Below are positions 1 to 64,000 of a DNA stretch of 64,000 nt, piece by piece. Under the pieces are notes generated by a model that saw only the letters and a program-made list of their open reading frames with translations, made no database searches and was not told where the DNA came from. Within the stretch, counting starts at the first letter, position 1, and each line of letters opens with the position of its first letter. This stretch comes from Candidatus Doudnabacteria bacterium (GTDB taxonomy: Bacteria > Patescibacteriota > Doudnabacteria > UBA920): positions 638,305 to 702,304 of the forward strand of contig CAVYGQ010000001.1 in assembly GCA_963768175.1 (NCBI GenBank). Direction: 5' to 3'. The position numbers were made by a program, and so were the translations under genes.

Positions 1-558
1 ACCAACAATTACGTGGCACGGATTGAAGATACGGCGCGTTTGCAAGCCGCGATAACTACCGCCAAATCTGAATGCGATTTTACTGTAGCAACCATGCACG
101 CGGGGACAGAGTATACCCGCACGCCAAACCAGGCGCAAATAACTTTTGCCCACGCCGCGATTGACGACGGCGCGGATTTAGTAATCGGCAGCCACCCGCA
201 CTGGGTGCAGCCCGTAGAAAAATACAACAATAAATATATCTTTTACAGCCTTGGCAACTTTATATTTGACCAAGCCTGGAGCCAAGAAACACAGGAAGGC
301 TTAACCTTAAAAATGACAATCAGCAAAGCTGATTGTCATCCCGAACTTGTTTCGGGATCCAGAACAATAGATTCCGGCTCGGAGGCCGGAATGACATGTG
401 GTGATAGCCTACAAGGCACGCGCACACCCGCAAAACTGGAATCCATAGAACTTATCCCCATTATTATCGCCAACTCCCAGCCCCGCCCGGCTACGGCGGA
501 AGAAAGCGCAAACATCTTAAAAAAAATCAACCTTTTAAACCCTATACTTAAGCCTTAA
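1..558 (+). CDS. CapA/PgsA-family metallophosphatase-like protein, C-terminal part (5' end lies outside the window)
   Basis: The ORF is open to base 1 in the frame of 13..558. It contains a GADLVIGSHPHWVQP...YSLGNFIFDQ motif typical of the CapA poly-gamma-glutamate-synthesis family. TAA stop. Confidence 0.55.
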   Translation, partial: TNNYVARIEDTARLQAAITTAKSECDFTVATMHAGTEYTRTPNQAQITFAHAAIDDGADLVIGSHPHWVQPVEKYNNKYIFYSLGNFIFDQAWSQETQEGLTLKMTISKADCHPELVSGSRTIDSGSEAGMTCGDSLQGTRTPAKLESIELIPIIIANSQPRPATAEESANILKKINLLNPILKP

Positions 559-600
559 ATTGTGCTAAAATATAAGGGCAAAGTATTAAAGTAAAAGTAT

Positions 601-1194
601 ATGGAAAAGAAACAAAAAGGACCAGTCTTAAATCGACGGCCAAAAAGCGGGTTTACCCCCACACCAAATTTTGGTGTGAGTTCCGACTTTAAGTCGGAAC
701 GGGGGTTTACCCTTATTGAACTTTTGGTGGTTATTTCCATTATTGCCCTTTTGGCGTCCATAGTTTTGGTGGCCCTAAGCAATTCCCGGGCCAAAGCCAG
801 GGATGCCAGACGCATTGCCGACATTAAGCAGTTAAGCTCTGCTATGGAATTATTCTATGGCGATTTCTATTCCTATCCGACGACTACGTCTTTGGTTGCT
901 GCCGGCACTACCGGGGCTTTTTCCGCGGGCACGCCCTGTGCCAACGGCACGGCCGGCTGCGTAAACTATATGGTCCCAACTTATTTAACCAAAATTCCAG
1001 TTGCCCCACTGCCGGCAGACGGCATTTGCGGCCAAGCTTACGGCAGCGGCATCTCAACCGCCAACGATTACCAATTCCTGTCGACTAACGCAAATACTAC
1101 CACAAGCACTTACCAAATTACTTTCTGTTTGGGCGGACAAACCGGCTCTTATATCCCCGGCGTGCACACGTTAACCCCTACCGGTATACAATAG
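601..1194 (+). CDS. Type IV pilin-like protein with a prepilin N-terminal cleavage/methylation domain
   Basis: ERG|FTLIELLVVISIIALLASIVLVAL is a class III signal motif. The leader from the ATG is unusually long (about 34 aa), and an in-frame GTG about 9 codons before the G|F site is an alternative start. The candidate leader region contains two small hairpins (661-678, 683-697). Confidence 0.75.
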   Translation: MEKKQKGPVLNRRPKSGFTPTPNFGVSSDFKSERGFTLIELLVVISIIALLASIVLVALSNSRAKARDARRIADIKQLSSAMELFYGDFYSYPTTTSLVAAGTTGAFSAGTPCANGTAGCVNYMVPTYLTKIPVAPLPADGICGQAYGSGISTANDYQFLSTNANTTTSTYQITFCLGGQTGSYIPGVHTLTPTGIQ

Positions 1195-1204
1195 TATGCC
1201 AAAG

Positions 1205-1253
1205 GAAAAACGGGGCATTGCGGGAGACGGCCAATCTCCCTGCCCCGTTTTTT
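1205..1253. terminator. Bidirectional rho-independent terminator between convergent genes
   Basis: aaaacggggcattgcgggagacggccaatctccctgccccgttttttt: a GC stem flanked by an A-run on the 5' side and a T-run on the 3' side. Confidence 0.6.
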
Positions 1254-1298
1254 TGATGCACTGAGCGCCAATGCCCGGCCTTCGGCATTTGCGGTACT

Positions 1299-1955
1299 TC
1301 ATGGTCTTGCGCGGCGTTTGCGAAAGAAAATCGCAACGCCGATTCCGCCCGCCAGAAGTGGCAGCGTGGACGGTTCCGGGACTGGGGCAGTCGTCAACTG
1401 CATCTCCAGTTGGAAGTTGTCAATCGGCGGGTAGCCGACTATCAACCTCGCAGGGTTGGCAATGTTACTGCCAACGAAAGCCGACCACGGTGCAGATCCA
1501 GCCGCTCCGGTGACGGAAACGTAAACGACCAAGGTCTCCCCCGAATTGTTGCTAATGGCAAACGGCGGCACCGCAAACGAGAACTGGTTAAAATTGCCGC
1601 TTGCGACAGTTAGGTTAACGGCTTGGTCAAATACCGTCACCGCGCCCGCCCCGTTCGTTGCGAAATCCGAGTCGAACGTTCCGACAGGGATGAGCGACAG
1701 CATGATATCAACCGTACCCTGGTACGCTCCGACGAAAGCCCCCGCCGGCAGGAAAGCGATGTTGGTGATGTCGCAGGCTGTCGCCAACCCGCAGGCATCG
1801 GACGGAAGGTCATAGGCCAGTTGCACTGGCGCCAACCCGTTGAAAGGGACGCCATTGTTAGAGCCTCCGCTCCCCAACACAATAGTTCCGGCGCATGCCG
1901 GAACCGCCGAAACTGCTAAAAACAAAAGCAAAACCAATGCGCAAATTACGCGCAC
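1299..1955 (-). CDS. Secreted protein with a C-terminal PEP-CTERM sorting signal
   Basis: N-terminal signal peptide MRVICALVLLLFLAVSAVPACA. C-terminus VPEPSTLPLLAGGIGVAIFFRKRRARP (PEP motif, TM helix, Arg-rich tail). The segment is GC-rich (about 58-60%) relative to its neighbours. Confidence 0.6.
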   Translation of the reverse strand: MRVICALVLLLFLAVSAVPACAGTIVLGSGGSNNGVPFNGLAPVQLAYDLPSDACGLATACDITNIAFLPAGAFVGAYQGTVDIMLSLIPVGTFDSDFATNGAGAVTVFDQAVNLTVASGNFNQFSFAVPPFAISNNSGETLVVYVSVTGAAGSAPWSAFVGSNIANPARLIVGYPPIDNFQLEMQLTTAPVPEPSTLPLLAGGIGVAIFFRKRRARP

Positions 1956-2168
1956 GCTTCTTCCTCCTCCTGCTCCTTTTGCCCGTCCAAAACTTAGCCA
2001 AACTAAGCGCTCTCACATTACGAACAGCCTGGCTATTTCCAACGCTTCGGGCTTAAGCGTGGATGTATTAATGTATCATAAAACGGTCAGTTAGTAAAGG
2101 CAACGGACTGCGGGTATAATTTTGACAAAATTGTACCCCCATGCGATAATAAATTTGATTCTTAATGA

Positions 2169-3156
2169 TTGTCGAATTGTTTTATGTATCTTAATCAATG
2201 GCGCAAACAGGAAATTGCTAAGTTAAAAAAACTTTATCCTATTTTAAGGGTTAAAGCGCTTGTTCCTTACTTTCCCAAACGGAACAAGGCCACGATAGCA
2301 ATGAAAGCTTTAAACCTGGGTTTACCATCTGCCAAATTATGGCATTTCCAGGAGAATGTAACCTTAAGAAAAAAATTTATTTCCGCTTCAAGGGACGAAT
2401 TATTAAAACTGCTGCCGGGCAGAACCTGGCCGGCCATAATGGCCCAAGGTGAAAGGTTAAAACTCAAAAGGAACAGGAAAAAACCAAGACTGAATATAAA
2501 CGAAAATTATTTCAACACGTGGTCGCCGAATATGGCTTATATACTTGGTTTTATATCGGCGGACGGCTGCATTATCAGAGGCACTTACAAAGGTTATAGT
2601 GATTCTCTTAAGTTCGGGGTTCAGCTAAAAGACAAGGATATTTTAGAAAAAATAAAAATAGAATTGCATTCCGAACACGCCATATCAATTATAAGAAACG
2701 CCGCTCATTATTGCGTTACCAGCCAAAAAATAGTTGACAGCCTTAAGGCTTTAGGCATAACATATCAAAAGAGTTTAAAAGAAACTGTCCCCGATGTCCC
2801 TGATAAATACATAAAAGATTTTATTCGAGGATTAATTGACGGGGACGGCGGGATATCTATTGACTGAAAAAACTACCCGACTTTAAGATTATACGGGGGA
2901 ATTAATACTGTAAATTTTGTCCGCGACTACTTTTTTGAAAATTTTAAAGCTTACTCCAGCATCGGAAAAAAACAATCCAAACTTGCGCCAAACATTTATC
3001 TCTGCTATATTGCCTATCGTACTAATACTGCGATTAAATTAATTAACTTCCTATACGGTAACGCGAAAATATTTTTAGACAGAAAATATAAACTGGCAAT
3101 GCGATGTTCCCAAATCCAAATAAGAAAAAGAGGCGGTCAAGCAATAATATATGAGT
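2169..3156 (+). pseudogene. LAGLIDADG homing endonuclease gene interrupted by one in-frame TGA (2865-2867)
   Basis: Two LAGLIDADG motifs (YILGFISADGCI and FIRGLIDGDGGI). After the TGA the same frame continues for about 95 codons (KNYPTLRLYGGINTVNFVRDYFFENF...KIFLDRKY) and ends in a TAA that overlaps the topA ATG. TGA is a genuine stop elsewhere in this window. Confidence 0.6.
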
Positions 3157-5571
3157 AAAAATCTTATTATAGTAGAAAGTCCCACAAAATCTAGAACTAT
3201 CCAAAAATTTTTAGGGCCCGACTATCAAGTCGAGGCTAGTTTTGGTCATGTTAGAGATTTGCCTAAAAGCAAAATATCTATTGATGTAAAAAATAACTTT
3301 GAGCCTGTCTATATTATCCCTCCCAAAGCAAAGGAAATAGTAGCTAAACTTAAAATTCTGGCCAAAGACGCTCCCTCTATTATATTGGCGACTGATGAAG
3401 ACCGCGAAGGAGAGGCTATTTCCTGGCATTTGGTGCAGGCTTTGGGTTTGGGCGATGAAGCGCAAATCGCACACGGCCGGGAAGATAAGCGCATAAAAAG
3501 GATAGTTTTCCACGAAATCACCAAAAGCGCGATAGACGAGGCCATGAAAAATCCCCGCGACATAGACCTAAATCTGGTTGACGCCCAACAGGCGCGGCGC
3601 GTTTTGGACCGGCTGGTCGGCTACGAACTCTCGCCGTTTTTGTGGCGCAAAATCCGCTATGGCCTTAGTGCCGGGCGCGTGCAATCGGTCGCGGTCAGGC
3701 TGGTGGTGGAACGCGAAAGGGAAATCCAAAAATTTAAAACCGAAGAATACTGGAGCATAGAAGCCAAGCTATCAAAAAACTCCCCCGCCTCCGGCACCCC
3801 CTCTTTAATTAAAGAGGGGGACGGGGGGAGTTCAAAAACCTTCATCGCTAAATTAAACGCGATAGACGGCAAAAGCGTCGGCAAAATGGATATAAAGGCG
3901 GAAGCCGGCGCCAAAAAAATTGTCGCCGATTTAAACGGCGCCGAATATAAAGTTGCCGATATTGCCACCAAAGAAACCAGGCGCACGCCCGCTCCCCCGT
4001 TTACCACTTCCACGCTCCAGCAGGAAGCCGCGCGGAAATTTGGCATGTCCGCCAAACAAACAATGGTCATTGCCCAACAGCTTTATGAAGGTCTGGACAT
4101 TGGCGAGCAGGGCTTGACCGGTTTAATTACCTATATGCGAACCGACAGCTTGAACTTGGCGCAGTCGGCGCTTTCGGCCATTGCCGATGTCATAAAAAAC
4201 GAATTTGGCAAAGAATATGCTTTGGCTCAGCCGCGATTTTACGCCAACAAGAGCAAAGGCGCACAGGAAGCGCACGAGGCCATCCGCCCGAGCGACATTA
4301 CCCGCAAGCCCGCCGACATCAAGCAATTTTTAGACAGAGGCCAGTATAAAATTTACGATCTAATTTGGAAGCGCACCGTTGCCTGCCAAATGCAACAGGC
4401 GATTTTGGAACAGACATCGGTGGATATATCGGCTACCCACTACCCACTACCCACTACCCACTACCTTTTTCGTGCCAATGGCCAAACCATAAAATTTGAC
4501 GGCTTCATCCGCGCCTATACCGAAGGCCGGGACGAAAAGGCCGAAGATGAAATAGAAGGCGTGTTGCCGGAACTTTTACTTGACGAAAAGCTTAAGCTCC
4601 ACGAACTTCTGCCTCTGCAGCATTTTACGGAAGCCGCTCCCCGCTACACGGACGCAACGCTAATTAAAGCCCTGGAAGCCGCCGGCGTCGGACGCCCTTC
4701 CACTTACGCGCCGACGCTTTCCACCATCCAAGACCGTGGCTACGTCCATAAACTTGATAAAAAATATAGCCCCACGGAAGAAGGCTTTTTGGTCAACGAC
4801 ATGCTGGTGGAAAATTTCCCCGAGATTGTGGATATTAATTTTACCTCCCACATTGAAGAAGAATTTGACGACATAGCCGAAGGCAAAATCAAATGGGTAG
4901 AAGTCATGCGTGAATTTTACGGCCCATTCAAAAAACACCTGACGGAAAAAGAGGCCAGCGTGGAAAAACAAGTGGAAGTTTCCGCCACGCCGTGCCCGCA
5001 CTGCGGCAAAATGATGATTATAAAATACGGGCGCATGGGCAAATTTTTGGCCTGCCCCGACCCCGAAAGCAAAGTCACCATGCCCATGCCGGAAGAAGCG
5101 GCCAAAATTAAAGAGCTGGAAGAAAAAACCAAGGGCGAAGTTTGCCCGATTTGCGGCAAACCGATGAATGTGCGGCGCGGGCGGTTTGGCTTCTTTTTGG
5201 GCTGCAGTGATTATCCCAAATGCAAAGGCATCAGCAAAATTTGGAATAAGACCGGTTATAAATGCCCGGCGTGTCTTGCGAAGCAAGAGGGTGAGCGAAG
5301 TCGAACCCCTAACGATGAAACCCGTCCCTCAACTCCTTCGGCTGAAGCCGAAGTTCGCTCGGGACAATCAGCAAAGCTGATTGGCGACATTGTGGAAAAA
5401 AAAGCCCGCGGCCGCGGCAAGCCATTTTTTGCCTGCACCCGCTTCCCCGATTGCACGTTCGTGATGAATGTTAAACCCGAGTCGCAACAACAACTTGACG
5501 GAGCCTACGCTAACTGGAAGACTAATCCGCCAAAACCAAAAAAAGTTTACAAGAAAAAAACCTCGGAATAA
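3151..5571 (+). CDS. topA: DNA topoisomerase I with multiple C-terminal zinc-ribbon domains
   Basis: 806 aa. TOPRIM domain (LIIVESPTKSRTIQKFLG, ATDEDREGEAISWH), catalytic region (YMRTDS), and CxxC...CxxC ribbons (CPHCGK, CPICGK, CPAC...FACTRFPDC). Confidence 0.9.
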   Translation: MSKNLIIVESPTKSRTIQKFLGPDYQVEASFGHVRDLPKSKISIDVKNNFEPVYIIPPKAKEIVAKLKILAKDAPSIILATDEDREGEAISWHLVQALGLGDEAQIAHGREDKRIKRIVFHEITKSAIDEAMKNPRDIDLNLVDAQQARRVLDRLVGYELSPFLWRKIRYGLSAGRVQSVAVRLVVEREREIQKFKTEEYWSIEAKLSKNSPASGTPSLIKEGDGGSSKTFIAKLNAIDGKSVGKMDIKAEAGAKKIVADLNGAEYKVADIATKETRRTPAPPFTTSTLQQEAARKFGMSAKQTMVIAQQLYEGLDIGEQGLTGLITYMRTDSLNLAQSALSAIADVIKNEFGKEYALAQPRFYANKSKGAQEAHEAIRPSDITRKPADIKQFLDRGQYKIYDLIWKRTVACQMQQAILEQTSVDISATHYPLPTTHYLFRANGQTIKFDGFIRAYTEGRDEKAEDEIEGVLPELLLDEKLKLHELLPLQHFTEAAPRYTDATLIKALEAAGVGRPSTYAPTLSTIQDRGYVHKLDKKYSPTEEGFLVNDMLVENFPEIVDINFTSHIEEEFDDIAEGKIKWVEVMREFYGPFKKHLTEKEASVEKQVEVSATPCPHCGKMMIIKYGRMGKFLACPDPESKVTMPMPEEAAKIKELEEKTKGEVCPICGKPMNVRRGRFGFFLGCSDYPKCKGISKIWNKTGYKCPACLAKQEGERSRTPNDETRPSTPSAEAEVRSGQSAKLIGDIVEKKARGRGKPFFACTRFPDCTFVMNVKPESQQQLDGAYANWKTNPPKPKKVYKKKTSE
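4434..4465. repeat. Tandem 7-bp repeat (tacccac, about 4 copies) inside the topA coding sequence
   Basis: acccactacccactacccactacc encodes THYPLPTTHY. The unit length is not a multiple of 3. Confidence 0.5.
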
Positions 5572-5583
5572 TCCGAGGTTTTT
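5559..5583 (+). terminator. Rho-independent terminator of topA
   Basis: cctcggaataatccgagg followed by ttttt. The TAA stop sits in the loop. Confidence 0.6.
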
Positions 5584-5589
5584 AAATTC

Positions 5590-5865
5590 CTATTTTGTAC
5601 CTTGTGCCCGAATTTGTTCCGATCTTTCACGAATTTTACCAGCCTGCTTATTATGTTCCTCAACTTTTGGATCATTGTCTGGATTTGGTGCCTCAGACCA
5701 TCCAAATCCATCTGGGTTAAAATTATATAATACTTCTTCGTCGGTCATCTCTGACAGCGGTTTATTCCTTGCACCACTTAATCTAACGGCTCTCTGATCC
5801 AATTCACTTTGTCTCTGATCTTCTGCCGCCATGTCTATTATTGGTCCGTTACCAAAATCACTCAT
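5590..5865 (-). CDS. Hypothetical small acidic protein
   Basis: 91-aa ORF in an AT-rich segment. No recognisable motif. Confidence 0.3.
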   Translation of the reverse strand: MSDFGNGPIIDMAAEDQRQSELDQRAVRLSGARNKPLSEMTDEEVLYNFNPDGFGWSEAPNPDNDPKVEEHNKQAGKIRERSEQIRAQGTK

Positions 5866-5936
5866 AAATTTTCCTTTCAGAACTTAGTTTATTCTTGCCC
5901 TTATAATACCCATTCTTTCTGCGAGTGTCAATCACA

Positions 5937-6075
5937 ATAAACATGGCGTCATCCCTTCGCTACGCTCAGGGCAGGATCCGAGGCCGAACTAAGAATGTTC
6001 TAGGTGGCCGAGGGATCTCATCGTGGTTAGAGATTCTTCGCCCTCAGATGCATTCGGGCTCAGAATGACGCCGTT
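5937..6075. repeat. Imperfect inverted-repeat element of the 'gagggatc/cattcgggctcagaatgac' family
   Basis: Inverted ends ggcgtcat...atgacgcc. Related short motifs recur at 6440-6490 (inside a CDS), 39440-39510 and 42400-42480. Confidence 0.4.
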
Positions 6076-6088
6076 AGATTTATTTTAA

Positions 6089-7354
6089 TTAATCATTCCT
6101 GCCGTAAATTTCCATCTCAAAAATTACGCACTTTAGAGCTTTATAAAATCCTATCAACGAAGCGTAATACCGCAAGTGCGCCAGCTTGTCTATAAAATAA
6201 GCCAGCCAGCCGGTTAAGTATATCCCGTTATAACTCATTATCGCCCACTTGCCGCCCACGTTAACAATAAAACCGTGCTTAATATTTTTATACGGCAACG
6301 GCGGTTTTTGGTTTTTTATAATATACGGCAAAGCGTAAGCTAAATATTTGGCTTGATCTTGCGCGTCTTGGGCCGAAGCGGGAACCGGCCTGCCTTTGCC
6401 GTCTAACACGGCGGCCATGTCTCCCAAGGCAAAAACGGCACCAGTGCCGTCCCGAACAAAGTGAGGGATCTTTCCATTGCTCACGACCTGGAAAAATTCG
6501 TTTACCGGCAAACGGCCATTTTTATCCAGCCCGGCAACTTCCATATGGCAATCGCAAGCCTTAATGCCCGTGCTCCAAATCAGGACATCGTAAGCGATTC
6601 TGTCTCCGGACATTAGCCCGACAAAATGTTCGTCAACCTCCGAAATTCTGGACGACAAACGGACCCGGACGCCAAGTTCCTGCAAACGGCCGAGGGCATC
6701 CCGGCTTAAACGGCTGCTTAAACCCGGCATCAAAATATTTGCCGCCTCAATAATTTCTATTTCAATTTTTTCCCGCGGGTACTGGTTCTTCCAGGCCAAA
6801 AAATCCGCCAAACCCTTTAGCTCCCCCACCAGCTCCACGGCCGTGTATCCCCCGCCGGCCATTACCAGGCGGACAGTTTTTTTGCTGACGTCAAACTTAT
6901 GCGCCTGGATGGCAAATTCTATTTGGTTGCGGATCCTTAAGGCATCGGGCAAATCTTTTAGGGCCAGCGCGTATTTTTGCGCGCCTTCAATGTTAAAAAA
7001 ATTACTCTCCGAGCCCAAAGCTAAAATTAAATAATCGTAATTGATTTGTTTATGGTCAAGCTCCAACTGTTTTTTTGCCGGATCGATATGCTTTAAACAG
7101 CTTTTAAAAAATCTGACATTCTTGCCTCTTAAAATTTCCGCAAAAGGCAAGCTTATGCTTTTTTTCATCTGGCTGATTGTGGCAAGCTCTTCTTCCGCCG
7201 AAGCAACCTCAAATAAATTTGGCGTGAATAAATGGTAATCGCGCTTGTCTATTAAGGTTATAGCGATGTTTTTGTTGCCCTTGAATTTTTTTTCCAAACC
7301 CAAAGCCGCCCCCAGCCCGCCAAACCCGCCTCCCACGATAACAATATTTGTCAT
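6089..7354 (-). CDS. FAD-dependent pyridine-nucleotide-disulfide oxidoreductase (type II NADH dehydrogenase-like)
   Basis: N-terminal Rossmann motif MTNIVIVGGGFGGLGAALGL and a second dinucleotide-binding motif (RLVMAGGGYTAVELVGEL). 421 aa. Confidence 0.7.
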   Translation of the reverse strand: MTNIVIVGGGFGGLGAALGLEKKFKGNKNIAITLIDKRDYHLFTPNLFEVASAEEELATISQMKKSISLPFAEILRGKNVRFFKSCLKHIDPAKKQLELDHKQINYDYLILALGSESNFFNIEGAQKYALALKDLPDALRIRNQIEFAIQAHKFDVSKKTVRLVMAGGGYTAVELVGELKGLADFLAWKNQYPREKIEIEIIEAANILMPGLSSRLSRDALGRLQELGVRVRLSSRISEVDEHFVGLMSGDRIAYDVLIWSTGIKACDCHMEVAGLDKNGRLPVNEFFQVVSNGKIPHFVRDGTGAVFALGDMAAVLDGKGRPVPASAQDAQDQAKYLAYALPYIIKNQKPPLPYKNIKHGFIVNVGGKWAIMSYNGIYLTGWLAYFIDKLAHLRYYASLIGFYKALKCVIFEMEIYGRND

Positions 7355-7431
7355 TTTTGTTTCAATTGTCTAACTTGGACACTTAAATAATAACACCGAT
7401 AAATAAAATCACAAAATTAAACGGCCGTAAT

Positions 7432-7968
7432 TTAATGTGATTTTTGCAAGTTGAATTTTCTTAACAATTCTGCGTCACTATCCACCTCTTCGACTTTCAA
7501 AATTCTAACATAATCTCTCAAGCCACTTTGGTTAAGATAAATAATCGCCTCTTTGTTTAACGGATACGGGCTAATGTAAACGCTGGCTTGGAGCTTGCAA
7601 AATTGATTTTGTTTTAGGAGCTTTCTTAAAATATTGCGTTTTTCTTTACTGTTTTCCGGAATATCAAATATAAACAAACGCCACCTGCCATCCCACTGCA
7701 AGGGCTTTTTTAATATCGATTTGGACATCAGAACTTCCAACTGTCCTTTGCTTGTCAGTTTAATAAATTTCCTATTATTTTTTTCTGTGACAGCTAATAA
7801 TTTTCTTTCAGACAACCGCCCAATCGCCTGACCAAACTCCCTTGCTGATAACTCTCTTTGTTTTAAAGCCAGTTTATAAGAAATGGCATAGGGATTATTT
7901 AGTAAACCGCGCAGATCGAATAAATTTTCTAAAATTAAATCGCTAAGAGAATAAGTTTTGTTGGGCAT
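7432..7968 (-). CDS. PaaX-like winged-helix transcriptional regulator with a Cas2/VapD-like C-terminal domain
   Basis: 178 aa. N-terminal wHTH-like region followed by WDGRWRLFIFDIPE...KRNILRKLL...LQASVYISPY. Confidence 0.45.
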   Translation of the reverse strand: MPNKTYSLSDLILENLFDLRGLLNNPYAISYKLALKQRELSAREFGQAIGRLSERKLLAVTEKNNRKFIKLTSKGQLEVLMSKSILKKPLQWDGRWRLFIFDIPENSKEKRNILRKLLKQNQFCKLQASVYISPYPLNKEAIIYLNQSGLRDYVRILKVEEVDSDAELLRKFNLQKSH

Positions 7969-7979
7969 AAATAAACATT

Positions 7980-8013
7980 ATCACATTATTTGACGGCCGT
8001 CAAATAATGTGAT
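7980..8013. promoter_or_regulatory. Perfect 34-bp palindrome (candidate operator) just upstream of the PaaX-like gene
   Basis: ATCACATTATTTGACGGCCGTCAAATAATGTGAT. A related half-site, cggccgtaatttaatgtgat, lies at 7421-7440 immediately downstream of the gene. Confidence 0.5.
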
Positions 8014-8024
8014 TTTGATAAAAC

Positions 8025-9280
8025 CTATTCGTATCTCATCGCTTCTACCGGATCCAGCATGGAAGCCGAGCGGGCTGGAAGCACGCCAAAGGAAATGCCG
8101 ATGGCCGCCGATACTCCCACAGCGAGTAAAATGGCATACATCGGCACGGAAAATGTCCAAGCGAGCCCGGAGGAAACGGCGATTAAAGAAATTACCCAAC
8201 CCAAAAGCGCGCCAAACACAATGCCGATAACTCCTCCAATGACGGTAACCAAAATTGATTCAATTAAAAACTCGTTTAAGATGTCGGAGTTTTTGCGCCT
8301 AAAGCTTTTTTCAGCCCGATTTCCGCGGTGCGTTCGGTCACCACCACATACATAATATTCATAATGCCCACGCCGCCGACGATTAAAGAAATAGCGGCAA
8401 TGGCAATCAGTAAAATGGTAATACCGTTAAAAATTACATTAAAGGTAGCCAGTGCCTGGGCCTGAGACTCTACTATGAAGTCGTCTTTGACCGGATCGGT
8501 AATGTTATGGTTATACTCCATCAAATTTTTTATCTGGCTGACGGTTACATCGGACAAATTGATATTTTGCACCTGGACAACGCCGATGACCAAGTAGTCT
8601 ATACCGAGAAGTTTTTTTTGCGCGGTGCCCAAGGGAATGTATAAACTGTCATCGGCCGTGCCACCGCCGGCAAAACCCAAAGAATTGTAAACTCCTATGA
8701 CCTGAAAATTTAAAGTGCCCACGTGGATGAATTGGCCCACCGGATCGGTTTGGTTAAACAAATCCTGGGCCAAGCTTGTGCCTAAAATCGCCACCTGGGC
8801 CGCGCCGTCGTCTTCGGCCTTGGTGTAAAAACGGCCTTCCTTTAAAGTGTGCTCGTCAATCTGGAATTTGCTGGCAGAAGCGCCGTAGTACAGTGCATTT
8901 TTGTCTACATTGCCGTAGCTTACAACCGCCTGGCCAATGACCTCGCCGTATACGCCTACGACATTATTTAGTTTTGCGATATCATCCAAATCCCGTTGCT
9001 TAAAACTGGTAATCTTTATGCCGGAAAAAGCCGCGGTATTCGGGCCAGCAACAGAACTGGCCGCGCGGTTTTTGGTGGTCGGCGGCACGCGCGTCTCGAT
9101 AAATAAAGTGTTGCTGCCTAAAGCATTGACTTGCGCATTTATCAAACTTCTAAAACCCGCGCCGGCGGACAGCACTAAAATAACCGTGGAAATGCCGATC
9201 ATAATTCCTAAAGTCGTCAACACAGTCCGTACCAAGTTGGCGGACAGGGCTTTAATGGATTGTCGTAATGCTATCATCAT
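8025..9280 (-). pseudogene. MacB/FtsX-family ABC transporter permease split by a single-base frameshift
   Basis: ORFs 8276..9304 (N-terminal part) and 8025..8252 (C-terminal part ...LDPVEAMRYE) together match the intact paralog 9357..10628. The frame shifts at a T5/A5 homopolymer near 8287-8291, and adding one base restores ...GAKNSDILNEFLIESILVTVIGGVIGI. The likely true start is MIALRQ near 9280, because the upstream MFVCLNVYM is encoded by an intergenic repeat. Confidence 0.7.
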
Positions 9281-9293
9281 ATAAACATTTAAA

Positions 9294-9355
9294 CATACAA
9301 ACATTTAAACATCATAGACTTTACTTATATGTTTAAATGCTTAAATGCTTGTATG
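9294..9355. repeat. AT-rich palindromic repeat at a gene junction inside an operon (catttaaacat / atgtttaaatg family)
   Basis: catttaaacatacaaacatttaaacat...atgtttaaatgcttaaatgcttgtatg lies exactly between the two FtsX genes. Confidence 0.6.
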
Positions 9356-9356
9356 A

Positions 9357-10628
9357 TTATTCGTATCTCAGCGCTTCTATCGGATCTAAATTACTTGCCT
9401 TAAAAGCCGGGTATAGCCCAAATACCACGCCGGTTAATATGGAAACGCCGACAGCCAGAACTACCGAGGTTATGGAAACCACAAACGCCCAATCGTAGCC
9501 TAAAGAGTGCATTAACAATGAAATAAGATAGGAAACAACCACGCCGATAATAATCCCCACCACTCCGCCAAGGCTGGTTAAGGTTCCGGCTTCCAGTAAA
9601 AATTGGTTGCGGATGGCCCCGTTTGTCGCCCCCACGGCTTTGCGCAAACCAATTTCCCTGGTGCGCTCGCCGACCGTGGCCATCATAATATTTAAAATGC
9701 CAATCCCGCCGACAATTAAGGCGACTGCGGCCATGGCGGTTAAAAACAGCGTTAAGGCGTTGGTAATAGTGCTCAGAATGCTCACGGCGTCGGCAATGTT
9801 GCGCACGGTGAAATCAATATCCGCATCGGATTTTATATGGTGCGCTTCGGTTAAAACCGCAGTGACATCATTTACGGTCTGATTAACATTATCGGCAGAG
9901 TCAACTTTTATATTTATGGCCTGCAAATAATTTATCCCTAAAATTTGCTGCTGGCCAATGACCAACGGTAAAAATATTGCATCATCCTGGTCCTGGAAAA
10001 ATGAGCTGCCGCGCGGGGTGATTACGCCGATAACGCGCAAGGGTATGCCGCCGGGCTGGGTTTGGGAAGAGCTGCGGACTTTAACTACCTGGCCGATTGG
10101 GTCAACGCCGCTGCCCCCAAATAGCTCATTGGCCACGGTTGAGCCCAAAACCACAACGTTGGCGTTGCCCTGGTCCTGCTGCTGGCTAAAAAACTGGCCT
10201 TCCTGCATGGTAAAACTTATGACACTGGGATAGTTATAGTCGGTGCCCGTAAAGTTGGTATCCACGCTCTGGCTTTCCCAGGTTACGGTAACGCTGCCGC
10301 GCACCATGGTGTTGACGGCAGCGGCATGCGGCACCCTGGTGGAATCGCGCAAGGCTGCGGCGTCGTTGGCGGTCAGGGTTGTAACCACGATGCCAAACAG
10401 CTGGGCGGGCGGGCCTTTGTCGTTGCTCTTGCCCGGCTGCACGCTAAGTAAGTTAGATCCAAGTTTGGTAATCTGCCCTAAAACCAAAGACTGGGCGCCG
10501 GCACCCAGCGCTATTATGATTATGACTCCGGCCACACCGATAACAATTCCCAAGATAGTCAAAAACGACCGGCCTTTGCGGGCCTGCAGCGTGCGGAAGA
10601 TGAGTTTGAAGGTGGAAAGGAAATTCAT
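9357..10628 (-). CDS. MacB/FtsX-family ABC transporter permease
   Basis: 423 aa. N-terminal TM helix, large extracytoplasmic domain, C-terminal FtsX domain with three TM helices, ending ...LDPIEALRYE. Confidence 0.8.
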   Translation of the reverse strand: MNFLSTFKLIFRTLQARKGRSFLTILGIVIGVAGVIIIIALGAGAQSLVLGQITKLGSNLLSVQPGKSNDKGPPAQLFGIVVTTLTANDAAALRDSTRVPHAAAVNTMVRGSVTVTWESQSVDTNFTGTDYNYPSVISFTMQEGQFFSQQQDQGNANVVVLGSTVANELFGGSGVDPIGQVVKVRSSSQTQPGGIPLRVIGVITPRGSSFFQDQDDAIFLPLVIGQQQILGINYLQAINIKVDSADNVNQTVNDVTAVLTEAHHIKSDADIDFTVRNIADAVSILSTITNALTLFLTAMAAVALIVGGIGILNIMMATVGERTREIGLRKAVGATNGAIRNQFLLEAGTLTSLGGVVGIIIGVVVSYLISLLMHSLGYDWAFVVSITSVVLAVGVSILTGVVFGLYPAFKASNLDPIEALRYE

Positions 10629-10630
10629 AA

Positions 10631-10718
10631 ATCATTTTAACATTTTATCATATTATCATTTTAACAAAACAGCGGTATTACATGTTAAAATGATAAAATG
10701 TTAGTATGATAAAATGAC
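10631..10718. repeat. AT-rich palindromic repeat at a gene junction (cattttaacat variant with compensatory arms)
   Basis: atcattttaacattttatcatattatcattttaac...gttaaaatgataaaatgttagtatgataaaatg lies between the FtsX permease and the ABC ATPase. Confidence 0.6.
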
Positions 10719-11434
10719 TACTTTACCAGTTCCTTATCCGGTGTGGCAATGGTGCGCTTAACAACGGATTCATCGTCAATAATATTCCCGTCTTTAATGC
10801 GGATAATGCGCCTGGCGTGGTTGGCGGTATCCATTTCGTGCGTAACCAAAATAATGGTGTGCCCGTCGTTATTTAGCCTTTGCAGAATTTCCATGACAAT
10901 GTTTCCGGACCTGGAATCCAGGTTCCCGGTCGGTTCATCGGCAAAAATAACAGCCGGCTCGCAAACCAAGGCGCGGGCAATGGCCACGCGCTGTTTTTCC
11001 CCGCCGGAAATTTGGTTGGTAAAGTAGTCAAGGCGATGGGAAAGCCCCACGGACTCCAAGGCCTTTTTTGCCAATTCTTCCTGGTCTTTCTTCTTGCTGT
11101 AAATTAAAGGCAGTTTTACGTTATCCAAAACGCTGGTGCGCGCCAAGAGGTTAAACGACTGGAACACAAAACCAACGCGCTCATTCCTTAACTCCGCCAG
11201 ATAATCGTCGGAAAAGTCTTTGGTGTTACGGCCTTCAAATTCGTACAGACCGCTGGTCGGACGGTCCAAAAAACTTAAAATATGCATCAAGGTGGATTTG
11301 CCGGAGCCCGAGGGGCCCATAATCGCCACAAATTCGCCGGAGTCTATGGTAAAACTCAGACCGTGGAGAACGGGAGTGACAACACCTTCGTTGGTGTAAT
11401 CTTTTTTTAAGTTTTGGACTTTGATTAGGTTCAT
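10718..11434 (-). CDS. ABC transporter ATP-binding protein (MacB/LolD-type)
   Basis: Walker [10 protein letters not shown], signature [15 protein letters not shown], Walker [13 protein letters not shown]. The true start is probably [13 protein letters not shown] at 11434, because the 8 codons before it belong to the intergenic repeat. Confidence 0.9.
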
Positions 11435-11510
11435 GTAAACATTTAAGCATGTAAACATTTAAGCATATGGCAGCATGTTTAGATGCTTATATGCTTTAAT
11501 GTTTAAATGA
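11435..11510. repeat. AT-rich palindromic repeat at a gene junction
   Basis: catgtaaacatttaagcatgtaaacatttaagcat...atgtttagatgcttatatgctttaatgtttaaatg lies between the ABC ATPase and the HlyD-family gene. Confidence 0.6.
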
Positions 11511-13088
11511 TTATTGCTTAATATACGTCACCACTGTCTGGCCTTCGCTTAGGCCGGAGGTAATTTCTACCAATCCGCCGTCGGCGGAAAGGCCAGTCTG
11601 CACCTGAACCTGATGGTAAGTTCCCTTTTTTATATCATCGACGACCCTTACATATTGGTTGTTGTTTTGGTTTATAACGGCGCTGCTCGGCACGGCCAAA
11701 ACATTTGATTTTTTGGCGACCAAAATAGTCATATTCGCCGTCATGCCCGGCTTGATATCCGGGATGTTAGGCAAAGCGGCTTTAACAAGGTAGTTAACCA
11801 CGCCGGAGATAACCGTGGAAGCGGGGTTGATAGTCAAAACGCTGCCCGAAAAATGGCGGTCCGGGCCAAGCGCGTCAAAAGTATAATCAACCGATTGCCC
11901 GGGTTGGAGCGAGGCGATATCCGCTTCGGCTACGTCGGCTTCGGCGTGCAAATCGGCCACGTCCTGAAGAATCATAACTTCCTGAAGCGCCACAGCCTGC
12001 TCCCCAATTTTTATATCAACCTGGGTAATCGTGCCGTCTAACGGGGCTTTAAGCACCGTATTGTTTAAATTTACCTGGGCGGAATCCACCTGGCCTTGCG
12101 CGGAAAGAATCTGGGCCTTGGCCACGTCAATATCCGCGGAACTGGCCTGGGCAAGTTCGTTATCTAAAGTAGCCTGCGCCTGGGCCAGCGCGCTTTGCGC
12201 GCTTTGCACCTGGCCTTGCGCGGCCGAAACGGCGCTGGCCTGGGCCTGCAAAGCGGTCTGGTAAGCGTTATAATTGGCAACATAAGCGGGGGCATAAGTA
12301 TTGGGAATACTAACCGTCCAGGTATCGCCCACCGCAGGCGTGGTGTTAAATTGGATATAAAGCCCGAATGTCCCCATTTGGGTGGGCAGATTGCGCACAT
12401 TGCCGGAAACGGTTTCCAGACCAGAAACCTGGAACTGTAAACCGCTGCCGGTGGAGTATAAGCTTATATTATAGATGCCGACATTGGATCCGATATAGGT
12501 ACCGGTAATTATTGGGGTTACCGTGTCGCTATTGCCCGAAGACGCGACGGCGGTAATGGAAGTATTTAAAAGGGTATTATAGGCATTTTTTACCGCCGTC
12601 GCCTGCTGGGCCTGCGTGGTGGCCAGGCTTGTGGTCGCATTACCCAATGCCACTTGGGCGGTATAAACCGCTTGCTGGGTTACCGCAATTTGGGTGTCGG
12701 TGCTGCCCTGCAAGACCTTTTCATAATTTGCCTGCGCCTGCGCCAAACCTCCTTCGGCGGTAGTTAAAGCGGCCGCCGCCGAAGATTGATTTAAGGTAGC
12801 CAAAGTCTGCCCGGCTTTAACCATGTCCCCTTCTTTTACCAAAACTTGAGTTACCACGCCGCTTGACTGGAAACCCAGATTCAAATCGGTACTGCTGACA
12901 ACCTGTCCGGTGCTGAGCACGGTTTGCTGTAAATCCTGTTTTGTCGCGACGGCGGTTTGAATATTACCGGCAGTATTTTTACTTGCGTGGATGCGATAGC
13001 CAATAAACCCAACGACAAGCAAAATAATCACCGTCCAGATAATTTTCTTTTTTGTAAAAAATCCGCGAATTTTTACCCCGTTAGACAT
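11511..13088 (-). CDS. HlyD/MacA-family membrane-fusion (periplasmic adaptor) protein
   Basis: 525 aa. N-terminal TM helix (IIWTVIILLVVGFIGY), long Ala/Gln-rich coiled coil, C-terminal beta-barrel region. First gene of a four-gene exporter operon. The N-terminus MSNGVK is encoded by the TCTAACGGGG repeat. Confidence 0.7.
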   Translation of the reverse strand: MSNGVKIRGFFTKKKIIWTVIILLVVGFIGYRIHASKNTAGNIQTAVATKQDLQQTVLSTGQVVSSTDLNLGFQSSGVVTQVLVKEGDMVKAGQTLATLNQSSAAAALTTAEGGLAQAQANYEKVLQGSTDTQIAVTQQAVYTAQVALGNATTSLATTQAQQATAVKNAYNTLLNTSITAVASSGNSDTVTPIITGTYIGSNVGIYNISLYSTGSGLQFQVSGLETVSGNVRNLPTQMGTFGLYIQFNTTPAVGDTWTVSIPNTYAPAYVANYNAYQTALQAQASAVSAAQGQVQSAQSALAQAQATLDNELAQASSADIDVAKAQILSAQGQVDSAQVNLNNTVLKAPLDGTITQVDIKIGEQAVALQEVMILQDVADLHAEADVAEADIASLQPGQSVDYTFDALGPDRHFSGSVLTINPASTVISGVVNYLVKAALPNIPDIKPGMTANMTILVAKKSNVLAVPSSAVINQNNNQYVRVVDDIKKGTYHQVQVQTGLSADGGLVEITSGLSEGQTVVTYIKQ

Positions 13089-13175
13089 AATTTTGTACTC
13101 CTAAATTGTTAACTTATTAATTTTAATTGAATTTCCCGTCGGCATTAAATAATCAATAATGTCTAACGGGGTGAA
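13074..13175. promoter_or_regulatory. Inverted repeat of the TCTAACGGGG element spanning the HlyD start codon and its 5' leader
   Basis: taccccgttagacat (13074-13088, includes the start codon) and atgtctaacggggtgaa (13159-13175) are complementary. The AGGAG-like Shine-Dalgarno sequence lies in the roughly 70-nt loop. Confidence 0.55.
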
Positions 13176-13198
13176 TAGTAAATAATTTAGATTAATAA

Positions 13199-13534
13199 TT
13201 ACTTATTTTTAAATTGGGAAAACATTTTCCCCATATTTTTTTCAACATATTCCCTAACTTCTTTATTCGCGCCGCTGCCGGAAAAATTTTGCATAATTAT
13301 TTTGACAAAGCTCTCCATTTGGTCGGTCTTTATAAACCCAAGGACCTTGCCGAACTTGCCCATAACCATAAGCTGGTCGCCGGGACTGAGGCCAAGGTCT
13401 TTGCGGGCGTCGGCCGGGATAACCACCTGCCCCCTGGCCCCCATGGTCGTAGTTCCATAGAGCCTGTCCTGGCTGGTCATTTTTTTGTGGATTTTTAAAT
13501 GTAGATTGCTTTTCACCCCGTTAGAAGTAGCCAT
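13199..13534 (-). CDS. AbrB/MazE/SpoVT-family swapped-hairpin DNA-binding protein with an N-terminal extension
   Basis: MGARGQVVIPADARKDLGLSPGDQLMVM is the AbrB-type domain. The roughly 30-aa N-terminal extension MATSNGVK... is encoded by a TCTAACGGGG element. Confidence 0.65.
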   Translation of the reverse strand: MATSNGVKSNLHLKIHKKMTSQDRLYGTTTMGARGQVVIPADARKDLGLSPGDQLMVMGKFGKVLGFIKTDQMESFVKIIMQNFSGSGANKEVREYVEKNMGKMFSQFKNK

Positions 13535-13598
13535 TTTAAATGTCCTTTTAAAATTTTACCGACCCCTAGTTAGAAATACTGCTTCTAACGGGGTTCAT
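13512..13598. promoter_or_regulatory. Three copies of the CCCCGTTAGAA / TTCTAACGGGG motif around the AbrB-like start that can form alternative hairpins
   Basis: Start-region copy at 13512-13534, and upstream copies cccctagttagaa (13563-13575) and cttctaacgggg (13582-13593). A tiny upstream ORF (ATGAACCCCGTTAGAAGCAGTATTTCTAACTAG) overlaps the upstream hairpin. Confidence 0.45.
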
Positions 13599-13696
13599 AA
13601 AATTCCTTCCGGATTAAGGCTGATAAAAAAAGTATGATATTTCATACTTATCATATCATGGCTAAAAACTGTTGTCAATAGCCCGCTGGACCTAAT

Positions 13697-15238
13697 TTAG
13701 ACACTGAGGACGAATTTAATTTTTTCTGCCAAGCCATTATGGTTTAGGATATCGTTTTCGGTTATATCCAAAAATCTATTATCCCTGCCTTTGGCCGGAG
13801 TAATGACCTTATAAATCTCCGGCAAAGCAACGTCTATGCTCTCTCCCAACGTAATTTTAGAGGCCAGTTGCCGATATTTTTCGTAAATTCCCGGACCGCT
13901 TTGCAAAAACAAATCCAAAATAGTAGGTTTATAAATCTGCCCCTCTTGATTTAGGCCAAAAGCCAAACAGCTTTCCGCAAAATTTTCCGTCGGGATTGAG
14001 GCCACACGGGCGGCCATATCCGTTTCCCCCCACTCTTTCAATAAATTAACAAATATTTCTTTAATTCCGGCCAGCCAATTAACCTGATTAAAGCCGCCCA
14101 AGCAAGTTATACCATAATACAACAAAACCAAAAAACATACCAAAGAAGTGGGATAAAGGCTACCGTTTTGCAGACCATTAATAACAGTTTCTACGTTTGC
14201 GGCTATAACAAAATTGCCATTAGACAATTGGTCTTTTTGGCGCGCCAAACGTATTCTCTTTCCTTTGTCGCCAATCCCCCAAAATAAAAAACTGCCTTTA
14301 TGGCCACCGCTAAACCCAGCTCCATTTTTTTCACCATAATATCCGTTTGGTTTATTAATACCAAGCTTATTTTCCAAATGAGGCGCGTCGGTTGATTGTG
14401 AAAAATGGGGCTGGGTAAAGGCGCCAAGGCTGGCTTGAAAATGTTGTTCTATGCTGTCCCATCCAGGGAAAGTAAAAAATAACTTGTGTAAAATATGGCC
14501 TTTTCGTGGCGCAATTTCATTAATAATCAATTCATTGACCAATTTTTCCAGAGGCAAGTATAAAAGTTTAGGTGCCTCTGGAAAAGCCTTTCCCCAAAGC
14601 GCTGTTGAAATAATGGCAGCTTGTTCGGAAAAATCACTGAATGCAAAAAGCTTGGGATCCTGAAAAATTTCCCCCATAAGCCCAAGTAGCCGCTGCTTAT
14701 TATTTTTAGATAAAAAATCCGCGGTTTCAATACGGCTTTCAACGCGCGCTGCGTCTTCCGGACTAAACTCTTTGACCGCCAAGACTGTCTGGGTTTTAAT
14801 TTTATCGCGGAAAAAAGAGAACCGCTCTGTCCGGCCGTCCGGCCGGCTAAGCAGCAAGCAGCCCGGCCAGGAAGAATTGTTCAGGGACACGCCGGCGGTG
14901 GAAAGGCAGAGCAAATATTTTAACCCCTGGCGCTGGCTGTAAATTAAATTGGAATTAATGAAAAACGGATGATTTAAAATGCCGTGGTGATCTATGGTAG
15001 AGACCAGCGGGCTTTGGCCGGTTTGCTTTACAACATCGCCTGCCAAATCCGCCGGATAAACCCGCAAAAGCAACCTCTGGGCTTGGCTAAAAAAAGCCCG
15101 GGTGCCCTCCGAAGGACTGGAAACGGCCCAACCGCGGACATAACCAGACAGGCTTTGGGTTCCAGCCTGGGCATAAATCTTGGCTAAAGTTTTCTGCTTG
15201 GCAAAAATCTCATTTTTAAGCTCGGCAAAATTATTCAT
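13697..15238 (-). CDS. Hypothetical 513-aa protein, no recognisable family
   Basis: Long uninterrupted ORF. Sits between the pilin gene and the AbrB-like/exporter cluster. Confidence 0.45.
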   Translation of the reverse strand: MNNFAELKNEIFAKQKTLAKIYAQAGTQSLSGYVRGWAVSSPSEGTRAFFSQAQRLLLRVYPADLAGDVVKQTGQSPLVSTIDHHGILNHPFFINSNLIYSQRQGLKYLLCLSTAGVSLNNSSWPGCLLLSRPDGRTERFSFFRDKIKTQTVLAVKEFSPEDAARVESRIETADFLSKNNKQRLLGLMGEIFQDPKLFAFSDFSEQAAIISTALWGKAFPEAPKLLYLPLEKLVNELIINEIAPRKGHILHKLFFTFPGWDSIEQHFQASLGAFTQPHFSQSTDAPHLENKLGINKPNGYYGEKNGAGFSGGHKGSFLFWGIGDKGKRIRLARQKDQLSNGNFVIAANVETVINGLQNGSLYPTSLVCFLVLLYYGITCLGGFNQVNWLAGIKEIFVNLLKEWGETDMAARVASIPTENFAESCLAFGLNQEGQIYKPTILDLFLQSGPGIYEKYRQLASKITLGESIDVALPEIYKVITPAKGRDNRFLDITENDILNHNGLAEKIKFVLSV

Positions 15239-15308
15239 ATCCTATATTATAGCTGCCTCTGGACAAAATTAAAAACCCCCAATTGGTATCGGAGGCCTAA
15301 TTTAATGG

Positions 15309-15815
15309 TTACTTCACGCCTGTGGGGGTTAAAATGTGAGTCCCGGGAGAAAAAATACCAGTCTTGTTGCCTAAACAAAAATAATAACCGTAATCGGGAT
15401 AAACCGTGGTAGTACCGTCGGATCCCAAGAAAGCCGTGCCGCTTGGGTAATAATAATATCTACTTCCATAGGTATTGGCGGGAACCGGCGGACTATAGGT
15501 CATGACAGAACAGCTGCCGTCGGCCGGCAGGGGGGCGCTGGGTAAGCTGGAAGCGTAATTCGGAACCAAAGGCGACGGAATTCCGGAAGGACCTGAAGGA
15601 TAACCTCTATATGTGGCAAAATACAGCTCAAGCCCCGTATTCATCTGGGTCATATCCGCAAGACGTTTGACATCCCTGGCTTTTTGCCGCGCGGACATAA
15701 AAGCAATTAAAGCAATTGATGTTAATAAAGCAATAATAGCAATAACCACCATGAGCTCTATTAAGGTGAACCCGTTTTTATTACGGATTCTTAAATTTTG
15801 ATTTTTGTCTCTCAT
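15309..15815 (-). CDS. Type IV pilin-like protein
   Basis: MRDKNQNLRIRNKNG|FTLIELMVVIAIIALLTSIALIAF. 168 aa with a Tyr/Pro/Gly-rich C-terminal region. Confidence 0.8.
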   Translation of the reverse strand: MRDKNQNLRIRNKNGFTLIELMVVIAIIALLTSIALIAFMSARQKARDVKRLADMTQMNTGLELYFATYRGYPSGPSGIPSPLVPNYASSLPSAPLPADGSCSVMTYSPPVPANTYGSRYYYYPSGTAFLGSDGTTTVYPDYGYYFCLGNKTGIFSPGTHILTPTGVK

Positions 15816-15900
15816 TTTCTATTAAAACTTAGATAATTCATTCTAACACAAATTCTTACATCTTCAAAGTGGATAAAGTAAAAAACTTAAAAGCCCTTGA

Positions 15901-15964
15901 CCCCGCTAGAAGTCCGATGTCTGGCAAATCGGCAATGGCCTTTGGCTATTGACTTCTAACGGGG
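15901..15964. repeat. TCTAACGGGG-family inverted repeat in the 5' region of the pilin gene
   Basis: ccccgctagaagtc...(36 nt)...gacttctaacgggg. Confidence 0.5.
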
Positions 15965-16095
15965 TTGATAAAATCGGCAAAATGTTGTAAAATATCGTAG
16001 ATACTATCAAAACTATTAACGATTTACTATTAACAATTAACTAATCCGTGTTTGGGTTAATTGTCAATTGTTAATAGTTAATTGTAATTCTACCC

Positions 16096-16200
16096 GGGTC
16101 TGTAGCTCAGTTGGCCCCATCATTCGATGGGGCAGGTATCGCAGCGGCCTTTTAAGTTTACCCTATCGAATGATAGGGCCGTTTGATAAGGGTAATCCTT
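16096..16200 (+). other. Degenerate tRNA-Lys-like sequence with two hairpin insertions
   Basis: It starts gggtctgtagctcagttgg like the next copy and contains gcagcggccttttaag and gccgtttg. It is interrupted by ccccatcattcgatgggg and ccctatcgaatgataggg, which are mutually complementary. Confidence 0.3.
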
Positions 16201-16208
16201 AAGCCGGT

Positions 16209-16469
16209 ATGTTCTATATTTATATACTCCTACAAAATAACAACCTGCCATATACTGGTTTTACTGATAATTTAAAACGCAGATATAAACAACACACGGA
16301 CGGACTAGTAACATCAACAAAGCATAAAAGGCCATTAAAACTAATTCATTACGAAGCATATTTATTAAAAACAGATGCCGTGAGAAGAGAAAAATTTTTA
16401 AAAACCACCGAAGGAAAAAGGTTGTTAAAACAGCAAATTAGAGATATATTAATTAAGCTCAAAGTGTAA
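16209..16469 (+). CDS. GIY-YIG nuclease domain protein (homing-endonuclease-like)
   Basis: IYILLQNNNLPYTGFTDNLKRRYKQH is the GIY-YIG motif. 86 aa. Lies between tRNA-like sequences. Confidence 0.65.
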   Translation: MFYIYILLQNNNLPYTGFTDNLKRRYKQHTDGLVTSTKHKRPLKLIHYEAYLLKTDAVRREKFLKTTEGKRLLKQQIRDILIKLKV

Positions 16470-16481
16470 TTTAATCTTCGT

Positions 16482-16555
16482 GGGTCTGTAGCTCAGTTGG
16501 TAGAGCAGCGGCCTTTTAAGCCGTTTGTCGCGGGTTCGATCCCTACTCGCTACAT
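16482..16555 (+). pseudogene. Degenerate tRNA-Lys(UUU)-like copy: 5' two-thirds intact, T-stem and acceptor 3' strand do not pair
   Basis: GGGTCTG-TA-GCTC-AGTTGGTA-GAGC-A-GCGGC-CTTTTAA-GCCGT-TTGTC-GCGGG-TTCGATC, then CCTAC/TCGCTAC, which do not complement. Confidence 0.4.
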
Positions 16556-16584
16556 CTCGCCTTAAAAAAACTTAATAAATTTGA

Positions 16585-16660
16585 GGGACGGTAGCTCAGC
16601 TGGTAGAGCAGCGGCCTTTTAAGCCGTTTGTCCCGGGTTCGATCCCCGGCCGTCCCACCA
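16585..16660 (+). tRNA. tRNA-Lys (anticodon UUU), 76 nt with encoded CCA
   Basis: GGGACGG-TA-GCTC-AGCTGGTA-GAGC-A-GCGGC-CTTTTAA-GCCGT-TTGTC-CCGGG-TTCGATC-CCCGG-CCGTCCC-A-CCA. All stems pair. Confidence 0.85.
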
Positions 16661-16683
16661 AGTAAATTTTTCGGGAGTTACAC

Positions 16684-16722
16684 CCCGCTAGTCTGTTAAG
16701 ACTAGCGGGGTTTTCGTATGCC
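16684..16722 (+). terminator. Hairpin terminator after tRNA-Lys, a variant of the CCCCGYTAG palindrome family
   Basis: caccccgctagtctgttaagactagcgggg followed by ttttcg. Confidence 0.55.
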
Positions 16723-16839
16723 CAAATAAATATTTTATCCTGCGCGCCGGTGGGAACCGGAATCCGCCACGCCTGCCTGGGTCTCCCGGACAGGTCGCCG
16801 GCGCGGAGGACAAAATTAACAACTAACCAAGAAAGGAGT

Positions 16840-17139
16840 ATGAGGCCTATGAACGCCAAACTCAAAAAAGAAATAAAAAACCTTCTCGGCGCAAAGTTGC
16901 CGCAGACCGGGAAAAGCCGGATCTACCACGTAGTCGACGAACGGATCGTGGGAGGAGCCGTAGAGGACATAGCCGAACAGACGGGTGACCTGATGGGCAA
17001 GCTGACCACGCTTGACGTGGAGGTATCCCGCGACAACCCGCAGGCCAAAATCGACCAGAACATAAGCGGCGCGCATGACATGATTTTCAACGCTCTGGTC
17101 GACGAAACCATCAGACAATTAACCCAGGACAGAATATGA
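16840..17139 (+). CDS. Hypothetical protein (phage-like region); start placed at the ATG after the AAGGAG Shine-Dalgarno sequence
   Basis: gaaaggagtATGaggcctatg. The ORF track extends to 16750, but that stretch has no ribosome-binding site. Confidence 0.45.
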   Translation: MRPMNAKLKKEIKNLLGAKLPQTGKSRIYHVVDERIVGGAVEDIAEQTGDLMGKLTTLDVEVSRDNPQAKIDQNISGAHDMIFNALVDETIRQLTQDRI

Positions 17140-17378
17140 ACAAGAACATAAAAGCCATGGTGGAACAAAACTTTTTGGAGCTGAACATCAAAGTTTTTAT
17201 CAAGCGCGAGGAGGCGGCGAAAAATCCTAAAAGGACTTTCCGGCAGCTGTTGCATGAACTGGAAGATACGGCTAGGGAGGCAATATACGATCCGGACAGA
17301 TCAAAACAAAAAACCACAATTTACCTGGGGACCAGAAGCTCCCGGGAAATTAAAGACCTGCTAAAGATTAACCGATAA
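17136..17378 (+). CDS. Hypothetical protein
   Basis: 80 aa. Start overlaps the previous stop (ATGA), suggesting operon-like packing. Confidence 0.4.
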   Translation: MNKNIKAMVEQNFLELNIKVFIKREEAAKNPKRTFRQLLHELEDTAREAIYDPDRSKQKTTIYLGTRSSREIKDLLKINR

Positions 17379-17382
17379 GCAT

Positions 17383-17697
17383 ATGAAATTACTCAAACTT
17401 TTGACAGCCAACAAAACAAGCGAGAAGGACAGGATGGGCAGCAGTTACCTCGGGCTGATAACGATCAGGTACATCGACCTAACCGGCAAGCTCGGAAAAC
17501 CGCACAAGATCGGTAGCGGCGACAACAAGGTCGATGCCGAATGGGGCTACCGCCTGGACAAGGAAACGGTCGTAACGATTTACAACTACAAGAGCAAGGA
17601 TGAAGTCGCTTACGAAACCCGCTGGCACATCGGCGGCAAGGGAGACCGGGAATTAATCAGGGAATGGGTACAGGCGGTGTTCAGTCAAAAAATTTAA
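17383..17697 (+). CDS. Hypothetical protein
   Basis: 104-aa ORF tightly packed after the previous gene. Confidence 0.4.
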   Translation: MKLLKLLTANKTSEKDRMGSSYLGLITIRYIDLTGKLGKPHKIGSGDNKVDAEWGYRLDKETVVTIYNYKSKDEVAYETRWHIGGKGDRELIREWVQAVFSQKI

Positions 17698-17937
17698 AAG
17701 AAGTTCCAATCCCACTCAGCCTTCAAAACATTGAGGGCTGGACTGGGGACAAGAACCCCTAAAGGTCGGGGGCGCCGGCAGCCCAAATTAATTAAACCGG
17801 ACAAAGCCATGAAGTTATTAACGAGACAAAAATGTATACAATCCATTTAAAAAAAGTAACTCCCCGGAGGGAGTTACGAATCAAAGCAATAATATTCTTG
17901 CACACCCTCCGGGAACTGTCAAGGAAAGGACTGGAAC

Positions 17938-18180
17938 ATGGCCACCAAAGCTGGCCTGAACGAAGTCAGCCAGCTTCTTCAGGAGATTATCAGCCACAGC
18001 CTGCGCTATAAAGGCCGACTAGTTGAAAGTTACAGTCCTGAAAGCGAGGAGATTTTTAGCAAACTTTTCCCTGCTGACGAAGCGACCATCTCGGTAGGAA
18101 AATATAAATATTTTCTTTACCTGATTTATAGCAAACAGAATGAGCGCTTCGAAAAAGAGTTCCAAAGATTTCTCAATTAA
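17938..18180 (+). CDS. Hypothetical protein
   Basis: 80-aa ORF. Confidence 0.35.
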   Translation: MATKAGLNEVSQLLQEIISHSLRYKGRLVESYSPESEEIFSKLFPADEATISVGKYKYFLYLIYSKQNERFEKEFQRFLN

Positions 18181-18200
18181 TCCGATTAATCCGAACGAGT

Positions 18201-18995
18201 ATGACAAACAACAACATTGAGTTTATCAAAGCTGAACGCAGGCGGGCGAAAGCCAGAATCGCCCTGTGCGGACCAAGTGGTTCCGGCAAGACGCATTCAG
18301 CTTTAAGGGTAGCGGAGGGTCTGGCAAAGACAGGCAGGATAGCGGTAATTGATACGGAGAATAGCTCGGCTGAGATGGAAGCCGGCAAGCCGGGAATCCC
18401 TCCGTTCAACGTAGTCGTGATGCACGCGCCTTTTGATCCGCTGAAATACATCGCCGCGATCAAAGCGGCCGATGCGGCGGGCTACGAGGTGCTGATTATC
18501 GACTCCCTGTCCCACGCCTGGGCCGGTAGCGGCGGGCTGCTGGAAAAAAAAGACATCCTGGAAAAAATAAAAAAGAATTCTTTTACCGCATGGCGCGAAA
18601 TTACACCTCTCCACAATAGGCTGATAGAAACTATATTGCAAAGCAACATGCACATTATAGCCACTATCAGAACCAAAACCGGCATGGCGATGGACACGGA
18701 CGGCAACGGCAAAGTTACGGTTAAAAAAGTCGGTATGGATCTTGTGCAGCGCGACGGTATCGACTACGAATTCACCGTAGCCTTAGACCTTGACCAGGCC
18801 ACCCACATGGCCATGCCGAGTAAGGATCGCACCTCCATCTTCGACACGCCGGACGGAAAAAATGTAGTAATGCTTTCCAAAGAAACCGGCCTGGAGATTA
18901 GGGAATGGCTGGAAGGCGTGGAAGAAGAAAAACTTCCGGTTACGACGCACAGCCGCGCCATGTCCCCTGCCGCCAGACAGCCAGTGCTCGCCTAA
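18201..18995 (+). CDS. Phage-type RecA-fold ATPase (Sak4 / AAA_24-like)
   Basis: Walker A ALCGPSGSGKTH followed by IAVIDTENS and LIIDSLSHAW, as in RecA-like cores. Confidence 0.65.
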   Translation: MTNNNIEFIKAERRRAKARIALCGPSGSGKTHSALRVAEGLAKTGRIAVIDTENSSAEMEAGKPGIPPFNVVVMHAPFDPLKYIAAIKAADAAGYEVLIIDSLSHAWAGSGGLLEKKDILEKIKKNSFTAWREITPLHNRLIETILQSNMHIIATIRTKTGMAMDTDGNGKVTVKKVGMDLVQRDGIDYEFTVALDLDQATHMAMPSKDRTSIFDTPDGKNVVMLSKETGLEIREWLEGVEEEKLPVTTHSRAMSPAARQPVLA

Positions 18996-19072
18996 ACAAT
19001 CCTTTAATACTTCGCTCCCGACCCTGCACGCCTGCATCCAGGCAGGCAGGGATCGGGGGCTAAGTCAGTTCT

Positions 19073-19615
19073 ATGAAATTTTTTATAAACATAAACCAAG
19101 AAAAACTCATTGAACTGGCGCCGGAAGCGAGGCTCACTGACGGAGCAGTCATGGACTACGTTTATTGGCTATGTTCCAGCCCCAGTCAGGAAGTGGAAAA
19201 TTGCCGGATTATATTTAACGGCGAAAAGTATACCTGGGTAAATTACGACTGGCTGATTCAGGATATGCCTTTGTTAAAAGGGAAAAGCAAATCAACCCTG
19301 ACTCCGGTGTTCAAGCGGCTCGAAAAATGGGGCTTTATTAAAACCCATCAGATAGCCAGTGGAAGAAAGCATGTGCATCTTGTGGATAAGGCCGACCTAC
19401 TGTTCAGAAATCAGAACAGTCCCATTCGGAAAACAAAACAGGGCCGTTTCGCAAACGAAACTAATCATATTACTACTGACCAGACTACTAAATCCCTAGG
19501 GCAAATCCCAAAAAATTATGAAGGCATAAATAAACTAAATGCCATCAAACAAAAGTTTTTAGCAAAAAATTCAATGTCAATTAACCAGACTAATACAACG
19601 AAAGGAATAATATGA
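19073..19615 (+). CDS. Hypothetical protein (possible DNA-binding protein)
   Basis: 180-aa ORF whose stop overlaps the start of the HU gene. Confidence 0.4.
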   Translation: MKFFININQEKLIELAPEARLTDGAVMDYVYWLCSSPSQEVENCRIIFNGEKYTWVNYDWLIQDMPLLKGKSKSTLTPVFKRLEKWGFIKTHQIASGRKHVHLVDKADLLFRNQNSPIRKTKQGRFANETNHITTDQTTKSLGQIPKNYEGINKLNAIKQKFLAKNSMSINQTNTTKGII

Positions 19616-19911
19616 AGCGCTCAAATCAGATTAACAAGGCGGAATTCGTCGAGGAACTTGCGGCTGTGATTCGGCTTACCGCCAGCGAAACCGAACACAT
19701 TGTCAACACTTTTATAAAAATGATTTATACCCACCTGCACCAGGGTGAAATGGTCAACCTGTCCGGCTTTGGCAAGTTCAGCGTTTCCCATCGCGCATCC
19801 CGAATAGGCATCAACCCCCGTTCCCCCGAACAGAAAATAACCATCCCGGAACTTAATACGCCGAAGTTTAAGGCTGGCGAAGCCTTTAAAGAAGCGGTAA
19901 AATTAAGATAG
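19612..19911 (+). CDS. HU/IHF-family DNA-binding protein
   Basis: GFGKFSVSHRASRIGINPRSPEQKITIPELNTPKFKAGEAFKEAV is an HU arm motif. Confidence 0.75.
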   Translation: MKRSNQINKAEFVEELAAVIRLTASETEHIVNTFIKMIYTHLHQGEMVNLSGFGKFSVSHRASRIGINPRSPEQKITIPELNTPKFKAGEAFKEAVKLR

Positions 19912-19949
19912 CTTAACTTTTACATATGCCCAAACCCACGCATTAACAA

Positions 19950-20141
19950 ATGGCCGAATATGAAGAATGGCTAAAGCAGCACCCGGATGCAGCCCCCTCT
20001 TCCGAGGTCGCCAGAAGCGTAATTGACGACGACATGGCCGAAGCCGAAGAGCACGAGCGCAAACGCGCCAACTGGAGCAGGGAGTATAATGCCAAGGAAA
20101 TCAGTCCCGCCTCCAAGCCTAAATTGGCAGAAAAAGAATAA
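19950..20141 (+). CDS. Hypothetical acidic small protein
   Basis: 63-aa ORF. Confidence 0.3.
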   Translation: MAEYEEWLKQHPDAAPSSEVARSVIDDDMAEAEEHERKRANWSREYNAKEISPASKPKLAEKE

Positions 20142-20354
20142 ATACAATGCCCGAAAACCAAAGGGATTACAACCACTTACTTGTGACCCAGGCCTCTGGA
20201 CAAGACCGTAAACAGAGAGTAAAATGGGCAGTTATAGCCATGGCTGTGATAGCCTGTGTTATAATTTGGCTATTAATACATACAGTAACTCGGACGTAAA
20301 TGTTTGTGTCCGGTTTGCTGTATGTAATCCCATTCATGTAGGAGGAAGTAGATA

Positions 20355-20780
20355 GTGGCAACTGTCGAACAAGGGCTTAGTGATGTAATCACTAAATCAG
20401 TTGATCTGGGCTTACTTAGCGAGCCCGGATACCGCGCAGGCGTGATTCAAGGAGTGTGCCGTGTACGGGCATTCCTGAATAGCTCGCAAGATCATGCGAG
20501 CCTGACCCAAGCGCAGATAACCGCCAATCTTAAGGCGGAGAAAAGGAGATTCAACGAGGAAGTGCGGCAAATGACGGCAAACGATTCCGCTCTGGAACGC
20601 GCTGCCAACCATCGGCCGAGAGTATCAAAAGCCGTACTGGAGCCGGACATGGACGCCAATGCAATCTCGGTTCCTGATGACTGGACGCCGCCGGAAAAGA
20701 TGCCGGAACACTTGCGACTGCACTCGAGACAGCCGCAGGCCATCCCGGCCTTCGCCGTCAACGCCCTCGCCTGTTGCTAA
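20355..20780 (+). CDS. Hypothetical protein, GC-rich
   Basis: 141-aa ORF. The region 20.3-21.2 kb is GC-rich with overlapping alternative-frame ORFs, so calls here are uncertain. Confidence 0.35.
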   Translation: MATVEQGLSDVITKSVDLGLLSEPGYRAGVIQGVCRVRAFLNSSQDHASLTQAQITANLKAEKRRFNEEVRQMTANDSALERAANHRPRVSKAVLEPDMDANAISVPDDWTPPEKMPEHLRLHSRQPQAIPAFAVNALACC

Positions 20781-21200
20781 AGGAGACCAGATGAGTAGCG
20801 TTCCCCACTTACCGGATGTATTCGAAATCAGAACGCAACAAGGTTGCATGGGGCAGAAAGACTCGCTCGATACGCCAGCGGAATCGGACGAGTCGTACGA
20901 AGCCTCCGAAGCCTTGCTCAACGCCGTGCGTGCGCAAGCCAGCATCGGCCAACCGTCAACAGTCAAGAACTAAAAAGGAGCAGACGGTGCAGATTAGCCC
21001 CGAAGTCCTAAAAGACCGTTTCAAGGTTCCGCCCTCAGTGCCGGACGACCACGTGGTTGTTCAAGACCGATCGCAGTCTGGCTGGAGGCTAATGGCTCCG
21101 ACACGCAATCCGGGCGCACAGCCGGTTGCCAAGCTCCCTCTCCACAGTGGCAGGTCGCCGATGTACGGCCACCATCTCCACTAATCTACAACACGCATCA

Positions 21201-21255
21201 CGCGCCACAACGCAAACAGCGCAGGACCTGGAGGTACCCTGCGCTGTTTAATTTG
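21201..21255. repeat. Left copy of a roughly 50-bp repeat that forms a stem-loop with a GGAGG loop; it brackets the DGR
   Basis: cgcgccacaacgcaaacagcgcagg-acctggaggtacc-ctgcgctgttt. Paired with the copy at 24650-24712, with compensatory stem changes. Confidence 0.55.
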
Positions 21256-21843
21256 ATGTAAAACTTTCCTTAATAGCGGTTTTTTGGTAAAATAAAGGTA
21301 CAATCTGCGCCTAAACCTTGAGAATATCCGGGCATGGCAAAGCTACTCCGGTAGCAAACCAATACAGGTAAAGAAACCCTCGTCAGGGTTCCTGTATTGG
21401 TCGTGCGGGGAAACTCGCGCGTTCGGCCCGAAAGGGTCGAGCTCCTGGCGGGGGCTTTTTTGTATCCAAAATTAATTATTAGAAGCTATGCCCAAATATA
21501 AAATCGACATCTGGTTTGATCAAAAACCCAAAAAAATACACTTAGGGTCTGTTGCTGTTGAGGCGAAAAATGAAGAAGAGGCCTATAAAATTGCATGCCT
21601 AAAAACTGAGCACTGGATGGTAGGGAAAGTAGAAAAAGATCAATAAAAATGGGCGAAAACTCGTTCCTTGACAAACCAATAAAACTTTGATATAATGTAA
21701 GGTCTCAAAAATAACGAGACTTGCGCTTTACAATCCTTCACTAATCAAAGGATAATAAAGTGCTTGTCTTGTTTTGAAAAAGATGAGACCGTGTCCTTGC
21801 GGCCCAAGGATGTCTTACAGAACCTACACAATTCGAAAGGAGG

Positions 21844-22710
21844 ATGCTGACGATGACTACCTCATCGCTCCCATCCGATCTCAATGTTCCGGCATCCCCG
21901 GAGCAAATTCGCGACGTCCGTAACACAACCGAGGTTGCGCTGGAAAAAGGGAAGTTTTTCAAACCCGAACTCCACGCAATCCATTCGCACGGCGATCTGT
22001 ACATCCCGGCCTATCAGGAATTCGCCCACGCTTTCGCTCTGCGAATGATGACTCCGACGTTCGACCTCGCTGGTGCGCTCACTCTGCTCGGCCAGACCAA
22101 TCTGGTGACGCACGAGCAGAATTCGGCCACCTTCAGCCAGCCGTCCCCCAAAGGACAGATTGTGGCTTGCCCGAACATGGCGCAGATTCAGGAGTGCGCT
22201 GGCCAGAACAAGGCCGGAAAGCACAAGTGGATCCTCGCCTATGGGTCGACCCAGTCGTTCCGCAGCCAGCATTCCACGCTCGGCACCGACACCAATCACA
22301 AGCCGAACTACTACCCCGGCGTCGACTGGTTCCTGAAGCCCAACTATAAGGAAGTGGGCGACAGCAAGCCGGAAGCCGGGTACTACCTGCTCGACATGAC
22401 CCCGCGGTGGAATCTCACCAACTGGCAACAGCAGGAGGACAACATCGCCGCATTGGGTGAAGACTACGAGCGCGCCGACGAGCGCGTGTTTGCCCAAGCG
22501 GTGCTGGCGCACCAGAAGACTACCGGCCAGCGGCTGTTTAACGACAAGTGGCACTGGGGTCGCATTCTCGACTCCCGCGGGTTTCGCGTCTGCGTCGAGC
22601 TCCACTCGGTTGGGCTCCTCGTCTTCGACGTTCCTCCGTCCTACGGCGACCGCGACCTCTTGTACGTCTGCGTTGCCCGGAAGTCCCGCGATCGTGCCTT
22701 GATAGCTTGA
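21844..22710 (+). CDS. DGR target protein (C-type-lectin/FGE-like C-terminus carrying the variable region)
   Basis: 288 aa, GC-rich. The C-terminal ...ILDSRGFRVCVELHSVGLLVFDVPPSYGDRDLLYVCVARK is encoded by the VR. TGA stop. Confidence 0.8.
   Translation: MLTMTTSSLPSDLNVPASPEQIRDVRNTTEVALEKGKFFKPELHAIHSHGDLYIPAYQEFAHAFALRMMTPTFDLAGALTLLGQTNLVTHEQNSATFSQPSPKGQIVACPNMAQIQECAGQNKAGKHKWILAYGSTQSFRSQHSTLGTDTNHKPNYYPGVDWFLKPNYKEVGDSKPEAGYYLLDMTPRWNLTNWQQQEDNIAALGEDYERADERVFAQAVLAHQKTTGQRLFNDKWHWGRILDSRGFRVCVELHSVGLLVFDVPPSYGDRDLLYVCVARKSRDRALIA
22565..22685 (+). repeat. DGR variable repeat (VR)
   Basis: 121 bp. It matches the reverse complement of 24185-24305 with 18 mismatches, and every mismatch falls on a TR adenine. 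Confidence 0.85.
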
Positions 22711-22749
22711 GGACTAGAGGCTCTTGTATTTTGAGCCTTGAACCCTTGA

Positions 22750-22781
22750 GGGGAGGCTTCACGTCCTACGTGAAGCCTCCC
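22750..22781 (+). promoter_or_regulatory. GC-rich hairpin downstream of the VR (DGR target-recognition-type stem-loop and terminator)
   Basis: ggggaggcttcacg-tccta-cgtgaagcctccc followed by a T-rich run. Confidence 0.5.
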
Positions 22782-22788
22782 GAAATTT

Positions 22789-23808
22789 TTATTTTTTCGG
22801 CATTTCACTTTGCAACCAAAACTCATTCTTTAAACTTTCTCCAAAATCATGGGCATTGCAATGAGATAGCACCCCTAAATACGATTGTAGAGATTGCTCA
22901 TTAATCCCTTTAGCTGATTTATTAAAAATTCTTTGCTTAGTTTTGTTCCTCAAAATCCTGAATTTGGGAAACTGAATATAGCCAAGAAAATCAACTCCCT
23001 GATGGTATTTTCGTAACGTTAGTTTATGAGGGTGGATATCAAGCTTGAGCCGCTCCCGTAAAAACAGCTTTATCCATTCTAACAAGGACAAAAGTTTTTC
23101 AGGCGAATCTGAAACCAGAACAAAATCATCGGTATAGCGAACATAAAAAGGGACTTTCAGTTTGTGTTTAACAAATCTGTCCAGTTCATTCAAATAAATA
23201 TTGGCAAAGACCTGGCTAGTCAGATTGCCTATGGGTACGCCATAAGGAAAACTGTCCACGACTTCACGGATTAGCCACATGGCATCGACATCTTTAATTT
23301 TTTGGCCAATAATAGAAATCAAAATATCATGATCAACCGAACGAAAAAACTGTCTAACATCACACTTAAGCACAAAGCAGGGCTTAGTATTATTTTTGCT
23401 GGCTTTACGCAATATGCTTTTAAGCGCTTCCACGCCCTTGTGCGTGCCTTTGCCCTTTTGACAGGAAAAAGAATTGGGAATAAAGGTCTCTTCAAAAATG
23501 GGATTCAAAACAGCAAAAATGGCATGATGGATAAGCCGGTCGCGCACTCTGGCTTTGTGGATGTTCCTTTGTTTGGGATCCTGGATAAAAAAGGAAGAAT
23601 AAGGCGCATGCTTGTATCTTTTTGACTTTAATTCGTCACGCAAATCAAAAATGTTCTGCTCCAATGAAAACTCAAAAGCCATTACATCGCTGCGTTTGGT
23701 CTTTCCCTTGCGAAATGCCTGCCAGGAGTTAAACAGATTTTCCGCACTGGTTATTTTGCTAAAAATATCTTTATAGATTTTCATATATGAACGAATTCGA
23801 TGTTCCAA
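22789..23808 (-). CDS. DGR-type reverse transcriptase
   Basis: RT motifs appear in order, including PIGNLTSQVFANIYLNELD and YVRYTDDFVLV (YxDD). The SQ in motif 4 is the DGR hallmark. 339 aa. An alternative start MKIYKD at 23784 would remove the overlap with the Avd-like gene. Confidence 0.85.
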   Translation of the reverse strand: MEHRIRSYMKIYKDIFSKITSAENLFNSWQAFRKGKTKRSDVMAFEFSLEQNIFDLRDELKSKRYKHAPYSSFFIQDPKQRNIHKARVRDRLIHHAIFAVLNPIFEETFIPNSFSCQKGKGTHKGVEALKSILRKASKNNTKPCFVLKCDVRQFFRSVDHDILISIIGQKIKDVDAMWLIREVVDSFPYGVPIGNLTSQVFANIYLNELDRFVKHKLKVPFYVRYTDDFVLVSDSPEKLLSLLEWIKLFLRERLKLDIHPHKLTLRKYHQGVDFLGYIQFPKFRILRNKTKQRIFNKSAKGINEQSLQSYLGVLSHCNAHDFGESLKNEFWLQSEMPKK

Positions 23809-24164
23809 TTTTTAAAAAGTCGTATGATTTATACAAAGAGTTTTATATTTGTTTAAAAACTTTCCCAAAGCAGGACAGATATTCTTTAGGCCAGAAAAGT
23901 GAAACTGTTTTAACGGAAATTTTAGAGTGCTTGCTGACAGCCACCGGCCTGCCCAAAGCGGAAAAGTTACCTTACTTGGATAAGGCCAGTGGCAAGCTCA
24001 ATATTTTACGGATTTATATGCGTCTGGCCAAAGACATTAAGGCTATGGATAACAAAAGATATATTTTCTTTCAGGACTCGGTAGACGAAATAGGCAGGAT
24101 GCTGGGCGGCTGGAAAAAATCTGTTCAGGTTTTACAACAACCAGACCTACCTCTTAAGAGGTAG
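23787..24164 (+). CDS. Avd-like accessory variability determinant (four-helix-bundle family)
   Basis: 125 aa, basic. FKKSYDLYKEFYICLKTFPKQDRYSLGQKSETVLTEILECLL. Sits next to the RT and TR but diverges from the RT. Confidence 0.65.
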   Translation: MNEFDVPIFKKSYDLYKEFYICLKTFPKQDRYSLGQKSETVLTEILECLLTATGLPKAEKLPYLDKASGKLNILRIYMRLAKDIKAMDNKRYIFFQDSVDEIGRMLGGWKKSVQVLQQPDLPLKR

Positions 24165-24184
24165 GTCTGGTAAAAAAACGATGA

Positions 24185-24305
24185 GACTTCCGGGCAACGC
24201 AGACGTACAAGTTGTCGTTGTCGCCGTAGGACGGATGATCGTTGTTGACGTTGAGCCCATCCGAGTTGAGCTTGACGCAGACGCGATACCCGTTGGAGTT
24301 GAGAA
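24185..24305 (-). repeat. DGR template repeat (TR)
   Basis: The minus-strand sequence equals the VR except at 18 of its 28 adenines, mostly in AAC codons (TR-frame LNSNGYRVCVKLNSDGLNVNNDHPSYGDNDNLYVCVARK). Confidence 0.85.
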
Positions 24306-24649
24306 ATTGCCTGTTTCCGTCCGTGATCACTGGAAAATGTAAGGCTTACTGCCTTTTGAGGGGCCTATACCCTTTCCTTTCCTGTATTTAACTTGGGAGT
24401 AGCCCCAACCTAACGCCGGGGCATCTCCGCTAGAAACAGACAAGAAGTATCACCGCAATCAATATTCGCACGCTACTGCATCCCGTAAGATGCAATACTC
24501 TGGCGCTCCAAAGATTGGAAACCCCGCGAGTTTGAACTGTAGCTCAAACTGCATGAGCAGGATTAAGCTTATTTTAAAAATTCTAGGGCAATCTGTCAAT
24601 TAGTAGCGGTTCTAAAAAATAACATTGGCCGCTGCATAACCTGAATCTG

Positions 24650-24712
24650 CAACGCGCATTTTGCGCACAATGCGAACAGCGCGGGACATGGAGGACCCCG
24701 CGCTGTTTTTAT
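24650..24712. repeat. Right copy of the DGR-bracketing stem-loop repeat
   Basis: gcgcacaatgcgaacagcgcggg-acatggaggaccc-cgcgctgttttt. Confidence 0.55.
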
Positions 24713-24749
24713 TATCATCCATAATCATTGCCTTTCCGCCGGTTTATTA

Positions 24750-25604
24750 ATGTTTTATCATTCACTAAAAAATAAAATGCAACAGCAACTTGAAAAGTTT
24801 GGAATATACTTATTAGTGCAAAGAGGCCTGCAACCCTATACTATATTTGGCTACCAAGGAGGTGTTAGTAGGTTTTTGCGGCAAGTGACAACAATCAATC
24901 CCAATGTCAGCCAAGTCGAGGGTTATATCGCCCAAATGAGGCAGCAGGGCAGTTCCTACAGTCATGTGGTTAACACTTCGCTGGCCATAGAACGATATAT
25001 GGATTTTCTTGGGACTCCTTTTAAATTAGGCCGCCCCAAAAAACCCAAGCGTACCATTAAAGAAACTCTCAGCGAGGCTGAAATAGCCCGTTTAATCGGA
25101 ATGTGCAAAAATATTCGGGAGCGGGCTATTTTAGTGGTATTGGCCTATTCCGGCATCAGGAACAAGGAGTTATGTAATTTGACTGTTTCTGATATTAATT
25201 TTTCTAACCAAAGCATTTATATCAAAGGGGGCAAAGGCAGTAAGGATAGAATTGCTTGCATCCCTCCGGAGTGCTTAGCTATCCTAATGGAATATTTACA
25301 GGCTTACCCAAGGGCACAGACTGATCGCTTATTTACCACGCTAGTAAAACAAAAATTTTATGCCGCTGGTGATTTAAGAAAACTGGTCAAGGTAGTGGCC
25401 AAACGTATGAATTTTAGCAAGCGGGTCTATCCTCACCTGTTTCGGCATTCTTTGGCCACTAATATGCTGGATTGGGGCGCTGCCATTCACTCCATCCAAC
25501 AGCAACTTGGCCATGCTTACATGGAAACTACCATGATCTATTTGCATCCGTCTTTGAGACGATTACGTAATGAGTATTTGTTTTATGTGCCAAATTATGT
25601 TTGA
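24750..25604 (+). CDS. Tyrosine recombinase/integrase (XerC/D-like)
   Basis: C-terminal catalytic region HLFRHSLATNMLDWGAAIHSIQQQLGHAYMETTMIYLH (R...H-x-x-R...Y). Confidence 0.85.
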   Translation: MFYHSLKNKMQQQLEKFGIYLLVQRGLQPYTIFGYQGGVSRFLRQVTTINPNVSQVEGYIAQMRQQGSSYSHVVNTSLAIERYMDFLGTPFKLGRPKKPKRTIKETLSEAEIARLIGMCKNIRERAILVVLAYSGIRNKELCNLTVSDINFSNQSIYIKGGKGSKDRIACIPPECLAILMEYLQAYPRAQTDRLFTTLVKQKFYAAGDLRKLVKVVAKRMNFSKRVYPHLFRHSLATNMLDWGAAIHSIQQQLGHAYMETTMIYLHPSLRRLRNEYLFYVPNYV

Positions 25605-25866
25605 AAGGGATATGAGTTAATCTATGACGCCTGCCTAATTCGGATTCGGATCGGGTGGGCGTTTCTTTATTACAGAATGGTTTTTATTGTGCCTAAATGG
25701 TAATATGAAAATAGGGCTTTACATAGTAAAAACCTAAACTTTGCTTTTTTCTTACCTTTTCTTTGATTTAATTTTACCTGCTCTTGATATAATTCTTACA
25801 GGCACGATTTTGAAGGATCTAAGGTCGAGGAATCCGAAACAAAAATATCTACTACAGGAGAACGAA

Positions 25867-25989
25867 ATGACAAGAGGCTTAGAGAAAATTTTAGAAGAAT
25901 TGCTAACTGAAAAATCTTCTAGAAACAAAGCTAAAATTCAGTTGCTGGCTACCAACCAAGAAGCTTTTTTGGCTTGGGAGTCAGTTTAG
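25867..25989 (+). CDS. Possible small ORF (40 aa) upstream of the histidine kinase
   Basis: AGGAG Shine-Dalgarno sequence 8 nt upstream. MTRGLEKILEELLTEKSSRNKAKIQLLATNQEAFLAWESV. Confidence 0.25.
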   Translation: MTRGLEKILEELLTEKSSRNKAKIQLLATNQEAFLAWESV

Positions 25990-26002
25990 TTTTTGCGCAA
26001 AA

Positions 26003-27448
26003 ATGGACGCTCATTTAAACAATTGGTTTGGGAGCAAACTAGCCCCCGTTTATAACCTCTTTAAAAAGAGCGTCCATTTTTTGTTTGTCAAATTACTTGA
26101 ACCCAAAACGCGACATGAAGATTCCAAGCGCAGGGAGTTTATTTTAAATATCATATTGTTTGGCTCTGTTGTTATGCTGTTTGTTCTGGATGCTTTTGTA
26201 CTTTATTACAGGTTAAAATTGGGAAACCAGGATAAAGGAATTTCTTTTAGCGCTTTCTCTTTGATTTTGCTGGGTTTTATTACGCTTTATGCTTTGTCCC
26301 GTTTCGGAAAATTTATATTGGCCGCTTATCTGTTTATCGCGGTTTATTTTTTAGCCAATAGCTATGCCGCATACCATTGGGGAGTTGACTTGCAGGCAGT
26401 GCTGCTTGGCTACGCTCTGCTGATTGTAATATCCAGCGTACTGATTAGTACTCTTTTTGGATTCTTGCTAACCACGTTAATTAGCGCATATTGTATTCCT
26501 TTATGGTATCTGCAAATTACCAGCCAGGTAACCGCTAGCTGGTATTGGAAGACTGACTTTAAATTTATTCAGGTGATAACGTTCTGTGTTATTTTTTTCG
26601 TCATCATGATTGTCTCCTGGCTTTCCAACCGGGAGATAGAAAAGTCATTACACCGGGCGCGAAAGTCCGAAGCCGAGTTAAAAAAAGAAAGGGATTTACT
26701 GGAAGTCAAAGTGGAAGAGCGCACGCAGGAGCTTAAAAAAACGCAGGCTGAAAAAATGTCACAGCTTTATCGTTTTTCGGAATTTGGCCGACTGTCTTCC
26801 GGAATATTTCACGATTTGATAAATCCTTTAACGGCACTGGCCATTAGCTTTAAACAATTGCAGGACACTAAAAATCAGGACCTGGAACAGGCTGAGCAGA
26901 ATCTCGAAAATGGTTTGGTAGCGGCCAGACGGATGGAAAGTTTTATCCAGACTATCCGAAAACAACTTTCCCACCAGGAAACCAAAGTTTCTTTTTCGCT
27001 GAATGAAGAAGCCCACGGTGTTGTGCAACTGTTTGAATATAAAGCCCGCCACGCCAAAGTCACCTTGCATTTTGTCCGCCAGCATGACGTCCAGACTTTT
27101 GGCGATCCGTTAAAATTCCATCAGATCGTGTCCAATCTGGTTTCCAACGGCATCGACGCTTATGACGGCATCCCGCCGGAAACAAACAAGGAACATGTGG
27201 TGGAAATTCGCCTTGCCCAGCATCGGGACATTGCGCGTTTGGAAGTCCAGGATCGGGACAGGGCATCAAGCCTGAAATTTTAGGGAAAATCTTTGACCCG
27301 TTCTTTACCACTAAAGATACAGAAAAAGGCACAGGCATCGGCCTTACCACCACAAAAAATATTACGGAAAAAGATTTTGCCGGAACCATTACTGTGGCGA
27401 GCAAGCCCGGCTATGGATCTACGTTCATTGTGGAATTCGTTGTATAAA
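26003..27448 (+). pseudogene. Sensor histidine kinase with an apparent single-base frameshift between the N-box and the G-boxes
   Basis: Six TM helices, H-box FHDLINPLTALAISFKQLQD, N-box LVSNGIDAY. The frame breaks at about 27245, and the +2 frame continues SGQGIKPEILGKIFDPFFTTKDTEKGTGIGL...IVEFVV to a stop at 27448. Confidence 0.65.
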
Positions 27449-27452
27449 AAAC

Positions 27453-29405
27453 ATGCAAAACAAAATAGAAAAAACTACTTATCAGGCATTGTTATTCCTG
27501 GCCGGACAGCAAAAACGCAACGGCGGGTTTTTGAACTTAACATCGGCTGACAAAAACGGGTTCGGAAACGCCAAAACTTACCCAACCACTTTTTTTACGG
27601 CCAATATTTTAAATTGCTTAAACTCGCTGCCCGGTTCATCGCTTGCAGACTCGGTCAGGAAAAAAGCCGCCAGATTTTTGTTGTTTGAAAAAGGTAAGTT
27701 CTGGTCGTTCAATTACTGGCAACGCAATTCCGCGGAAGCAAAACTTATGCCTTATCCCGATGACCTGGACGATACCGCCTGCGCGCTGGCGGCTTTGGCG
27801 GACTTTAATCCAAAGCTCATTACAGGCAAAGCTCTGTCCAATGTTGTCAAAATTCTGACTGCTGCGGAAACAAAACCCGGCGGACCCTATAAGACCTGGC
27901 TGACGGATGGAAAAGCCAAAAAAGTCTGGCAGGACGTGGACCTTGCGGTAAACGCTAATATCGCGCATTTTCTGTCCATGCAAAAAACCGAACTGCCAAA
28001 TTTAACAGGACTTTTCGATAACGCGATCAAAGCTAACAAATTTGAATCTTCCTATTACCCCGATATTTTTCCGGTTGTTTATTTTATTTCACGTAACTAC
28101 AAAGGGTGTCAAAACAAAAGACTATCCAGTTATTTGCGATCCAGACGCCTGCCAAATTTTTCCTGGGGCAATCCGTTAAACACGGCGTTGGCTGTTTCTT
28201 CCCTAGTAAATTTAGGCTTCCATAAATCTCACGAGTTGGAAAAAAGTATCGGGTACCTGCTTGATAATTTTAATGGTAAATCCTGGCAAACCAACGCTTT
28301 CTGTCTTGACCCTGCCCGTAAAGGCCGGGCGCATTTTGCCGGTTCGCCAGCCCTGACAACGGCTTTCTGCCTTGAGGCAATGCATAAATATTTATTTTTA
28401 CAAAAACAATCTCATCGACAAGCAGTAACAGGGAGGGTGTTTAGCCCGCAGGAAGGCATACTTTATCGGAAAGTCGTCAGTCTGGCAAAAAATAGATTCT
28501 CCGCCCTATCGCCTGAAGTCAAAAATTCCGCGCTACAAATTTTTGAACAGACCATTGCAAAAGATACTGACCGACAGATTATACTTTTGCCTTTTTGGTT
28601 CAGGCAGGCTATGGGAGAAAATGGAAAACCCGTTACGGACGAACAAATCGCCGATTTAGGCCTGGCAAACTTATATGGCTGGATTGCTTACAGTATTTAT
28701 GACGATTTTTTTGATGGCGAGGGTAAAATAGAACTCCTGCCAGCAGCCAACATTAGCCTCAGGGAAGTGACAACTTTTTACTCGCAACTGCTGGGACATA
28801 ACAAAGATAACTATAAAATTGTCCAAAGAATTTTAGATAACATTGAAGCCGCAAACGCATGGGAAAGCCGCCATTGCAGGGGCGAGGCCGCAAATGGTCG
28901 GCTGGTGGTTCCCAAACATTTGCCGGATTTTAAGAACTTGCGGCAACTGGCGGACAAAAGTCTTGGCCACGCCTTGGGGCCAATCGCAATTTTAATACTG
29001 CTGAATTTTAAACACAACTCCCGGCAAATCAAAAACCTCATTTCATTTTTTACCCACTATCTCATTGCCCGCCAGCTGAATGACGATGCGCACGACTGGC
29101 TGGAAGATTTGCGTGCGGGCAGAATCAACAGCATTGGCGTGGAGGTGCTGGCGAACTTTGACAAAAAAACTTTTAATTTCCAGCGCGACGAACGAAAACT
29201 GCAAAAGCTGTTCTGGAATGAGGTACTGCCGCATGTTGCGCAAAACATTTTTAAACACACTAAATTAGCCAGGCTGGCATTAGCACATATTGGAATTATT
29301 GAGAAACCGGATTCGCTTTTGAACCTGCTGAACAGACCGGAAGCGGCCGCCAGACAGGCATTGGAAGAAGCTAAAAAGATGCGGGATTTTTTATCAAGCT
29401 ATTGA
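27453..29405 (+). CDS. Terpene-cyclase/prenyltransferase-like protein with two motif sets: class-II-like DxDDTA and class-I-like DDxxD plus NDxxHxxxE
   Basis: 650 aa. YPDDLDDTACALAAL resembles the class II terpene-cyclase DxDDTAxxxxAL motif. An N-terminal QW-like repeat is present (LAGQQKRNGGF). In the C-terminal half, DDFFD and NDDAHDWLE lie about 140 aa apart, as DDxxD and NSE/DTE do in class I terpene synthases or as FARM and SARM do in prenyl synthases. Assignment is by motif only. Confidence 0.4.
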   Translation: MQNKIEKTTYQALLFLAGQQKRNGGFLNLTSADKNGFGNAKTYPTTFFTANILNCLNSLPGSSLADSVRKKAARFLLFEKGKFWSFNYWQRNSAEAKLMPYPDDLDDTACALAALADFNPKLITGKALSNVVKILTAAETKPGGPYKTWLTDGKAKKVWQDVDLAVNANIAHFLSMQKTELPNLTGLFDNAIKANKFESSYYPDIFPVVYFISRNYKGCQNKRLSSYLRSRRLPNFSWGNPLNTALAVSSLVNLGFHKSHELEKSIGYLLDNFNGKSWQTNAFCLDPARKGRAHFAGSPALTTAFCLEAMHKYLFLQKQSHRQAVTGRVFSPQEGILYRKVVSLAKNRFSALSPEVKNSALQIFEQTIAKDTDRQIILLPFWFRQAMGENGKPVTDEQIADLGLANLYGWIAYSIYDDFFDGEGKIELLPAANISLREVTTFYSQLLGHNKDNYKIVQRILDNIEAANAWESRHCRGEAANGRLVVPKHLPDFKNLRQLADKSLGHALGPIAILILLNFKHNSRQIKNLISFFTHYLIARQLNDDAHDWLEDLRAGRINSIGVEVLANFDKKTFNFQRDERKLQKLFWNEVLPHVAQNIFKHTKLARLALAHIGIIEKPDSLLNLLNRPEAAARQALEEAKKMRDFLSSY

Positions 29406-29436
29406 CCACAGATTAAACAAAAAGGAGGAACAGGAG

Positions 29437-29553
29437 ATGAGATTGCTGTTATTCTTAATTCTCTTAGCCGGTGAAGGGTTGAGAAGCCTGTTCAGGCCAT
29501 ATCACCCTCCGCCAAAGCACCAGCGCCGCTGGGCATTCTTCGACATAGACTGA
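29437..29553 (+). CDS. Small ORF (38 aa) with a strong ribosome-binding site directly after the terpene-cyclase-like gene
   Basis: aaaggaggaacaggagATG. MRLLLFLILLAGEGLRSLFRPYHPPPKHQRRWAFFDID. Followed by the hairpin gccgcgggtaa...ttacccgcggc. Confidence 0.3.
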   Translation: MRLLLFLILLAGEGLRSLFRPYHPPPKHQRRWAFFDID

Positions 29554-29624
29554 AGAGCAACCAGAAAAGCCGCGGGTAATTGGTTTTTACCCGCGGCTGT
29601 CTTTCTATTGCCAAAATTTAATTT

Positions 29625-30575
29625 TTACAAAATCCAGTTAAACAGATAACCTGTGAACATAATGCCGAGTCCTACAATACCGGCAAAAATTAAGATGAGT
29701 TTGACTTTCATTACCTTCTTTAAAATCATAAACTCTGGCAGGGACAGGGCGGTAACTGACATCATAAAGGCCAGAGCGGTTCCCATGCTAACACCTTTTT
29801 CCGTCAAAACGCCGACTAAGGGAATAACGCCCGCGGCATTGGAATAAAGCGGGATACCCACCAGTACGGCCAAAGGCACGGCATACCAGCTGCCCCTGCC
29901 CGCGTATCGGGCTAACAGGTCAGTGGGAATATAGCCGTGGATAAAGGCTCCGATGCCTATACCAATTATAATATATAACCAAACTTTCTTTACAATGTCC
30001 CTGGTATAGCCCAAAGCGTAATCTATGCGATTCTGCCAGTCCATTTGCGGCAAGGCTGTTTGTTGTCCCTGCCCTGCCTGGAGCACGAATGGTTCAAGCA
30101 GGCTTTCAACGTTCATTTTGCCGATCACAATGCCGGACAGGATTGATATAACAAGACCGCTGAAAATGTAAATTAAGGCTATCTTCCAGCCAAACAAACC
30201 AAACAGTAATACTAAAGCAACCTCGTTAATCATCGGCGAAGCCACCAGAAAAGAAAAGGTTACTCCAAGCGGCACCCCGGCCTGGACAAAGCCCAGGAAT
30301 AATGGAACGGCGCTACAGGAACAAAAGGGGGTAATAATGCCCAGCAGCGAGGCCAGCACGTTGCCGGTATATTTTCCTTTGCCGGAAAGGATAAAGCGGA
30401 TCTTCTCCGGCGGTAGGAACGAGCGGATAATGGAAACGGCAAAGACAATCACCGTCAGTAGCAGTAATATTTTGACGGTATCGTAAATGAAAAAGTTGAC
30501 TGTACCGCCAAGTTTGGAATGTTGGTTTAAGTGAAATAAGCTAAAAGTCAGCCAGTCAATGAATTTGGAAAGCAT
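29625..30575 (-). CDS. Two-Cys-motif permease (YraQ/DUF318-like)
   Basis: 316 aa, multi-TM, CSCSAVPLF motif. Typically partnered with a thioredoxin-fold protein and ArsR. Confidence 0.65.
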   Translation of the reverse strand: MLSKFIDWLTFSLFHLNQHSKLGGTVNFFIYDTVKILLLLTVIVFAVSIIRSFLPPEKIRFILSGKGKYTGNVLASLLGIITPFCSCSAVPLFLGFVQAGVPLGVTFSFLVASPMINEVALVLLFGLFGWKIALIYIFSGLVISILSGIVIGKMNVESLLEPFVLQAGQGQQTALPQMDWQNRIDYALGYTRDIVKKVWLYIIIGIGIGAFIHGYIPTDLLARYAGRGSWYAVPLAVLVGIPLYSNAAGVIPLVGVLTEKGVSMGTALAFMMSVTALSLPEFMILKKVMKVKLILIFAGIVGLGIMFTGYLFNWIL

Positions 30576-30581
30576 ATTATT

Positions 30582-30836
30582 TTAAAGATTTTTACTGATG
30601 GCTTTTTTGATTTCTTCCACATTTGGCACGTAACCCACCAGGGCGACTTTGCCGTTTACGGTCAACACCGGACTGGACATAAGGCCCAGTTTTAAGATCT
30701 CATGCATGTCGGTTATATAGCCGACTTCGCCGCCAAGCCCCATCTCCTTTGCCGCGGTCTTGGTTATTTCCAAAAGTCTCTTGCAAGTGGGACAGCCCGC
30801 GCCTAAAACCTGCAACTTTGGTGCGTTATTCTCCAT
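30582..30836 (-). CDS. Thioredoxin-fold redox-active protein (CxxC)
   Basis: 84 aa with GCPTC. Confidence 0.65.
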   Translation of the reverse strand: MENNAPKLQVLGAGCPTCKRLLEITKTAAKEMGLGGEVGYITDMHEILKLGLMSSPVLTVNGKVALVGYVPNVEEIKKAISKNL

Positions 30837-31143
30837 AGGATCGTAAGAAGTTATTTAAAAGCAGATTAAACTTACCCATTCCTTTTTTATTGATGGAATA
30901 GAGAACATTCAGGCCTTCCTTGCGGGAGTTAAGTAGACCAGCGTCCTTGAGTACTTTAAGATGGTGGGAAGCCAGGTTCTGGGGAAGGCCGACATCCTGC
31001 CAGATGTCGCAGACGCAGCGTTCTCCCTTCTTAAGGATACAGAGAATCTTCAGGCGGTTGTCCTCGGCAATTACCTTTAAAAGGCCAGCTGTCTGGCCAA
31101 CTTGGCTTAGAATTTTATTGTCTATACAGCACTTGGGCTTCAT
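30826..31143 (-). CDS. ArsR/SmtB-family metalloregulatory transcriptional repressor
   Basis: CVCDIWQDVGLPQNLASHHLKVLKDAGLL is the HTH with a metal-binding Cys pair. Confidence 0.8.
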   Translation of the reverse strand: MKPKCCIDNKILSQVGQTAGLLKVIAEDNRLKILCILKKGERCVCDIWQDVGLPQNLASHHLKVLKDAGLLNSRKEGLNVLYSINKKGMGKFNLLLNNFLRSYGE

Positions 31144-31216
31144 ACTATATCAATTTATATTGATATAGTAGCAAAAAATTAAAAAGGTTGCAAGCAACCG
31201 CAACCTTTCCTATATG

Positions 31217-31882
31217 TTATATTTTATAGCCCCGTCCGGAGACTGTTTCTATCAATTTATTTTTCCCGTTTATGCTAATTTTGCGGCGTAAGCTCAAAAT
31301 ATGGGACTCAATGGTTTTGGAAAAAGGGTCGGCCTCGTTATCCCAAACGTGCTCGTTTATCATGCCGCGGGAGAGCACGTCTCCCTTGTAATGCATGAGG
31401 AGTTCAAGGAGCATAAACTCTTTTCTGGTTAAATGGATTTCCTTGCCGCCCCTGGCCACGACGTGGGTTTTTGTATTAAGTTTCAAATCATCTACGGAAA
31501 GAACTTCGGCTTCAATTTTATTCGGCCGACGGAGCAAAGCCCTAATGCGGGCCATTAACTCCTTGAATGAAAAAGGCTTGTTTAAATAATCATCAGCTCC
31601 GCCATCCAGAAGTTTAACCTTCAAATCAGTTTCCGACTCAATGGACAATATTAACACCGGAACGGTTTTGCCTTTGGCTCTGATGTCGGCTAAAACTTCC
31701 TGCCCATTCTTTTTTGGCAGGGACACGTCCAGGATTATCAAATCATAATCGTTACTGCGCGCCATAGAAGATCCTTCCTCTCCATCAGTCGCGACGTCCA
31801 CGGCAAAGAGCTCGGTCTCCAGACCGTTTTTAAGAACTTTTGATATGGACTCATCATCTTCTACCAGTAAAATTTTCATCAA
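31217..31882 (-). CDS. OmpR/PhoB-family response regulator
   Basis: Receiver domain (LLVEDDESI...ILDVSLP...K) followed by a winged-helix domain (LTRKEFMLLELL...SGRGYKI). Confidence 0.85.
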   Translation of the reverse strand: MMKILLVEDDESISKVLKNGLETELFAVDVATDGEEGSSMARSNDYDLIILDVSLPKKNGQEVLADIRAKGKTVPVLILSIESETDLKVKLLDGGADDYLNKPFSFKELMARIRALLRRPNKIEAEVLSVDDLKLNTKTHVVARGGKEIHLTRKEFMLLELLMHYKGDVLSRGMINEHVWDNEADPFSKTIESHILSLRRKISINGKNKLIETVSGRGYKI

Positions 31883-32357
31883 AAAAATATCCCTTCAGTT
31901 AAATTTTAACACAAAGCATCGCTTTTCACAATCTTTTATGGCTTATGTAAAGAAAAAACTTTGAAAAAATTTTACCAAATCTTTGACGAAAATTTAACAG
32001 CCCTGGTTTATAATGGAATCGGAAACAAAAAGAAAAATTCGCCTCTGCCGGCTTAAAGGCTTATAGGCGAATTTTTAAGTTATCCACTTCACCGCGTTTG
32101 ACTTCTTCCAGACGCCGCTCTAATGTAAGGTGAAATGTAAGGTTAAAACCGCATTATTACCTTGAAAACTTAAAGCTTACATCCGTTGCCCGCAAGGGTC
32201 ACCCATCAGGGTTGAGACAAACGACGGCTTTGTAGTATAATGGTGGCTGTGAGAGCTTCATGGCTCTTTCCACGCCCTATGTCCGCCGCAAGGCGGGCGC
32301 AGGAACGTACTCAAAACCTCCCGTTGATTTGTCTCGGCGGCGAGGTTTTGTGATTTT

Positions 32358-33455
32358 ATGGATCCAATTCAGACACATCATTATTTCAGACAAATCAGCC
32401 AGGAATTTCTGGTGTATTGCCAGTTTGGAAAAGAAACGCCGGTCGCTAAAACAACCCTGATAGGCTACGGGCGCGGGATGAAGTTGATGAATAAAATATT
32501 TGGCGACAAGCCGATAGAAGAACTGGATAGCAACGATGTACTACTTTTGAGAAAATCCATTTTGGAACGCGGCTGTACTTTAAGCTATCTGCATAGAATC
32601 CTGAGCATGCTTCGCTCCGTCCTCCGCTATTGCCGCGAAGAAAGGGATATGGAAATATTGCCACCGGAAAAAATCAAACTGCCTAAAATAAAATGGCGGG
32701 ACGTGGAGTTCTACAGCGTCAGCCAGGTGGAAAAAATTATTTCCGAGATTCAGACCATGACGATCCACGGCATCCGTCTGATGGCGGTAGTGGCCGGTTT
32801 CCTGGACAGCGGCATGCGCATCTCGGAGCTTCTTTCCCTGGACCGCGCCAGCATAGATTACGGGGACGGCAGCGCTTACATAATTGGCAAAGGCGGCAAA
32901 CAAAGGAAAGTCTTTTTCAGATCATGGTCAATGGACTGGATGCAAAAATATCTGGCACAGCGAACTGACAATAATCCAGCGATGTTCGTGGTTCACCACG
33001 CAGGCTACGAGTTAGTCAGATTAAGGCCGGAAGACGTCCGGAAAATGCTGCGGAGGATATCCAAAACCGTGGGCTTTGGGATAAGACCGCATGCCTTAAG
33101 AAGAACTTTTGCCACCCTCCTGCACGGCAATGGCGTGGACATAAGGTTTCTACAAGCCCTGCTTGGCCATTCTTCGGTACAGGTAACGGAGCGTTACGTA
33201 GGCGTCGACCAAGTCATGCTTAAGGCAATGGTTAACACCAGAATGAACTACGGCCTGGCTGAAGCGGTCACATCCAACCTGGCAGCTATCCGCTGGGCCA
33301 AGGGATATGATCAGTGCATAGAGTGTGGACAAACCAGGCGGCCCCACCTTGCCAGAGGCTATTGCGACAGCTGCTACATGAACGCTAGGAACCATCAGGA
33401 GCTCAATAAACACGGGGTTTTGACGCTACAGGGAGTTGCGTTACAGCCAGCCTAA
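32358..33455 (+). CDS. Tyrosine integrase with a C-terminal zinc-ribbon extension
   Basis: HALRRTFATLLHGNGVDIRFLQALLGHSSVQVTERYVGV (R, H-x-x-R, Y). C-terminal CIECG...CDSCY. Confidence 0.85.
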   Translation: MDPIQTHHYFRQISQEFLVYCQFGKETPVAKTTLIGYGRGMKLMNKIFGDKPIEELDSNDVLLLRKSILERGCTLSYLHRILSMLRSVLRYCREERDMEILPPEKIKLPKIKWRDVEFYSVSQVEKIISEIQTMTIHGIRLMAVVAGFLDSGMRISELLSLDRASIDYGDGSAYIIGKGGKQRKVFFRSWSMDWMQKYLAQRTDNNPAMFVVHHAGYELVRLRPEDVRKMLRRISKTVGFGIRPHALRRTFATLLHGNGVDIRFLQALLGHSSVQVTERYVGVDQVMLKAMVNTRMNYGLAEAVTSNLAAIRWAKGYDQCIECGQTRRPHLARGYCDSCYMNARNHQELNKHGVLTLQGVALQPA

Positions 33456-33479
33456 AATAAAACTTGCAATATTCGGGAC

Positions 33480-33752
33480 TTGGCGTATAATAGGTTTATG
33501 AACTACCCAAAGGAAATCAGAAACAAGGCTATAGTAATCCTTAGAAAACTTGATCCGGAAACCTACAAATACAAGATACTGGGCGAACTAATGCCAGCCA
33601 AAATAGGCTCAGAATACAGGCCTATGCACCCCTCTACTGTTGAGGAAATCTACAAACGCGACATGGATAAGTACGACTTATTACCGACTTCCAAAGCCCT
33701 AAAACAGGCCGATAAAGACATGGCTAGGGCAGGACGAAAGGCAAGACAGTAG
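33480..33752 (+). CDS. Hypothetical protein
   Basis: 90-aa ORF. Confidence 0.3.
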   Translation: MAYNRFMNYPKEIRNKAIVILRKLDPETYKYKILGELMPAKIGSEYRPMHPSTVEEIYKRDMDKYDLLPTSKALKQADKDMARAGRKARQ

Positions 33753-33905
33753 AATAATTTTCTGGAGTTGAAAGAAAATAACGCTTGACTTTTTTCGGGA
33801 GTTGGAATAAGATGACCTTGTAAGCTGTTTAACAACAAAAGTTTGAATAAGTTTTAACAGACTTTTACTTATCAGATTCATTGGGTTTTTATGGCAGATG
33901 TTCCA

Positions 33906-33930
33906 GAGTCCGATCCCCGCCGGACCCACC
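33906..33930 (+). other. Degenerate copy of the tRNA-Lys 3' end (candidate attR-like remnant)
   Basis: gtccgatccccgccggacccacca matches gttcgatccccggccgtcccacca at 20 of 24 positions. No matching 5' acceptor strand, so it is not a tRNA gene. Confidence 0.3.
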
Positions 33931-34131
33931 AAAATTAAAAGTCCAAGATGCTTGGACTTTTAATTTTGTCCCGACCTATTCGACTTCGCTCAAGGTCGCC
34001 CTGAGTTTTTGCCGAATGGGCGAGCGAGTTCTGCGCAGCAGAACGAGTCGAGGGGCATTTAAACTTCTAAAATTAAACTTTGGGCACTTTTTAAGATAGT
34101 GCTATAATTAAGGCAATTAACATAAACTCCA

Positions 34132-34482
34132 ATGAAAAAAATTTTGCTATTAGTGTCAGTTATCGCCCTTTTAGCCGCCGGATGCGGCTCGTCCCAACCG
34201 GCTCCGGCCAGCCAGCAGCCAACTAAAGTCCCGGCAAACAGTACAGGCAACTACGGCAGTTCGGCCCCAACACAAACGGCAAATCCTGCCGGCTCAACCT
34301 GGCAAGGCACATTGGAACTATCCGATAACGCCGCCAGCGGAAACTACACAATTATGGTAAGCGGACATAAAATCTATTTAAAAACCAACCGCGACTACAG
34401 CAGCCTTGTAGGCAAGCAGGTTAACGTAAGCTACACCGGCAGCCTGACAAGTTTCGTGCTTAATGATATAACGGCACAATAA
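34132..34482 (+). CDS. Small lipoprotein
   Basis: MKKILLLVSVIALLAAGCGSSQ is a lipobox. 116 aa. Confidence 0.5.
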   Translation: MKKILLLVSVIALLAAGCGSSQPAPASQQPTKVPANSTGNYGSSAPTQTANPAGSTWQGTLELSDNAASGNYTIMVSGHKIYLKTNRDYSSLVGKQVNVSYTGSLTSFVLNDITAQ

Positions 34483-34625
34483 ACTCGAAATTCTAATATC
34501 GAAATACGAAACAATATCTAAATTCAAATACTTAATATTGAAGCGGGGACGGCCTGAGTTTTGAATTTATAATTTAGATATTTAAATTTGTTTTGAATTT
34601 CGGGCTTCGTGTTTCGAATTTTTTT
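34480..34625. repeat. Long AT-rich imperfect inverted repeat containing cgaaatacgaaac motifs; a related copy lies at 38572-38640
   Basis: ctcgaaattctaatatcgaaatacgaaacaatatctaaattcaaatac...gttttgaatttataatttagatatt...gtttcgaatttt. Confidence 0.45.
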
Positions 34626-34630
34626 TATTT

Positions 34631-35584
34631 ATGCTTTTAGAAACTTTCGATAAATTTAACGACTTTGAATTACTTGACAGCGGCTTGGGGTACCGTCTGG
34701 AACGTTGGGGAAATGCCGTGCTGCAAAGGCCGGACCCGCAAATTATTTGGCAACGCTCCCTGCCTAACAAAGAATGGGAAAAAGCTGCTGCGATATTCAG
34801 CTCACCCTCAGGCAGCGACAAAGGCCGATGGGAAGTCCAAAAACCCCTTCCCAACCCTTGGATTATAAAATTTAGGGATGTTAACTTTCTGCTTAAGCTC
34901 TCCCCCTTTAAGCACACGGGGCTATTTGCCGAACAAGCGGCGCAATGGGAATGGATGTTGACTAGAATTTCGAATTCTGAATCTGGAATGTCTAATGGAA
35001 ACAAAATTCAAAATTCTAAATTCAAAATTCTAAATTTATTTGCCTACACCGGCGGAGCAACCATGGTTTTAGTCAAAGCCGGATGCCAGGTAACGCATGT
35101 GGATGCCAGCAAACCCGCCATTACCTGGGCCAATGAAAACTATAAATTGAATTTTGGAAACCAATCTCCGCCCCTCGACTATGCTCGGAGCGAACATTTC
35201 CCTAAGGGAAATGTTCGCTGGATTTTGGACGATGCGGCTAAATTTGTAAAGCGCGAGTTAAAAAGAGGCGCAAAATATGACGGCATAATAATGGATCCGC
35301 CGGCCTTTGGCCACTCCCCTACGGGCAAAACCTGGAAATTTAATGATGATTTGCCCGGATTGCTTGCCGATTGCGTCCAACTATTATCGGCTGGCGCAAA
35401 ATTCCTGGTTGTCAACGGCTACGCCACCAACTCTTCGGCTCTGGCGCTGAACAATTTATTGGAAGACGCCGTAAAATCCAACCCAGGATCCGCCAGCTGG
35501 CGGATTGAATTTGGGGAACTGTGCTTAAAACAAAAAAATAACCAACTCATTTCAACCGGCATATTTGCGCGCTGGTCTAACTAA
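34631..35584 (+). CDS. Class I SAM-dependent RNA methyltransferase (RlmI/RlmK-like)
   Basis: VLNLFAYTGGATMV is motif I and IIMDPPAFG is motif IV (DPPxF). An N-terminal PUA-like region is present. A low-complexity insertion (RISNSESGMSNGNKIQNSKFKI) is encoded by AT-rich repeats. Confidence 0.65.
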   Translation: MLLETFDKFNDFELLDSGLGYRLERWGNAVLQRPDPQIIWQRSLPNKEWEKAAAIFSSPSGSDKGRWEVQKPLPNPWIIKFRDVNFLLKLSPFKHTGLFAEQAAQWEWMLTRISNSESGMSNGNKIQNSKFKILNLFAYTGGATMVLVKAGCQVTHVDASKPAITWANENYKLNFGNQSPPLDYARSEHFPKGNVRWILDDAAKFVKRELKRGAKYDGIIMDPPAFGHSPTGKTWKFNDDLPGLLADCVQLLSAGAKFLVVNGYATNSSALALNNLLEDAVKSNPGSASWRIEFGELCLKQKNNQLISTGIFARWSN

Positions 35585-35620
35585 CTTTGGCGTCGGCTAT
35601 AATTCGGCTATAATATAGAC

Positions 35621-35662
35621 AAAGGGACTCTTTGCGCAGCGCAAAGAGTCCCTTTGTTGCTT
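35621..35662. terminator. Perfect 42-bp palindrome, a bidirectional terminator between convergent genes
   Basis: caaagggactctttgcgcagcgcaaagagtccctttg. Confidence 0.6.
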
Positions 35663-35747
35663 TCTAAAATCCGGCCCCGACCCGCATAGCGGCGTCGGCG
35701 CAGGCCGAATGATCTCCACCGGAATTTTTAGCAGATGGTCAAAATAA

Positions 35748-36137
35748 TCAATCCCGTTTGTTTGGCTCAAGATACTCCTGTACTTTTTTATAAAGATCAT
35801 CCAAAGTCATACTGCCTTTAACTAGATACTCTTTTATGCCCTGGCTTAAAAGCATTTGCTTAAGTTCCGGTTTGTCCAAATTTGTCAGCACCAGAATGGG
35901 AACATTTTGTAAATGCTTATGGCTTTTTATGTAATCCAGAATTCCGGTGGAGCCGTCTTCTTTTGTCAGCAGCAAATCCAATATGACAATTTCCGGGGTT
36001 ACTTTTGCCAAAATCTCCTTGGCTTGTTCGGGGGTTGCGGCGGTATAAACCTCGGTTTCCCAGGTGGCAAAACGTTCTTTTAAAGTATTTAAAATCAGCT
36101 GGTCATCATCTACCATTAAAATTGTATGTTTGAGCAT
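35748..36137 (-). CDS. Single-domain response regulator (CheY-like receiver)
   Basis: LMVDDDQLI...ILDLLL...K; 129 aa. Confidence 0.8.
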   Translation of the reverse strand: MLKHTILMVDDDQLILNTLKERFATWETEVYTAATPEQAKEILAKVTPEIVILDLLLTKEDGSTGILDYIKSHKHLQNVPILVLTNLDKPELKQMLLSQGIKEYLVKGSMTLDDLYKKVQEYLEPNKRD

Positions 36138-36140
36138 AGG

Positions 36141-36695
36141 TTAGACCTCCGTCGGGTCGGCAATTGAGCGGCCCAAAATTATTAAATAAAGCAAAGGCAA
36201 AATAAGCCAAATAAAATTAGCGGTAGTGGAAATAAATATCAGGCTAATAAGCGGGGAAAATGTCCCAGGACTAGGCGACCAATAACCTAAAATGGTGTTA
36301 ATCAACAGGCCGATTTGTAAAATCGCGAAGGCGAGCGTAAAAATAATGGAGCCAAAATGCCGGCCGTCAGCCGAGGTGCGAAAGGCGTAGCGCGAAAGCA
36401 GCACAAATAAAATTATAAAGATGATAAGGAAACTTACCAGTTGCTGCAGGCCGGAAAGCCCGCTGGGCAGCTGTTGATGGATTGCGGATGTCAGCCATGG
36501 CGCTTGCAGAACCAAAAGCTTGGTAATATACAAACTCATCAGCAGGGCAATAATTCTTCCCCGTCCGGCGGCAAAAGCGTAAAAAACCGAAGCTATAGCC
36601 CAAAACAAAAAAATAAACAAATCCCAGCTGGGGCTGTGCCAATTAAAATTATGCACTAAAATATTGGCTTGATTTATATCTATGCCGGCAAGCAT
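36141..36695 (-). CDS. Hypothetical polytopic membrane protein
   Basis: 184 aa with 4-5 predicted TM helices. Confidence 0.45.
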   Translation of the reverse strand: MLAGIDINQANILVHNFNWHSPSWDLFIFLFWAIASVFYAFAAGRGRIIALLMSLYITKLLVLQAPWLTSAIHQQLPSGLSGLQQLVSFLIIFIILFVLLSRYAFRTSADGRHFGSIIFTLAFAILQIGLLINTILGYWSPSPGTFSPLISLIFISTTANFIWLILPLLYLIILGRSIADPTEV

Positions 36696-36974
36696 TATCT
36701 TGAAGTTTTTTGTTTCAAAAGCAACACTCTTTATTACCTTCCCCCTCTGGGGGAAGGTGTCACCCGCAGGGTGACGGATGAGGGTTTAAAATTGCTATTC
36801 TTCTTATATTATAGCACAAAATCACTTTGCCATCAAAAAAAAGGACTGTCCTTTAACCAGAGAATTTTTAGACAAAGGACTTTCCTTACTTTTATTCTTC
36901 ATCAAATCCATCGCGCGGATCGATATTTCCCGCTCGCTCAACAAACTGCCCAAAGGACAGTCCTTTTCCTGGTA

Positions 36975-38168
36975 CTAAAAACTGCCTTTGATATTCTCCC
37001 ACAAACTTTCATCAACATTTACCGCTTCACCGCGCTCGGAAGCGAGCTGTTTTAGGAGTTCTTTTTCTTTTTTGGAAAGTCTTTGCGGCACGACAACGCG
37101 CACGGTGACCAAAAGATCGCCGCGGCGGGAGGGCTCGTTTATATGTGGCACGCCCTTGCCTTTAACTTTTAAGACTGTGCCGCTTTGGATACCGGACGGA
37201 ATTTTAAGTTCTATGTTGCCATCCAGAGTTTTTAAAATAATTTTTGCACCCAAAGCCGCTTGGGTAAAACTTACCGGCAATTCTTTAAGCAAAGTAGAGC
37301 CGTCGCGTCCAAACTCTTTGGAGGGCGAAACTTTAACCACTAAATATAAATCCCCGTGGCTACTGCCGCGGTAGCCGGCCTCGCCCTCGCCGGCAATCCG
37401 CACGCGCTGGCCGTTGTCTATACCGGCGGGGATTTTTACCATAATGGTTTTTTCCTGGCGCAACACGCCGTTGCCTCTACAAGTTGCACAGGGCACTTCG
37501 GGTATTTTGCCCATACCCTGGCAGCGGTCGCAACTGACAGAAGAAGCCACGGTGCCAAAAATGGTGCGCCGCTGCTGACGGATTTGCCCCTGGCCGTGGC
37601 ATTGGGGACAAGTAATAACTTTGCTTCCCGGAGCCGCGCCGTTGCCTCCGCAGGTTTTACAGGCATCTTGTTTTTCCAAAGTCAGAGTTTTTTCCACACC
37701 GAAAACCGCTTGCTCAAAGGTGATGTTGATGCCCATTTCCAAATCTATGCCGCGCATACGCCGGCTTTGTCTTTCGGCGGAACGGCTGCCGAACATGTCG
37801 CCAAAAATATCTCCCAAGTCTCCGCCGAAGGCGGATCCGCCTTCGGCGGAAAACCCACCAAAATCAAAACCGCCAAAATCAAACCCCCCAAAAGGATTCC
37901 CGCCATAGGCGGGTCCGCCTCCGGCGGAAAAACCTCCGCCGCCATTTCTGGCGGCGTCTTCAAAAGTCTGGCCGTACTGGTCGTACTGCTGGCGTTTTTG
38001 CGAATCCGAAAGCACCTGATAAGCCTGGTTGACTTCCTTAAATTTATCCGCGTTGCCGCTGCCTTTGTCGGGGTGGTATTCGTGCGCCTTTCTGCGGAAA
38101 GCCTTTTTTATTTCATCAGCCGAAGCGGACTTTGGGATTCCTAAAATGTCGTAGTAGTCTTTAGCCAT
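36975..38168 (-). CDS. dnaJ: Molecular chaperone DnaJ
   Basis: J-domain ([32 protein letters not shown]), G/F-rich linker, and four CxxCxGxG zinc-finger repeats. Confidence 0.9.
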
Positions 38169-38170
38169 AA

Positions 38171-38250
38171 ATCATTTAAACATACAAACATTTAAACATA
38201 TAAGCAATTCCAGCATGTTTAAATGCTTAGATGCTTCCATGTTTAAATGA
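38171..38250. repeat. AT-rich palindromic repeat at a gene junction (catttaaacat family)
   Basis: atcatttaaacatacaaacatttaaacat...atgtttaaatgcttagatgcttccatgtttaaatga. Lies between the DUF3467-like gene and dnaJ. Confidence 0.6.
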
Positions 38251-38252
38251 CC

Positions 38253-38552
38253 TTACTCTGTCCTAAACCCAATTTTGTGTTCCGGCTGGTCGGAGGATTT
38301 TATCGCGCCGTATTGTTGCTCAAAACTTTTTAAATTATCCTGCATGGCCGCAACCACGCGCTTCATATGAGAAGGCGACAGGATTACGCGCGCCGAAACA
38401 ATACCCGAAGGCGGAAATATATTCATAAAATCCAAGACAAATTCTTCCGGCCCGTGGCCAACCTGAACCATATTGGCATAAACACCTCTTAAGACGTCAT
38501 CGGGGATTTTAACTTGTATCTGTTGCCCTTGTGGGGCTTGTTCTTGAGCCAT
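38253..38552 (-). CDS. Small conserved hypothetical protein (DUF3467-like)
   Basis: 99 aa. YANMVQVGHGPEEFVLDF. Confidence 0.45.
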   Translation of the reverse strand: MAQEQAPQGQQIQVKIPDDVLRGVYANMVQVGHGPEEFVLDFMNIFPPSGIVSARVILSPSHMKRVVAAMQDNLKSFEQQYGAIKSSDQPEHKIGFRTE

Positions 38553-38646
38553 AAATTTTCCAAAAGCTTCTACGAAATACTAAATAAACGAAATACGAAA
38601 AATGCAGATTTGGTATTTAGTGACTTTCATATTTCGTAGAAATTAA

Positions 38647-39387
38647 TTATTGTAAGCTCGCTTTAATATTATTTATCTCATTAACTTCCGCCGGGCAAAA
38701 ATCCTGCGGCTCAAGGCGGCCAAAGCTCTCCAAAGGCTGGCCGTTAAGTCCGGCATGTAGGTTCATAATACAAGAAGTGTCGGTCCCCTGCTCGGGTAAG
38801 CCAATTTGATTGCCAAACTCATGAAGCAAGTCGGAAAGCAAATAATTATCCAAGTCTTGCGAATAGCTTGCCAAAAACTGCCGGTTGGCGTTTAAAGAAA
38901 CTACTATGGCTGTTTCACCGTGGGTGGTGGAAAGCTCCCCGCTGCCTTTCGGCTGATAATCGGTGGCAAATACCGCATAGATGACGCTTGATCCGGAAGG
39001 CGGGGACGATGCCTTAAAGGCTAAATTATTTACTGTGGCTAGTGGAATTACACCTTCCGAAACGGCAGCGCCAAAAATCACCTCAGTCGGCCTGCCGGTG
39101 TATTTGCCGGCCAAATCCGCAAATTTCTGAAGCACTGTACTGTCTACATTTTCGCTAACCGGCTGGAACCATTCAATAACCAAAGGTGAGGTGCCTTCCA
39201 AATATTCTGCCCTGGCATCGCCTTTATTGTGGAGGCCGAGCAATGTCCTTATAACAGGATGCCTGGCCAACACAAAACGCGTAGTCTGGTTAAAATGGCT
39301 GTTTGGGTCGCCACCGGCTTCCAGCTTCAAGTAAATGAAGACCCCGAGAAACAAAACCAAAACAATCAGGAAGATGGCTTTGAGAGA
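38647..39387 (-). CDS. Secreted/membrane-anchored hypothetical protein with a degenerate zincin-like HEFGN motif
   Basis: Start placed at MSLKAIFLIVLVLFLGVFIYL (TM/signal). The upstream part of the track ORF is built from intergenic repeats. LHEFGNQIG has N where HExxH would have H. Confidence 0.45.
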   Translation of the reverse strand, partial: SLKAIFLIVLVLFLGVFIYLKLEAGGDPNSHFNQTTRFVLARHPVIRTLLGLHNKGDARAEYLEGTSPLVIEWFQPVSENVDSTVLQKFADLAGKYTGRPTEVIFGAAVSEGVIPLATVNNLAFKASSPPSGSSVIYAVFATDYQPKGSGELSTTHGETAIVVSLNANRQFLASYSQDLDNYLLSDLLHEFGNQIGLPEQGTDTSCIMNLHAGLNGQPLESFGRLEPQDFCPAEVNEINNIKASLQ

Positions 39388-39400
39388 CATAAGAAGTAAT

Positions 39401-39439
39401 GAGCAAAAATGACAAAAATGAGCAAAAATGAGCAAAAAC
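39401..39439. repeat. Tandem 10-mer repeat (gagcaaaaat, 4 copies) next to a gagggatc-family hairpin element
   Basis: gagcaaaaatgacaaaaatgagcaaaaatgagcaaaaac. No spacers, so it is not a CRISPR array. Confidence 0.6.
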
Positions 39440-39618
39440 GGCAGGCTGCTGCCGTCCCGAACGAAGTGAGGGATCCCTCTCTCGGCTGCACTCGCTCGGG
39501 ATGACAACTATATTATAAACAGTCGTTTGTCATTTATGTCAATTTTGTCGTTTTTTTAATTTTTATCATTTATTTATCAGGGTGAACTTCCTTAAATTCC
39601 GCGTCCACCGGGCCTGGG

Positions 39619-41514
39619 TTAGACCCTGAACCTGCCGAAGGGTTGTCCGATGATGGGCCGGCCGCTCCGGCGTTCTGATTTTCTCCGCCAGAGGCGGATC
39701 CGCCTTCGGCGGACGACTTTCCGGACTCTGTACATTGCCGCGCCAACCTTTTGGATGGCTTCGGAAAGCGCGTCCATGGCTTTTTTAATGTCGTCTATAT
39801 CGTCTTTGTCTTTGACCTCTTTAAGCGCTTTAATTTTTTCTTCCACCGCGGTTTTGTCTTCCGCTTTGAGCTTTGAGCCGGTCGCAGACCCCGATCCTGC
39901 CGAGGCGGCATCTTTTAAAGTTTTTTCGGAAATCGAAATTAACGTGTCGGCCTGGTTCCTCATATCCACGGTTTCTTTGCGCTTGCGGTCTTCCTCGGCA
40001 TGGGCTTCGGCTTCTTTTTTCATGCGCTCAATCTCATCCTTCTTTAAATTAGAAGAGCCCTGGATGGTAATATGCTGTTCTTTACCCGTAGCTTTGTCCT
40101 TGGCTTTTACGGTCAAAATTCCGTTGGCATCTATATCAAAGGTCACTTCCACTTGCGGGATGCCGCGCGGCGCCGGCGGGATGCCGTCCAAAATAAACTG
40201 GCCCAAAGATTTATTGTCGCGCGCGAATTCCCGTTCGCCCTGCAAAATATGGATTTCCACCGATGTCTGGTTGTCGGCCGCGGTGGAAAAAGTCTGCGAC
40301 TTGGATGTTGGAATAGTGGTGTTGCGATCGATTAGTGGCGTGCGCACCCCGCCCAAAGTTTCAAGGCCCAAGGTCAAAGGCGTTACGTCCAAAAGCAAAA
40401 TTTCCTTGCTCTGGACATCGCCGCCCAAAATGCCGCCCTGGATAGCCGCGCCCTTGGCCACGGCTTCCATGGGGTCTATGCCGCCTTCCACCTGCTTGCC
40501 AATGTAAGTTTCCACAAACTTTCTCACGCTGGGCATTCTGGTCGGGCCGCCAATTAAAATAATTTTATCTATTTGCTGGGGCGTCAGTTTGGCATCGCTA
40601 AGTGCCTGCTCTAGCGGCTTCCGCATTTTTTCAATGAGCGGCTTAATCAGCTCTTCCAGTTTGGCGCGCGTCACTTTAAGCTGAAAATGTTTTGGTCCGT
40701 TGGCGTCCGCGGTTATAAAAGGAAGATTAATGTCGGTTTCCATTGTGGTGGACAGTTCAATTTTGGCTTTTTCCGCGGCTTCCCTGACGCGGTTTATGGC
40801 CATTTTGTCTTTGGTGATGTCCACGCCGCTTTCGTTTTTAAAAGCCGCGACCAAATAATCTATCAAAACTTTGTCCATATCTTTGCCGCCCAAAGCCGTG
40901 TCGCCGGAAGTGGATTTAACTTCAAAAGTCGCCTGATTGTCCACTTCGGAAAAATCCATAATCGTAACGTCCAGCGTGCCGCCGCCCAAATCAAACACTA
41001 AAATTTTCTGATCTTTAGCCGATGTCTTATCAAGGCCGTAAGCAAAAGCCGCAGCCGTGGGCTCATTAATTACGCGCACAACTTCCAGACCGGCAATTTC
41101 CCCGGCATTTTTGGTAGCTTGCCTTTGCGCGTCGTCAAAATAAGCCGGCACGGTGACCACGGCTTTGGTTACCGGAGCGCCCAAAAAGGTTTCCGCGTCT
41201 TTTTTGATTTTTTGCAAAATAAACGCGCTAATTTGCTCCGGAGTGTATTCCTTGCCGTTAACGTTATATTTAAAACTGGTTCCCATTTTTCTTTTGGCTT
41301 CAAACACCGTGCCGTCCGGATTGGTCACGGCCTGCCTTCTGGCCGGCTCGCCAACCAAAAGCTGGCCTTCCTTGGTAAAAGCCACATACGATGGAAAAGC
41401 TTTCCCGCCCACAGACGCGCCCTCGGCCGAAGGAATAATTACCGGTTTGCCGGCTTCCATAACACTAGCCGCGCTGTTGCTTGTCCCTAAGTCTATCCCT
41501 ATAATTTTTGACAT
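39619..41514 (-). CDS. dnaK: Molecular chaperone DnaK (Hsp70) with an apparent +1 frameshift in the C-terminal tail
   Basis: Canonical Hsp70 motifs throughout ([29 protein letters not shown]). After ...KVGAAMY the listed frame gives an Arg-rich tail ([16 protein letters not shown]...). The adjacent frame encodes [52 protein letters not shown], a typical DnaK C-terminus, ending near 39573. Confidence 0.9.
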
Positions 41515-41637
41515 ATATTTCTCCTTGTCGCCTGCAGCCCTCCTCTCCCTACTTGTCCGCCATAGCTTTGAGCTTCGGCGGATGGGAGAGGATTAAGGCG
41601 AGGGTAAATGATTCTTGATAATTAAATTAGAAATAAA

Positions 41638-41877
41638 TTATAAATTATTTTTTTCAAAATCAACATAAACATAATTTGGACTATGTAATGCTCCGGACGC
41701 AATATTACTTGATATGTTCGCAATAGGGCATCCTTGATCGGAAACTTTTATTATTAATACTGGAGAATTATTTTTTTCTGGGATATGTTCTAAAAAAATA
41801 CTATTACTACCTAAAACGGTCACCAACAAAATAATAAATATGAAACTGATAATTTTTTTATTATAATACTTTTTCAT
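41638..41877 (-). CDS. Small secreted hypothetical protein
   Basis: 79 aa with a signal-like N-terminus (IISFIFIILLVTVLG). Confidence 0.4.
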   Translation of the reverse strand: MKKYYNKKIISFIFIILLVTVLGSNSIFLEHIPEKNNSPVLIIKVSDQGCPIANISSNIASGALHSPNYVYVDFEKNNL

Positions 41878-41915
41878 ATATTCTGTAATTCCCTTAAAAG
41901 CGGCGATCCGTTCTA

Positions 41916-42035
41916 TTACTTATTTTCTAATTCTTTAATTCTTTCTTCTAATTTATCAACTCTGTTATCTGTTCTTATACCATCCCATATTATTCCAACC
42001 ACAGCCCCAATAAGCGTAATAATGATTATCCACAT
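41916..42035 (-). CDS. Small single-TM protein (39 aa), paralog of the 70-aa gene upstream
   Basis: MWIIIITLIGAVVGIIWDGIRTDNRVDKLEERIKELENK has the same TM-plus-EERI(K/R)xLEN(K/R) C-terminal layout as the 42087..42299 product. Not in the ORF track because it is under 60 aa. Confidence 0.4.
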   Translation of the reverse strand: MWIIIITLIGAVVGIIWDGIRTDNRVDKLEERIKELENK

Positions 42036-42058
42036 AACTTTATTTTTTAATTATTTAT

Positions 42059-42080
42059 CATTCCCGCGAAAGCGGGAATC
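42059..42080. repeat. GNRA-tetraloop hairpin element (cattcccgc-GAAA-gcgggaatc) in the 5' region of a small gene
   Basis: A longer variant lies at 42311-42353 and a degenerate copy at about 41885-41912. Each precedes one of three tandem small genes. Confidence 0.5.
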
Positions 42081-42086
42081 TTTTAA

Positions 42087-42299
42087 TTATCTATTTTCTA
42101 ATTGTCTTATTTTTTCTTCTAGATCTTCCCTTTCATCATCCTTATCCATATCGGCAACAATCATCCCTACAAAAAATCCTACTATATATTGAGTGCCACC
42201 ATATCCTATATGAAAAATCGCGCCAAAAATTGCTCCCACAATAATCGCCACAACCGCTATAGATAATCCAATTAAAAATTGCTTAATAAAATGCCACAT
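42087..42299 (-). CDS. Small membrane protein (70 aa), probably two TM helices
   Basis: MWHFIKQFLIGLSIAVVAIIVGAIFGAIF...FFVGMIVADMDKDDEREDLEEKIRQLENR. Confidence 0.45.
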   Translation of the reverse strand: MWHFIKQFLIGLSIAVVAIIVGAIFGAIFHIGYGGTQYIVGFFVGMIVADMDKDDEREDLEEKIRQLENR

Positions 42300-42310
42300 A
42301 AATTTATTTT

Positions 42311-42353
42311 GTCATTCCCGCGCCTACCTGCGGTAGGCAGGAAAGCGGGAATC
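42311..42353. repeat. Nested hairpin element of the cattcccgc...gcgggaatc family
   Basis: gtcattcccgcgcctacctgcggtaggcaggaaagcgggaatc. Confidence 0.5.
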
Positions 42354-42481
42354 TTATTACCATTTCGACCGGAGGGAGAAATCTATTCATTAACAGATCT
42401 CTCGCTGCGCTCGAGATGGCGCTTAGGTTGATTTTTTCTTACTAATTAAAGATCCCTCGGATGCACTCGGGATGATTACTA

Positions 42482-43051
42482 TTATTCGCCACCTTTGGTG
42501 GCTTTCTTACTGATAATCACTTGGCTTGGCCTAATAACTTTCCCGTTCAGTTCAAACCCTGTTTGCAATTCATCGATAATAATTCCGTCATCTTTTTCCG
42601 TTTCAACCTCGCGCACGGCTTCGTGAAAATGCGGGTCGAATTTTTTTCCGATGGATTCGATTTTTTTGACGCCTAAATCTTCCAAAGTTTTATCCAGTTG
42701 CTTCAACAAAACATTGATGCCGTCTTGCCAGTTTTGGTATTGCTTGGCAAATTCTCGATAGGGAAGAGGTGTCCCCTCTTCCAGAGGGGACACCTCTTCC
42801 AAAACCGGCATATGCCTTAGCGCCAGCTCCAGGCTGTCTATTGTCGGTAAAAGTTTAATCACCGTGACTTCGCGCGCGAACTCCACCAATTCCTTATTCT
42901 CCCCTTCCTTGCGGCGCTTGTAATTTTCAAAATCCGCGGCCGTGCGCTTCCATCCCGCCATGGCGCTTTCAAAATCGGTTTGGAGCTTTTCCAGCGTTAT
43001 TTCGCCGTTCTGGTTTTGGTCGTCTTGTTGTTGTTCGTCAGACATAATCAT
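42482..43051 (-). CDS. grpE: Nucleotide exchange factor GrpE
   Basis: 189 aa. Coiled-coil N-terminal part and C-terminal GrpE domain (KLLPTIDSLELAL...FDPHFHEAV). Confidence 0.85.
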   Translation of the reverse strand: MIMSDEQQQDDQNQNGEITLEKLQTDFESAMAGWKRTAADFENYKRRKEGENKELVEFAREVTVIKLLPTIDSLELALRHMPVLEEVSPLEEGTPLPYREFAKQYQNWQDGINVLLKQLDKTLEDLGVKKIESIGKKFDPHFHEAVREVETEKDDGIIIDELQTGFELNGKVIRPSQVIISKKATKGGE

Positions 43052-43123
43052 TTAAACATTTAAGCATCTAAGCATGTAAACATACTCGGATTGTTTAAAT
43101 GTTTGTATGTTTAAATGCTTAAA
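43047..43123. repeat. AT-rich palindromic repeat at a gene junction (catttaaacat family)
   Basis: atcatttaaacatttaagcatctaagcatgtaaacat...tttaaatgtttgtatgtttaaatgcttaaat. Lies between hrcA and grpE. Confidence 0.6.
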
Positions 43124-43879
43124 TTATCTGATGATATAAACTAGCATTACCGCCGCTCCCCCGCCCAACAGTTTGGCTATATATTCCATCAACGTTAAAT
43201 TCTTTTCGTACTTCATGCTCTTGGGGCCGACAAGTCCGATAACGCCTTTTTTGCCGCTGGGCAATTGCAGACCGCTTACGATCATCGAATAATCTGATTT
43301 TTTGGAAAGCGGGATTTCTTTGCCGATAAACGTTTGCGGCCCGCCCTTGCCGCCGTAATCGCTCATTATTTGTTCCGCGTGCTCGTCTATATTGTCAAAA
43401 AACTGGGCAATTTCTTTGGCGTCCTCGGCCGGCAGGGCGGGATTATTTAATATGTGGGAAAGCCCGACAGTGGAAACTTCTTCCGGAAATATCGCAAAGC
43501 TGGCTTGATTTGAGTATTCTGATAATAACTTGGCCAAACGCCTGCTCATTTCCACGTGCGCCATTTGCAGTTTCAGCAGTTCCCTTTTCAAAAAATCCTG
43601 CTCCTTTACCGAAAGTTTGACGCGGTCCATAAGCTGGTTGACAAAATACCGAAAGCCCTTGTCGGTTGGCACGCGGCCGGCCGAAGTGTGCGGCTGGGAA
43701 ATATAGCCCATTTTTTCCAGCGCCTGCATTTCGTTGCGGATGGTCGGGCTGCTTACGTTAAAATTGTACTTTTCCGCCAAATCCCCGCTGGCCACGGGCT
43801 GGCCGTTTTCGCAATTCTCTTTGACAATCGCGGCCAGTATTTTGGCTTGTCTTGGGGTTATTTCCGATGTTTGGTCCAT
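43124..43879 (-). CDS. hrcA: Heat-inducible transcription repressor HrcA (short form)
   Basis: N-terminal wHTH (RQAKILAAIVKENCENGQPVASGDLAEKYNFNVSSPTIRNEMQALEKMGYISQPHTSAGRVPT). Sits upstream of grpE-dnaK-dnaJ. Confidence 0.8.
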   Translation of the reverse strand: MDQTSEITPRQAKILAAIVKENCENGQPVASGDLAEKYNFNVSSPTIRNEMQALEKMGYISQPHTSAGRVPTDKGFRYFVNQLMDRVKLSVKEQDFLKRELLKLQMAHVEMSRRLAKLLSEYSNQASFAIFPEEVSTVGLSHILNNPALPAEDAKEIAQFFDNIDEHAEQIMSDYGGKGGPQTFIGKEIPLSKKSDYSMIVSGLQLPSGKKGVIGLVGPKSMKYEKNLTLMEYIAKLLGGGAAVMLVYIIR

Positions 43880-43918
43880 ATCTGCTTTATCACTTAAAGA
43901 TATGTATTGATAATACTA

Positions 43919-43945
43919 TTATCACTCTGCCTTGTCAAGTGATAA
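43919..43945. promoter_or_regulatory. CIRCE-like operator variant (9-bp inverted repeat with a 9-bp spacer) upstream of hrcA
   Basis: TTATCACTC-tgccttgtc-AAGTGATAA versus the consensus TTAGCACTC-N9-GAGTGCTAA. A second nested palindrome, TGATAATACTATTATCA, lies just upstream. Confidence 0.5.
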
Positions 43946-44015
43946 TCTATGGCTTAAAAAAACCTTTCCTTTTTGCTATAATATGATAGCAATAAAAACA
44001 TTAACCATAACTTCT

Positions 44016-45269
44016 ATGAAACCCAAACACACACAACTGACGGCAGGCCTAAGCATTTTGGCCCTGTTGTTCTCTTTTTCGGCCTGGCCCGCGGCAAGCT
44101 CGGCCCAAAACGGCCATAATTATTTCTGGCAGCCGGATTTCCAACACCCGGTCAGCCACCAGCGGGTTTGCAATCGCGACAATAACAATCCAAACGCCGC
44201 GGCCTGCGACGCTCATGTAGTCGTAGACCAAAACGGGAAACCCCGAACTCTCACTTCTCCGGCCGGCTACGGGCCAAGCCAATTTCAAGCGGCTTACAAT
44301 CATAACGGTGTCACCGGTAGTCCCAGCCAGATTATTGCCGTCGTAGACGCTTACGATAACCCGAAAGTTTATAGCGATCTTTCGGTATATGACAACCAAT
44401 TTGGTTTGGCCGATCTATCGCTATGTACTGCCGGTTCTTCCGCCACAGTTCCTTGCTTTCAAAAAATCTATCAAACCGGCAGCGCTCCGGCCGTTAATAG
44501 CGGCTGGGCTTTGGAAAGTTCGTTGGATGTCCAGATAGCGCATGCCGTGTGCCCGCAGTGCAGCATCTTGCTGGTGGAAGCCAAATCCAGCAGTTATTCC
44601 GATTTGATGGCCGCGGTTGACTTGGCGGTCCACAGCGGAGCCTATGTGGTTTCTAATTCTTACGGCAGCGGGGAGTTCTCCGGCGAAACCGCTTATGACA
44701 GCCATTTTAACCATCCCGGCACGGCGTTTACTTTTAGCAGCGGTGACAGCGGCTATGGGGTTGCGTATCCGGCGGCCTCGCCTTATGTTACGGCCGTAGG
44801 CGGAACTACCCTAAAAATGTCAAGCGGCGCCTATAACGGCGAAACTGCTTGGAGCGAAGGTGGCAGCGGCTGCAGCGCCTATGAATCGAAAAAACCCGCA
44901 AACCAGCCAAACATTGGATGCAATAAAAGAATGGTGGTTGATGTTTCGGCCGATGCCGACCCCAACACCGGCGCCGCAATTTATGACAGTACTCCTTATT
45001 CCGGCCAATCCGGCTGGTTCCAAGTTGGCGGCACCAGCTTAGCCTCGCCGATTGTTGCCGCCACCTATGCGCTGGCTGGCGACATCCCGGCTTCTGTCCA
45101 AGCCAATACCATCCCGTACGCTCAATACATTATATCCAAATCTTATTTTCACGACGTGACTTTCGGCAGCAATGGCCGTTGCCGCAGCACCCCGCTGTTT
45201 TGCAGCGCCGCCGCCGGCTATGACGGGCCCACCGGCCTTGGCACGCCCAATGGCACCGGAGCATTCTAA
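44016..45269 (+). CDS. Secreted S8/S53-family serine peptidase (sedolisin/kumamolisin-like), paralog 1
   Basis: Start placed at MKPKHTQLTAGLSILALLFSFSAWPAASSA (signal peptide). IIAVVDAYDNP...FGL..., GTSLASPIVAA. The track ORF begins at 43932. Confidence 0.6.
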   Translation: MKPKHTQLTAGLSILALLFSFSAWPAASSAQNGHNYFWQPDFQHPVSHQRVCNRDNNNPNAAACDAHVVVDQNGKPRTLTSPAGYGPSQFQAAYNHNGVTGSPSQIIAVVDAYDNPKVYSDLSVYDNQFGLADLSLCTAGSSATVPCFQKIYQTGSAPAVNSGWALESSLDVQIAHAVCPQCSILLVEAKSSSYSDLMAAVDLAVHSGAYVVSNSYGSGEFSGETAYDSHFNHPGTAFTFSSGDSGYGVAYPAASPYVTAVGGTTLKMSSGAYNGETAWSEGGSGCSAYESKKPANQPNIGCNKRMVVDVSADADPNTGAAIYDSTPYSGQSGWFQVGGTSLASPIVAATYALAGDIPASVQANTIPYAQYIISKSYFHDVTFGSNGRCRSTPLFCSAAAGYDGPTGLGTPNGTGAF

Positions 45270-45280
45270 AATCGTTGATT

Positions 45281-45318
45281 AAACCCCGCCCCTCGACTTC
45301 GCTCGGGGCGGGGTTTTA
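45281..45318 (+). terminator. Rho-independent terminator
   Basis: aaccccgcccctcgacttcgctcggggcggggtttt. Confidence 0.6.
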
Positions 45319-45443
45319 ATAATGGCTGTGGAAAACTTTTCTAAAGACCCGCACAAACATAGTAAATATGGGCTTTTTTAACTAAATTGACATTAGGTGA
45401 ACGATTGTTTACTATATAAATAAATTACTGCTTTACTATCTTT

Positions 45444-45989
45444 ATGACACAAAAATCAAAATCCGTTTCCGCCAATTTGCCATTGCCGCCGGAGCTAATT
45501 AAACGCCGAATCTATATTATCCGCGGACAGGAAGTTATGCTGGACAGCGATTTGGCGGAGCTATATCAGGTTCCAACAAAGTCTTTAAATTTGGCTGTTA
45601 AAAGAAATTCTGAACGTTTTCCACAAGATTTTATGTTTCAATTAACGGCTGATGAAGTCAAAAACTTGAGGTTTCAATTTGAAACCTCAAGTTTGACATC
45701 TCAAATTGCAAGTTCAAGTTTGAGATTCCAATCTGGAATATCAAGTTATGGGGGACGCCGCTACCTTCCCCACGCCTTTACCGAACATGGGGTGGCAATG
45801 CTATCTTCCGTCCTTAAAAGCAAACGGGCAATCCAAATGAACATTTTTATCATTCGCGCATTTATCCAGTTCCGTAAAATACTAATTGAACAAAAAGAAC
45901 TTTCCAAAAGATTACAAAGAGCCGAAAAAGTTATAAGGTTCCATGACCAAGTTTTGTCTGCCGTTGTTGAAGGTGTTAAAAAAATTTAA
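45444..45989 (+). CDS. ORF6N-domain (KilA-N/antirepressor-like) DNA-binding protein
   Basis: RIYIIRGQEVMLDSDLAELYQVPTKSLNLAVKRNSERFPQDFMFQLTADE. Contains a perfect 27-bp palindrome within the coding sequence (cttgaggtttcaatttgaaacctcaag). Confidence 0.6.
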   Translation: MTQKSKSVSANLPLPPELIKRRIYIIRGQEVMLDSDLAELYQVPTKSLNLAVKRNSERFPQDFMFQLTADEVKNLRFQFETSSLTSQIASSSLRFQSGISSYGGRRYLPHAFTEHGVAMLSSVLKSKRAIQMNIFIIRAFIQFRKILIEQKELSKRLQRAEKVIRFHDQVLSAVVEGVKKI

Positions 45990-46043
45990 AAATCCTCCAA
46001 AAATTAATCTCATCGGTTTCCACTGGAAACCAAAATCAAGAAT

Positions 46044-46148
46044 ATGGCCCCGTTAGACATTTAACTTAAAATTACATTTTTATAGAATTAACCACGGTCA
46101 AAATTATGAAAAATCTAAAAACAAAAAATATGTCTAACGGGGTGAAAA
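46044..46148. promoter_or_regulatory. TCTAACGGGG inverted repeat bracketing the peptidase-2 start region
   Basis: atggccccgttagacat (46044-46060) and atgtctaacggggtgaaaat (46129-46148). Confidence 0.5.
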
Positions 46149-47323
46149 TAAAAATATTTGTTCTCGCGGCGGCAATGCTTATTCTGCCGCTAATATCCAA
46201 AGCCGACACCACCCATAACGGCCGCGTCTGCACCATGACTAAAAAGCAGGGGCTGGCGAGCTGCAGCGCCCACGTGCTGACCGATGCCAAAGGCCATTTT
46301 CTGGTCAGCCAATCACCCGCCGGTTTTAGCCCGAATGATTTAAAAACTGCCTATAATTTACCCGGGCGCGCTTCGGGAAATCCGATAGTGGCGATCGTGG
46401 ATTCCTACGACGACCCAACTATAAAAAACGACCTTGACGTTTTTAGCAAACAGTTTGGCTTGCCAATGTTGCCGGCGTGCAAAAGTAATGTCGCTAAATC
46501 ATCAGCCCCCTGCTTTGCCAAACTCAACCAGCGTGGCAGTTCGGCCTTGCCCAAAGCAAACGGCGGCTGGTCAGTGGAAATTGCTTTAGATGTAGAAACT
46601 GTGCACGGCATTTGCCAAAACTGCTCTATCTTATTAGTGGAAGCAACTTCACCCAATATGAAAAATTTGATGATGTCCGTGGATACAGCGGTAAAAAATG
46701 GAGCCGCTGCGGTTTCCAATTCTTACGGCGGGCCGGAATTTTCCGGAGAAGCGGCTTTTGATTCCCATTTCAACCATCCGGGCGTTGCCTTTACCGTAAG
46801 CAGCGGCGACAGCGGCTATGGCGTGGAGTATCCGGCGGCTTCGCCTTATGTTACTGCCGTGGGCGGGACCTCGCTGTATTTGGGCAACGGCGGCAAATAC
46901 AAAAACGAAGACGCCTGGAGCGGCGCCGGCTCCGGCTGCAGCCAATTTGAAGCAAAACCTTCCTGGCAAACAGATGTTAAATGCGGCGGAAGGACCGTGG
47001 CCGATGTCTCCGCGGTCGCCGATCCGGCCACAGGCGTAGCCATATACACTACAACCAGCTCCAAAGGACAAAAAGGCTGGTTCACCGTGGGCGGAACTTC
47101 TTTATCCTCACCGCTGCTTGCGGCGGTGTACGCGCTGTCGGGGAATTTACCGGCTAATGCCAACGCCAATTCCCTGCCCTATAATTTAGGCTCACGCTCA
47201 AATTTGCACGACGTGGTCGGCGGCAGCAACGGTGACTGCTCACCTGCTTATTTATGCGCCGGCAAAACCAAATACGACGGCCCCACAGGTTTGGGCAGCC
47301 CCAACGGCACCGGAGCATTTTAA
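46106..47323 (+). CDS. Secreted S8/S53-family serine peptidase, paralog 2
   Basis: Homologous to 44016..45269 (IVAIVDSYDDP..., GTSLSSPLLAA). The second ATG at 46129 gives MSNGVKIKIFVLAAAMLILPLISKA, a signal peptide, and is the more likely start. Confidence 0.6.
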   Translation: MKNLKTKNMSNGVKIKIFVLAAAMLILPLISKADTTHNGRVCTMTKKQGLASCSAHVLTDAKGHFLVSQSPAGFSPNDLKTAYNLPGRASGNPIVAIVDSYDDPTIKNDLDVFSKQFGLPMLPACKSNVAKSSAPCFAKLNQRGSSALPKANGGWSVEIALDVETVHGICQNCSILLVEATSPNMKNLMMSVDTAVKNGAAAVSNSYGGPEFSGEAAFDSHFNHPGVAFTVSSGDSGYGVEYPAASPYVTAVGGTSLYLGNGGKYKNEDAWSGAGSGCSQFEAKPSWQTDVKCGGRTVADVSAVADPATGVAIYTTTSSKGQKGWFTVGGTSLSSPLLAAVYALSGNLPANANANSLPYNLGSRSNLHDVVGGSNGDCSPAYLCAGKTKYDGPTGLGSPNGTGAF

Positions 47324-47335
47324 AAAATCACGCTT

Positions 47336-48001
47336 ATGAAAAATCGAGATTATAAAATCTTTGCCCCTAACACATTCCATCACGTTTACAATCGTGGCAA
47401 TGGTAAAATGGATATTTTTAAAGATGAGCAGGATTTTTTTAATTTTTACAAACGCCTAAATTTAGTTCTTGGAACCCAACAAGAACAAGGGGCATCCTTT
47501 TGTTGCAAAAGGATGCCCCTTGTTGGGAATTCATTGCACATTCATCCGCTGCCAAAAAAAGCCTTTAGCATACTTTGCCATTGTTTAATGCCAAACCACT
47601 TCCACTTCCTAATCCGGCAAAACTCTGACACCCCGATCAGTAGCCTGATTTCAAAATTGTGCACAAGTTATAGCATGTATTTTAACAAAAAATACGACCA
47701 TGTTGGTGGGTTATTTCAAGACCAATTTAAGTCTATTCTTATAGATAACGATCAATACCTCTTGTGGCTGTCGGCCTATATTCATCAAAACCCCGCTGTA
47801 GCCGGTTTAGTTAAGGATATAAAAGATTACCCTTACAGCAGTTATCCGGACTACCTAGGTTTACGCGTAGGAAATATTACGGACACTTTTTTAATTTTAA
47901 GCATGGCGAGCAACGACCGCAAAAACTATGAGCAATTTGTATTAGGAAATTATGAAAAAATTAAACAGCGCAAGGATTTAAGCCATCTTTTTCTTGATTA
48001 G
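47336..48001 (+). CDS. IS200/IS605-type Y1 (HUH) transposase, REP-associated (RAYT-like), with an in-frame REP-hairpin insertion
   Basis: HUH motif CLMPNHFHFLI and Tyr region YIHQNP. A roughly 54-bp perfect hairpin at 47475-47528 is translated as GTQQEQGASFCCKRMPLVGNS. Confidence 0.6.
   Translation: MKNRDYKIFAPNTFHHVYNRGNGKMDIFKDEQDFFNFYKRLNLVLGTQQEQGASFCCKRMPLVGNSLHIHPLPKKAFSILCHCLMPNHFHFLIRQNSDTPISSLISKLCTSYSMYFNKKYDHVGGLFQDQFKSILIDNDQYLLWLSAYIHQNPAVAGLVKDIKDYPYSSYPDYLGLRVGNITDTFLILSMASNDRKNYEQFVLGNYEKIKQRKDLSHLFLD
47475..47528. repeat. REP-like hairpin (ggggcatccttttgttgcaaaaggatgcccc core) inside the transposase ORF
   Basis: cccaacaagaacaaggggcatccttttgttgcaaaaggatgccccttgttggg has a stem of about 20 bp. 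Confidence 0.7.
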
Positions 48002-48006
48002 CTTAA

Positions 48007-48050
48007 TAAAAAGGGGCATCCTTTTGTTGCAAAAGGATGCCCCTTTTTAT
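48007..48050. repeat. Second copy of the REP-like hairpin directly downstream of the transposase stop
   Basis: aaaaaggggcatccttttgttgcaaaaggatgcccctttttat has the same core as 47475-47528. Confidence 0.7.
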
Positions 48051-48054
48051 CTTT

Positions 48055-48657
48055 TTATTTTATTTCCGCTACCACCACCCACCTAGCCAAAGCCGTGCCT
48101 ACGGGATAAGAAGTCTGCAAAGTCAGTAATTTTTTAGCAAAGCCGGCCTGATCCAAAACCGAAGTGTCGTTAGCCGCGACTTTATAGCTGCCGGTTACTA
48201 CATAGGTAAACTTGTTGCCTTGCCAGTCACTGATTACAATTTCCGCCCCGATGCTGATTTTTGGCAAAACCGCGAATACATTTTTATAATGCCCCTTGCT
48301 CCAAATATAGTCGGAGCTGTGGCCAAAAATATAACAATTGCCAAATTGCCCTGGGTCGGCCGTGCCGGGATAGTGGGCCACGCCGTTTATTAATGCCGCC
48401 TGAAAAGCGGTTTCGCCCGTCGTGGTAGGATACTGGATTGGCACCTGTATGCCAAGGCTGTCTACAATCAACAAATTCGGCTGCATTTTCGGATTGGCGG
48501 CAGGGACACCAACTAAATGGGTTGGCGTGACGGACGGGCGATGGAAATAAAATTTAACATTTGCCCATAAATAGCCAAAATCCAAAATCAAAAACACCGC
48601 CAGCAAGGCACCGACGACAATCAAGACTTTTTTGGGAGTAGATAACGGCATATTCAC
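48055..48657 (-). CDS. Sortase-family transpeptidase with Ser in place of the catalytic Cys
   Basis: N-terminal TM anchor. His motif GNCYIFGHSSDY. Active-site motif LTLQTSYPVG (TLxTC normally), where the codon is TCT. Conserved Arg (ALARWVV). Confidence 0.65.
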   Translation of the reverse strand: MNMPLSTPKKVLIVVGALLAVFLILDFGYLWANVKFYFHRPSVTPTHLVGVPAANPKMQPNLLIVDSLGIQVPIQYPTTTGETAFQAALINGVAHYPGTADPGQFGNCYIFGHSSDYIWSKGHYKNVFAVLPKISIGAEIVISDWQGNKFTYVVTGSYKVAANDTSVLDQAGFAKKLLTLQTSYPVGTALARWVVVAEIK

Positions 48658-48732
48658 ATTATAACATTTAAAAAGCCCGTCCTTTGTTCCAATAAAATCG
48701 CGGGATAAGAATCGGGCTTTTTAAATTTCTGG

Positions 48733-51258
48733 TTAAACCAGTTTAAACTTTTTATCCAGCAAGGCTAAGACTGCCCCAAAAATCAGGAAGGTAAAGCCAA
48801 TTGGCATTCCCGTGCGGGGTAAATGAGTGCTTGCGCCTAAAACTTTGGGCATTTGCAAATTAGAAGCGCTCGTACTGGTGCTCAAAACCTGTCCTTGAGG
48901 AACTCCGCCGCCAGATGAACTTCCGCCTCCACCGCCTCCACCACCGCCGGAGTTAGTATCGGCTGGGTTGTTATTTTGTCCGCCTGTGTTTCCCGAATCT
49001 CCGGAATTGGGATTGTCGCCCGCTAAACCAGTTGAATCCGGCGTATTTGTGGCTGTCAAAACAGTTAAAGTATTTTGATTATTATCCAGATTGGTTTCCG
49101 GCCCGTTGCCAAAGATATGAGCAAAAAAGTTGTCCGGCGTACCGCCGTTTTGATCCTGCAAAGTCGTCAGTTGGAGATCCACATTGCCGGCCGCGTTTGG
49201 CGCGAGCTTGCCTAAATAAAACTCAATGTCTCCGGGAGCAAGCGTTTGATAAGTGGAAGTCGCCTGCGAACCGTCCGACAGAGAAGCCTGCGCGGCATTT
49301 AAAGCAAACAGCGTGGGGTCATATTTCCATTCCAGCCGGGAGTCGGCCATGGAAGCCTGCCCCTGGTTGGCAAAACCGGCATTAATATTTACCGGCGAAT
49401 TGGCCGCGTCCGGAATAGGATTCTGGTCTACGGTTTGGCTGATCGACAAGTCGGGATAGCCAAACACAATGTTGCCCTGCCAGTCCCCGTAAATATTAAC
49501 CAGCCCCACATACAAATCGGAGTTTACTAAATTGGCATTGGCAAAATTCAACACGTTGGCTAAGGCCGTGGCATTGCCGGTGGTAATGCTATCATACTTA
49601 ATGTCGCCCCCAGCCGAGGTAATACCGTTTTGGCCGGTAGTGGCATTAACCGTAATATTATTATTTATGGTAGCCTGATTGCTATTATTTATATCCACCG
49701 TGGTTATGTCGGTGCTGGAAGCGGAAGCGCCGCCGCCATCCGACGAAGATCCCGGGTCTGTCGAGGTGGGCGCGGTTATATTTTGCTGATTTTGCGAATC
49801 AGCCGGCGCAGTATCTGCGGGGGTTGACGTGGGCGAATCAACTGGTGTCTGTAATTGAGACATCAGCTGGGATTGCAACGCGGGGTCGGAACTGGACACA
49901 AATGTAAAGCCTGTCGGTTCATAGTTTAAGGTCACGGATGAAGGCAAAGAATAAATATGCCCTGACCAGTTACCCATAATATTTATCAATCCCAAAAACC
50001 ATTCGCTGTTATACACCGTAAGATTGGTTACGTTTTGGACATTGGATACGGCTGAACTGGCGCCGGTGTTGACGGCTACGTTTTTCACGTCGCCCGAAGT
50101 TCCCCTGGCGTCCGGCACGGCTTGTACGATATTATCGCCTGTGTCGGTCTGCACTACGACATTGTTGCTAATGCTGGAATCATTGCTGTTGTTAATATTT
50201 AATATGACTTTTTCTACCTGGCTGACGTCGCTGTTGCCATTCGCGCCCAGGGACATAACGTCGGTAAAATACAGCTCCGAAGGCATGATTAAATCGCCGG
50301 TCCAGCCGCCAAAAACGTTAAAAGTCACAATCGTCCAGGTGGAATTGACCGCGTTCGCGTTTACAATGTTCAGCACGTTGACCACGGCATTCACATTGCC
50401 AGTGGTGATTGAATCGTTCTTTATGTCGCCGCCATTGGAGTTCATCTGGTTGCCGCCGGTGTTGCCGTTTAAAGCCACGTCGTTATCAATATTGGCGATA
50501 TTCTGGTTGGTCAGCTTAAAAGTGGTAATACTCTGGCAGCTCACGTTGCCGCTACTGCAGATGGGGCTGACCAAGTCCTGCGTACGCTCCCCGGCGCTTA
50601 ATTCCGGCTGGTTCATATAGAGGTCGGCCGCCAGCTTGTTAAAGGTGTCATTCATCTCCACGATCTGGGAATTAACCAGATTGATGTTGGCCACGGTTAG
50701 CACGTTGGCGTAAACATTTACATCCCCCGTGGTGGTGGTCGCGTTTTTAATATCGCCGTCGGTTTGGGTAAGATTTAAACCAGTATTGGCCGTGGAAGTA
50801 GCGGTGGTTGTTGCGTTAAGATTATTAATATTGAGAATCTCAAGAGTGGTAGTGCTGTCGCTGGTTGAGGAGGCATTCGACGGATCGGTTGGCGGCAGAA
50901 CTGACGTGTCAGGGGTGCTGGTGGAGGTGGTATCCGGAGTGGATGAGGCGTCGGTTAAACTAGGATCGGTGGAGGTGGCAGATGGGTCTGGCGTTTGGGT
51001 GGTAGCATCAGGGGTGCTGGTGGAGTAAGCGGCTTGGGTATCCACAGGCACTGAATTGTCAGGACTGCCGCCGGTGGCTTGCTGCTCGGCGGGATTATTG
51101 GTGTTGTTGGCGTCGTTGATTATTGTCGGATCATCCGCCAAAGCTGCCAGAGGCCGGACCAGCATAACGGACAAAACCGCAATCGCGGCAAGCTTAAAAA
51201 CGGGCAAATTAAATTTGTGCGATGGTTTTGATGAAATTTTAATTACGGTTTCGGGCAT
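48733..51258 (-). CDS. LPXTG-anchored surface protein with internal beta-rich repeats
   Basis: 841 aa. Signal/TM at the N-terminus. Thr/Ser/Asp-rich. Repeats GDIKN(A/D)(T/S)ITTG(D/N)VN...NVLN..N.N.VNS occur at least three times. C-terminal LPRTG followed by a hydrophobic stretch and KKFK. Confidence 0.75.
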   Translation of the reverse strand: MPETVIKISSKPSHKFNLPVFKLAAIAVLSVMLVRPLAALADDPTIINDANNTNNPAEQQATGGSPDNSVPVDTQAAYSTSTPDATTQTPDPSATSTDPSLTDASSTPDTTSTSTPDTSVLPPTDPSNASSTSDSTTTLEILNINNLNATTTATSTANTGLNLTQTDGDIKNATTTTGDVNVYANVLTVANINLVNSQIVEMNDTFNKLAADLYMNQPELSAGERTQDLVSPICSSGNVSCQSITTFKLTNQNIANIDNDVALNGNTGGNQMNSNGGDIKNDSITTGNVNAVVNVLNIVNANAVNSTWTIVTFNVFGGWTGDLIMPSELYFTDVMSLGANGNSDVSQVEKVILNINNSNDSSISNNVVVQTDTGDNIVQAVPDARGTSGDVKNVAVNTGASSAVSNVQNVTNLTVYNSEWFLGLINIMGNWSGHIYSLPSSVTLNYEPTGFTFVSSSDPALQSQLMSQLQTPVDSPTSTPADTAPADSQNQQNITAPTSTDPGSSSDGGGASASSTDITTVDINNSNQATINNNITVNATTGQNGITSAGGDIKYDSITTGNATALANVLNFANANLVNSDLYVGLVNIYGDWQGNIVFGYPDLSISQTVDQNPIPDAANSPVNINAGFANQGQASMADSRLEWKYDPTLFALNAAQASLSDGSQATSTYQTLAPGDIEFYLGKLAPNAAGNVDLQLTTLQDQNGGTPDNFFAHIFGNGPETNLDNNQNTLTVLTATNTPDSTGLAGDNPNSGDSGNTGGQNNNPADTNSGGGGGGGGGSSSGGGVPQGQVLSTSTSASNLQMPKVLGASTHLPRTGMPIGFTFLIFGAVLALLDKKFKLV

Positions 51259-51494
51259 ATAAATAACGATTTGTTAATAAACCTAAATTCGCTCCCATCC
51301 GCCAAAATACGGCGGACAAAAGTGGATTTATGTTGATCTCCTTCCCAAACGCCAAAATTTGATCCCTGAGCTTGTCGAACGGGTCAAATTTTGTCCTAAA
51401 TTTATGGCCTTCTAACAGATTCAGTCAACAACTATTTAGTTTTGAAATACACTCGTGTAGTTTTTTAAGAGGACAGGCATCACTAAAGCTCTTT

Positions 51495-51530
51495 GCGATG
51501 GGCATCCCGATATATCGGGATGCCCATCGC
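51495..51530. repeat. Perfect 36-bp palindrome
   Basis: GCGATGGGCATCCCGATATATCGGGATGCCCATCGC. Confidence 0.6.
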
Positions 51531-51577
51531 CCATTTATTTGGCAAAAAACTAACTTTTTTCCAAATATTCTAACTAG

Positions 51578-51826
51578 CTAGCGCAAAACAGTAGTCATAA
51601 TAGTATTGCCGGTAGTGGCTACTGTGCTATTGGCAACAGTCGCGCCGGCAATAATGCCAGTGTGACTAACGTCGCCCATCATTGAGCCGGCATGGTTGAG
51701 GCCGGTAGAGGAGCCTGCAACAACACCATTAAGCACCTCAGAACCGTTAGCATTGGAAACACCAGCAAAGTTCTTGCTGACGGCTAGGGCAGAAGATGTA
51801 CCACCGCGGTCTGAACCAACGGTCAC
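51578..51826 (-). CDS. Gly/Ser/Thr/Ala-rich low-complexity small protein with an uncertain 5' end that abuts the IS3 end
   Basis: The track ORF starts at a GTG. The frame stays open upstream into the IS3 terminal repeat (...KKWVPYTSSVTAPSGAAEATDPEV...). Confidence 0.3.
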   Translation of the reverse strand: MTVGSDRGGTSSALAVSKNFAGVSNANGSEVLNGVVAGSSTGLNHAGSMMGDVSHTGIIAGATVANSTVATTGNTIMTTVLR

Positions 51827-51923
51827 TTCCGGATCCGTGGCTTCAGCTGCTCCGGACGGAGCGGTAACTGAAGAAGTGTAAGGTACCCATTTCTTTAGGC
51901 ACCTTCTCTGCGGTTTTTTAAGG

Positions 51924-52763
51924 TTAAGTTAATGATACTTGATTCCGCTGCCGGTCGGCAAATGCTGACGGCGGCATTTTTAATGATGTATGGATTCTGT
52001 CGTGGTTGTAGCTGTAGATGAGGAGGTAAATTTCGGCCGTTAGCTCTCCCAAGGTCTTAAACCTCCCCGGATCACCTAAGTCAGTCTTGAGCTTGCCATA
52101 AAAGGATTCTTGGTAGCCGTTCTCCCACGGTGATGATTTGTGGCTCATGGAAATTGTAATACCGGCCTGTTCGGCCAGCCTACAGTAGGTTCGGGATTTG
52201 TATTCTTGCCCCTGGTCGGAATGGAGATATTTGGCCGCCGGATGTTTTTCCAGTGCGTCAATTAAAGCCAGTAGAACTAGCTGGCTGCTATGCGCGGTCC
52301 AGACTGACCAGCCGACAACCTCCCTGGTGAATAAATCTATTATCGTCGCCAGGTAAACAAACCGGCCGTGGAATGATATGTAGGTAAAGTCACTGACCCA
52401 GACAATTCCCGGCTCTTCTGGAAACGGAATCAGCATCAGCCAGTTTTGGTAAGGAGCGGAAATTTGTCCCAAATCCCTTGCTTTTCTTAGCTTTCTGCCT
52501 GTCCTGCGGTAAGGCTTAATACCAAACAGCCTCATGGTGCGCCGGATTCTTTTCTTGTTAACATGTAGCGCCGGAGCCAGCCGTTTGTGGCCGTAGCTGG
52601 GGTGGTCATGCAGGGTTTGTTCAATGCGGATTTTAAGGAGCCAGTCTTTTTGCGGCAGGGTAGGTTCGTAATACAGACTGGCTCTGCTGACTCCCAAGCT
52701 CCTGGCCAACTCGGTCTTAGTCGGATTTTCAAGGTGCATAGCGGCGGACAGGTCTTCAACCAA
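51924..52763 (-). CDS. IS3-family transposase OrfB (DDE/rve integrase domain)
   Basis: 279 aa. rve-type catalytic region. Confidence 0.75.
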   Translation of the reverse strand: MVEDLSAAMHLENPTKTELARSLGVSRASLYYEPTLPQKDWLLKIRIEQTLHDHPSYGHKRLAPALHVNKKRIRRTMRLFGIKPYRRTGRKLRKARDLGQISAPYQNWLMLIPFPEEPGIVWVSDFTYISFHGRFVYLATIIDLFTREVVGWSVWTAHSSQLVLLALIDALEKHPAAKYLHSDQGQEYKSRTYCRLAEQAGITISMSHKSSPWENGYQESFYGKLKTDLGDPGRFKTLGELTAEIYLLIYSYNHDRIHTSLKMPPSAFADRQRNQVSLT

Positions 52764-53022
52764 TGTCCTTTTTTTCCGCCAATGACAGTTTGACTGTCAG
52801 CCGGCCGATAATCTCGTGGAGGGTTTGATTTTCCCGCTTCAGGCGGGAGAGTTCAAGCACGGACGGCGGAGCTGTAACCCCTTTGGCTATCCAGCCGTAA
52901 ATGGTTTGGGTGGACAGGCCGTGCTCCTCGGCCGCCTGGGTGACGCTGACACCTTCTTCCTTAATTCGTTTTAGAATTTGAGTTTTAACTTCCGGACTGA
53001 CTTTGTATTTGCCTTTGGGCAT
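52756..53022 (-). CDS. IS3-family transposase OrfA (HTH)
   Basis: 88 aa with an HTH (LSTQTIYGWIAK) and a leucine-zipper-like C-terminus. Confidence 0.7.
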   Translation of the reverse strand: MPKGKYKVSPEVKTQILKRIKEEGVSVTQAAEEHGLSTQTIYGWIAKGVTAPPSVLELSRLKRENQTLHEIIGRLTVKLSLAEKKDIG

Positions 53023-53122
53023 AAAGTTAGATTCCTTTCTAGCCTTATTATACCTCAGACTAAGTGTCTAGAATTTGGGGTACCTGTCATTCATCTATTT
53101 AAATATAACACTTATTTGAGCA

Positions 53123-53383
53123 CTAGTAAACAAATTCCCCTTTATTTCTCCACCATCTATCAACAAACATGTAACGGACTCTTCCCCGAATTCCTTTTCT
53201 GGCGACTACAAAAATCCAAAAAAAAGAGGCAGGCCCGAATCTCCGGCCAACAAAAGCGACCGCCTGCTCCGGCGACTCAGCTTTAGTGTAAGCGACGAAC
53301 TTTCTTTTCTTCCCGTTAGTATCAAAAACTGCGTACAACTCTTTCTCTTTCTCTTGCTTCTCACTCGGCCTCATAAACGACAT
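53123..53383 (-). CDS. Hypothetical protein
   Basis: 86-aa ORF next to the IS. Confidence 0.25.
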   Translation of the reverse strand: MSFMRPSEKQEKEKELYAVFDTNGKKRKFVAYTKAESPEQAVAFVGRRFGPASFFWIFVVARKGIRGRVRYMFVDRWWRNKGEFVY

Positions 53384-53628
53384 TCGTACCTGCCTGGCAT
53401 AAATAAGAAAAAGCTTACATTATCTCATTACTCCGACGCCAGAAAGCCCCGGGCTCCTGCCCGGGGATGAATGGCTTTCTGGGTCGGAGTGCCGACCTCG
53501 CGAAGCGAGCGTCGGAGCCCCCGAGAGGCCCCGGCCTCCCGGCCGGGGAGCATCACTACAATCTTGAACGGTCTTATTGACATATCCAGAATTAATACAT
53601 ACAATTTACAAACCAAAGGAGGAGAAAG

Positions 53629-54630
53629 GTGTCAAACTGTAAGCCCGGAAACGGGAAGGTTTTGCAGTTGGAACAGACTTTAGCTATCAAGCTCACCCTC
53701 CCGTTGAGGACAATCCACCACCATCTCACACAGATGATGCTGGAAGTCCAGCGGGAGATTAACGGCTGCGGCTACAGAAGGATTTCCACCAAAGAACTTC
53801 GGCCTGTGAAGCGGATGGCCGAGTTTGAGGCAGAGCTGCGGGCGAGCGAAGATGCGCCGCGGCGTGAGTATGTGCTCCGGCGAATTGCGAAATTCTACAA
53901 AATCCACCGGCTGCTTCAGGCGGGCCTTAGCGAGAGCTACGAATCGCTCGTCTATTACGCGGCCGAACTTCGTCGGCAAGCTGAGTGTGCGCGAGAAGCT
54001 CGCCAAGAAACCAAACGGGATGGCGCCCGTGACCAAAACAGCATCTCGGTGGCCGAAGAAATCACCGCCGACTTTGGCTTCTTGAGGATGGAAGAGGTGG
54101 CGTTGGGCGGCCTCGGCGCAGGCGGTTACAAACACCCCAAGGTTGAAGCTCTAATCACGCAGTGCCGGAATCTCGCGCTTCTTAAGCGCCGCTGTTTGGT
54201 GTTTGTGGGTAATAAGCTGCTGGGGGAAACGCTGGCAGACAAGCTTTGGGCGAGCGGAATCCGCGCAGTAACACTCATGGGTGCGCGCTCAGGAAACCAG
54301 CGTAGGCACGAACAGGCGGTGCAGAAGTTTCTAGGCGGCCAGGCGGATGTCCTTATCTGCACTTCTGTGCTGGAATCGGAAAAAGCCTTCCCTGAATTAG
54401 AAGCAGGGGGGATAATCTGCTACACCCTCCCGCACACGAAGGGTTCCAAAGAGGCCCGCAGTGCCCGCGGCCCCAGCGACGAAATGAGCTTTATCACCAA
54501 CCTGGTGGCTAGCCAGAGCCCGGATTGCACGTTCTGGTTGCTCAGGCGCGAACTTCAAAAAGAGGCCGCCGAACAGGCGATCCAAGGAACACAGCCTCCA
54601 GTCCAAATGGATTTGGGTTTGACATCGTAG
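53629..54630 (+). CDS. Protein containing only a superfamily-2 helicase C-terminal domain, in a GC-rich island
   Basis: VFVGNKLLGETLADKLWASGIRAVTLMGARSGNQRRHEQAVQKFLGGQADVLICTSVLESEKAFPELEAGGIICYTLPHTKGSKEARSARG corresponds to helicase motifs IV-VI. No DEAD/Walker N-terminal domain. GC about 58-60%. Confidence 0.45.
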   Translation: MSNCKPGNGKVLQLEQTLAIKLTLPLRTIHHHLTQMMLEVQREINGCGYRRISTKELRPVKRMAEFEAELRASEDAPRREYVLRRIAKFYKIHRLLQAGLSESYESLVYYAAELRRQAECAREARQETKRDGARDQNSISVAEEITADFGFLRMEEVALGGLGAGGYKHPKVEALITQCRNLALLKRRCLVFVGNKLLGETLADKLWASGIRAVTLMGARSGNQRRHEQAVQKFLGGQADVLICTSVLESEKAFPELEAGGIICYTLPHTKGSKEARSARGPSDEMSFITNLVASQSPDCTFWLLRRELQKEAAEQAIQGTQPPVQMDLGLTS

Positions 54631-54996
54631 CCTTTACAGTGGGTTTCCCGGCCAACCGTTGGGAAATCCACTTCTTTTTTTATTGCCAAAACCCCGGAAA
54701 AGTCCAGACAGGTTCGAATATCCCATCTCCCTGTAACAAAAAAATCCTTAATTAAAAGGATCTTTTTTGGCTCGACATCGGTAACTGCCTCCTTGGATTT
54801 GGTGTGAATATTTTAGCATAAAACCCAGCGGCATGGTACTGTAAAACAATCTCCCTTGCCGTCTTATTGATTGGACGGTTTTTTAGAAACAAAACTTAAA
54901 AGCCTAAAATATAATAATTATGGCTAACCGGCTTGCAATCCCCCGCCCAAACGTTATACTATAACCAACAGGAACAATAAAATTAAGCTTATTTTT

Positions 54997-55191
54997 ATGC
55001 CGGAACTAGAAAATAGGGAAAAAATTTTTAATTTGCCGGTCGCGGAAGCCGACCACCACGGGCACCACCACTGCCCGAAATGTCAAACAGATAAAGGGAC
55101 TTTGCCTGCCGGCACATATACCTGTGAGGTTGAAAATTGCGGCACAAAATTTGTAGTAAAAGATTTGGAATTGAAGGAGAAAAAAGAATAG
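54997..55191 (+). CDS. Small zinc-ribbon protein
   Basis: CPKC...(17)...CEVENC. 64 aa. Terminator hairpin follows (ccgctcgtaaaagagcgggtttttt). Confidence 0.45.
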   Translation: MPELENREKIFNLPVAEADHHGHHHCPKCQTDKGTLPAGTYTCEVENCGTKFVVKDLELKEKKE

Positions 55192-55319
55192 GATAGCCAA
55201 ATGAGTTCCAACTTTTACCCGCTCGTAAAAGAGCGGGTTTTTTGTTACAGACTCCCCCCGGCGGAATCCTTTCAACACAAAACCCCATTTTTGCCAAAAG
55301 TTGCTATAATTATATTGCA

Positions 55320-55844
55320 ATGACAAAAAAACCAACTACCGGATTTACATGGCACCATTTATTAAAATTAAATTTAAAAAGTAGCGCGGGGTTTACGCTA
55401 ATTGAGCTGTTGGTGGTAATTTCTATAATCGGGCTCATGGCTTCCATTGTCCTGGTCGCTTTAAATAACTCCAGACTGCAGGCCAGAAACGCCAAAAGAA
55501 AAGCCGATATCAGGGAAGTCCGCACGGCTTTGGAACTGTACTACAGCGACAACCAGGATACTTACCCCCATAGCGGCGCGCTCGGCACCGCCAACAACGA
55601 GAGCGACATCCAAAAATTGTCCGGCTTTTTGGCACCCAAATATGTGTTGTTTTTACCCAATGACCCCAAAAACAACCCATACAACTACCAATATGTCTGG
55701 AAAAACGGAGGCAAAGACTACGGCATTTTTGTGCCGTTTTCCGACGACGGCAGCAGCAGCTGCCAATTCCAGACCGCGGGCGGATCAAAAAACTGGTTTA
55801 AAAAAGGTTCAAAGCAAACGCCGCTGTGTAATTACCAAAACTAA
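55320..55844 (+). CDS. Type IV pilin-like protein
   Basis: MTKKPTTGFTWHHLLKLNLKSSAG|FTLIELLVVISIIGLMASIVLVAL. The track ORF begins at 55242. A TATAAT box sits about 9 nt before the ATG. Confidence 0.75.
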   Translation: MTKKPTTGFTWHHLLKLNLKSSAGFTLIELLVVISIIGLMASIVLVALNNSRLQARNAKRKADIREVRTALELYYSDNQDTYPHSGALGTANNESDIQKLSGFLAPKYVLFLPNDPKNNPYNYQYVWKNGGKDYGIFVPFSDDGSSSCQFQTAGGSKNWFKKGSKQTPLCNYQN

Positions 55845-55902
55845 AAACTCCTAAACCCCAGCGTAAATAATTATGGCAAAAAACAAAAAACTCCCGTTTT
55901 TA

Positions 55903-55949
55903 GGGAGTTTTTTAAATCTGGATTTTTTTAGCGGGTGACGGAAATAGGT
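55903..55949. repeat. 45-bp direct repeat, copy 1, containing a truncated duplicate of a pilin-gene 3' end (...PISVTR*)
   Basis: gggagttttttaaatctggatttttttagcgggtgacggaaatagg versus 56691-56734. Confidence 0.55.
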
Positions 55950-55980
55950 TGACTAAGTTCGGCGTATATTTTTAAAGCTT

Positions 55981-56298
55981 TTAAGCCAGCTGTTTTAATA
56001 AAAGCGGCACCTCGTTAACAGCTACATCAAAAACAATGGCCAAATCAACGTCCATGTAATCATGAACCAGGCGATTGCGCATGGCCATGGCTTTGTTCCA
56101 GTCAATGGAGGAAAAACGCTGACGGGTTTCCGGGGAAAGCCGCTTGGAAGCTTCGCCGATATTTTCTATGAGCTTAACCACGGCCAATTGCAATTTTTCG
56201 TCAGCGGCAAAATCTTCGTATTTTTGGCTTTGGGTAAACTCAATAACCTTTTGGCAAAATTCCTTAATCTCTGCCAAATATATTTGGTCTTTTTCCAT
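55981..56298 (-). CDS. HEPN-domain toxin (HepT/DUF86 family)
   Basis: RNRLVHDY carries the HEPN Rx4-6H motif. 105 aa. Confidence 0.75.
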   Translation of the reverse strand: MEKDQIYLAEIKEFCQKVIEFTQSQKYEDFAADEKLQLAVVKLIENIGEASKRLSPETRQRFSSIDWNKAMAMRNRLVHDYMDVDLAIVFDVAVNEVPLLLKQLA

Positions 56299-56575
56299 AA
56301 ATCAGTTTTAAATCCCGCTCAATCTGCGGGCGTAAAAATTTGTTAACCGCGCCTTCGGTGACCAGATCAATGTCCCGGCCTAAAGATTGGCGCAAACTTT
56401 TGTCAAGATTAAGATAGGCCGCAAAAGTCGCCGGTCCCGTAAACTTTACCAAAATATCCACGTCGCTGTCCGGCCTGGCCTGGCCTCTGGCCACACTGCC
56501 AAAAACGCCGATGTATTCCACCGGATTTTCTTTGATAACCGGCATGATTTTTTCCTTGGCTTCTTCAAAGGTCAT
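56264..56575 (-). CDS. Minimal nucleotidyltransferase antitoxin (MntA family)
   Basis: GVFGSVARGQARPDSDVDIL (GS...DxD). 103 aa. Overlaps the HepT gene by about 35 nt. Confidence 0.75.
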   Translation of the reverse strand: MTFEEAKEKIMPVIKENPVEYIGVFGSVARGQARPDSDVDILVKFTGPATFAAYLNLDKSLRQSLGRDIDLVTEGAVNKFLRPQIERDLKLIYGKRPNIFGRD

Positions 56576-56690
56576 ACAAATATGTTATCATTTTTTAAAA
56601 GCGGGGTCAAAGCAACATAAAAAACTCCCCTATTACCCTCACCCTGCCCTCTCCCGCTTTGCGGGAGAGGGAAAAATGAAAAGCTATAAA

Positions 56691-56734
56691 GGGAGTTTTT
56701 TGATTTTGGATTTTTTAGCGGGTGACACAAATGG
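56691..56734. repeat. 45-bp direct repeat, copy 2, overlapping the real 3' end of the pilin gene 56715..57212
   Basis: gggagttttttgattttggattttttagcgggtgacacaaatgg. Confidence 0.55.
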
Positions 56735-57212
56735 CAGTGCTACCAGGGATAGCGCCCTCAACACCATTAGGAGCACAAACCGTTACGCGCCCATTTGCAT
56801 CAACCGCAACAGTATACTTAGTATCATAAGAAGATGAGCAATTAGTAACGGCCCCACTGGTTATGCTGGGATCAACCGGCAGTGAAGGAAGATAGGTAGG
56901 TACTAAGGAGGAACAAAGATCGGCATTACCACTTGCAATATCCTCAGCAGTCATGGAAAGTGATAAGGCTGGCGGCATGGTACCTTTATTATCAGCAAGA
57001 TATTGACCAACGCCATTTAATATTGCGTTAACGTTGCTGGTGCGCTGGGTATTTCTGCCTTGCGCAAACTGGCGGGCAGGGTTGATGGCAATAATCACAA
57101 TTGCCGCCAAAATGGCAATCAAACCAATAACCACCAAAATTTCAATAAGGGTAAACCCGCCTTGTCTTGCGATATTCGAGGCAAGCCCTTTTTGATTCTC
57201 ATTTTTAATCAT
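56715..57212 (-). CDS. Type IV pilin-like protein
   Basis: MIKNENQKGLASNIARQG|GFTLIEILVVIGLIAILAAIVIIAI. Confidence 0.8.
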   Translation of the reverse strand: MIKNENQKGLASNIARQGGFTLIEILVVIGLIAILAAIVIIAINPARQFAQGRNTQRTSNVNAILNGVGQYLADNKGTMPPALSLSMTAEDIASGNADLCSSLVPTYLPSLPVDPSITSGAVTNCSSSYDTKYTVAVDANGRVTVCAPNGVEGAIPGSTAICVTR

Positions 57213-57224
57213 AAATTTGTTTAC

Positions 57225-57300
57225 CCTGTTAAATTTTACCCCGTTAAATTATCCGCCCCTAGCGGAGACTATTTAACTGGGGATTTAACAGGGTGAATTA
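57225..57300. promoter_or_regulatory. Nested palindromes in the pilin 5' region (CCCCGTTAAAT-type arms)
   Basis: caccctgttaaattttaccccgttaaattatccgcccctagcggagactatttaactggggatttaacagggtgaa. Confidence 0.45.
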
Positions 57301-57441
57301 ATAATTAATATTGCAATTTTTTATTTAGTTATTTTTAGCATAATCGACCAGTATTGCTAAATATTTGTTTTATTAATAACTCATTTTAGCAGGAAAGCTT
57401 TTTCCAGTCAATATGAAAATTTGACAAAAAAATGGCTTATC

Positions 57442-60400
57442 TTAAGGATTTTCCTGCCAAGAGCCGACGGTAATTGACGGCGGCGGGGGCGGCGGCGGGG
57501 GCGGCGGCGGGGGCGGCGGCGGCAAATCGTCATTAATAATTGTGCAAGTTATGGTCTGGCCGGCGCTGATGGTGCCGTTTTGGCAAAGCGAGCCAAAACT
57601 TTCGGAGTAACTGGCGTTGCTGCTTTCGGTAACGTTATATTGGCTGCTCACGCTCGGCGTAACCGTAAAAGTTACCCCGCTTTCCGAGCCTAAGGCGCTG
57701 GCCGGGGAAGGGTTCCCGCCGGTTACGTAAATGGTAAAGCTGGAAGCCGCGGCGCTGGCGCCGTTATCGTTTATGACGTGGGTAATAACCACCACGCCAG
57801 CAGTGGTCGGAGTCGGCGGCGGCGGAGTGACCGCGGCCGGACAGACCGTGGCGCCAATGGTCTGGAACACGTTGGACATCTGGCTGGACGGGGGAGAATT
57901 AAAATAATCCCCGCTGGCGCTGGCTATGTTCTTGAGCAAAGTTATGGCGGCGGAATTGCTGTCTGAACTATAGCGCACGGTAAAAATAACTGCCCCGCTG
58001 GCCTTGGCGGTACTGGCCGCGGACAAGGCGTCGTTGGTATCTGTGGTTAGGTTACCGGTCGGCTTGGTGGGTTCACCGTCGGAAACCAGAATTAAAACCT
58101 TCGGGTTGCTGGCTGTATGCCTGGAGCTATTGAGTTCCGCGCTCCCGACGGTTATGGCGCTTTGCAAGTTAGTGCCCACGTCGCTGTTGGAGCCGGTAAT
58201 GGTGTTAATGGCGGCGTACAAACCAGTGGCCGGCGCGGTATAATAAACTTTTATGGTGACGTAATTTACGTACGTGGTTAAGGTGCTGGCGGAATTGTTT
58301 TGCAGGCGCAAAATAAAATTCGTATCGGAAAAATCCCCTATCGCCCAAGTCCTGCCCCAAGTGTCCGTAGAGCCTCCCATAGTGTAAGCCGTTTCGGTGG
58401 TAGTTAAGGTTTGGGTTTTGGCGGAAGTCCAGCTGCTGCCGTTGTTCCAGGAAAGATTCAAACCAACCTGCCCGTTGCTTGCGGCCGGAGTATAGGTATA
58501 GCTGACGGTTAAATAGACTTCAGAAACTCTGGCAGTACCCGAGGTGTTGGTTTTGATAACGCCAAGACCCCAGGAATTCAGTTCAGCTATGGTCCATTGC
58601 GCGTTGGTAAAAGGATCCACAGTTAGCGCCCCGGTATTGTAAGTGGCAAAGGAGCTGCCCAAACTGGAAATCGCATAATCTTTTTGGTTGCCGGTACCGG
58701 TACCTTTTTCTATGCGCATGGAAAGGGTTGGCGTGCTGGCGCCGCTTTTTTCGGCAACCACATACAAAGTTACCGAATTGATAGTAGCCCCCGCAGGAAT
58801 TGCGGAAGTATCTACTTTATAAGTTTCCGCGGCGCTTGTTGTGTTGGTAATGTAAGTATTGTTGTTGGAATCGTTCACGGCGCTAATTTTATTGCCGTTG
58901 CTGGTTGAACCGGTGTTGGTAGCCCAGGAAGTTGGATTATAATCCGCCACATTATTTGGAACCAAATTTAAGCTGGAAGTTTGCGGATTGGCGGTAACCT
59001 TGCCGTCCACCACAACTTCTACGCCACTGACGGTTGCGCCGGAGGGGATGCCGGATAAGCTAAATTTGGAATAACCCTGCTGCTGGTTTAAGGTCGCGCT
59101 GGTGGTAAACGTAGTGTCCTTGGTAAAAGCATTGCCCGGATTTGACCACTGGCCGTTCGGCGATGCGGTGCTGGCCGGAAGGTTGGGCCCTATTGTAGCG
59201 CTGGAGCTGTCGCTCCCATAAACTGTAGTCAGCTGGCCGTTGGTCGGCACCGAGCCGCTGCTGCCGTCCAAACCGCCAAAGCTTCCCATACCGACTTTGG
59301 ACGGTATGGCAACCTGGCCGTATAACGCAAGCAGGGCTTTGGCCGCCGAGTTTTCATTGGCAAGGTCGGTGGAACTCATACTGCCCGTGCGGTCAAAAAT
59401 CATCACCGTATCGGCGCAGGCCGGAGTTGGCGGCGCGTTTTGAGCCACGTTAATGACGCAGGTTTTGCTGTCGCCGGCGCTTAAGCTCACGGTGCCGCCG
59501 GACGAACAATCCTGCCCCCACACCGAAGCCGTGTAGCCGGCCGGAACGCCGGAAATGCTGGCGGTATGAGAACCCACAGTCAGCCCGCTTTTGGGTACGC
59601 CGGAAGTCACCGTATTGCCGTCAAGTTTTAAAGTAACTCCGCTTGGGGCAAGACTGCCGCCGTAACCGTTGGTAATGTTGGCGGTAACCGTGAGGGTAGC
59701 CGTAGTGGGCTGGTCAATATTGGTTATGGTACAAACGTAATCCTGGCCTGAAGCCGCGGAAGAAAAATTGCAACCGGTAGAATTGATTACCACACCATTG
59801 AGGGACAAAGAATAGACAGGCGTTTGATAACCGCTGCTCGGGCAAGGGCCGCTGGGCGTGCATTCGGTAACATTAAAGTTGCTGCCCGGCGTAATTTGCA
59901 TGGCGGTGCCCGTTGCCGCCAGATCCGGGAACGGGGTTACGGCAGGACTTGCCGTAACGTTGACCGTAAAATTGTTGGCGCTGGCCGTACCGCCGTGGCT
60001 GTTGCTGACCACAACCACCACGGTTAAATATGCCGGCTGGGTTTGGGTCACCGCCGGGTTCTGCACCGTGGAAGAAACATTAATATTGGTAAACGAGCCC
60101 TGGTAGCTGGCCTGGGTGGAAATTGCCACGACCGTGGAATTTCCCGAGCGTGGCGCAGACGGCGTAAGGGCGGCAATGCTGCAGGTCTCCAGCCGCCCTT
60201 GGGCATCTGTGCCTATGGTTATGGGTGGTCCGCCTCCGGTATAATTGTAATTTTGGCCTAATTTAAGCAAAGCAATGTTGGAGCAGGATTCCGCCAAACC
60301 CAAAGACACGCGCTTGTATTCCCCGCTGGAGGAGGCGGCGCGGACAAAATAGCCGCCGCTGGAAAGCAAAAACACCAAACCCAATAAAATCAAAGAAATG

Positions 60401-60477
60401 ACAATCGCGGAAATCAGGGCAATAAACCCGGCTTCGTCTTGGCTTGCGGTGGGCAATTTGTTGTTTAAATGCTTCAT
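57442..60477 (-). CDS. Giant pilin-like adhesin with a von Willebrand factor A domain and a polyproline tail
   Basis: 1011 aa. N-terminal pseudopilin-like hydrophobic segment (AGFIALISAIVISLILLGLVFLL). VWA MIDAS motif DTVMIFDRTGSMSS. C-terminal P15 run encoded by a GC-rich trinucleotide repeat (57476-57530). Confidence 0.75.
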   Translation of the reverse strand: MKHLNNKLPTASQDEAGFIALISAIVISLILLGLVFLLSSGGYFVRAASSSGEYKRVSLGLAESCSNIALLKLGQNYNYTGGGPPITIGTDAQGRLETCSIAALTPSAPRSGNSTVVAISTQASYQGSFTNINVSSTVQNPAVTQTQPAYLTVVVVVSNSHGGTASANNFTVNVTASPAVTPFPDLAATGTAMQITPGSNFNVTECTPSGPCPSSGYQTPVYSLSLNGVVINSTGCNFSSAASGQDYVCTITNIDQPTTATLTVTANITNGYGGSLAPSGVTLKLDGNTVTSGVPKSGLTVGSHTASISGVPAGYTASVWGQDCSSGGTVSLSAGDSKTCVINVAQNAPPTPACADTVMIFDRTGSMSSTDLANENSAAKALLALYGQVAIPSKVGMGSFGGLDGSSGSVPTNGQLTTVYGSDSSSATIGPNLPASTASPNGQWSNPGNAFTKDTTFTTSATLNQQQGYSKFSLSGIPSGATVSGVEVVVDGKVTANPQTSSLNLVPNNVADYNPTSWATNTGSTSNGNKISAVNDSNNNTYITNTTSAAETYKVDTSAIPAGATINSVTLYVVAEKSGASTPTLSMRIEKGTGTGNQKDYAISSLGSSFATYNTGALTVDPFTNAQWTIAELNSWGLGVIKTNTSGTARVSEVYLTVSYTYTPAASNGQVGLNLSWNNGSSWTSAKTQTLTTTETAYTMGGSTDTWGRTWAIGDFSDTNFILRLQNNSASTLTTYVNYVTIKVYYTAPATGLYAAINTITGSNSDVGTNLQSAITVGSAELNSSRHTASNPKVLILVSDGEPTKPTGNLTTDTNDALSAASTAKASGAVIFTVRYSSDSNSAAITLLKNIASASGDYFNSPPSSQMSNVFQTIGATVCPAAVTPPPPTPTTAGVVVITHVINDNGASAAASSFTIYVTGGNPSPASALGSESGVTFTVTPSVSSQYNVTESSNASYSESFGSLCQNGTISAGQTITCTIINDDLPPPPPPPPPPPPPPPSITVGSWQENP

Positions 60478-61058
60478 TTTCTTAAGTACTTGGTAATGGA
60501 AAAAGTTGATGACAACAGCATACCGTTGTCCGTCCGGTCGGTCAAGGAAAAACTGGCCGAAACGCTTTCCGGCTCAATGCTAGTGCCGGAAGCCGCGGTA
60601 TGGGTAAACTGTAAGTTGCTGATTTGGACATTGGAAGTATTTACGGGGACCGGGCAGGCCGTCCCGTACCACAGCAATAAACTGCCGTTATAACTTTGCA
60701 AGCAGGAACTTGGCGCGACCAGGCTTAGGTTGACGACGGTGGAATTATATTTGGTCACGGAAAGGCACAGCGGCCGGTTTAAATCGCAGGCGCGGGCAAC
60801 CCCGTCGGCCGGCAAGGAAACCGCGTCTATATACGAAGCTCCGGACAGCACCCAGTCAATTTTACCTTCCAAAAAATCGCCTTCCTGCTGCAGTGTTGCC
60901 CTGGCCTGGTTGCGGCCGGCGGACTCAAACACGCTGTAAGCGGTAACAATCGCTCCGGTCATCAAAATGGCAAACAGCGCCAGATAAACTATAACTTCAA
61001 TCAAGGTAAAACCTGCGCTATTTTGTATCCCATTTTTTTTATTGTTGGTTAATGCCAT
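60474..61058 (-). CDS. Type IV pilin-like protein
   Basis: MALTNNKKNGIQNSAG|FTLIEVIVYLALFAILMTG. TGA stop. Confidence 0.75.
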   Translation of the reverse strand: MALTNNKKNGIQNSAGFTLIEVIVYLALFAILMTGAIVTAYSVFESAGRNQARATLQQEGDFLEGKIDWVLSGASYIDAVSLPADGVARACDLNRPLCLSVTKYNSTVVNLSLVAPSSCLQSYNGSLLLWYGTACPVPVNTSNVQISNLQFTHTAASGTSIEPESVSASFSLTDRTDNGMLLSSTFSITKYLRK

Positions 61059-61063
61059 AATTT

Positions 61064-62713
61064 TTACGGGGAGATAACCGACAAGTAACCGTTATTGCCG
61101 CTGTCGTTGGAACCGACATAAAAATAATTTCCTTCGCAATCAAAACTCGGCTCTTCTAAACCGCCGCTGGCCGGCAAATTCACAGGCAAGCCCCAGGCGG
61201 AGACGGACAATGGATTGGAAGCGTCCCAAACCTGAAATTGGGTTTTGGTGAGCAAAAAAGCCAGAGTGTGAAAAGCCTTGGAGCTATCCAAACCAAACCG
61301 GACCGACACCCCCTCCACCGTGCTGCTGATTTTCGCGCCGGGAGGCTGGAGGCTGTTGGGATTATTGGCGGCGAGTCCGGAAGGCGAACTATCATTTAAA
61401 ATATAAAATTCGTAGGTTGGAGGGTTAGTAGTGGTAACGGTTCTGCCTAAATACAGCGTGTTGCCGACTAAATCCAAGCTCTTGCCGTTGCCCTGGTTAT
61501 CCGGCGCGTGGTAATCCCCGATTCTCTTGGGCGAAGAAGGAGTGCTGACATCCAAAACCGTAACCTGTTCCTGATTGGAAGCGCTGCTGTCGGTCGGATG
61601 GGCCAAATAAGCGTAACCGTTACTTACGTAAATGGCATTAATATTATAACCAACCTGATAGCTGCCCACCCATTGCGGGTTAAGCGGATTATGCACGTCT
61701 ATAATATTGAACTCCGGCCCGCTGCTGGTTTTGGTAAGGCCTAAATAGACATAACCGTTACTGTAAAAAATACTGTTGCCGACGGCGCTGCCGCTGGAGC
61801 CAACCACGCCGGAAGCCACGGGCATTTCAAAAGTGTATTTGACCTGCGGCGTGGGACCGCTGACATCAATAACCTGCAGCTGGCCGCAAGCCAAATTGGC
61901 GCCATTATTGTTGCTGCAAGCGCCAGTTGCGGTATTAAAACTTGCGCCATAAGCGCTGGCAACATAGGCATAATTTTGGGAAGTGGAGGTGGCAACGGCT
62001 ACCGCGGCCAGACCGCCCGTACCGACACTGCTGCCATTATTATCCAAACTGCCAATTAAAGAATTAGCCAAATTATTAATCAGCTTATTAGTGTCAAACA
62101 CAAAAAAAGTCGGGTCGGTTTTGTTGGCCGTGCTCCCCACTGCGACATAAAGCCTGCCCTGATAAGCGTCCAAATCGTTAATCGGATATGTCCCGCTTAT
62201 ATTGGCCAAAGAGGCCAGGCTGGTAACGGAATTCTTTATTTGCGGATTTTTCCAGGCGTCGGCGCTGGGCGTTAACACCGAATCGCAGGTGTCCCCGCCC
62301 ACCGCGTTGTTGAAGTTGGTGACTACGGCGGACAATGCAGTGGTCTCAACGCGGTTATGGTCGCCGGACCAGGTTATTGTGGCCTTAACATTTTTGGTAA
62401 AATAGTCGGGCTGGGTCTGCACGGAAACATTTTCCGTATAGGTAAGGGGACCGAGCGTAACGGTAGTGGAAGTCGGCACAACCAGTTTAAAATCCTGCCG
62501 CGCCAACGCTTGCTCGTTTTCCAAAAGTCCTTGCGCCAAACTTAAGGCTTCGGCGCTGGTCTGGCTGTCGGAAAGCAAGGACTGGTTGCCGAAAGACACC
62601 AGCATTACCGCCGTTAAAGCGGTAATCAATATTGCCATGGCAATAAGCATCTCCAGCGTGGAAAATCCGTTTTGTTGGATTTCTCTATTCATAATTCCTG
62701 ATTTACGATTCAT
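61064..62713 (-). CDS. Minor-pilin-like protein with LVIVD-type beta-propeller repeats
   Basis: MNRKSGIMNREIQQNG|FSTLEMLIAMAILITAL. Repeated blocks Y(A/V)YL...(V/I)(I/L)DVS.P..P. Confidence 0.65.
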   Translation of the reverse strand: MNRKSGIMNREIQQNGFSTLEMLIAMAILITALTAVMLVSFGNQSLLSDSQTSAEALSLAQGLLENEQALARQDFKLVVPTSTTVTLGPLTYTENVSVQTQPDYFTKNVKATITWSGDHNRVETTALSAVVTNFNNAVGGDTCDSVLTPSADAWKNPQIKNSVTSLASLANISGTYPINDLDAYQGRLYVAVGSTANKTDPTFFVFDTNKLINNLANSLIGSLDNNGSSVGTGGLAAVAVATSTSQNYAYVASAYGASFNTATGACSNNNGANLACGQLQVIDVSGPTPQVKYTFEMPVASGVVGSSGSAVGNSIFYSNGYVYLGLTKTSSGPEFNIIDVHNPLNPQWVGSYQVGYNINAIYVSNGYAYLAHPTDSSASNQEQVTVLDVSTPSSPKRIGDYHAPDNQGNGKSLDLVGNTLYLGRTVTTTNPPTYEFYILNDSSPSGLAANNPNSLQPPGAKISSTVEGVSVRFGLDSSKAFHTLAFLLTKTQFQVWDASNPLSVSAWGLPVNLPASGGLEEPSFDCEGNYFYVGSNDSGNNGYLSVISP

Positions 62714-62745
62714 GCTTCAAGCTTCATGCTTCATGATTCTAGTTC

Positions 62746-63234
62746 CTACCAGTCTATGCGCCCCTCGCTGTTAACGGTAATGGTGTCGGAATGTGTGCCG
62801 TCGGAAAGCGCAATGCTTTGGGCCGTGCTGGTACCGCTTAACCGGGTAAAATCAACTTCTGTAGCGCCGGAATGGGTTACTAGGCTGGTGGCCGGAAATG
62901 CCTGATTTAAAGGATCGTTTTGATTATAAGGCGAACCCTGAAAAATCACGTATTGACTGGGCTGGATTTCCACGCCGTGCGGCTTGCCGTCACTGCAGCC
63001 GGAGCCCAAACAGACATTGTTGATTGCCTGGCTGCGCGCAACCTGTAAAACCATAACCAGCGTATTGCGTTCCGTGCGGAAAACAAAACTGCGGTAGGCA
63101 TCCAACCCTACTATTATTGACAGGCTGCTGATTATGACAATCATCGCCATAACAGTAACAATTTCAATAAGGGTAAATCCTTTTTGAGATTTCAGATTTA
63201 TGATTTCAGATTTATGATTCCGGAGAACGTTCAT
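62746..63234 (-). CDS. Type IV pilin-like protein
   Basis: ...NLKSQKG|FTLIEIVTVMAMIVIISSL. Confidence 0.75.
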   Translation of the reverse strand: MNVLRNHKSEIINLKSQKGFTLIEIVTVMAMIVIISSLSIIVGLDAYRSFVFRTERNTLVMVLQVARSQAINNVCLGSGCSDGKPHGVEIQPSQYVIFQGSPYNQNDPLNQAFPATSLVTHSGATEVDFTRLSGTSTAQSIALSDGTHSDTITVNSEGRIDW

Positions 63235-63236
63235 AG

Positions 63237-64000
63237 CTAATGGATGCTGTTGCTAAGGCTTTGCGTGAGGGAATAAATCGGGGTGATTATGGACAGCGCA
63301 ATGAAGCCCACGAGCACGCCCATAAAAATCATCAACACCGGCTCAATCAGGCTGGACATATTTTTGGTGATTTCCTCCAGTTCGGCCTCGTACATTTCCG
63401 CCAAAAACAGCAGCGTGTCGCTTAAATTGCCCGCCGTCTCGCCCACGCTTATCATTTGGGTAAACGCGGGCGGAAACAGCTTCGGATTAGTGGCCAAATG
63501 CTCGGAAAGTTTCTCCCCGTGGGTCAATTTTTCGCTCATGATGTTAAACTCGCGCCGATAAACCGTGCTGGTGGAAGTATCGGCCGTGATTCTTACCGCT
63601 TCCACTATCAGCGCCTCGCCCTTAAGCAGTATCCCCAAAGTCCTGGTAAAACTGACCAAATGGTAACTCAAAAACATCTGGCCAAAAAGCGGCAGGCGCA
63701 AAATTTGCCTGTCTACCCACAGCCGGATTTTCGGCTGGCGCATGGCAACAAACACGGCGAAAACCAAAACCACAAGCGCTAAAAGAATCGCCAAACCGTG
63801 GTTGAGCATAAAACTGCTGACAAAAATAAGGACGCGCGTAGTCCAGGGCAGTTGGAATTTGAAACTCTGGAACACCGGCAAGATTTTCGGAAAGACATAA
63901 AAAGTCAGCATACCGGTAATGCCAAAAGTCGCGAAGACTATAAAAATCGGGTAAACCAGGGCGCCGATGACTTTGCGGCGCAGAGCCTGCTGCTTTTGCA
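63237..64000 (-). CDS. pilC: Type IV pilus/T2SS platform protein PilC/GspF, C-terminal part (5' end lies outside the window)
   Basis: T2SSF-domain C-terminus (...MIFMGVLVGFIALSIITPIYSLTQSLSNSIH). The ORF remains open to the window edge. Confidence 0.7.
   Translation of the reverse strand, partial: QKQQALRRKVIGALVYPIFIVFATFGITGMLTFYVFPKILPVFQSFKFQLPWTTRVLIFVSSFMLNHGLAILLALVVLVFAVFVAMRQPKIRLWVDRQILRLPLFGQMFLSYHLVSFTRTLGILLKGEALIVEAVRITADTSTSTVYRREFNIMSEKLTHGEKLSEHLATNPKLFPPAFTQMISVGETAGNLSDTLLFLAEMYEAELEEITKNMSSLIEPVLMIFMGVLVGFIALSIITPIYSLTQSLSNSIH

What the first reader, a model, noticed from the sequence alone, without database searches (positions are those of the whole stretch)
21844..24305. 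Complete diversity-generating retroelement with an unambiguous adenine-specific TR/VR relationship
Components:
- A 121-bp segment at the 3' end of CDS 21844..22710 (VR, 22565-22685) equals the reverse complement of 24185-24305 (TR), except at 18 positions.
- At all 18 positions the TR has A and the VR has C, G or T. The TR's other 10 adenines are conserved.
- In the TR frame most variable sites are AAC codons (LNSNGYRVCVKLNSDGLNVNNDHPSYGDNDNLYVCVARK).
- The VR encodes ILDSRGFRVCVELHSVGLLVFDVPPSYGDRDLLYVCVARK.
- The adjacent minus-strand gene is a 339-aa RT with IGNLTSQ (the DGR SQ motif 4) and YVRYTDDF.
- A 125-aa basic four-helix-bundle-like ORF (Avd-like) lies next to it.
- A GC hairpin follows the target gene at 22750-22781.

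The variable C-terminus with a GFR(V)C-type ending fits a CLec/FGE-fold ligand-binding domain. This is an active-looking hypervariation system carried on a mobile region of a CPR-like genome.
Basis: partly seen in the sequence, partly recalled or inferred. Interest (0 to 1): 0.9.

Follow-up and report, generated by a model that had tools for sequence, protein, structure and literature searches.

The report
Complete CPR-type diversity-generating retroelement
This is a genuine, intact and apparently active diversity-generating retroelement of the layout already known to be typical of ultra-small (CPR) bacteria. The less ordinary part is that its template RNA seems to carry the enzyme-docking and priming scaffold in front of the template instead of behind it.

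Summary
VR 22565-22685(+) and TR 24185-24305(-) differ at 18 of 121 positions. All 18 are TR adenines and all fall at codon positions 1 or 2 (P~1e-14).

The RT's best solved relative is the Bordetella phage DGR RT (175 bits, against 82 for group II and retron-type RTs). The 125-aa ORF passes NCBI's Avd model. The target has no Pfam or PDB sequence match, but its predicted structure hits FGE/C-type-lectin folds, including the DGR variable proteins TvpA, Mtd and TaqVP.

Across five related loci with near-identical TRs, 23 of 26 TR-adenine columns vary among VRs and 0 of 87 other columns do. The lineage therefore diversifies.

The layout TR-(avd)-RT is the published "B3" architecture, which accounts for 90% of CPR DGRs. 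As a DGR, this is a new member of a known kind.

Three further things turned up:
- About 260 nt of conserved, covarying RNA lies 5' of the TR. One of its strands pairs with both TR boundaries, which looks like a circular permutation of the BPP-1 DGR RNA.
- A conserved CTTGA pentamer array follows the VR.
- The target genes are unexplainedly G+C-rich.

The parts
21668..21696 (+). Promoter-like site for the target gene (TTGACA-17-TATAAT with an extended TG, 12 of 12 matches)
   Evidence: This is a consensus match only and has not been tested.
21844..22710 (+). Target (variable-protein) gene, 288 aa. It belongs to an orphan family with a predicted C-terminal CLec/FGE-like domain and has no signal peptide or transmembrane segment visible by eye.
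22565..22685 (+). Variable repeat (VR), encoding residues 241-281 of the target
22698..22749 (+). Array of CTTGA/YTTGR pentamers at about 8-nt spacing (exact copies at 22698, 22706, 22737 and 22745). It is specific to the VR flank; the first two copies encode the C-terminal LIA-stop.
   Evidence: It is the densest CTTGA cluster in the window. It is present in all 10 DGR-linked loci, and absent after the TR and after the DGR-less homologue in L004. Function untested.
22750..22781 (.). GC-rich hairpin (14 bp) flanked by T/A runs, lying between the convergent target and RT genes and 65 nt after the VR. It looks like a bidirectional terminator; a role in retrohoming is possible.
   Evidence: It is positionally conserved, with different stem sequences, in all relatives.
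22789..23784 (-). DGR reverse transcriptase, 331 aa from the ATG at 23784
   Evidence: RVT_1. Best PDB hit is bRT 8ub7 at 2e-50. It is 90-93% identical in six related loci.
23787..24164 (+). avd accessory gene, 125 aa, on the strand opposite to the TR and RT. Its start codon is 2 nt from the RT start codon.
   Evidence: NF033474 DivGenRetAVD at 88.4 bits (cut-off 80) and Pfam bAvd. The back-to-back arrangement is conserved.
24142..24169 (-). Stem-loop H14 (12-14 bp with a tetraloop), 7-16 nt 3' of the TR and overlapping the avd stop codon. It occupies the position of the BPP-1 Avd-binding stem-loop and looks like a terminator in the more distant relatives.
   Evidence: 8 of its 12 pairs show compensatory changes.
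24185..24305 (-). Template repeat (TR)
   Evidence: Mean pairwise identity across loci is 94%.
24178..24191 (-). TR 3' boundary strand (GGAAGUC|UCAUCGU) that pairs with the leader (helices H6 and H7). Its two adenines are never mutated in any VR.
24308..24318 (-). Segment immediately 5' of the TR (GGAAACAGGCA) that pairs with the leader (helix H8). It is the counterpart of the 'cPRT stop' strand a in BPP-1.
   Evidence: 11 pairs, 99% of cells paired, 5 pairs with compensatory change. Also.
24319..24428 (-). Leader 3' domain: stem-loop H9 (24428-24396), invariant A-rich single strand CCAAGUUAAAUAC (24395-24383), long stem-loop H10-H12 (24382-24332) and small hairpin H13 (24330-24319)
   Evidence: The order matches Sp 71-139 of BPP-1 as described in bioRxiv 10.1101/2023.10.23.563531.
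24432..24456 (-). Leader strand GCGGUGAUACUUCU-UGUCUGUUUCU. Its 5' half pairs across the TR 3' boundary (primer-like strand) and its 3' half pairs with the segment just 5' of the TR (stop strand b).
24468..24564 (-). Leader 5' domain (helices H1-H5). It has no described counterpart in BPP-1.
   Evidence: with compensatory changes in H1, H2, H3 and H5.
24571..24599 (-). Promoter-like site for the DGR RNA (TTGACA-17-TAAAAT). A TAnAAT box sits 6-8 nt before the start of conservation in the other loci.
   Evidence: Inferred; there are no transcript data.

Best explanation
**What is shown.** This is a complete diversity-generating retroelement of the CPR-typical 'B3' layout.
- The target gene is on the plus strand.
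- The RT gene converges on it from the minus strand.
- avd lies on the plus strand, back to back with the RT.
- The TR lies on the minus strand just beyond the 3' end of avd.

**What follows from established DGR biology.**
- An RNA carrying the TR is reverse-transcribed by the RT-Avd complex, which misreads template adenines.
- The cDNA replaces the VR.
- This rewrites about 23 codon positions in the last 41 residues of a CLec-like domain of the target protein.

**What is inferred from comparative RNA analysis here.**
- The DGR RNA is a transcript of about 440 nt that starts near 24565. It consists of a roughly 260-nt structured leader, the 121-nt TR and a 3' stem-loop.
- One leader strand (24456-24432) forms two adjacent duplexes. 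One spans the 3' boundary of the TR. The other pairs with the 11 nt immediately 5' of the TR. The TR is therefore looped out between them.
- This is the geometry of the BPP-1 template:primer and cPRT-stop duplexes. Here, however, the scaffold (the Sp equivalent) lies upstream of the TR, so the RNA is circularly permuted.
- Priming is predicted from a leader nucleotide near 24443-24442, with the first templated base just 5' of GGAA.
- cDNA synthesis is predicted to stop at the duplex at 24308-24318.

The ligand and the cellular role of the target protein are unknown.
For: **DGR identity**
- 18 of 18 TR/VR mismatches are at TR adenines and at codon positions 1 or 2.
- In four other loci the mismatches are also A-only: 15/15, 16/16, 14/14 and 13/13. 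In loci whose RTs are 54-86% identical the mismatches are A-only in L019 (15/15) and 91-96% at adenines in the others.
- The RT's best solved relative is bRT.
- Avd scores above the curated cut-off.
- TR-(avd)-RT is architecture B3, which makes up 90% of the CPR set (PMC5758913).

**Activity**
- Among five loci with near-identical TRs, 23 of 26 TR-A columns vary between VRs and 0 of 87 non-A columns do (Fisher 4e-21).

**Target fold**

**RNA**
- The leader has 85% mean pairwise identity, against 71-74% at third codon positions of RT and avd. It is alignable in DGRs whose RTs are only 60-69% identical.
- On 11 sequences, 94 pairs are 95% paired, against 34-50% when the partners are slid.
- 44 pairs carry compensatory changes, against 5-16 when slid. 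None of 500 shuffles reaches the observed values.
- L019 (RT 54% identical) was not used to derive the structure. It fits 75 of 87 pairs with 21 compensatory changes, and H6 is 7/7 paired.
- The single-sequence MFE of the full 443 nt gives the same long-range helices, z = -6.6.
- The two adenines inside the TR-leader duplex are never mutated in any VR.
- The element order matches Handa et al.'s description of Sp.
Against: - There are no read-level data, so current activity in this population is not shown.
- No transcript data exist. The start, the end and the unity of the proposed RNA are inferred from a consensus promoter and a hairpin.
- The sequences behind the covariation counts are related, and 7 of 11 are close relatives. 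The structure was derived from the same alignment, apart from the L019 check.
- Helix H7 (4 bp) is invariant and so uninformative.
- The parallel with BPP-1 rests on topology and element order, not on sequence homology of the RNAs.
- Handa et al. report putative stop duplexes between sequences upstream and downstream of the TR in many DGRs, CPR members among them. I could not see which ones.
Confidence: 0.85

Rival explanations
1. The DGR uses a conventional RNA. The conserved leader is only a 5' UTR, a stabilising or regulatory element, or a separate small RNA. The real priming and RT-binding scaffold lies 3' of the TR, in the antisense-avd stretch, as in BPP-1.
For: - In every characterised DGR the scaffold (Sp) is downstream of the TR.
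- Handa et al. report upstream/downstream stop duplexes in 207 of 278 Avd-containing DGRs, some from CPR.
- The TR and RT are on the same strand here, so a TR-antisense-avd-RT transcript is possible.
Against: - With 40 nt upstream and 110 nt downstream of the TR from 11 loci, RNAalifold finds no conserved upstream/downstream duplex. The best per-sequence duplexes land at inconsistent positions.
- Third-codon identity of avd (0.71) is no higher than that of RT (0.74), so the antisense-avd strand carries no extra constraint.
- The leader's two helices to the TR boundaries carry compensatory changes.
Confidence: 0.12
2. The element is a fossil or silenced DGR. The A-specific differences record past activity, and nothing is diversifying now.
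For: No read-level heterogeneity could be examined. The GGAAGTC end and the flanks show no IMH/IMH* differences inside the repeat.
Against: - All three ORFs are intact.
- RT and Avd are under purifying selection: 92-97% identity at codon positions 1 and 2, against 71-74% at position 3.
- There are no non-A differences in 93 positions.
- The closest relative (target 89% identical; L003) already has a differently mutated VR.
Confidence: 0.08
3. This is not a DGR at all. It is a chance or duplicated inverted repeat next to a group II intron or retron-type RT.
For: NCBIfam's best-scoring model for the RT is group_II_RT_mat (134.5 bits). That is far below its cut-off of 300, and the hits returned for the RT include no DGR RT model.
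Against: - P is about 1e-14 for the A-only pattern.
- The same pattern recurs in at least 10 independent loci.
- bRT is the best solved relative by 93 bits.
- Avd is present.
- Rfam finds no intron or retron RNA.
Confidence: 0.01

Closest known systems
CPR-set DGRs of cassette architecture B3, TR-(avd)-RT (Wu et al. 2018, NAR 46:11, PMC5758913; Paul et al. 2017 as cited there)
   Same: - The component order and orientations are the same, with avd on the reverse strand between the TR and the RT.
- The host group is CPR/Patescibacteria.
- The target lacks recognisable Pfam domains, as reported for most CPR targets.
- RT homologues at 54-69% identity are annotated from Parcubacteria, Patescibacteria, Minisyncoccia and others.
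   Different: Nothing in the architecture differs. I could not check whether this VR class is one of their 'UVR1-6' groups, because the supplements are not held. The structured 5' leader is not mentioned in the parts of that paper I could search.
Bordetella phage BPP-1 DGR (bRT-Avd-DGR RNA; PDB 8ub7 series; Handa et al., bioRxiv 10.1101/2023.10.23.563531)
   Same: - The RT is homologous over its full length (E 2e-50), including IGxLTSQ.
- There is an Avd and adenine-specific TR-to-VR transfer.
- There is a stem-loop directly 3' of the TR.
- One RNA strand makes two adjacent duplexes, one with the TR 3' end and one with the segment 5' of the TR. It is then followed by a stem-loop, A-rich unpaired bases and a long stem-loop.
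   Different: - In BPP-1 all genes are co-oriented (target-avd-TR-brt) and the scaffold (Sp) is 3' of the TR.
- Here avd is inverted and the scaffold is 5' of the TR, with an extra domain of about 100 nt (H1-H5).
- The hairpin after the VR is 65 nt away rather than adjacent. The gap holds a CTTGA pentamer array not described for BPP-1.
- The target is not a phage tail fibre.
CLec/FGE-fold ligand-binding domains, including the DGR variable proteins TvpA (2y3c), Mtd (1yu0) and TaqVP (5vf4), the Legionella Lcl C-terminal domain (8q4e, DUF1566) and the Bdellovibrio Bd2740 C-terminal domain (8oks)
   Different: - Sequence identity is only 8-14%.
- No hit to PF03781, PF07603 or any other Pfam model appears, even at E 10, in any of 27 members.
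- The profile search finds no PDB sequence match.
- Foldseek E-values are 0.03 or worse.
- The VR consensus (YRVCV...LYVCVARK) differs from the classic GFRC/YVRCVR endings.
Rfam RT-1 to RT-19 motifs (RNA structures next to bacterial RT genes; Weinberg et al. 2017, PMC5737381)
   Same: These too are structured non-coding RNAs next to an RT gene, and the authors suggest they may belong to retrons or DGRs.
   Different: None of them, nor any other Rfam 15 family, matches 24100-24620 even at E 10.

Membership tests
Diversity-generating retroelement (DGR) | A TR/VR repeat pair whose differences are essentially confined to TR adenines | tested here: met
   18 of 18 mismatches are at TR adenines, P about 1e-14. 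The same holds in relatives.
Diversity-generating retroelement (DGR) | RT of the DGR clade, with motif 4 [ILV]GxxxSQ and closer to bRT than to group II intron or retron RTs | tested here: met
   bRT 8ub7 scores 175 bits (E 2e-50), against 82 bits for group II and retron-type chains. IGNLTSQ aligns with IGSLTSQ. No formal phylogeny was built.
Diversity-generating retroelement (DGR) | VR lies in the 3' part of a protein-coding target gene, with variable sites at codon positions 1 and 2 (AAY codons in the TR) | tested here: met
   The VR encodes residues 241-281 of 288. All 18 sites are at codon positions 1 or 2.
Diversity-generating retroelement (DGR) | Accessory protein Avd (present in most DGRs, not all) | tested here: met
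   NF033474 at 88.4 bits (cut-off 80); PF22296 at 68.7 bits (cut-off 40).
Diversity-generating retroelement (DGR) | Ongoing diversification: VR variants differing only at TR-A positions | tested here: inconclusive
   Between related genomes, 23 of 26 A columns vary and 0 of 87 non-A columns do. Heterogeneity within one population needs reads, which these tools do not offer.
Diversity-generating retroelement (DGR) | IMH/IMH* asymmetry and a GC-rich inverted repeat directly downstream of the VR (as defined for BPP-1) | tested here: inconclusive
   The last 27 nt of VR and TR are identical and GC-rich, and the flanks then diverge at once. A GC hairpin exists but lies 65 nt downstream. The gap holds a conserved CTTGA array. 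No functional equivalence has been shown.
DGR cassette architecture B3 (Wu et al. 2018) | Core order TR-(avd)-RT with avd on the opposite strand | tested here: met
   On the minus strand the order is TR 24305-24185, avd antisense, then RT from 23784. The definition is in PMC5758913.
BPP-1-type DGR RNA (avd segment-TR-Sp) | Scaffold (Sp) located 3' of the TR, providing the primer strand and stop strand | tested here: not met
   There is no conserved upstream/downstream duplex and no extra constraint on the antisense-avd strand. The strands that pair with both TR boundaries lie 5' of the TR.
BPP-1-type DGR RNA (avd segment-TR-Sp) | Two adjacent duplexes that loop out the TR, plus a stem-loop just 3' of the TR | tested here: met
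   H6/H7 adjoin H8 on one leader strand. H14 lies 7-16 nt after the TR. Compensatory changes occur in H6, H8 and H14.
FGE-sulfatase (PF03781) / DUF1566 (PF07603) CLec target domains | Significant match to the family HMM | tested here: not met
   No Pfam hit at E 0.01 for the window protein. Neither PF03781 nor PF07603 is hit at E 10 in any of 27 family members; only chance-level matches (best E 0.065) to unrelated families appear. Ten distant members also lack both families.
C-type-lectin/FGE fold (structural class) | Fold-level similarity to solved CLec/FGE domains | tested here: met

The most novel reading that the evidence does not exclude
DGRs of the CPR-typical B3 architecture may use a circularly permuted DGR RNA.
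- The RT/Avd-docking scaffold, the primer strand and the stop strand (the equivalent of BPP-1 'Sp') lie in a roughly 260-nt leader 5' of the template.
- Only the Avd-type stem-loop remains 3' of the template.
- cDNA would then be primed from, and linked to, an upstream RNA segment.
- This would explain how avd can sit inverted between the TR and the RT.

As far as the searchable literature shows, this RNA is undescribed and is absent from Rfam 15.
Probability: 0.45. Interest if true: 0.65.

Novelty: new member of a known kind. Interest (0 to 1): 0.5.

Why it matters
As a DGR, this adds one more intact example to a class already known to be abundant in CPR bacteria, so on that count it is ordinary. 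Three by-products could matter to specialists.

1. **A structural model for the CPR DGR RNA.** The covariation-supported model covers the architecture that makes up about 90% of CPR DGRs. It gives concrete predictions for the primer strand, the stop duplex and the transcript ends. It suggests that the BPP-1 RNP geometry is kept through a circular permutation of the RNA. This is directly testable in vitro and is useful for engineering compact DGRs.

2. **A new target family.** The target defines a family with no Pfam coverage and a remote CLec-like fold (490 cluster representatives at 50% identity). It has no evident secretion signal, which raises the question of what an intracellular hypervariable binder does in an ultra-small symbiont.

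3. **A candidate recognition signal.** The VR-specific CTTGA array is a candidate target-recognition signal for retrohoming in this lineage.

Tried and rejected
- **Avd inversion as a novelty or a recombinase flip:** rejected. The layout is conserved in all 12 or more related loci and is the published B3 architecture.
- **Antisense-avd as the Sp equivalent:** rejected.
- **Rfam:** no family matches the leader, TR or hairpin at E up to 10.
- **Sequence-level assignment of the target:** nothing from Pfam or NCBIfam on the window protein, nor from Pfam on 27 members and 10 distant members, nor from a profile search against PDB.
- **Exact-protein look-up of the window target:** not on record.
- **Viral contig scans:** neither the leader pattern nor the RT found anything, so there is no sign that this lineage is phage-borne.
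- **Metagenome scan for the leader:** one locus only, L010, which is the same locus as the window from another sample.
- **Attachment sites for an integrated element:** only a 13-nt repeat (16667 and 33791), which is compatible with chance.
- **Hairpin pair at 21206 and 24666 as cassette boundaries:** not found around the DGR in other genomes.
- **AFDB fold search:** unavailable.
- **Literature gaps:** the supplements of Wu 2018 and Weinberg 2017, and the Paul 2017 paper, are not held.
- **Covariance model of the leader:** not built, because a model of about 270 nt would exceed the calibration limit.
Full report
**1. The observation**

The repeat finder returns a single inverted repeat in 20000-27000. 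Its arms are 22565-22685 and 24185-24305, 121 nt long and 85% complementary. I compared the plus-strand arm (VR) with the reverse complement of the other arm (TR).
- There are 18 mismatches. At every one the TR has A and the VR has C, G or T.
- The TR holds 28 A, so 10 are unchanged.
- All 18 sites are first or second codon positions of ORF 21844-22710.
- The chance that 18 mismatches all fall on the 28 A of 121 positions is about 1e-14.
- Similarity ends abruptly at both ends.

Scanning the whole window with the non-A positions of the TR finds only the VR and the TR itself, so there is one target.

**2. The components**

*RT.* It matches Pfam RVT_1. Among all PDB chains its best match is the Bordetella phage BPP-1 DGR RT (8ub7). 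That match covers 305 residues at E 2e-50 and 175 bits, with IGNLTSQ aligned to IGSLTSQ. Group II intron and 'retron-type' RT chains score 82 bits or less. Homologues are 331 aa and start at MKIYKD. The start is therefore the ATG at 23784, not the TTG at 23808.

*Avd.* The 125-aa ORF passes NCBI's curated Avd model (NF033474, 88.4 bits against a cut-off of 80) and Pfam bAvd.

*Target.* It has no Pfam, NCBIfam or PDB sequence relative, even when searched as a 27-member profile.
- An AlphaFold model built on the family alignment has pLDDT 83 and pTM 0.76.
- The solved DGR variable proteins TvpA (6.5), Mtd (5.1) and TaqVP (5.0), and the DUF1566-type Lcl domain (6.4), are all in the list.
- Foldseek gives the same kind of hits, but weakly.
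- The CLec/FGE reading is therefore supported at fold level only.
- A profile search of 1.84 billion cluster representatives finds 490 relatives at E up to 1e-3 and 143 at E up to 1e-30. Some carry long N-terminal extensions. Of the 10 distant members scanned, only one had a significant Pfam match (HEAT repeats in the N-terminal extension of P0147), and none was matched on the shared core domain.

**3. Relatives, activity and host**

Word-based homologue search, exact-contig look-ups and a genome scan gave loci with the same cassette.
- In six close loci the RT is 90-93% identical, Avd 96-99% and the target only 64-89%. The neighbouring genes are unrelated: S6-SSB-S18 and YchF; UvrC and UvrA; RuvB and a HEPN pair; and others.
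- In the four close loci where I scored it (L001, L002, L003, L005) every TR/VR mismatch is at a TR adenine: 15/15, 16/16, 14/14 and 13/13.
- Five more lineages, with RTs 54-86% identical, show A-only (L019, 15/15) or 91-96% A mismatches. Those with RTs 54-69% identical diversify homologues of the same target family.
- Among the five loci with near-identical TRs, 23 of 26 TR-A columns differ between VRs and none of 87 non-A columns does (Fisher 4e-21).

This is strong evidence that the lineage is mutagenically active on an evolutionary time scale. It is not read-level evidence for this population.

Records carrying homologues are titled Candidatus Saccharibacteria, Candidatus Doudnabacteria, Parcubacteria, Patescibacteria, Minisyncoccia, Jorgensenbacteria and Nealsonbacteria. 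The host is therefore a CPR bacterium.

**4. Architecture**

The TR and RT are on the minus strand, while avd lies between them on the plus strand. The avd and RT start codons are 0-2 nt apart in every locus. This looked odd at first. Wu et al. (NAR 2018, PMC5758913) define it as architecture B3, 'TR-(avd)-RT'. [quoted passage not shown] As a DGR, the element is therefore a typical member of a described class.

**5. A conserved structured RNA 5' of the TR**

The roughly 260 nt upstream of the TR on the minus strand (24306-24565) has no ORF. It starts 6-8 nt after a TAnAAT box; in the window the site is TTGACA-17-TAAAAT at 24599-24571.
- Its mean pairwise identity among close loci is 85%, against 71-74% at third codon positions of RT and avd.
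- It can be aligned in DGRs whose RTs are only 60-69% identical.

I joined the leader to the last 18 nt of the TR plus 62 nt downstream, for 11 loci. RNAalifold then predicts 94 pairs in 14 helices. On that alignment:

| Measure | Observed | Partners slid by 1-3 columns | 500 shuffles |
|---|---|---|---|
| Cells paired | 95% | 34-50% | none reaches observed |
| Pairs with changes on both sides | 44 | 5-16 | 18.7 +/- 2.8; none reaches observed |

Three helices matter most.
- **H6** (7 bp, 4 pairs with compensatory change) joins a leader strand to the sequence just 3' of the TR.
- **H7** (UUCU:GGAA, invariant) continues H6 into the last bases of the TR.
- **H8** (11 bp, 5 pairs with compensatory change, 99% paired) joins the next 11 leader bases to the 11 nt immediately 5' of the TR.

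Two checks support this structure.
- L019 (RT 54% identical) was not used to derive it. It fits 75 of 87 pairs with 21 compensatory changes, and H6 is 7/7 paired.
- Folding the whole 443-nt window RNA alone gives the same long-range helices, z = -6.6.

The two TR adenines inside H7 are among the only three TR adenines never mutated in any VR. That fits cDNA initiation just 5' of GGAA.

**6. Comparison with the BPP-1 RNP**

Handa et al. (bioRxiv 10.1101/2023.10.23.563531) describe the BPP-1 RNA elements in this order on Sp, the segment 3' of the TR:
- the Avd-binding stem-loop, directly after the TR;
- the primer strand, paired with the TR 3' end;
- two nucleotides later, the stop strand, paired with the segment 5' of the TR;
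- a short stem-loop, then unpaired adenosines;
- a single-stranded 'thumb ring' of about 13 nt;
- a long RT-binding stem-loop.

In the window the order is:
- [5' domain H1-H5];
- primer-like strand (24456-24443);
- stop strand (24442-24432);
- stem-loop H9;
- invariant A-rich 13-nt single strand (24395-24383);
- long stem-loop H10-H12, then H13;
- partner of the stop strand (24318-24308);
- TR;
- stem-loop H14 (24169-24142).

This is the BPP-1 order after circular permutation. The BPP-1 3' end is joined to its 5' end, and the RNA is opened between the Avd stem-loop and the primer strand.

I tested the conventional alternative. With 40 nt upstream and 110 nt downstream of the TR, no conserved upstream/downstream duplex appears. 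The antisense-avd strand shows no excess conservation.

Handa et al. examined only 40 nt upstream and 100 nt downstream of the TR in other DGRs, so they would not have seen this leader. Rfam 15, which includes the RT-1 to RT-19 motifs, has no match. No paper in the searchable library combines DGR terms with 'permuted'. Paul et al. 2017 and the relevant supplements are not held, so I cannot exclude prior description.

The mechanistic reading (priming from the leader, stop at H8) is inference by analogy, not demonstration.

**7. The VR flank**

It is followed by a T-run and sits between convergent genes. It therefore looks like a bidirectional terminator.

Between the VR and the hairpin, every DGR-linked locus has four to six CTTGA/YTTGR pentamers about 8 nt apart. 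In the window these are at 22698, 22706, 22737 and 22745, the densest such cluster in 64 kb. The first two encode the conserved C-terminal LIA-stop. The array is absent after the TR and after a DGR-less homologue. It is a candidate VR-specific recipient signal, but this is untested.

**8. Context and mobility**

The window is chromosomal. It carries topoisomerase I, DnaK/DnaJ, a MacB/HlyD transporter, a pilin-like gene and subtilases.

The DGR lies in a stretch that begins after tRNA-Lys (16585-16660). Two partial tRNA-Lys copies precede that gene. The stretch contains a phage-type AAA_24 ATPase, HU and a tyrosine recombinase next to the DGR RNA promoter. An integrated element is plausible, but I could not define its ends.

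Independently of that, the compact cassette of about 2.9 kb sits in different chromosomal places in different genomes. It has therefore moved as a unit.

**9. Verdict**

The finding is real and correctly interpreted. As a DGR it is a new member of a known kind (CPR B3-type), which on its own is of modest interest.

The comparative work adds:
- a well-supported structured leader RNA, with a specific and testable permuted-scaffold model;
- an orphan CLec-like target family;
- two unexplained regularities, namely the CTTGA array and the persistently G+C-rich target genes.

Confidence levels:
- that this is a bona fide DGR: about 0.97;
- that the leader is a structured part of the DGR RNA: about 0.8;
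- that it works as a permuted Sp with upstream priming: about 0.55.

Noticed in passing
window 21844-22710 versus 22789-24164; also L001, L002, L003, L005, L011, L017, L018 and L004: The target gene is far more G+C-rich (0.60; GC3 0.78) than its own RT and avd (0.38 and 0.39; GC3 0.41 and 0.45) and than the window as a whole (0.47). The same contrast holds in all eight related loci examined, including a homologue with no DGR beside it. No explanation found.
   Followed up: partly
window 21308-21439 (+); L011 517-634 and 3878-4007; L018 5899-6019; L001 19023-19140: There is a LOOT RNA (Rfam RF03000) hit above the gathering score about 400 nt upstream of the target gene, followed by a terminator-like hairpin. 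LOOT copies also lie near, and in L011 on both sides of, related DGRs. Each has its own TAAAAT-type box upstream. Whether the association is more than the general abundance of LOOT in CPR genomes is not known.
   Followed up: partly
window 21206-21250 and 24666-24710: Two copies of a terminator-like hairpin bracket the LOOT-DGR block. They share the loop ACNTGGAGG and differ by a compensatory stem change (CGCAGG/CCTGCG against CGCGGG/CCCGCG). The motif was not found around DGRs in other genomes, except in L010, which is the same locus from another sample.
   Followed up: partly
window 16141-16660: An intact tRNA-Lys(UUU) at 16585-16660 is preceded by a degenerate tRNA-Lys copy at about 16485-16558 and a further fragment near 16141. 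This pattern is typical of repeated integration at a tRNA gene.
   Followed up: partly
window 24750-25604 and 32358-33455: Two tyrosine recombinase genes are present. The first is XerA/integron-integrase-like and sits directly beside the DGR RNA promoter. A 13-nt repeat (TTTTTCGGGAGTT) occurs at 16667 and 33791 and could be an attachment-site pair or chance.
   Followed up: partly
window 19950-21200: A G+C-rich stretch (0.54) has long overlapping ORFs in several frames and on both strands and no Pfam match for the one tested (20355-20780). The coding assignment is unclear.
   Followed up: no
P0005 (homologue of the target; 2.4-kb Logan contig): Its VR is almost unmutated relative to the TR. 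Its C-terminus (…ARKSHCFLSNLPFKG) reads like a translation of the TR 3' flank and hairpin rather than the usual …SRDRALIA. This is probably an assembly chimera that joins VR and TR.
   Followed up: no
L004 7758-8576; L008 50-376; L009 10-504: These homologues of the target have no RT, avd or TR within the DNA fetched; L008 still has a VR-like end and L009 scattered YTTGR pentamers. They may be served in trans by a DGR elsewhere, or may have lost it. L004 also lacks the CTTGA array.
   Followed up: no
window 22060-24161 (cross-locus comparison): Identity at third codon positions between loci is lower for the target (0.60-0.64) than for RT and avd (0.71-0.74). This suggests partly separate histories, or different mutational regimes, for the target and the cassette.
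   Followed up: no

Follow-up and report, generated by a model that had tools for sequence, protein, structure and literature searches.

A RAYT-like Y1 enzyme gene of Patescibacteria with an apparently tolerated in-frame copy of its cognate hairpin

The gene at positions 47336..48001 of the window (the whole 64-kb stretch of DNA analysed here) probably encodes a single-copy, chromosomally stable RAYT-like enzyme acting on single-stranded DNA, a member of a large CPR family whose genes are accompanied by lineage-specific palindromic units, with one such unit tolerated inside the ORF itself. Domesticated transposases that live with small repeats of their own are exemplified chiefly by RAYT/REP systems, whose descriptions are, to our knowledge, almost confined to the Proteobacteria, Cyanobacteria, and Bacteroidetes. 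No paper linking RAYTs to the CPR/Patescibacteria phyla was found in the literature searched. The family described here is Patescibacteria-wide, with more than 5,000 proteins recovered in the protein search, and forms a very large undescribed branch with a gene-plus-cognate-hairpin organisation. The preliminary description regarded the locus as the REP/RAYT relationship seen in situ. This is right in that a RAYT-like enzyme occurs with a cognate hairpin both in its ORF and downstream, an arrangement with a precedent (PMC6006769), whereas the dispersal that defines REPs in the strict sense was not seen in the 64 kb. In annotation, the locus is best treated as a single intact gene rather than a disrupted transposase.

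The Y1 gene and its two hairpins

The features of the locus are as follows.

45444..45989, + strand: ORF6N-domain gene (Pfam ORF6N, E = 1.7e-34), second synteny anchor
46106..47323, + strand: Peptidase_S8 gene (Pfam), immediately upstream of the Y1 gene, synteny anchor
47336..48001, + strand: Y1 (TnpA-Y1) gene, 221 amino acids, class-2 RAYT-like HUH/tyrosine enzyme, intact ORF
47471..47563, + strand: variable linker, amino acids 46–76, a permissive site between the helix at 31–45 and the strand leading to the HUH motif
47484..47524, no strand: in-ORF hairpin, an inverted doublet of ACAAGGGGCATCCTTTTG, ttg, and the reverse complement, with a 19-bp perfect stem, read in frame as (E)QGASFCCKRMPLV
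47597..47605, + strand: HUH codons, His88-Phe89-His90 in LMPNHFHFLI
47777..47794, + strand: Tyr motif YIHQNP with the class-2 "Y---NP" signature (Tyr148 codon, 47777–47779)
48006..48050, no strand: cognate hairpin downstream of the gene, perfect stem of 21 bp flanked by A5/T5, resembling a terminator, between convergent genes
48055..48657, − strand: convergent sortase gene (Pfam Sortase, E = 9.6e-20), its 3′ end (48055) facing the downstream hairpin

The HUH motif and the catalytic tyrosine of Y1 transposases, noted earlier in this ORF, were both confirmed, as LMPNHFHFLI and YIHQNP, together with a match to Pfam Y1_Tnp (E = 5.1e-10). Class-2 TnpA-Y1 proteins are defined by HUH and the Tyr motif Y---NP, and IS200 transposases carry Y---Q (PMC6006769); the protein of the window combines NHFH, YIHQNP, and a Y1 HUH fold. 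In a 30-sequence family alignment, H88, H90, Y148, H150, N152, and P153 were invariant, and the 221-amino-acid ORF kept 21 of the 21 family-invariant residues. The NCBIfam equivalog NF047646 (REP_Tyr_transpos) matched residues 74–168 only, at 58.5 bits (E = 6.8e-16) against a cutoff of 80 bits, and the Pfam and NCBIfam matches both begin at residue 74, skipping the linker upstream. The W motif here is FQ rather than WQ, and a C-terminal tail of approximately 50 amino acids follows the SS motif. The AlphaFold model (pLDDT 85, pTM 0.82) was closest in the PDB to 4ER8, the E. coli TnpA-REP bound to a REP hairpin (E = 3.8e-8), which was also the only PDB match by sequence; its fold is also related to the TnpA of IS608 and ISDra2. 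By motifs and predicted structure, the protein is a RAYT-like Y1 HUH enzyme. The 64-kb window contains no second copy of its gene. The G+C content of the gene is 37%, versus 47–49% in its flanks, which could hint at a foreign origin.

A 31-nt palindrome core (GGGGCATCCTTTTGTTGCAAAAGGATGCCCC) occurs exactly twice in the window, at 47489–47519 and 48013–48043, versus none expected from 100 shuffles, and no further copies with up to three mismatches were found in the 64 kb. For the in-ORF copy, the preliminary description gave a perfect hairpin of roughly 20 bp at 47475–47528; the stem is indeed perfect over 19 bp at 47484–47524, with the loop TTG, whereas the outer pairing at 47475–47531 is imperfect and contains a 6-nt bulge. 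Its reading in frame as a peptide was correctly recognised (...GTQQEQGASFCCKRMPLVGNS...). The second copy, said to follow the stop codon directly, lies at 48006–48050 and begins 4 nt past the TAG. The two copies are 93% identical over 44 nt, and the differences in their outer stems are compensated (AACAAG/CTTGTT versus AAAAAG/CTTTTT). Both fold stably: the in-ORF copy at −37.0 kcal/mol (z = −5.7) and the downstream copy at −32.0 and −33.6 kcal/mol on the two strands (z = −7.3 and −8.3). The downstream copy also has the G+C-containing stem, the T-run, and the position at a gene 3′ end of a predicted intrinsic terminator, and was scored terminator-like on the + strand (20 pairs, tail TCTTTTTATT) in a terminator scan. 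Because its A5/T5 flanks place a T-run on both strands, this second doublet would likely be a two-way intrinsic terminator, ending transcription of both convergent genes, Y1 and sortase. No copy lies upstream of the Y1 gene in the window, as only 12 nt separate the stop of the preceding gene (47323) from the ATG. The stems are of the CAAGG...CCTTG type, and the GT[AG]G foot is absent from the flanks of both copies (cccaacaag before AACAAGGGG... and gattagctta before ATAAAAAGGGG...). The many dispersed extragenic copies of a REP in the strict sense were not seen in the 64 kb, where the only two copies lie at the gene.

Two hairpins elsewhere in the window are tentatively listed as possible diverged relatives.

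35619..35657, no strand: ACAAAGGGACTCTTTGCG cag CGCAAAGAGTCCCTTTGT, between the convergent ORFs 34631..35584 (+) and 35748..36137 (−)
51495..51530, no strand: GCGATGGGCATCCCGA tata TCGGGATGCCCATCGC, past the stop of the gene 51578..51826 (−)

The inner stem and loop of the former are identical to those of the downstream hairpin of the ortholog L084, and the relation of the latter is limited to a shared core of 8–9 nt (GGGCATCC/GGATGCCC). The 25 other strong hairpins in the window all differ, and long perfect ones are also found at gene ends. Palindromic repeats at 37819, 37897, and 39682 were considered as a second hairpin-gene-hairpin unit and were rejected, being inside long ORFs. Assignment of the hairpin to a known RNA family was likewise rejected, with only generic, sub-threshold matches in Rfam.

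Cognate hairpins across the family and the history of the linker

The hairpin is cognate to the enzyme, as the preliminary description had supposed: every homolog is accompanied by a hairpin of its own, present at the ends of the gene and frequently in the linker as well. A matched upstream/downstream pair was present in 39 of the 84 homolog genes, with a hairpin sequence that differed by lineage. The family thus shows the flanking by cognate palindromes that characterises RAYTs in the strict sense, although the gene of the window has only the downstream and in-ORF copies. Some units stand alone and others form inverted doublets (REPIN-like long hairpins); approximately half of all units have a CAAGG...CCTTG-type stem. 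The hairpin-gene-hairpin units measure approximately 750–800 bp, and the two hairpins of a pair often share around 10 nt of 3′ flank. They are mostly in the same orientation, with loops alike on the + strand; clear inverted pairs were seen at three loci (L009, L011, and L048).

Among loci with a hairpin in the flank, 24–32% had a cognate in-frame copy in the pre-HUH linker, as did most of the closest relatives examined. Linkers contained a cognate match of at least 8 nt at 21 of 66 loci, versus 5.4% with swapped hairpins, and cognate matches were denser in the linker (8.4 per kb) than in the remainder of the ORF (1.1 per kb). This linker accounted for 15 of the 19 cognate in-ORF hairpins, at offsets of 34–83 nt and with all three reading phases represented; the other four lay at a second loop, between YIHxNP and (Y/W)SSY. 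Orientation, offset, and reading phase vary between lineages, so a single ancestral insertion for the whole family was rejected and holds only within subclades.

With regard to dispersal, the exact core was absent from the GTDB species-representative genomes and from viral contigs, and three contigs matched in metagenomes. No hairpin copies were found within approximately 10 kb on either side of the gene in the homolog loci L091–L093, and lenient matching gave 23 hits in 403 kb of homolog flanks, many of which are expected by chance. The single clear off-gene copy is at L081/L082, one locus in two strains; the match at L083 is limited to a 13-nt arm and may be a terminator that resembles the hairpin by chance. 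L081/L082 could not serve as an empty-site comparison, since the window has only 34–50%-identical MacB paralogs and no DUF5666 gene, and hence no orthologous site. Carriage by phages, hinted at by the nearby ORF6N gene, was rejected: the family is almost absent from viral contigs, with a single 26%-identical relative among 2.9 million. The occurrence of one copy in the 64-kb window, the synteny described below, and the single genomic context of each protein cluster looked up agree with the single-copy, vertically inherited state of strict RAYTs. If the apparent confinement of the hairpin to the gene is confirmed on whole genomes, this would be a minimal RAYT system, useful for asking what RAYTs do in the cell.

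The segment encoded by the in-ORF hairpin is an insertion, as first proposed for 21 amino acids: it falls in a linker of variable length across the family that the Pfam and NCBIfam profiles skip, and it is missing from other family members (P0004 and P0098). The linker is a loop in the model, and residues 50–64, with pLDDT <50, form the model's one internal disordered stretch. The hairpin-encoded peptide comprises 14–15 amino acids, with two Cys, near the HUH strand. An alternative assignment, in which the conserved linker peptide GGASL.AE.H was hairpin-encoded, proved wrong; the hairpin lies just upstream of it (SPEGRPQG/SPEVGPLG).

The ORF6N-Peptidase_S8-Y1 gene order is common to the window and L084/L085, and Peptidase_S8-Y1 is also found in L086, which has DsbD downstream, as does L094. 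The syntenic orthologs are 62–73% identical to the enzyme of the window. In the most similar of these, the intact L084 (73%), the in-ORF hairpin occurs at the same codon position and in the same frame. The arms differ between the two genomes by two-sided changes (CAAGGGGCATCC... versus CAATGGGCATC...), with the corresponding changes present in the downstream copy of each genome, and the in-ORF stems are perfect over 19–20 bp in both orthologs, although the proteins have diverged by 27%. Its presence in this syntenic ortholog shows that the in-ORF copy is old. Across the linkers compared, L094 carries a single unit (half-unit), the window, L084, L095, and L096 carry doublets, and L086 retains a relic. 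From sequence comparison, this series can be interpreted as hairpin units arising, doubling, and decaying; much of the variation in pre-HUH linker length within this branch would then reflect a mobile DNA motif writing protein sequence.

The whole linker of the window's clade is hairpin-derived. The in-ORF copy represents an in-frame REP/REPIN-like insertion that is old and tolerated rather than inactivating, because the ORF is intact, the invariant residues are kept, the peptide lies in a disordered loop, and the 73%-identical ortholog retains the hairpin. Of the two fates that the preliminary description had offered, the tolerated peptide insertion therefore fits, whereas probable inactivation is not supported by an ORF with all of its family-invariant residues, nor is a recent single insertion by a linker of this age and origin.

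Possible mechanism and alternative explanations

In the reading we consider probable, the enzyme, with its His88/His90 metal site and Tyr148 nucleophile, would bind the folded unit on single-stranded DNA, nick beside it, and then rejoin the strand, and in doing so it would copy or replace units, mainly in cis. Copies arriving inside its own gene would survive only if in frame and in a permissive surface loop, as with the doublet of the window, which would persist as a disordered 14–15-amino-acid peptide in the linker between the helix and the HUH strand. The in-ORF palindrome would be kept perfect and flank-like by copy replacement, gene conversion, or arm-templated repair, rather than by being a recent hit. 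Several observations count against this explanation: the upstream and downstream copies share their orientation in most pairs, which is closer to IS200/IS605 ends than to a classical REPtron with its inverted REPs; a GT[AG]G foot is lacking, and the score for the NCBIfam RAYT equivalog is below its cutoff; and dispersed copies, the hallmark of REPs and REPINs, were not found in the window or the homolog flanks.

The same-orientation hairpins, the shared ~10-nt 3′ flank, and the unit size of approximately 750–800 bp would also suit an IS200-like element, the flank hairpins being the left and right subterminal ends of a ~0.8-kb unit that moves as a whole, and the in-ORF copy an extra or displaced left end in a window lacking the upstream one. 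The relationship to the IS608/ISDra2 TnpA fold, the low G+C content of the gene relative to its flanks, and the restriction of the copies in the window to the in-ORF and downstream ones are in line with this. We nevertheless consider it unlikely, given a chromosomal position conserved across 62–73%-identical orthologs, one context per protein cluster looked up, no second gene copy in 64 kb, and a Tyr motif of the class-2 Y---NP type rather than the IS200 Y---Q type (PMC6006769); moreover, a unit starting at the in-ORF hairpin would contain a 5′-truncated gene. Still more difficult to accept is a dead relic, in which the insertion has inactivated or crippled the enzyme and the ORF has not yet decayed. 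A foreign peptide with two Cys near the HUH strand and the loss of the upstream hairpin in the window might be expected of such a relic, but the ORF is full-length with 21/21 invariant residues, the fold is confident outside the loop, and the same insertion occurs in the intact 73%-identical ortholog, with similar ones in many intact homologs. Hardly credible is a coincidence in which a local intrinsic terminator was duplicated into the ORF by a process unconnected with the enzyme. The downstream copy does have the shape and position of a classical terminator, and other long perfect hairpins stand at gene ends in the window; however, gene-specific pairing of internal and flank hairpins recurs in dozens of homologs with different sequences and not with swapped hairpins, and the 25 other strong hairpins of the window are all different.

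A selected function of the in-ORF hairpin could also explain why its stem is perfect over 19–20 bp in two orthologs. Such a cis element might limit the gene's own expression, either through the enzyme or through action of RNase III or ribosomes on the −37 kcal/mol mRNA stem, or the direct copies might allow a reversible deletion of the catalytic part as a switch. The very stable fold (z = −5.7) and the recurrence of the hairpin in the same linker, in the proportion of flank-hairpin loci given above and in most of the closest relatives examined, point in this direction. Against it, the hairpin is decayed or absent in syntenic orthologs (the L086 relic and the L094 single unit) and in most family members; its offset, phase, and orientation differ by lineage; a second, different in-ORF site exists; and no T-run follows the in-ORF stem, which the terminator scan did not score as terminator-like. 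Palindromes can also be kept perfect without selection by arm-templated repair, as in quasipalindrome correction. Selection of this kind is accordingly about as improbable as movement of a whole IS200-like unit. A more elaborate version, in which the in-ORF copy serves as an internal site of control or as a substrate and is homogenised with the flank copies, such that the enzyme or an RNA-level process feeds back on the gene or the 524-bp catalytic segment is reversibly deleted, appears slightly less plausible again; if true, organisms with minimal regulatory repertoires would possess a switch based on a self-targeting HUH enzyme.

Comparison with known systems

In-frame insertion of REPs into tnpA-REP genes is already known from TnpA-REP subclass 2.4 (Bertels group 4; Cyanobacteria, Bacteroidetes, and others), at another site, and has been termed unique to this subclass, with some cases in 2.8 (Quentin, Siguier, Chandler, and Fichant 2018, PMC6006769). 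The present system resembles subclass 2.4 in its class-2 Y1 enzyme (NH[IFV]H, Y---NP), its cognate flank hairpins, its cognate hairpins inside the gene with the frame kept in a variable peripheral region, and its long "double-foot"/doublet hairpins (PMC6006769). It differs in the insertion site, which is mainly before the HuH motif, between helix A and the HUH-bearing strands (15/19), with a minor site after the Y motif (4/19), as well as in FQ for WQ, YIHQNP, the ~50-amino-acid C-terminal tail, Patescibacteria hosts, no dispersed copies found, and the absence of GT[AG]G, the 5′ foot of canonical REPs in subclasses 2.2, 2.4, 2.5, 2.7, and 2.8 (PMC6006769); these insertion sites and the FQ motif place it outside subclass 2.4. 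In-frame capture of an enzyme's own hairpin is thus not peculiar to subclass 2.4 and recurs at other permissive loops. Subclass 2.6 shares the YIH[QN]NP motif and the SS tail, and, like class 3 with its "atypical secondary structures", has flank hairpins without the GT[AG]G foot; unlike the present family, it is a Bacteroidetes group of ~179-amino-acid proteins with WQ, an alphaC:beta4 insertion, and no reported in-gene hairpins (PMC6006769).

The E. coli RAYT/TnpA-REP (YafM; 4ER8), the best structural and only PDB sequence relative, shares HUH, Y---NP, and a "(W/F)SS"-type tail motif, and, as in its REPtron, the gene is flanked by its own hairpins, single-copy, and vertically inherited (PMC5581495). 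However, the identity is only 17%, and the E. coli protein has 165 amino acids, with a short helix-to-strand connection. None of the marks of E. coli REPs, namely hundreds of dispersed copies, the GTAG foot, and inverted pairs flanking the gene, was seen in the window. In common with the Pseudomonas REPIN-RAYT system (Bertels and Rainey 2011, PMC3116915; PMC5581495), inverted doublets of short palindromic units form long hairpins, and lineage-specific units co-evolve with a single-copy Y1 gene; Pseudomonas REPINs form populations of tens to hundreds per genome, whereas copies here were found almost solely at the gene, L081/L082 being the clear off-gene case. Finally, the TnpA of IS200/IS605 elements (IS200, IS608, and ISDra2) shares the Y1 HUH fold and, in most paired loci, the small unit with same-strand subterminal hairpins at both ends, and IS200 carries only tnpA; those enzymes are Y---Q class-1 proteins of ~150 amino acids from multi-copy, mobile elements of variable position, whereas the present enzyme has Y---NP, 221 amino acids, and a conserved position.

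The hairpin pair and the Y1 protein

As the preliminary description stated, the Y1 ORF carries the motif LMPNHFHFLI, and a hairpin lies within the ORF and again past its stop. Within the 64-kb window, the 31-nt palindromic core, GGGGCATCCTTTTGTTGCAAAAGGATGCCCC, has exactly two copies (none are expected in shuffled sequence), and allowing up to 3 mismatches gives no third.

Features of the Y1 locus
47336–48001 (+): Y1 gene, RAYT-like enzyme of 221 aa
47484–47524: in-ORF hairpin, perfect stem of 19 bp, loop TTG
47489–47519: core copy 1, within the Y1 ORF
48006–48050: downstream hairpin, perfect stem of 21 bp, loop TTG
48013–48043: core copy 2, 3' of the Y1 stop
48055–48657 (−): sortase gene, convergent to the Y1 gene, with the downstream hairpin between them

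The in-ORF hairpin has a folding energy of −37.0 kcal/mol (z −5.7 relative to shuffled sequence), and the downstream hairpin has energies of −32.0 and −33.6 kcal/mol (z −7.3 and −8.3), one per strand. The two copies differ in the outer stem by compensated changes (AACAAG/CTTGTT versus AAAAAG/CTTTTT). With its full stem counted, the downstream hairpin begins 4 nt past the TAG stop; it has A5/T5 flanks, was scored as terminator-like by the scan, and probably ends transcription of both convergent genes. There is no upstream copy at the window Y1 gene, because only 12 nt separate the Peptidase_S8 stop (47323) from the ATG.

In the Y1 protein, which also contains YIHQNP, Pfam Y1_Tnp matched residues 74–152 only (E 5.1e-10; profile positions 38–121), and the NCBIfam RAYT equivalog model scored 58.5 bits over residues 74–168, under its 80-bit cutoff. 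Both matches start at residue 74, and the hairpin peptide lies in the variable-length linker that precedes the HUH motif in this family, in keeping with its earlier description as an insertion. The sole sequence relative in the PDB was E. coli TnpA-REP (4ER8, E 0.0027), which was also the top Foldseek match (E 3.8e-8) of a confident AlphaFold model built with 30 homologs as input (pLDDT 85, pTM 0.82), with the ISDra2 and IS608 TnpA proteins ranking behind it. In this model, the linker is a loop joining helix 31–45 to strand 77–85, and the predicted pLDDT drops below 50 internally at residues 50–64 only, exactly the peptide encoded by the in-ORF hairpin. Judged by its motif set (NHFH, FQ, YIHQNP, and the SS tail), the protein belongs to class 2 (Y---NP) of the TnpA-Y1 classification (PMC6006769), not to the IS200 class (Y---Q). 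No residue that is invariant in the family alignment has been lost, so there is no sign of a dead gene, and the suggestion that the hairpin was "probably inactivating" is not upheld.

In composition, the Y1 gene (47336–48001) stands apart from its surroundings even though its chromosomal position is conserved, with a G+C content of 37% versus 47% and 49% in the 7–8 kb on each side. Upstream lie two Peptidase_S8 paralogs with an ORF6N-domain gene (45444–45989) between them; the 3' parts of the paralogs (44602–45271 and 46665–47325) share 74–81% identity (direct-repeat families D3 and D12). The Y1 gene follows the second paralog only; downstream of the first lies a terminator-like hairpin distinct from that of the Y1 gene (45281–45316). 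On the other side, opposite the terminator-like hairpin of the Y1 gene, the sortase gene is directly preceded upstream by the gene for an 841-aa Ser/Thr/Asn-rich protein (48733–51258, −), whose C-terminal end, LPRTG, then a hydrophobic segment, then the basic tail KKFKLV, is a sortase sorting signal.

Cognate hairpins across the family and among orthologs

The protein search identified 5026 relatives (best, 73% identity), and all those with names belonged to Patescibacteria/CPR lineages. In 80 loci fetched from species-representative genomes and 13 fetched for the closest proteins, the hairpin scan showed that a matching hairpin pair brackets the gene, 20–80 nt 5' of the start and 0–40 nt 3' of the stop, with a sequence that changes from lineage to lineage. 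Such a cognate pair was present in 39 of 84 genes. A core of the CAAGG/CAAAGG...CCTTG type was present in about half of the stems (22 of 47 listed loci). On inspection, loop orientation on the plus strand was the same in both copies for most pairs, and about 10 nt of 3' flank was often common to both members; clearly inverted pairs occurred at L009, L011, and L048.

A search of 88 genes also gave 19 hairpins that lie inside the ORF and are cognate to the flank hairpins, so that the window copy is no oddity within the family. Fifteen of the 19 lay in the linker used in the window, bounded by the conserved codons for Arg40 and Phe77, with offsets of 34–83 nt and each of the three reading phases represented; the other four occupied a different site, between YIHxNP and (Y/W)SSY. 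A longest-common-substring test, more sensitive than the hairpin search, gave a cognate linker match of ≥8 nt in 21 of the 66 loci at which a flank hairpin was present (32%), versus 5.4% when hairpins were swapped between loci, and of ≥13 nt in 16 loci. Match density was 8.4 per kb in the linker versus 1.1 per kb in the remaining ORF. Across the family, linker length in the measured zone ranges between roughly 8 and 45 aa.

The gene order ORF6N–Peptidase_S8–Y1 is shared by the window and L084/L085 (Y1 protein identity 73%), Peptidase_S8–Y1–DsbD occurs in L086 (62%), and Y1–DsbD in L094 (63%); the common gene orders mark these genes as orthologs whose place in the chromosome is stable. The hairpins of these loci are homologous yet diverged (window, CAAGGGGCATCCTTTTG; L084, CAATGGGCATCTTTG; L086, CATTGGGCACCAA; L094, CAAGGGTCATCCTTG). 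The in-ORF hairpins of the window and L084 occupy an identical codon position and frame (EQGASF...RMPLV versus QQWASL...KMPIV), and the arm changes between them are compensated and recur in each genome's own downstream copy, a pattern that indicates concerted change inside each genome. L084 has an upstream copy, whereas the window does not. In L086, the upstream and the downstream copy are both perfect, but the equally long linker retains only a CCCATT trace of the hairpin. The short linker of L094 holds a single half-unit, ACAAGGGTCATCCTTG, translated EQGSSL, which is identical to the short upstream hairpin and to one arm of the 20-bp downstream hairpin of that locus; the long hairpins, including those of the window, are therefore inverted doublets of a short unit, as in REPINs. 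In this clade, the linker thus takes three forms: one unit in L094, a doublet in the window and in L084, L095, and L096, and a relic in L086. L087 with its tandem paralog, L091, and L093 are more distant relatives, and each carries its own cognate hairpin at aa 48–53. In L087 (also L088), the two tandem Y1 paralogs (987–1643 and 1702–2364) lie just downstream of a PemK-toxin gene, and each has a distinct cognate hairpin, in-linker copy included (ATCCAAGGGCATCCCTTGGAT type versus ACAAGGGCGCCCCTTGT type).

Copies away from the gene and other repeats in the window

In three 20-kb homolog loci, hairpin copies occurred at the gene only, with none further out. A lenient probe of the flanks gave 23 matches in 403 kb, against a rough chance expectation of 6–15. 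The window hairpin had no match in GTDB representative genomes or viral contigs. A metagenome match (L081/L082) represents one intergenic site in two strains (95% identity over the overlap), downstream of a DUF5666 gene, with 40/40 nt identical to the in-ORF version and no Y1 gene within about 2 kb on each side; at least one off-gene copy therefore exists. Another hairpin, TTTGGGGCATCCTTTTTTTCAAAAAGGATGCCCCAAA (L083, 2101–2129), lies between convergent ORFs on a contig of 51% G+C that stems from a 180-kb metagenome scaffold. Only a 13-nt arm is common to it and the window hairpin, so it may be a terminator that resembles the latter by chance; searches with a palindrome carry only half the information. 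In the window, hairpins at two gene 3' ends (35619–35657 and 51495–51530) share sub-motifs with the Y1 hairpin and may be its diverged relatives.

Other repeats were observed in the window. Five intergenic-looking arrays (9261–9364, 10632–10717, 11431–11510, 38164–38250, and 43032–43142) have an 8-nt period (AAACATnT/AAGCATnT), each with two inverted arms of 3–5 units apiece and about 10–25 nt between them (families D1, D2, and D4; inverted pairs I2, I4, I6, I7, I9, I12, I16, and I17). They resemble either operator- or iteron-type sites in repeated form or a small family of MITEs. Several of the arrays flank the MacB-like genes at 8.0–10.6 kb, two MacB/FtsX-like permease genes (8028–8986 and 9360–10610, −) that are also flanked by repeats D11 (8026–8054/9358–9386) and D15 (7399–7444/7971–8016). 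The first matched the L081 MacB protein in two tblastn segments (8986–8291 and 8309–8028), which suggests a frameshift or split gene. Upstream of the called tRNA-Lys(UUU) (16585–16660) by 103 nt lies a 67-nt stretch with 91% identity to it and no tRNA call (16477–16543; D8), and part of the anticodon-arm region is copied once more at 16132–16156 (D13); these may be a decayed tandem tRNA duplication. Inverted repeats of 121 nt (22565–22685 and 24185–24305; 85% complementary, 1499 nt apart; I1), with strong hairpins close by (22751–22781 and 24140–24171), could be small mobile element ends or an inverted gene-end duplication. The G+C-rich palindrome TC(T/C)CCGCC(G/A)(A/T)AGGCGG(A/G)TCCGCCT(T/C)CGGCGGA occurs three times (37819–37850, 37897–37928, and 39682–39713; D10, I14) and probably reflects repetition of a coding motif, not a REP, because the copies lie inside long minus-strand ORFs (36975–38168 and 39619–41514).

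Interpretation and known systems

The best-supported reading of the locus is that the hairpin is a cis-copied unit of a single-copy, vertically inherited RAYT-like enzyme. The enzyme would bind its own short palindromic unit on single-stranded DNA and nick and rejoin alongside it; unit recognition with adjacent nicking and rejoining is established for E. coli TnpA-REP and IS608-type enzymes. Units would thus be copied or replaced, chiefly adjoining the gene. Copies inside the gene would survive only if in frame and within a permissive loop, and might double, become homogenised with the flank copies, or decay. The sequence data establish the anatomy of the locus, the cognate relation of gene and hairpin, the bias in position, the orthology with its concerted change, and the intactness of the enzyme; catalysis, action in cis, homogenisation, and termination are inferences.

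Synteny, the single context, and the motif class speak against an IS200-like mobile unit, and the conservation of the protein disfavours a dead gene. The downstream copy is terminator-like, but a coincidental terminator copy is disfavoured by the swapped-hairpin control. Selection of the in-ORF stem for an autoregulatory or switch role is less likely, given that this copy is dispensable in orthologs and varies in position. The preliminary reading was right in substance, probable inactivation and dispersed REPs excepted: dispersal is where the REP label is weakest, with no further copy in the window.

In-frame REP insertion inside tnpA-REP genes is on record (Quentin, Siguier, Chandler, Fichant 2018, PMC6006769), and RAYTs are single-copy, vertically inherited, and REPIN-flanked, with abundant flanking repeats associated with some RAYT groups only (Bertels et al. 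2017, PMC5581495). The organisation described here is of the same kind. However, the enzyme branch is Patescibacteria-wide and absent from both surveys, and, unlike in the surveyed systems, the hairpins lack a GT[AG]G foot, seem confined to the gene, and are inserted before the HuH and after the Y motif.
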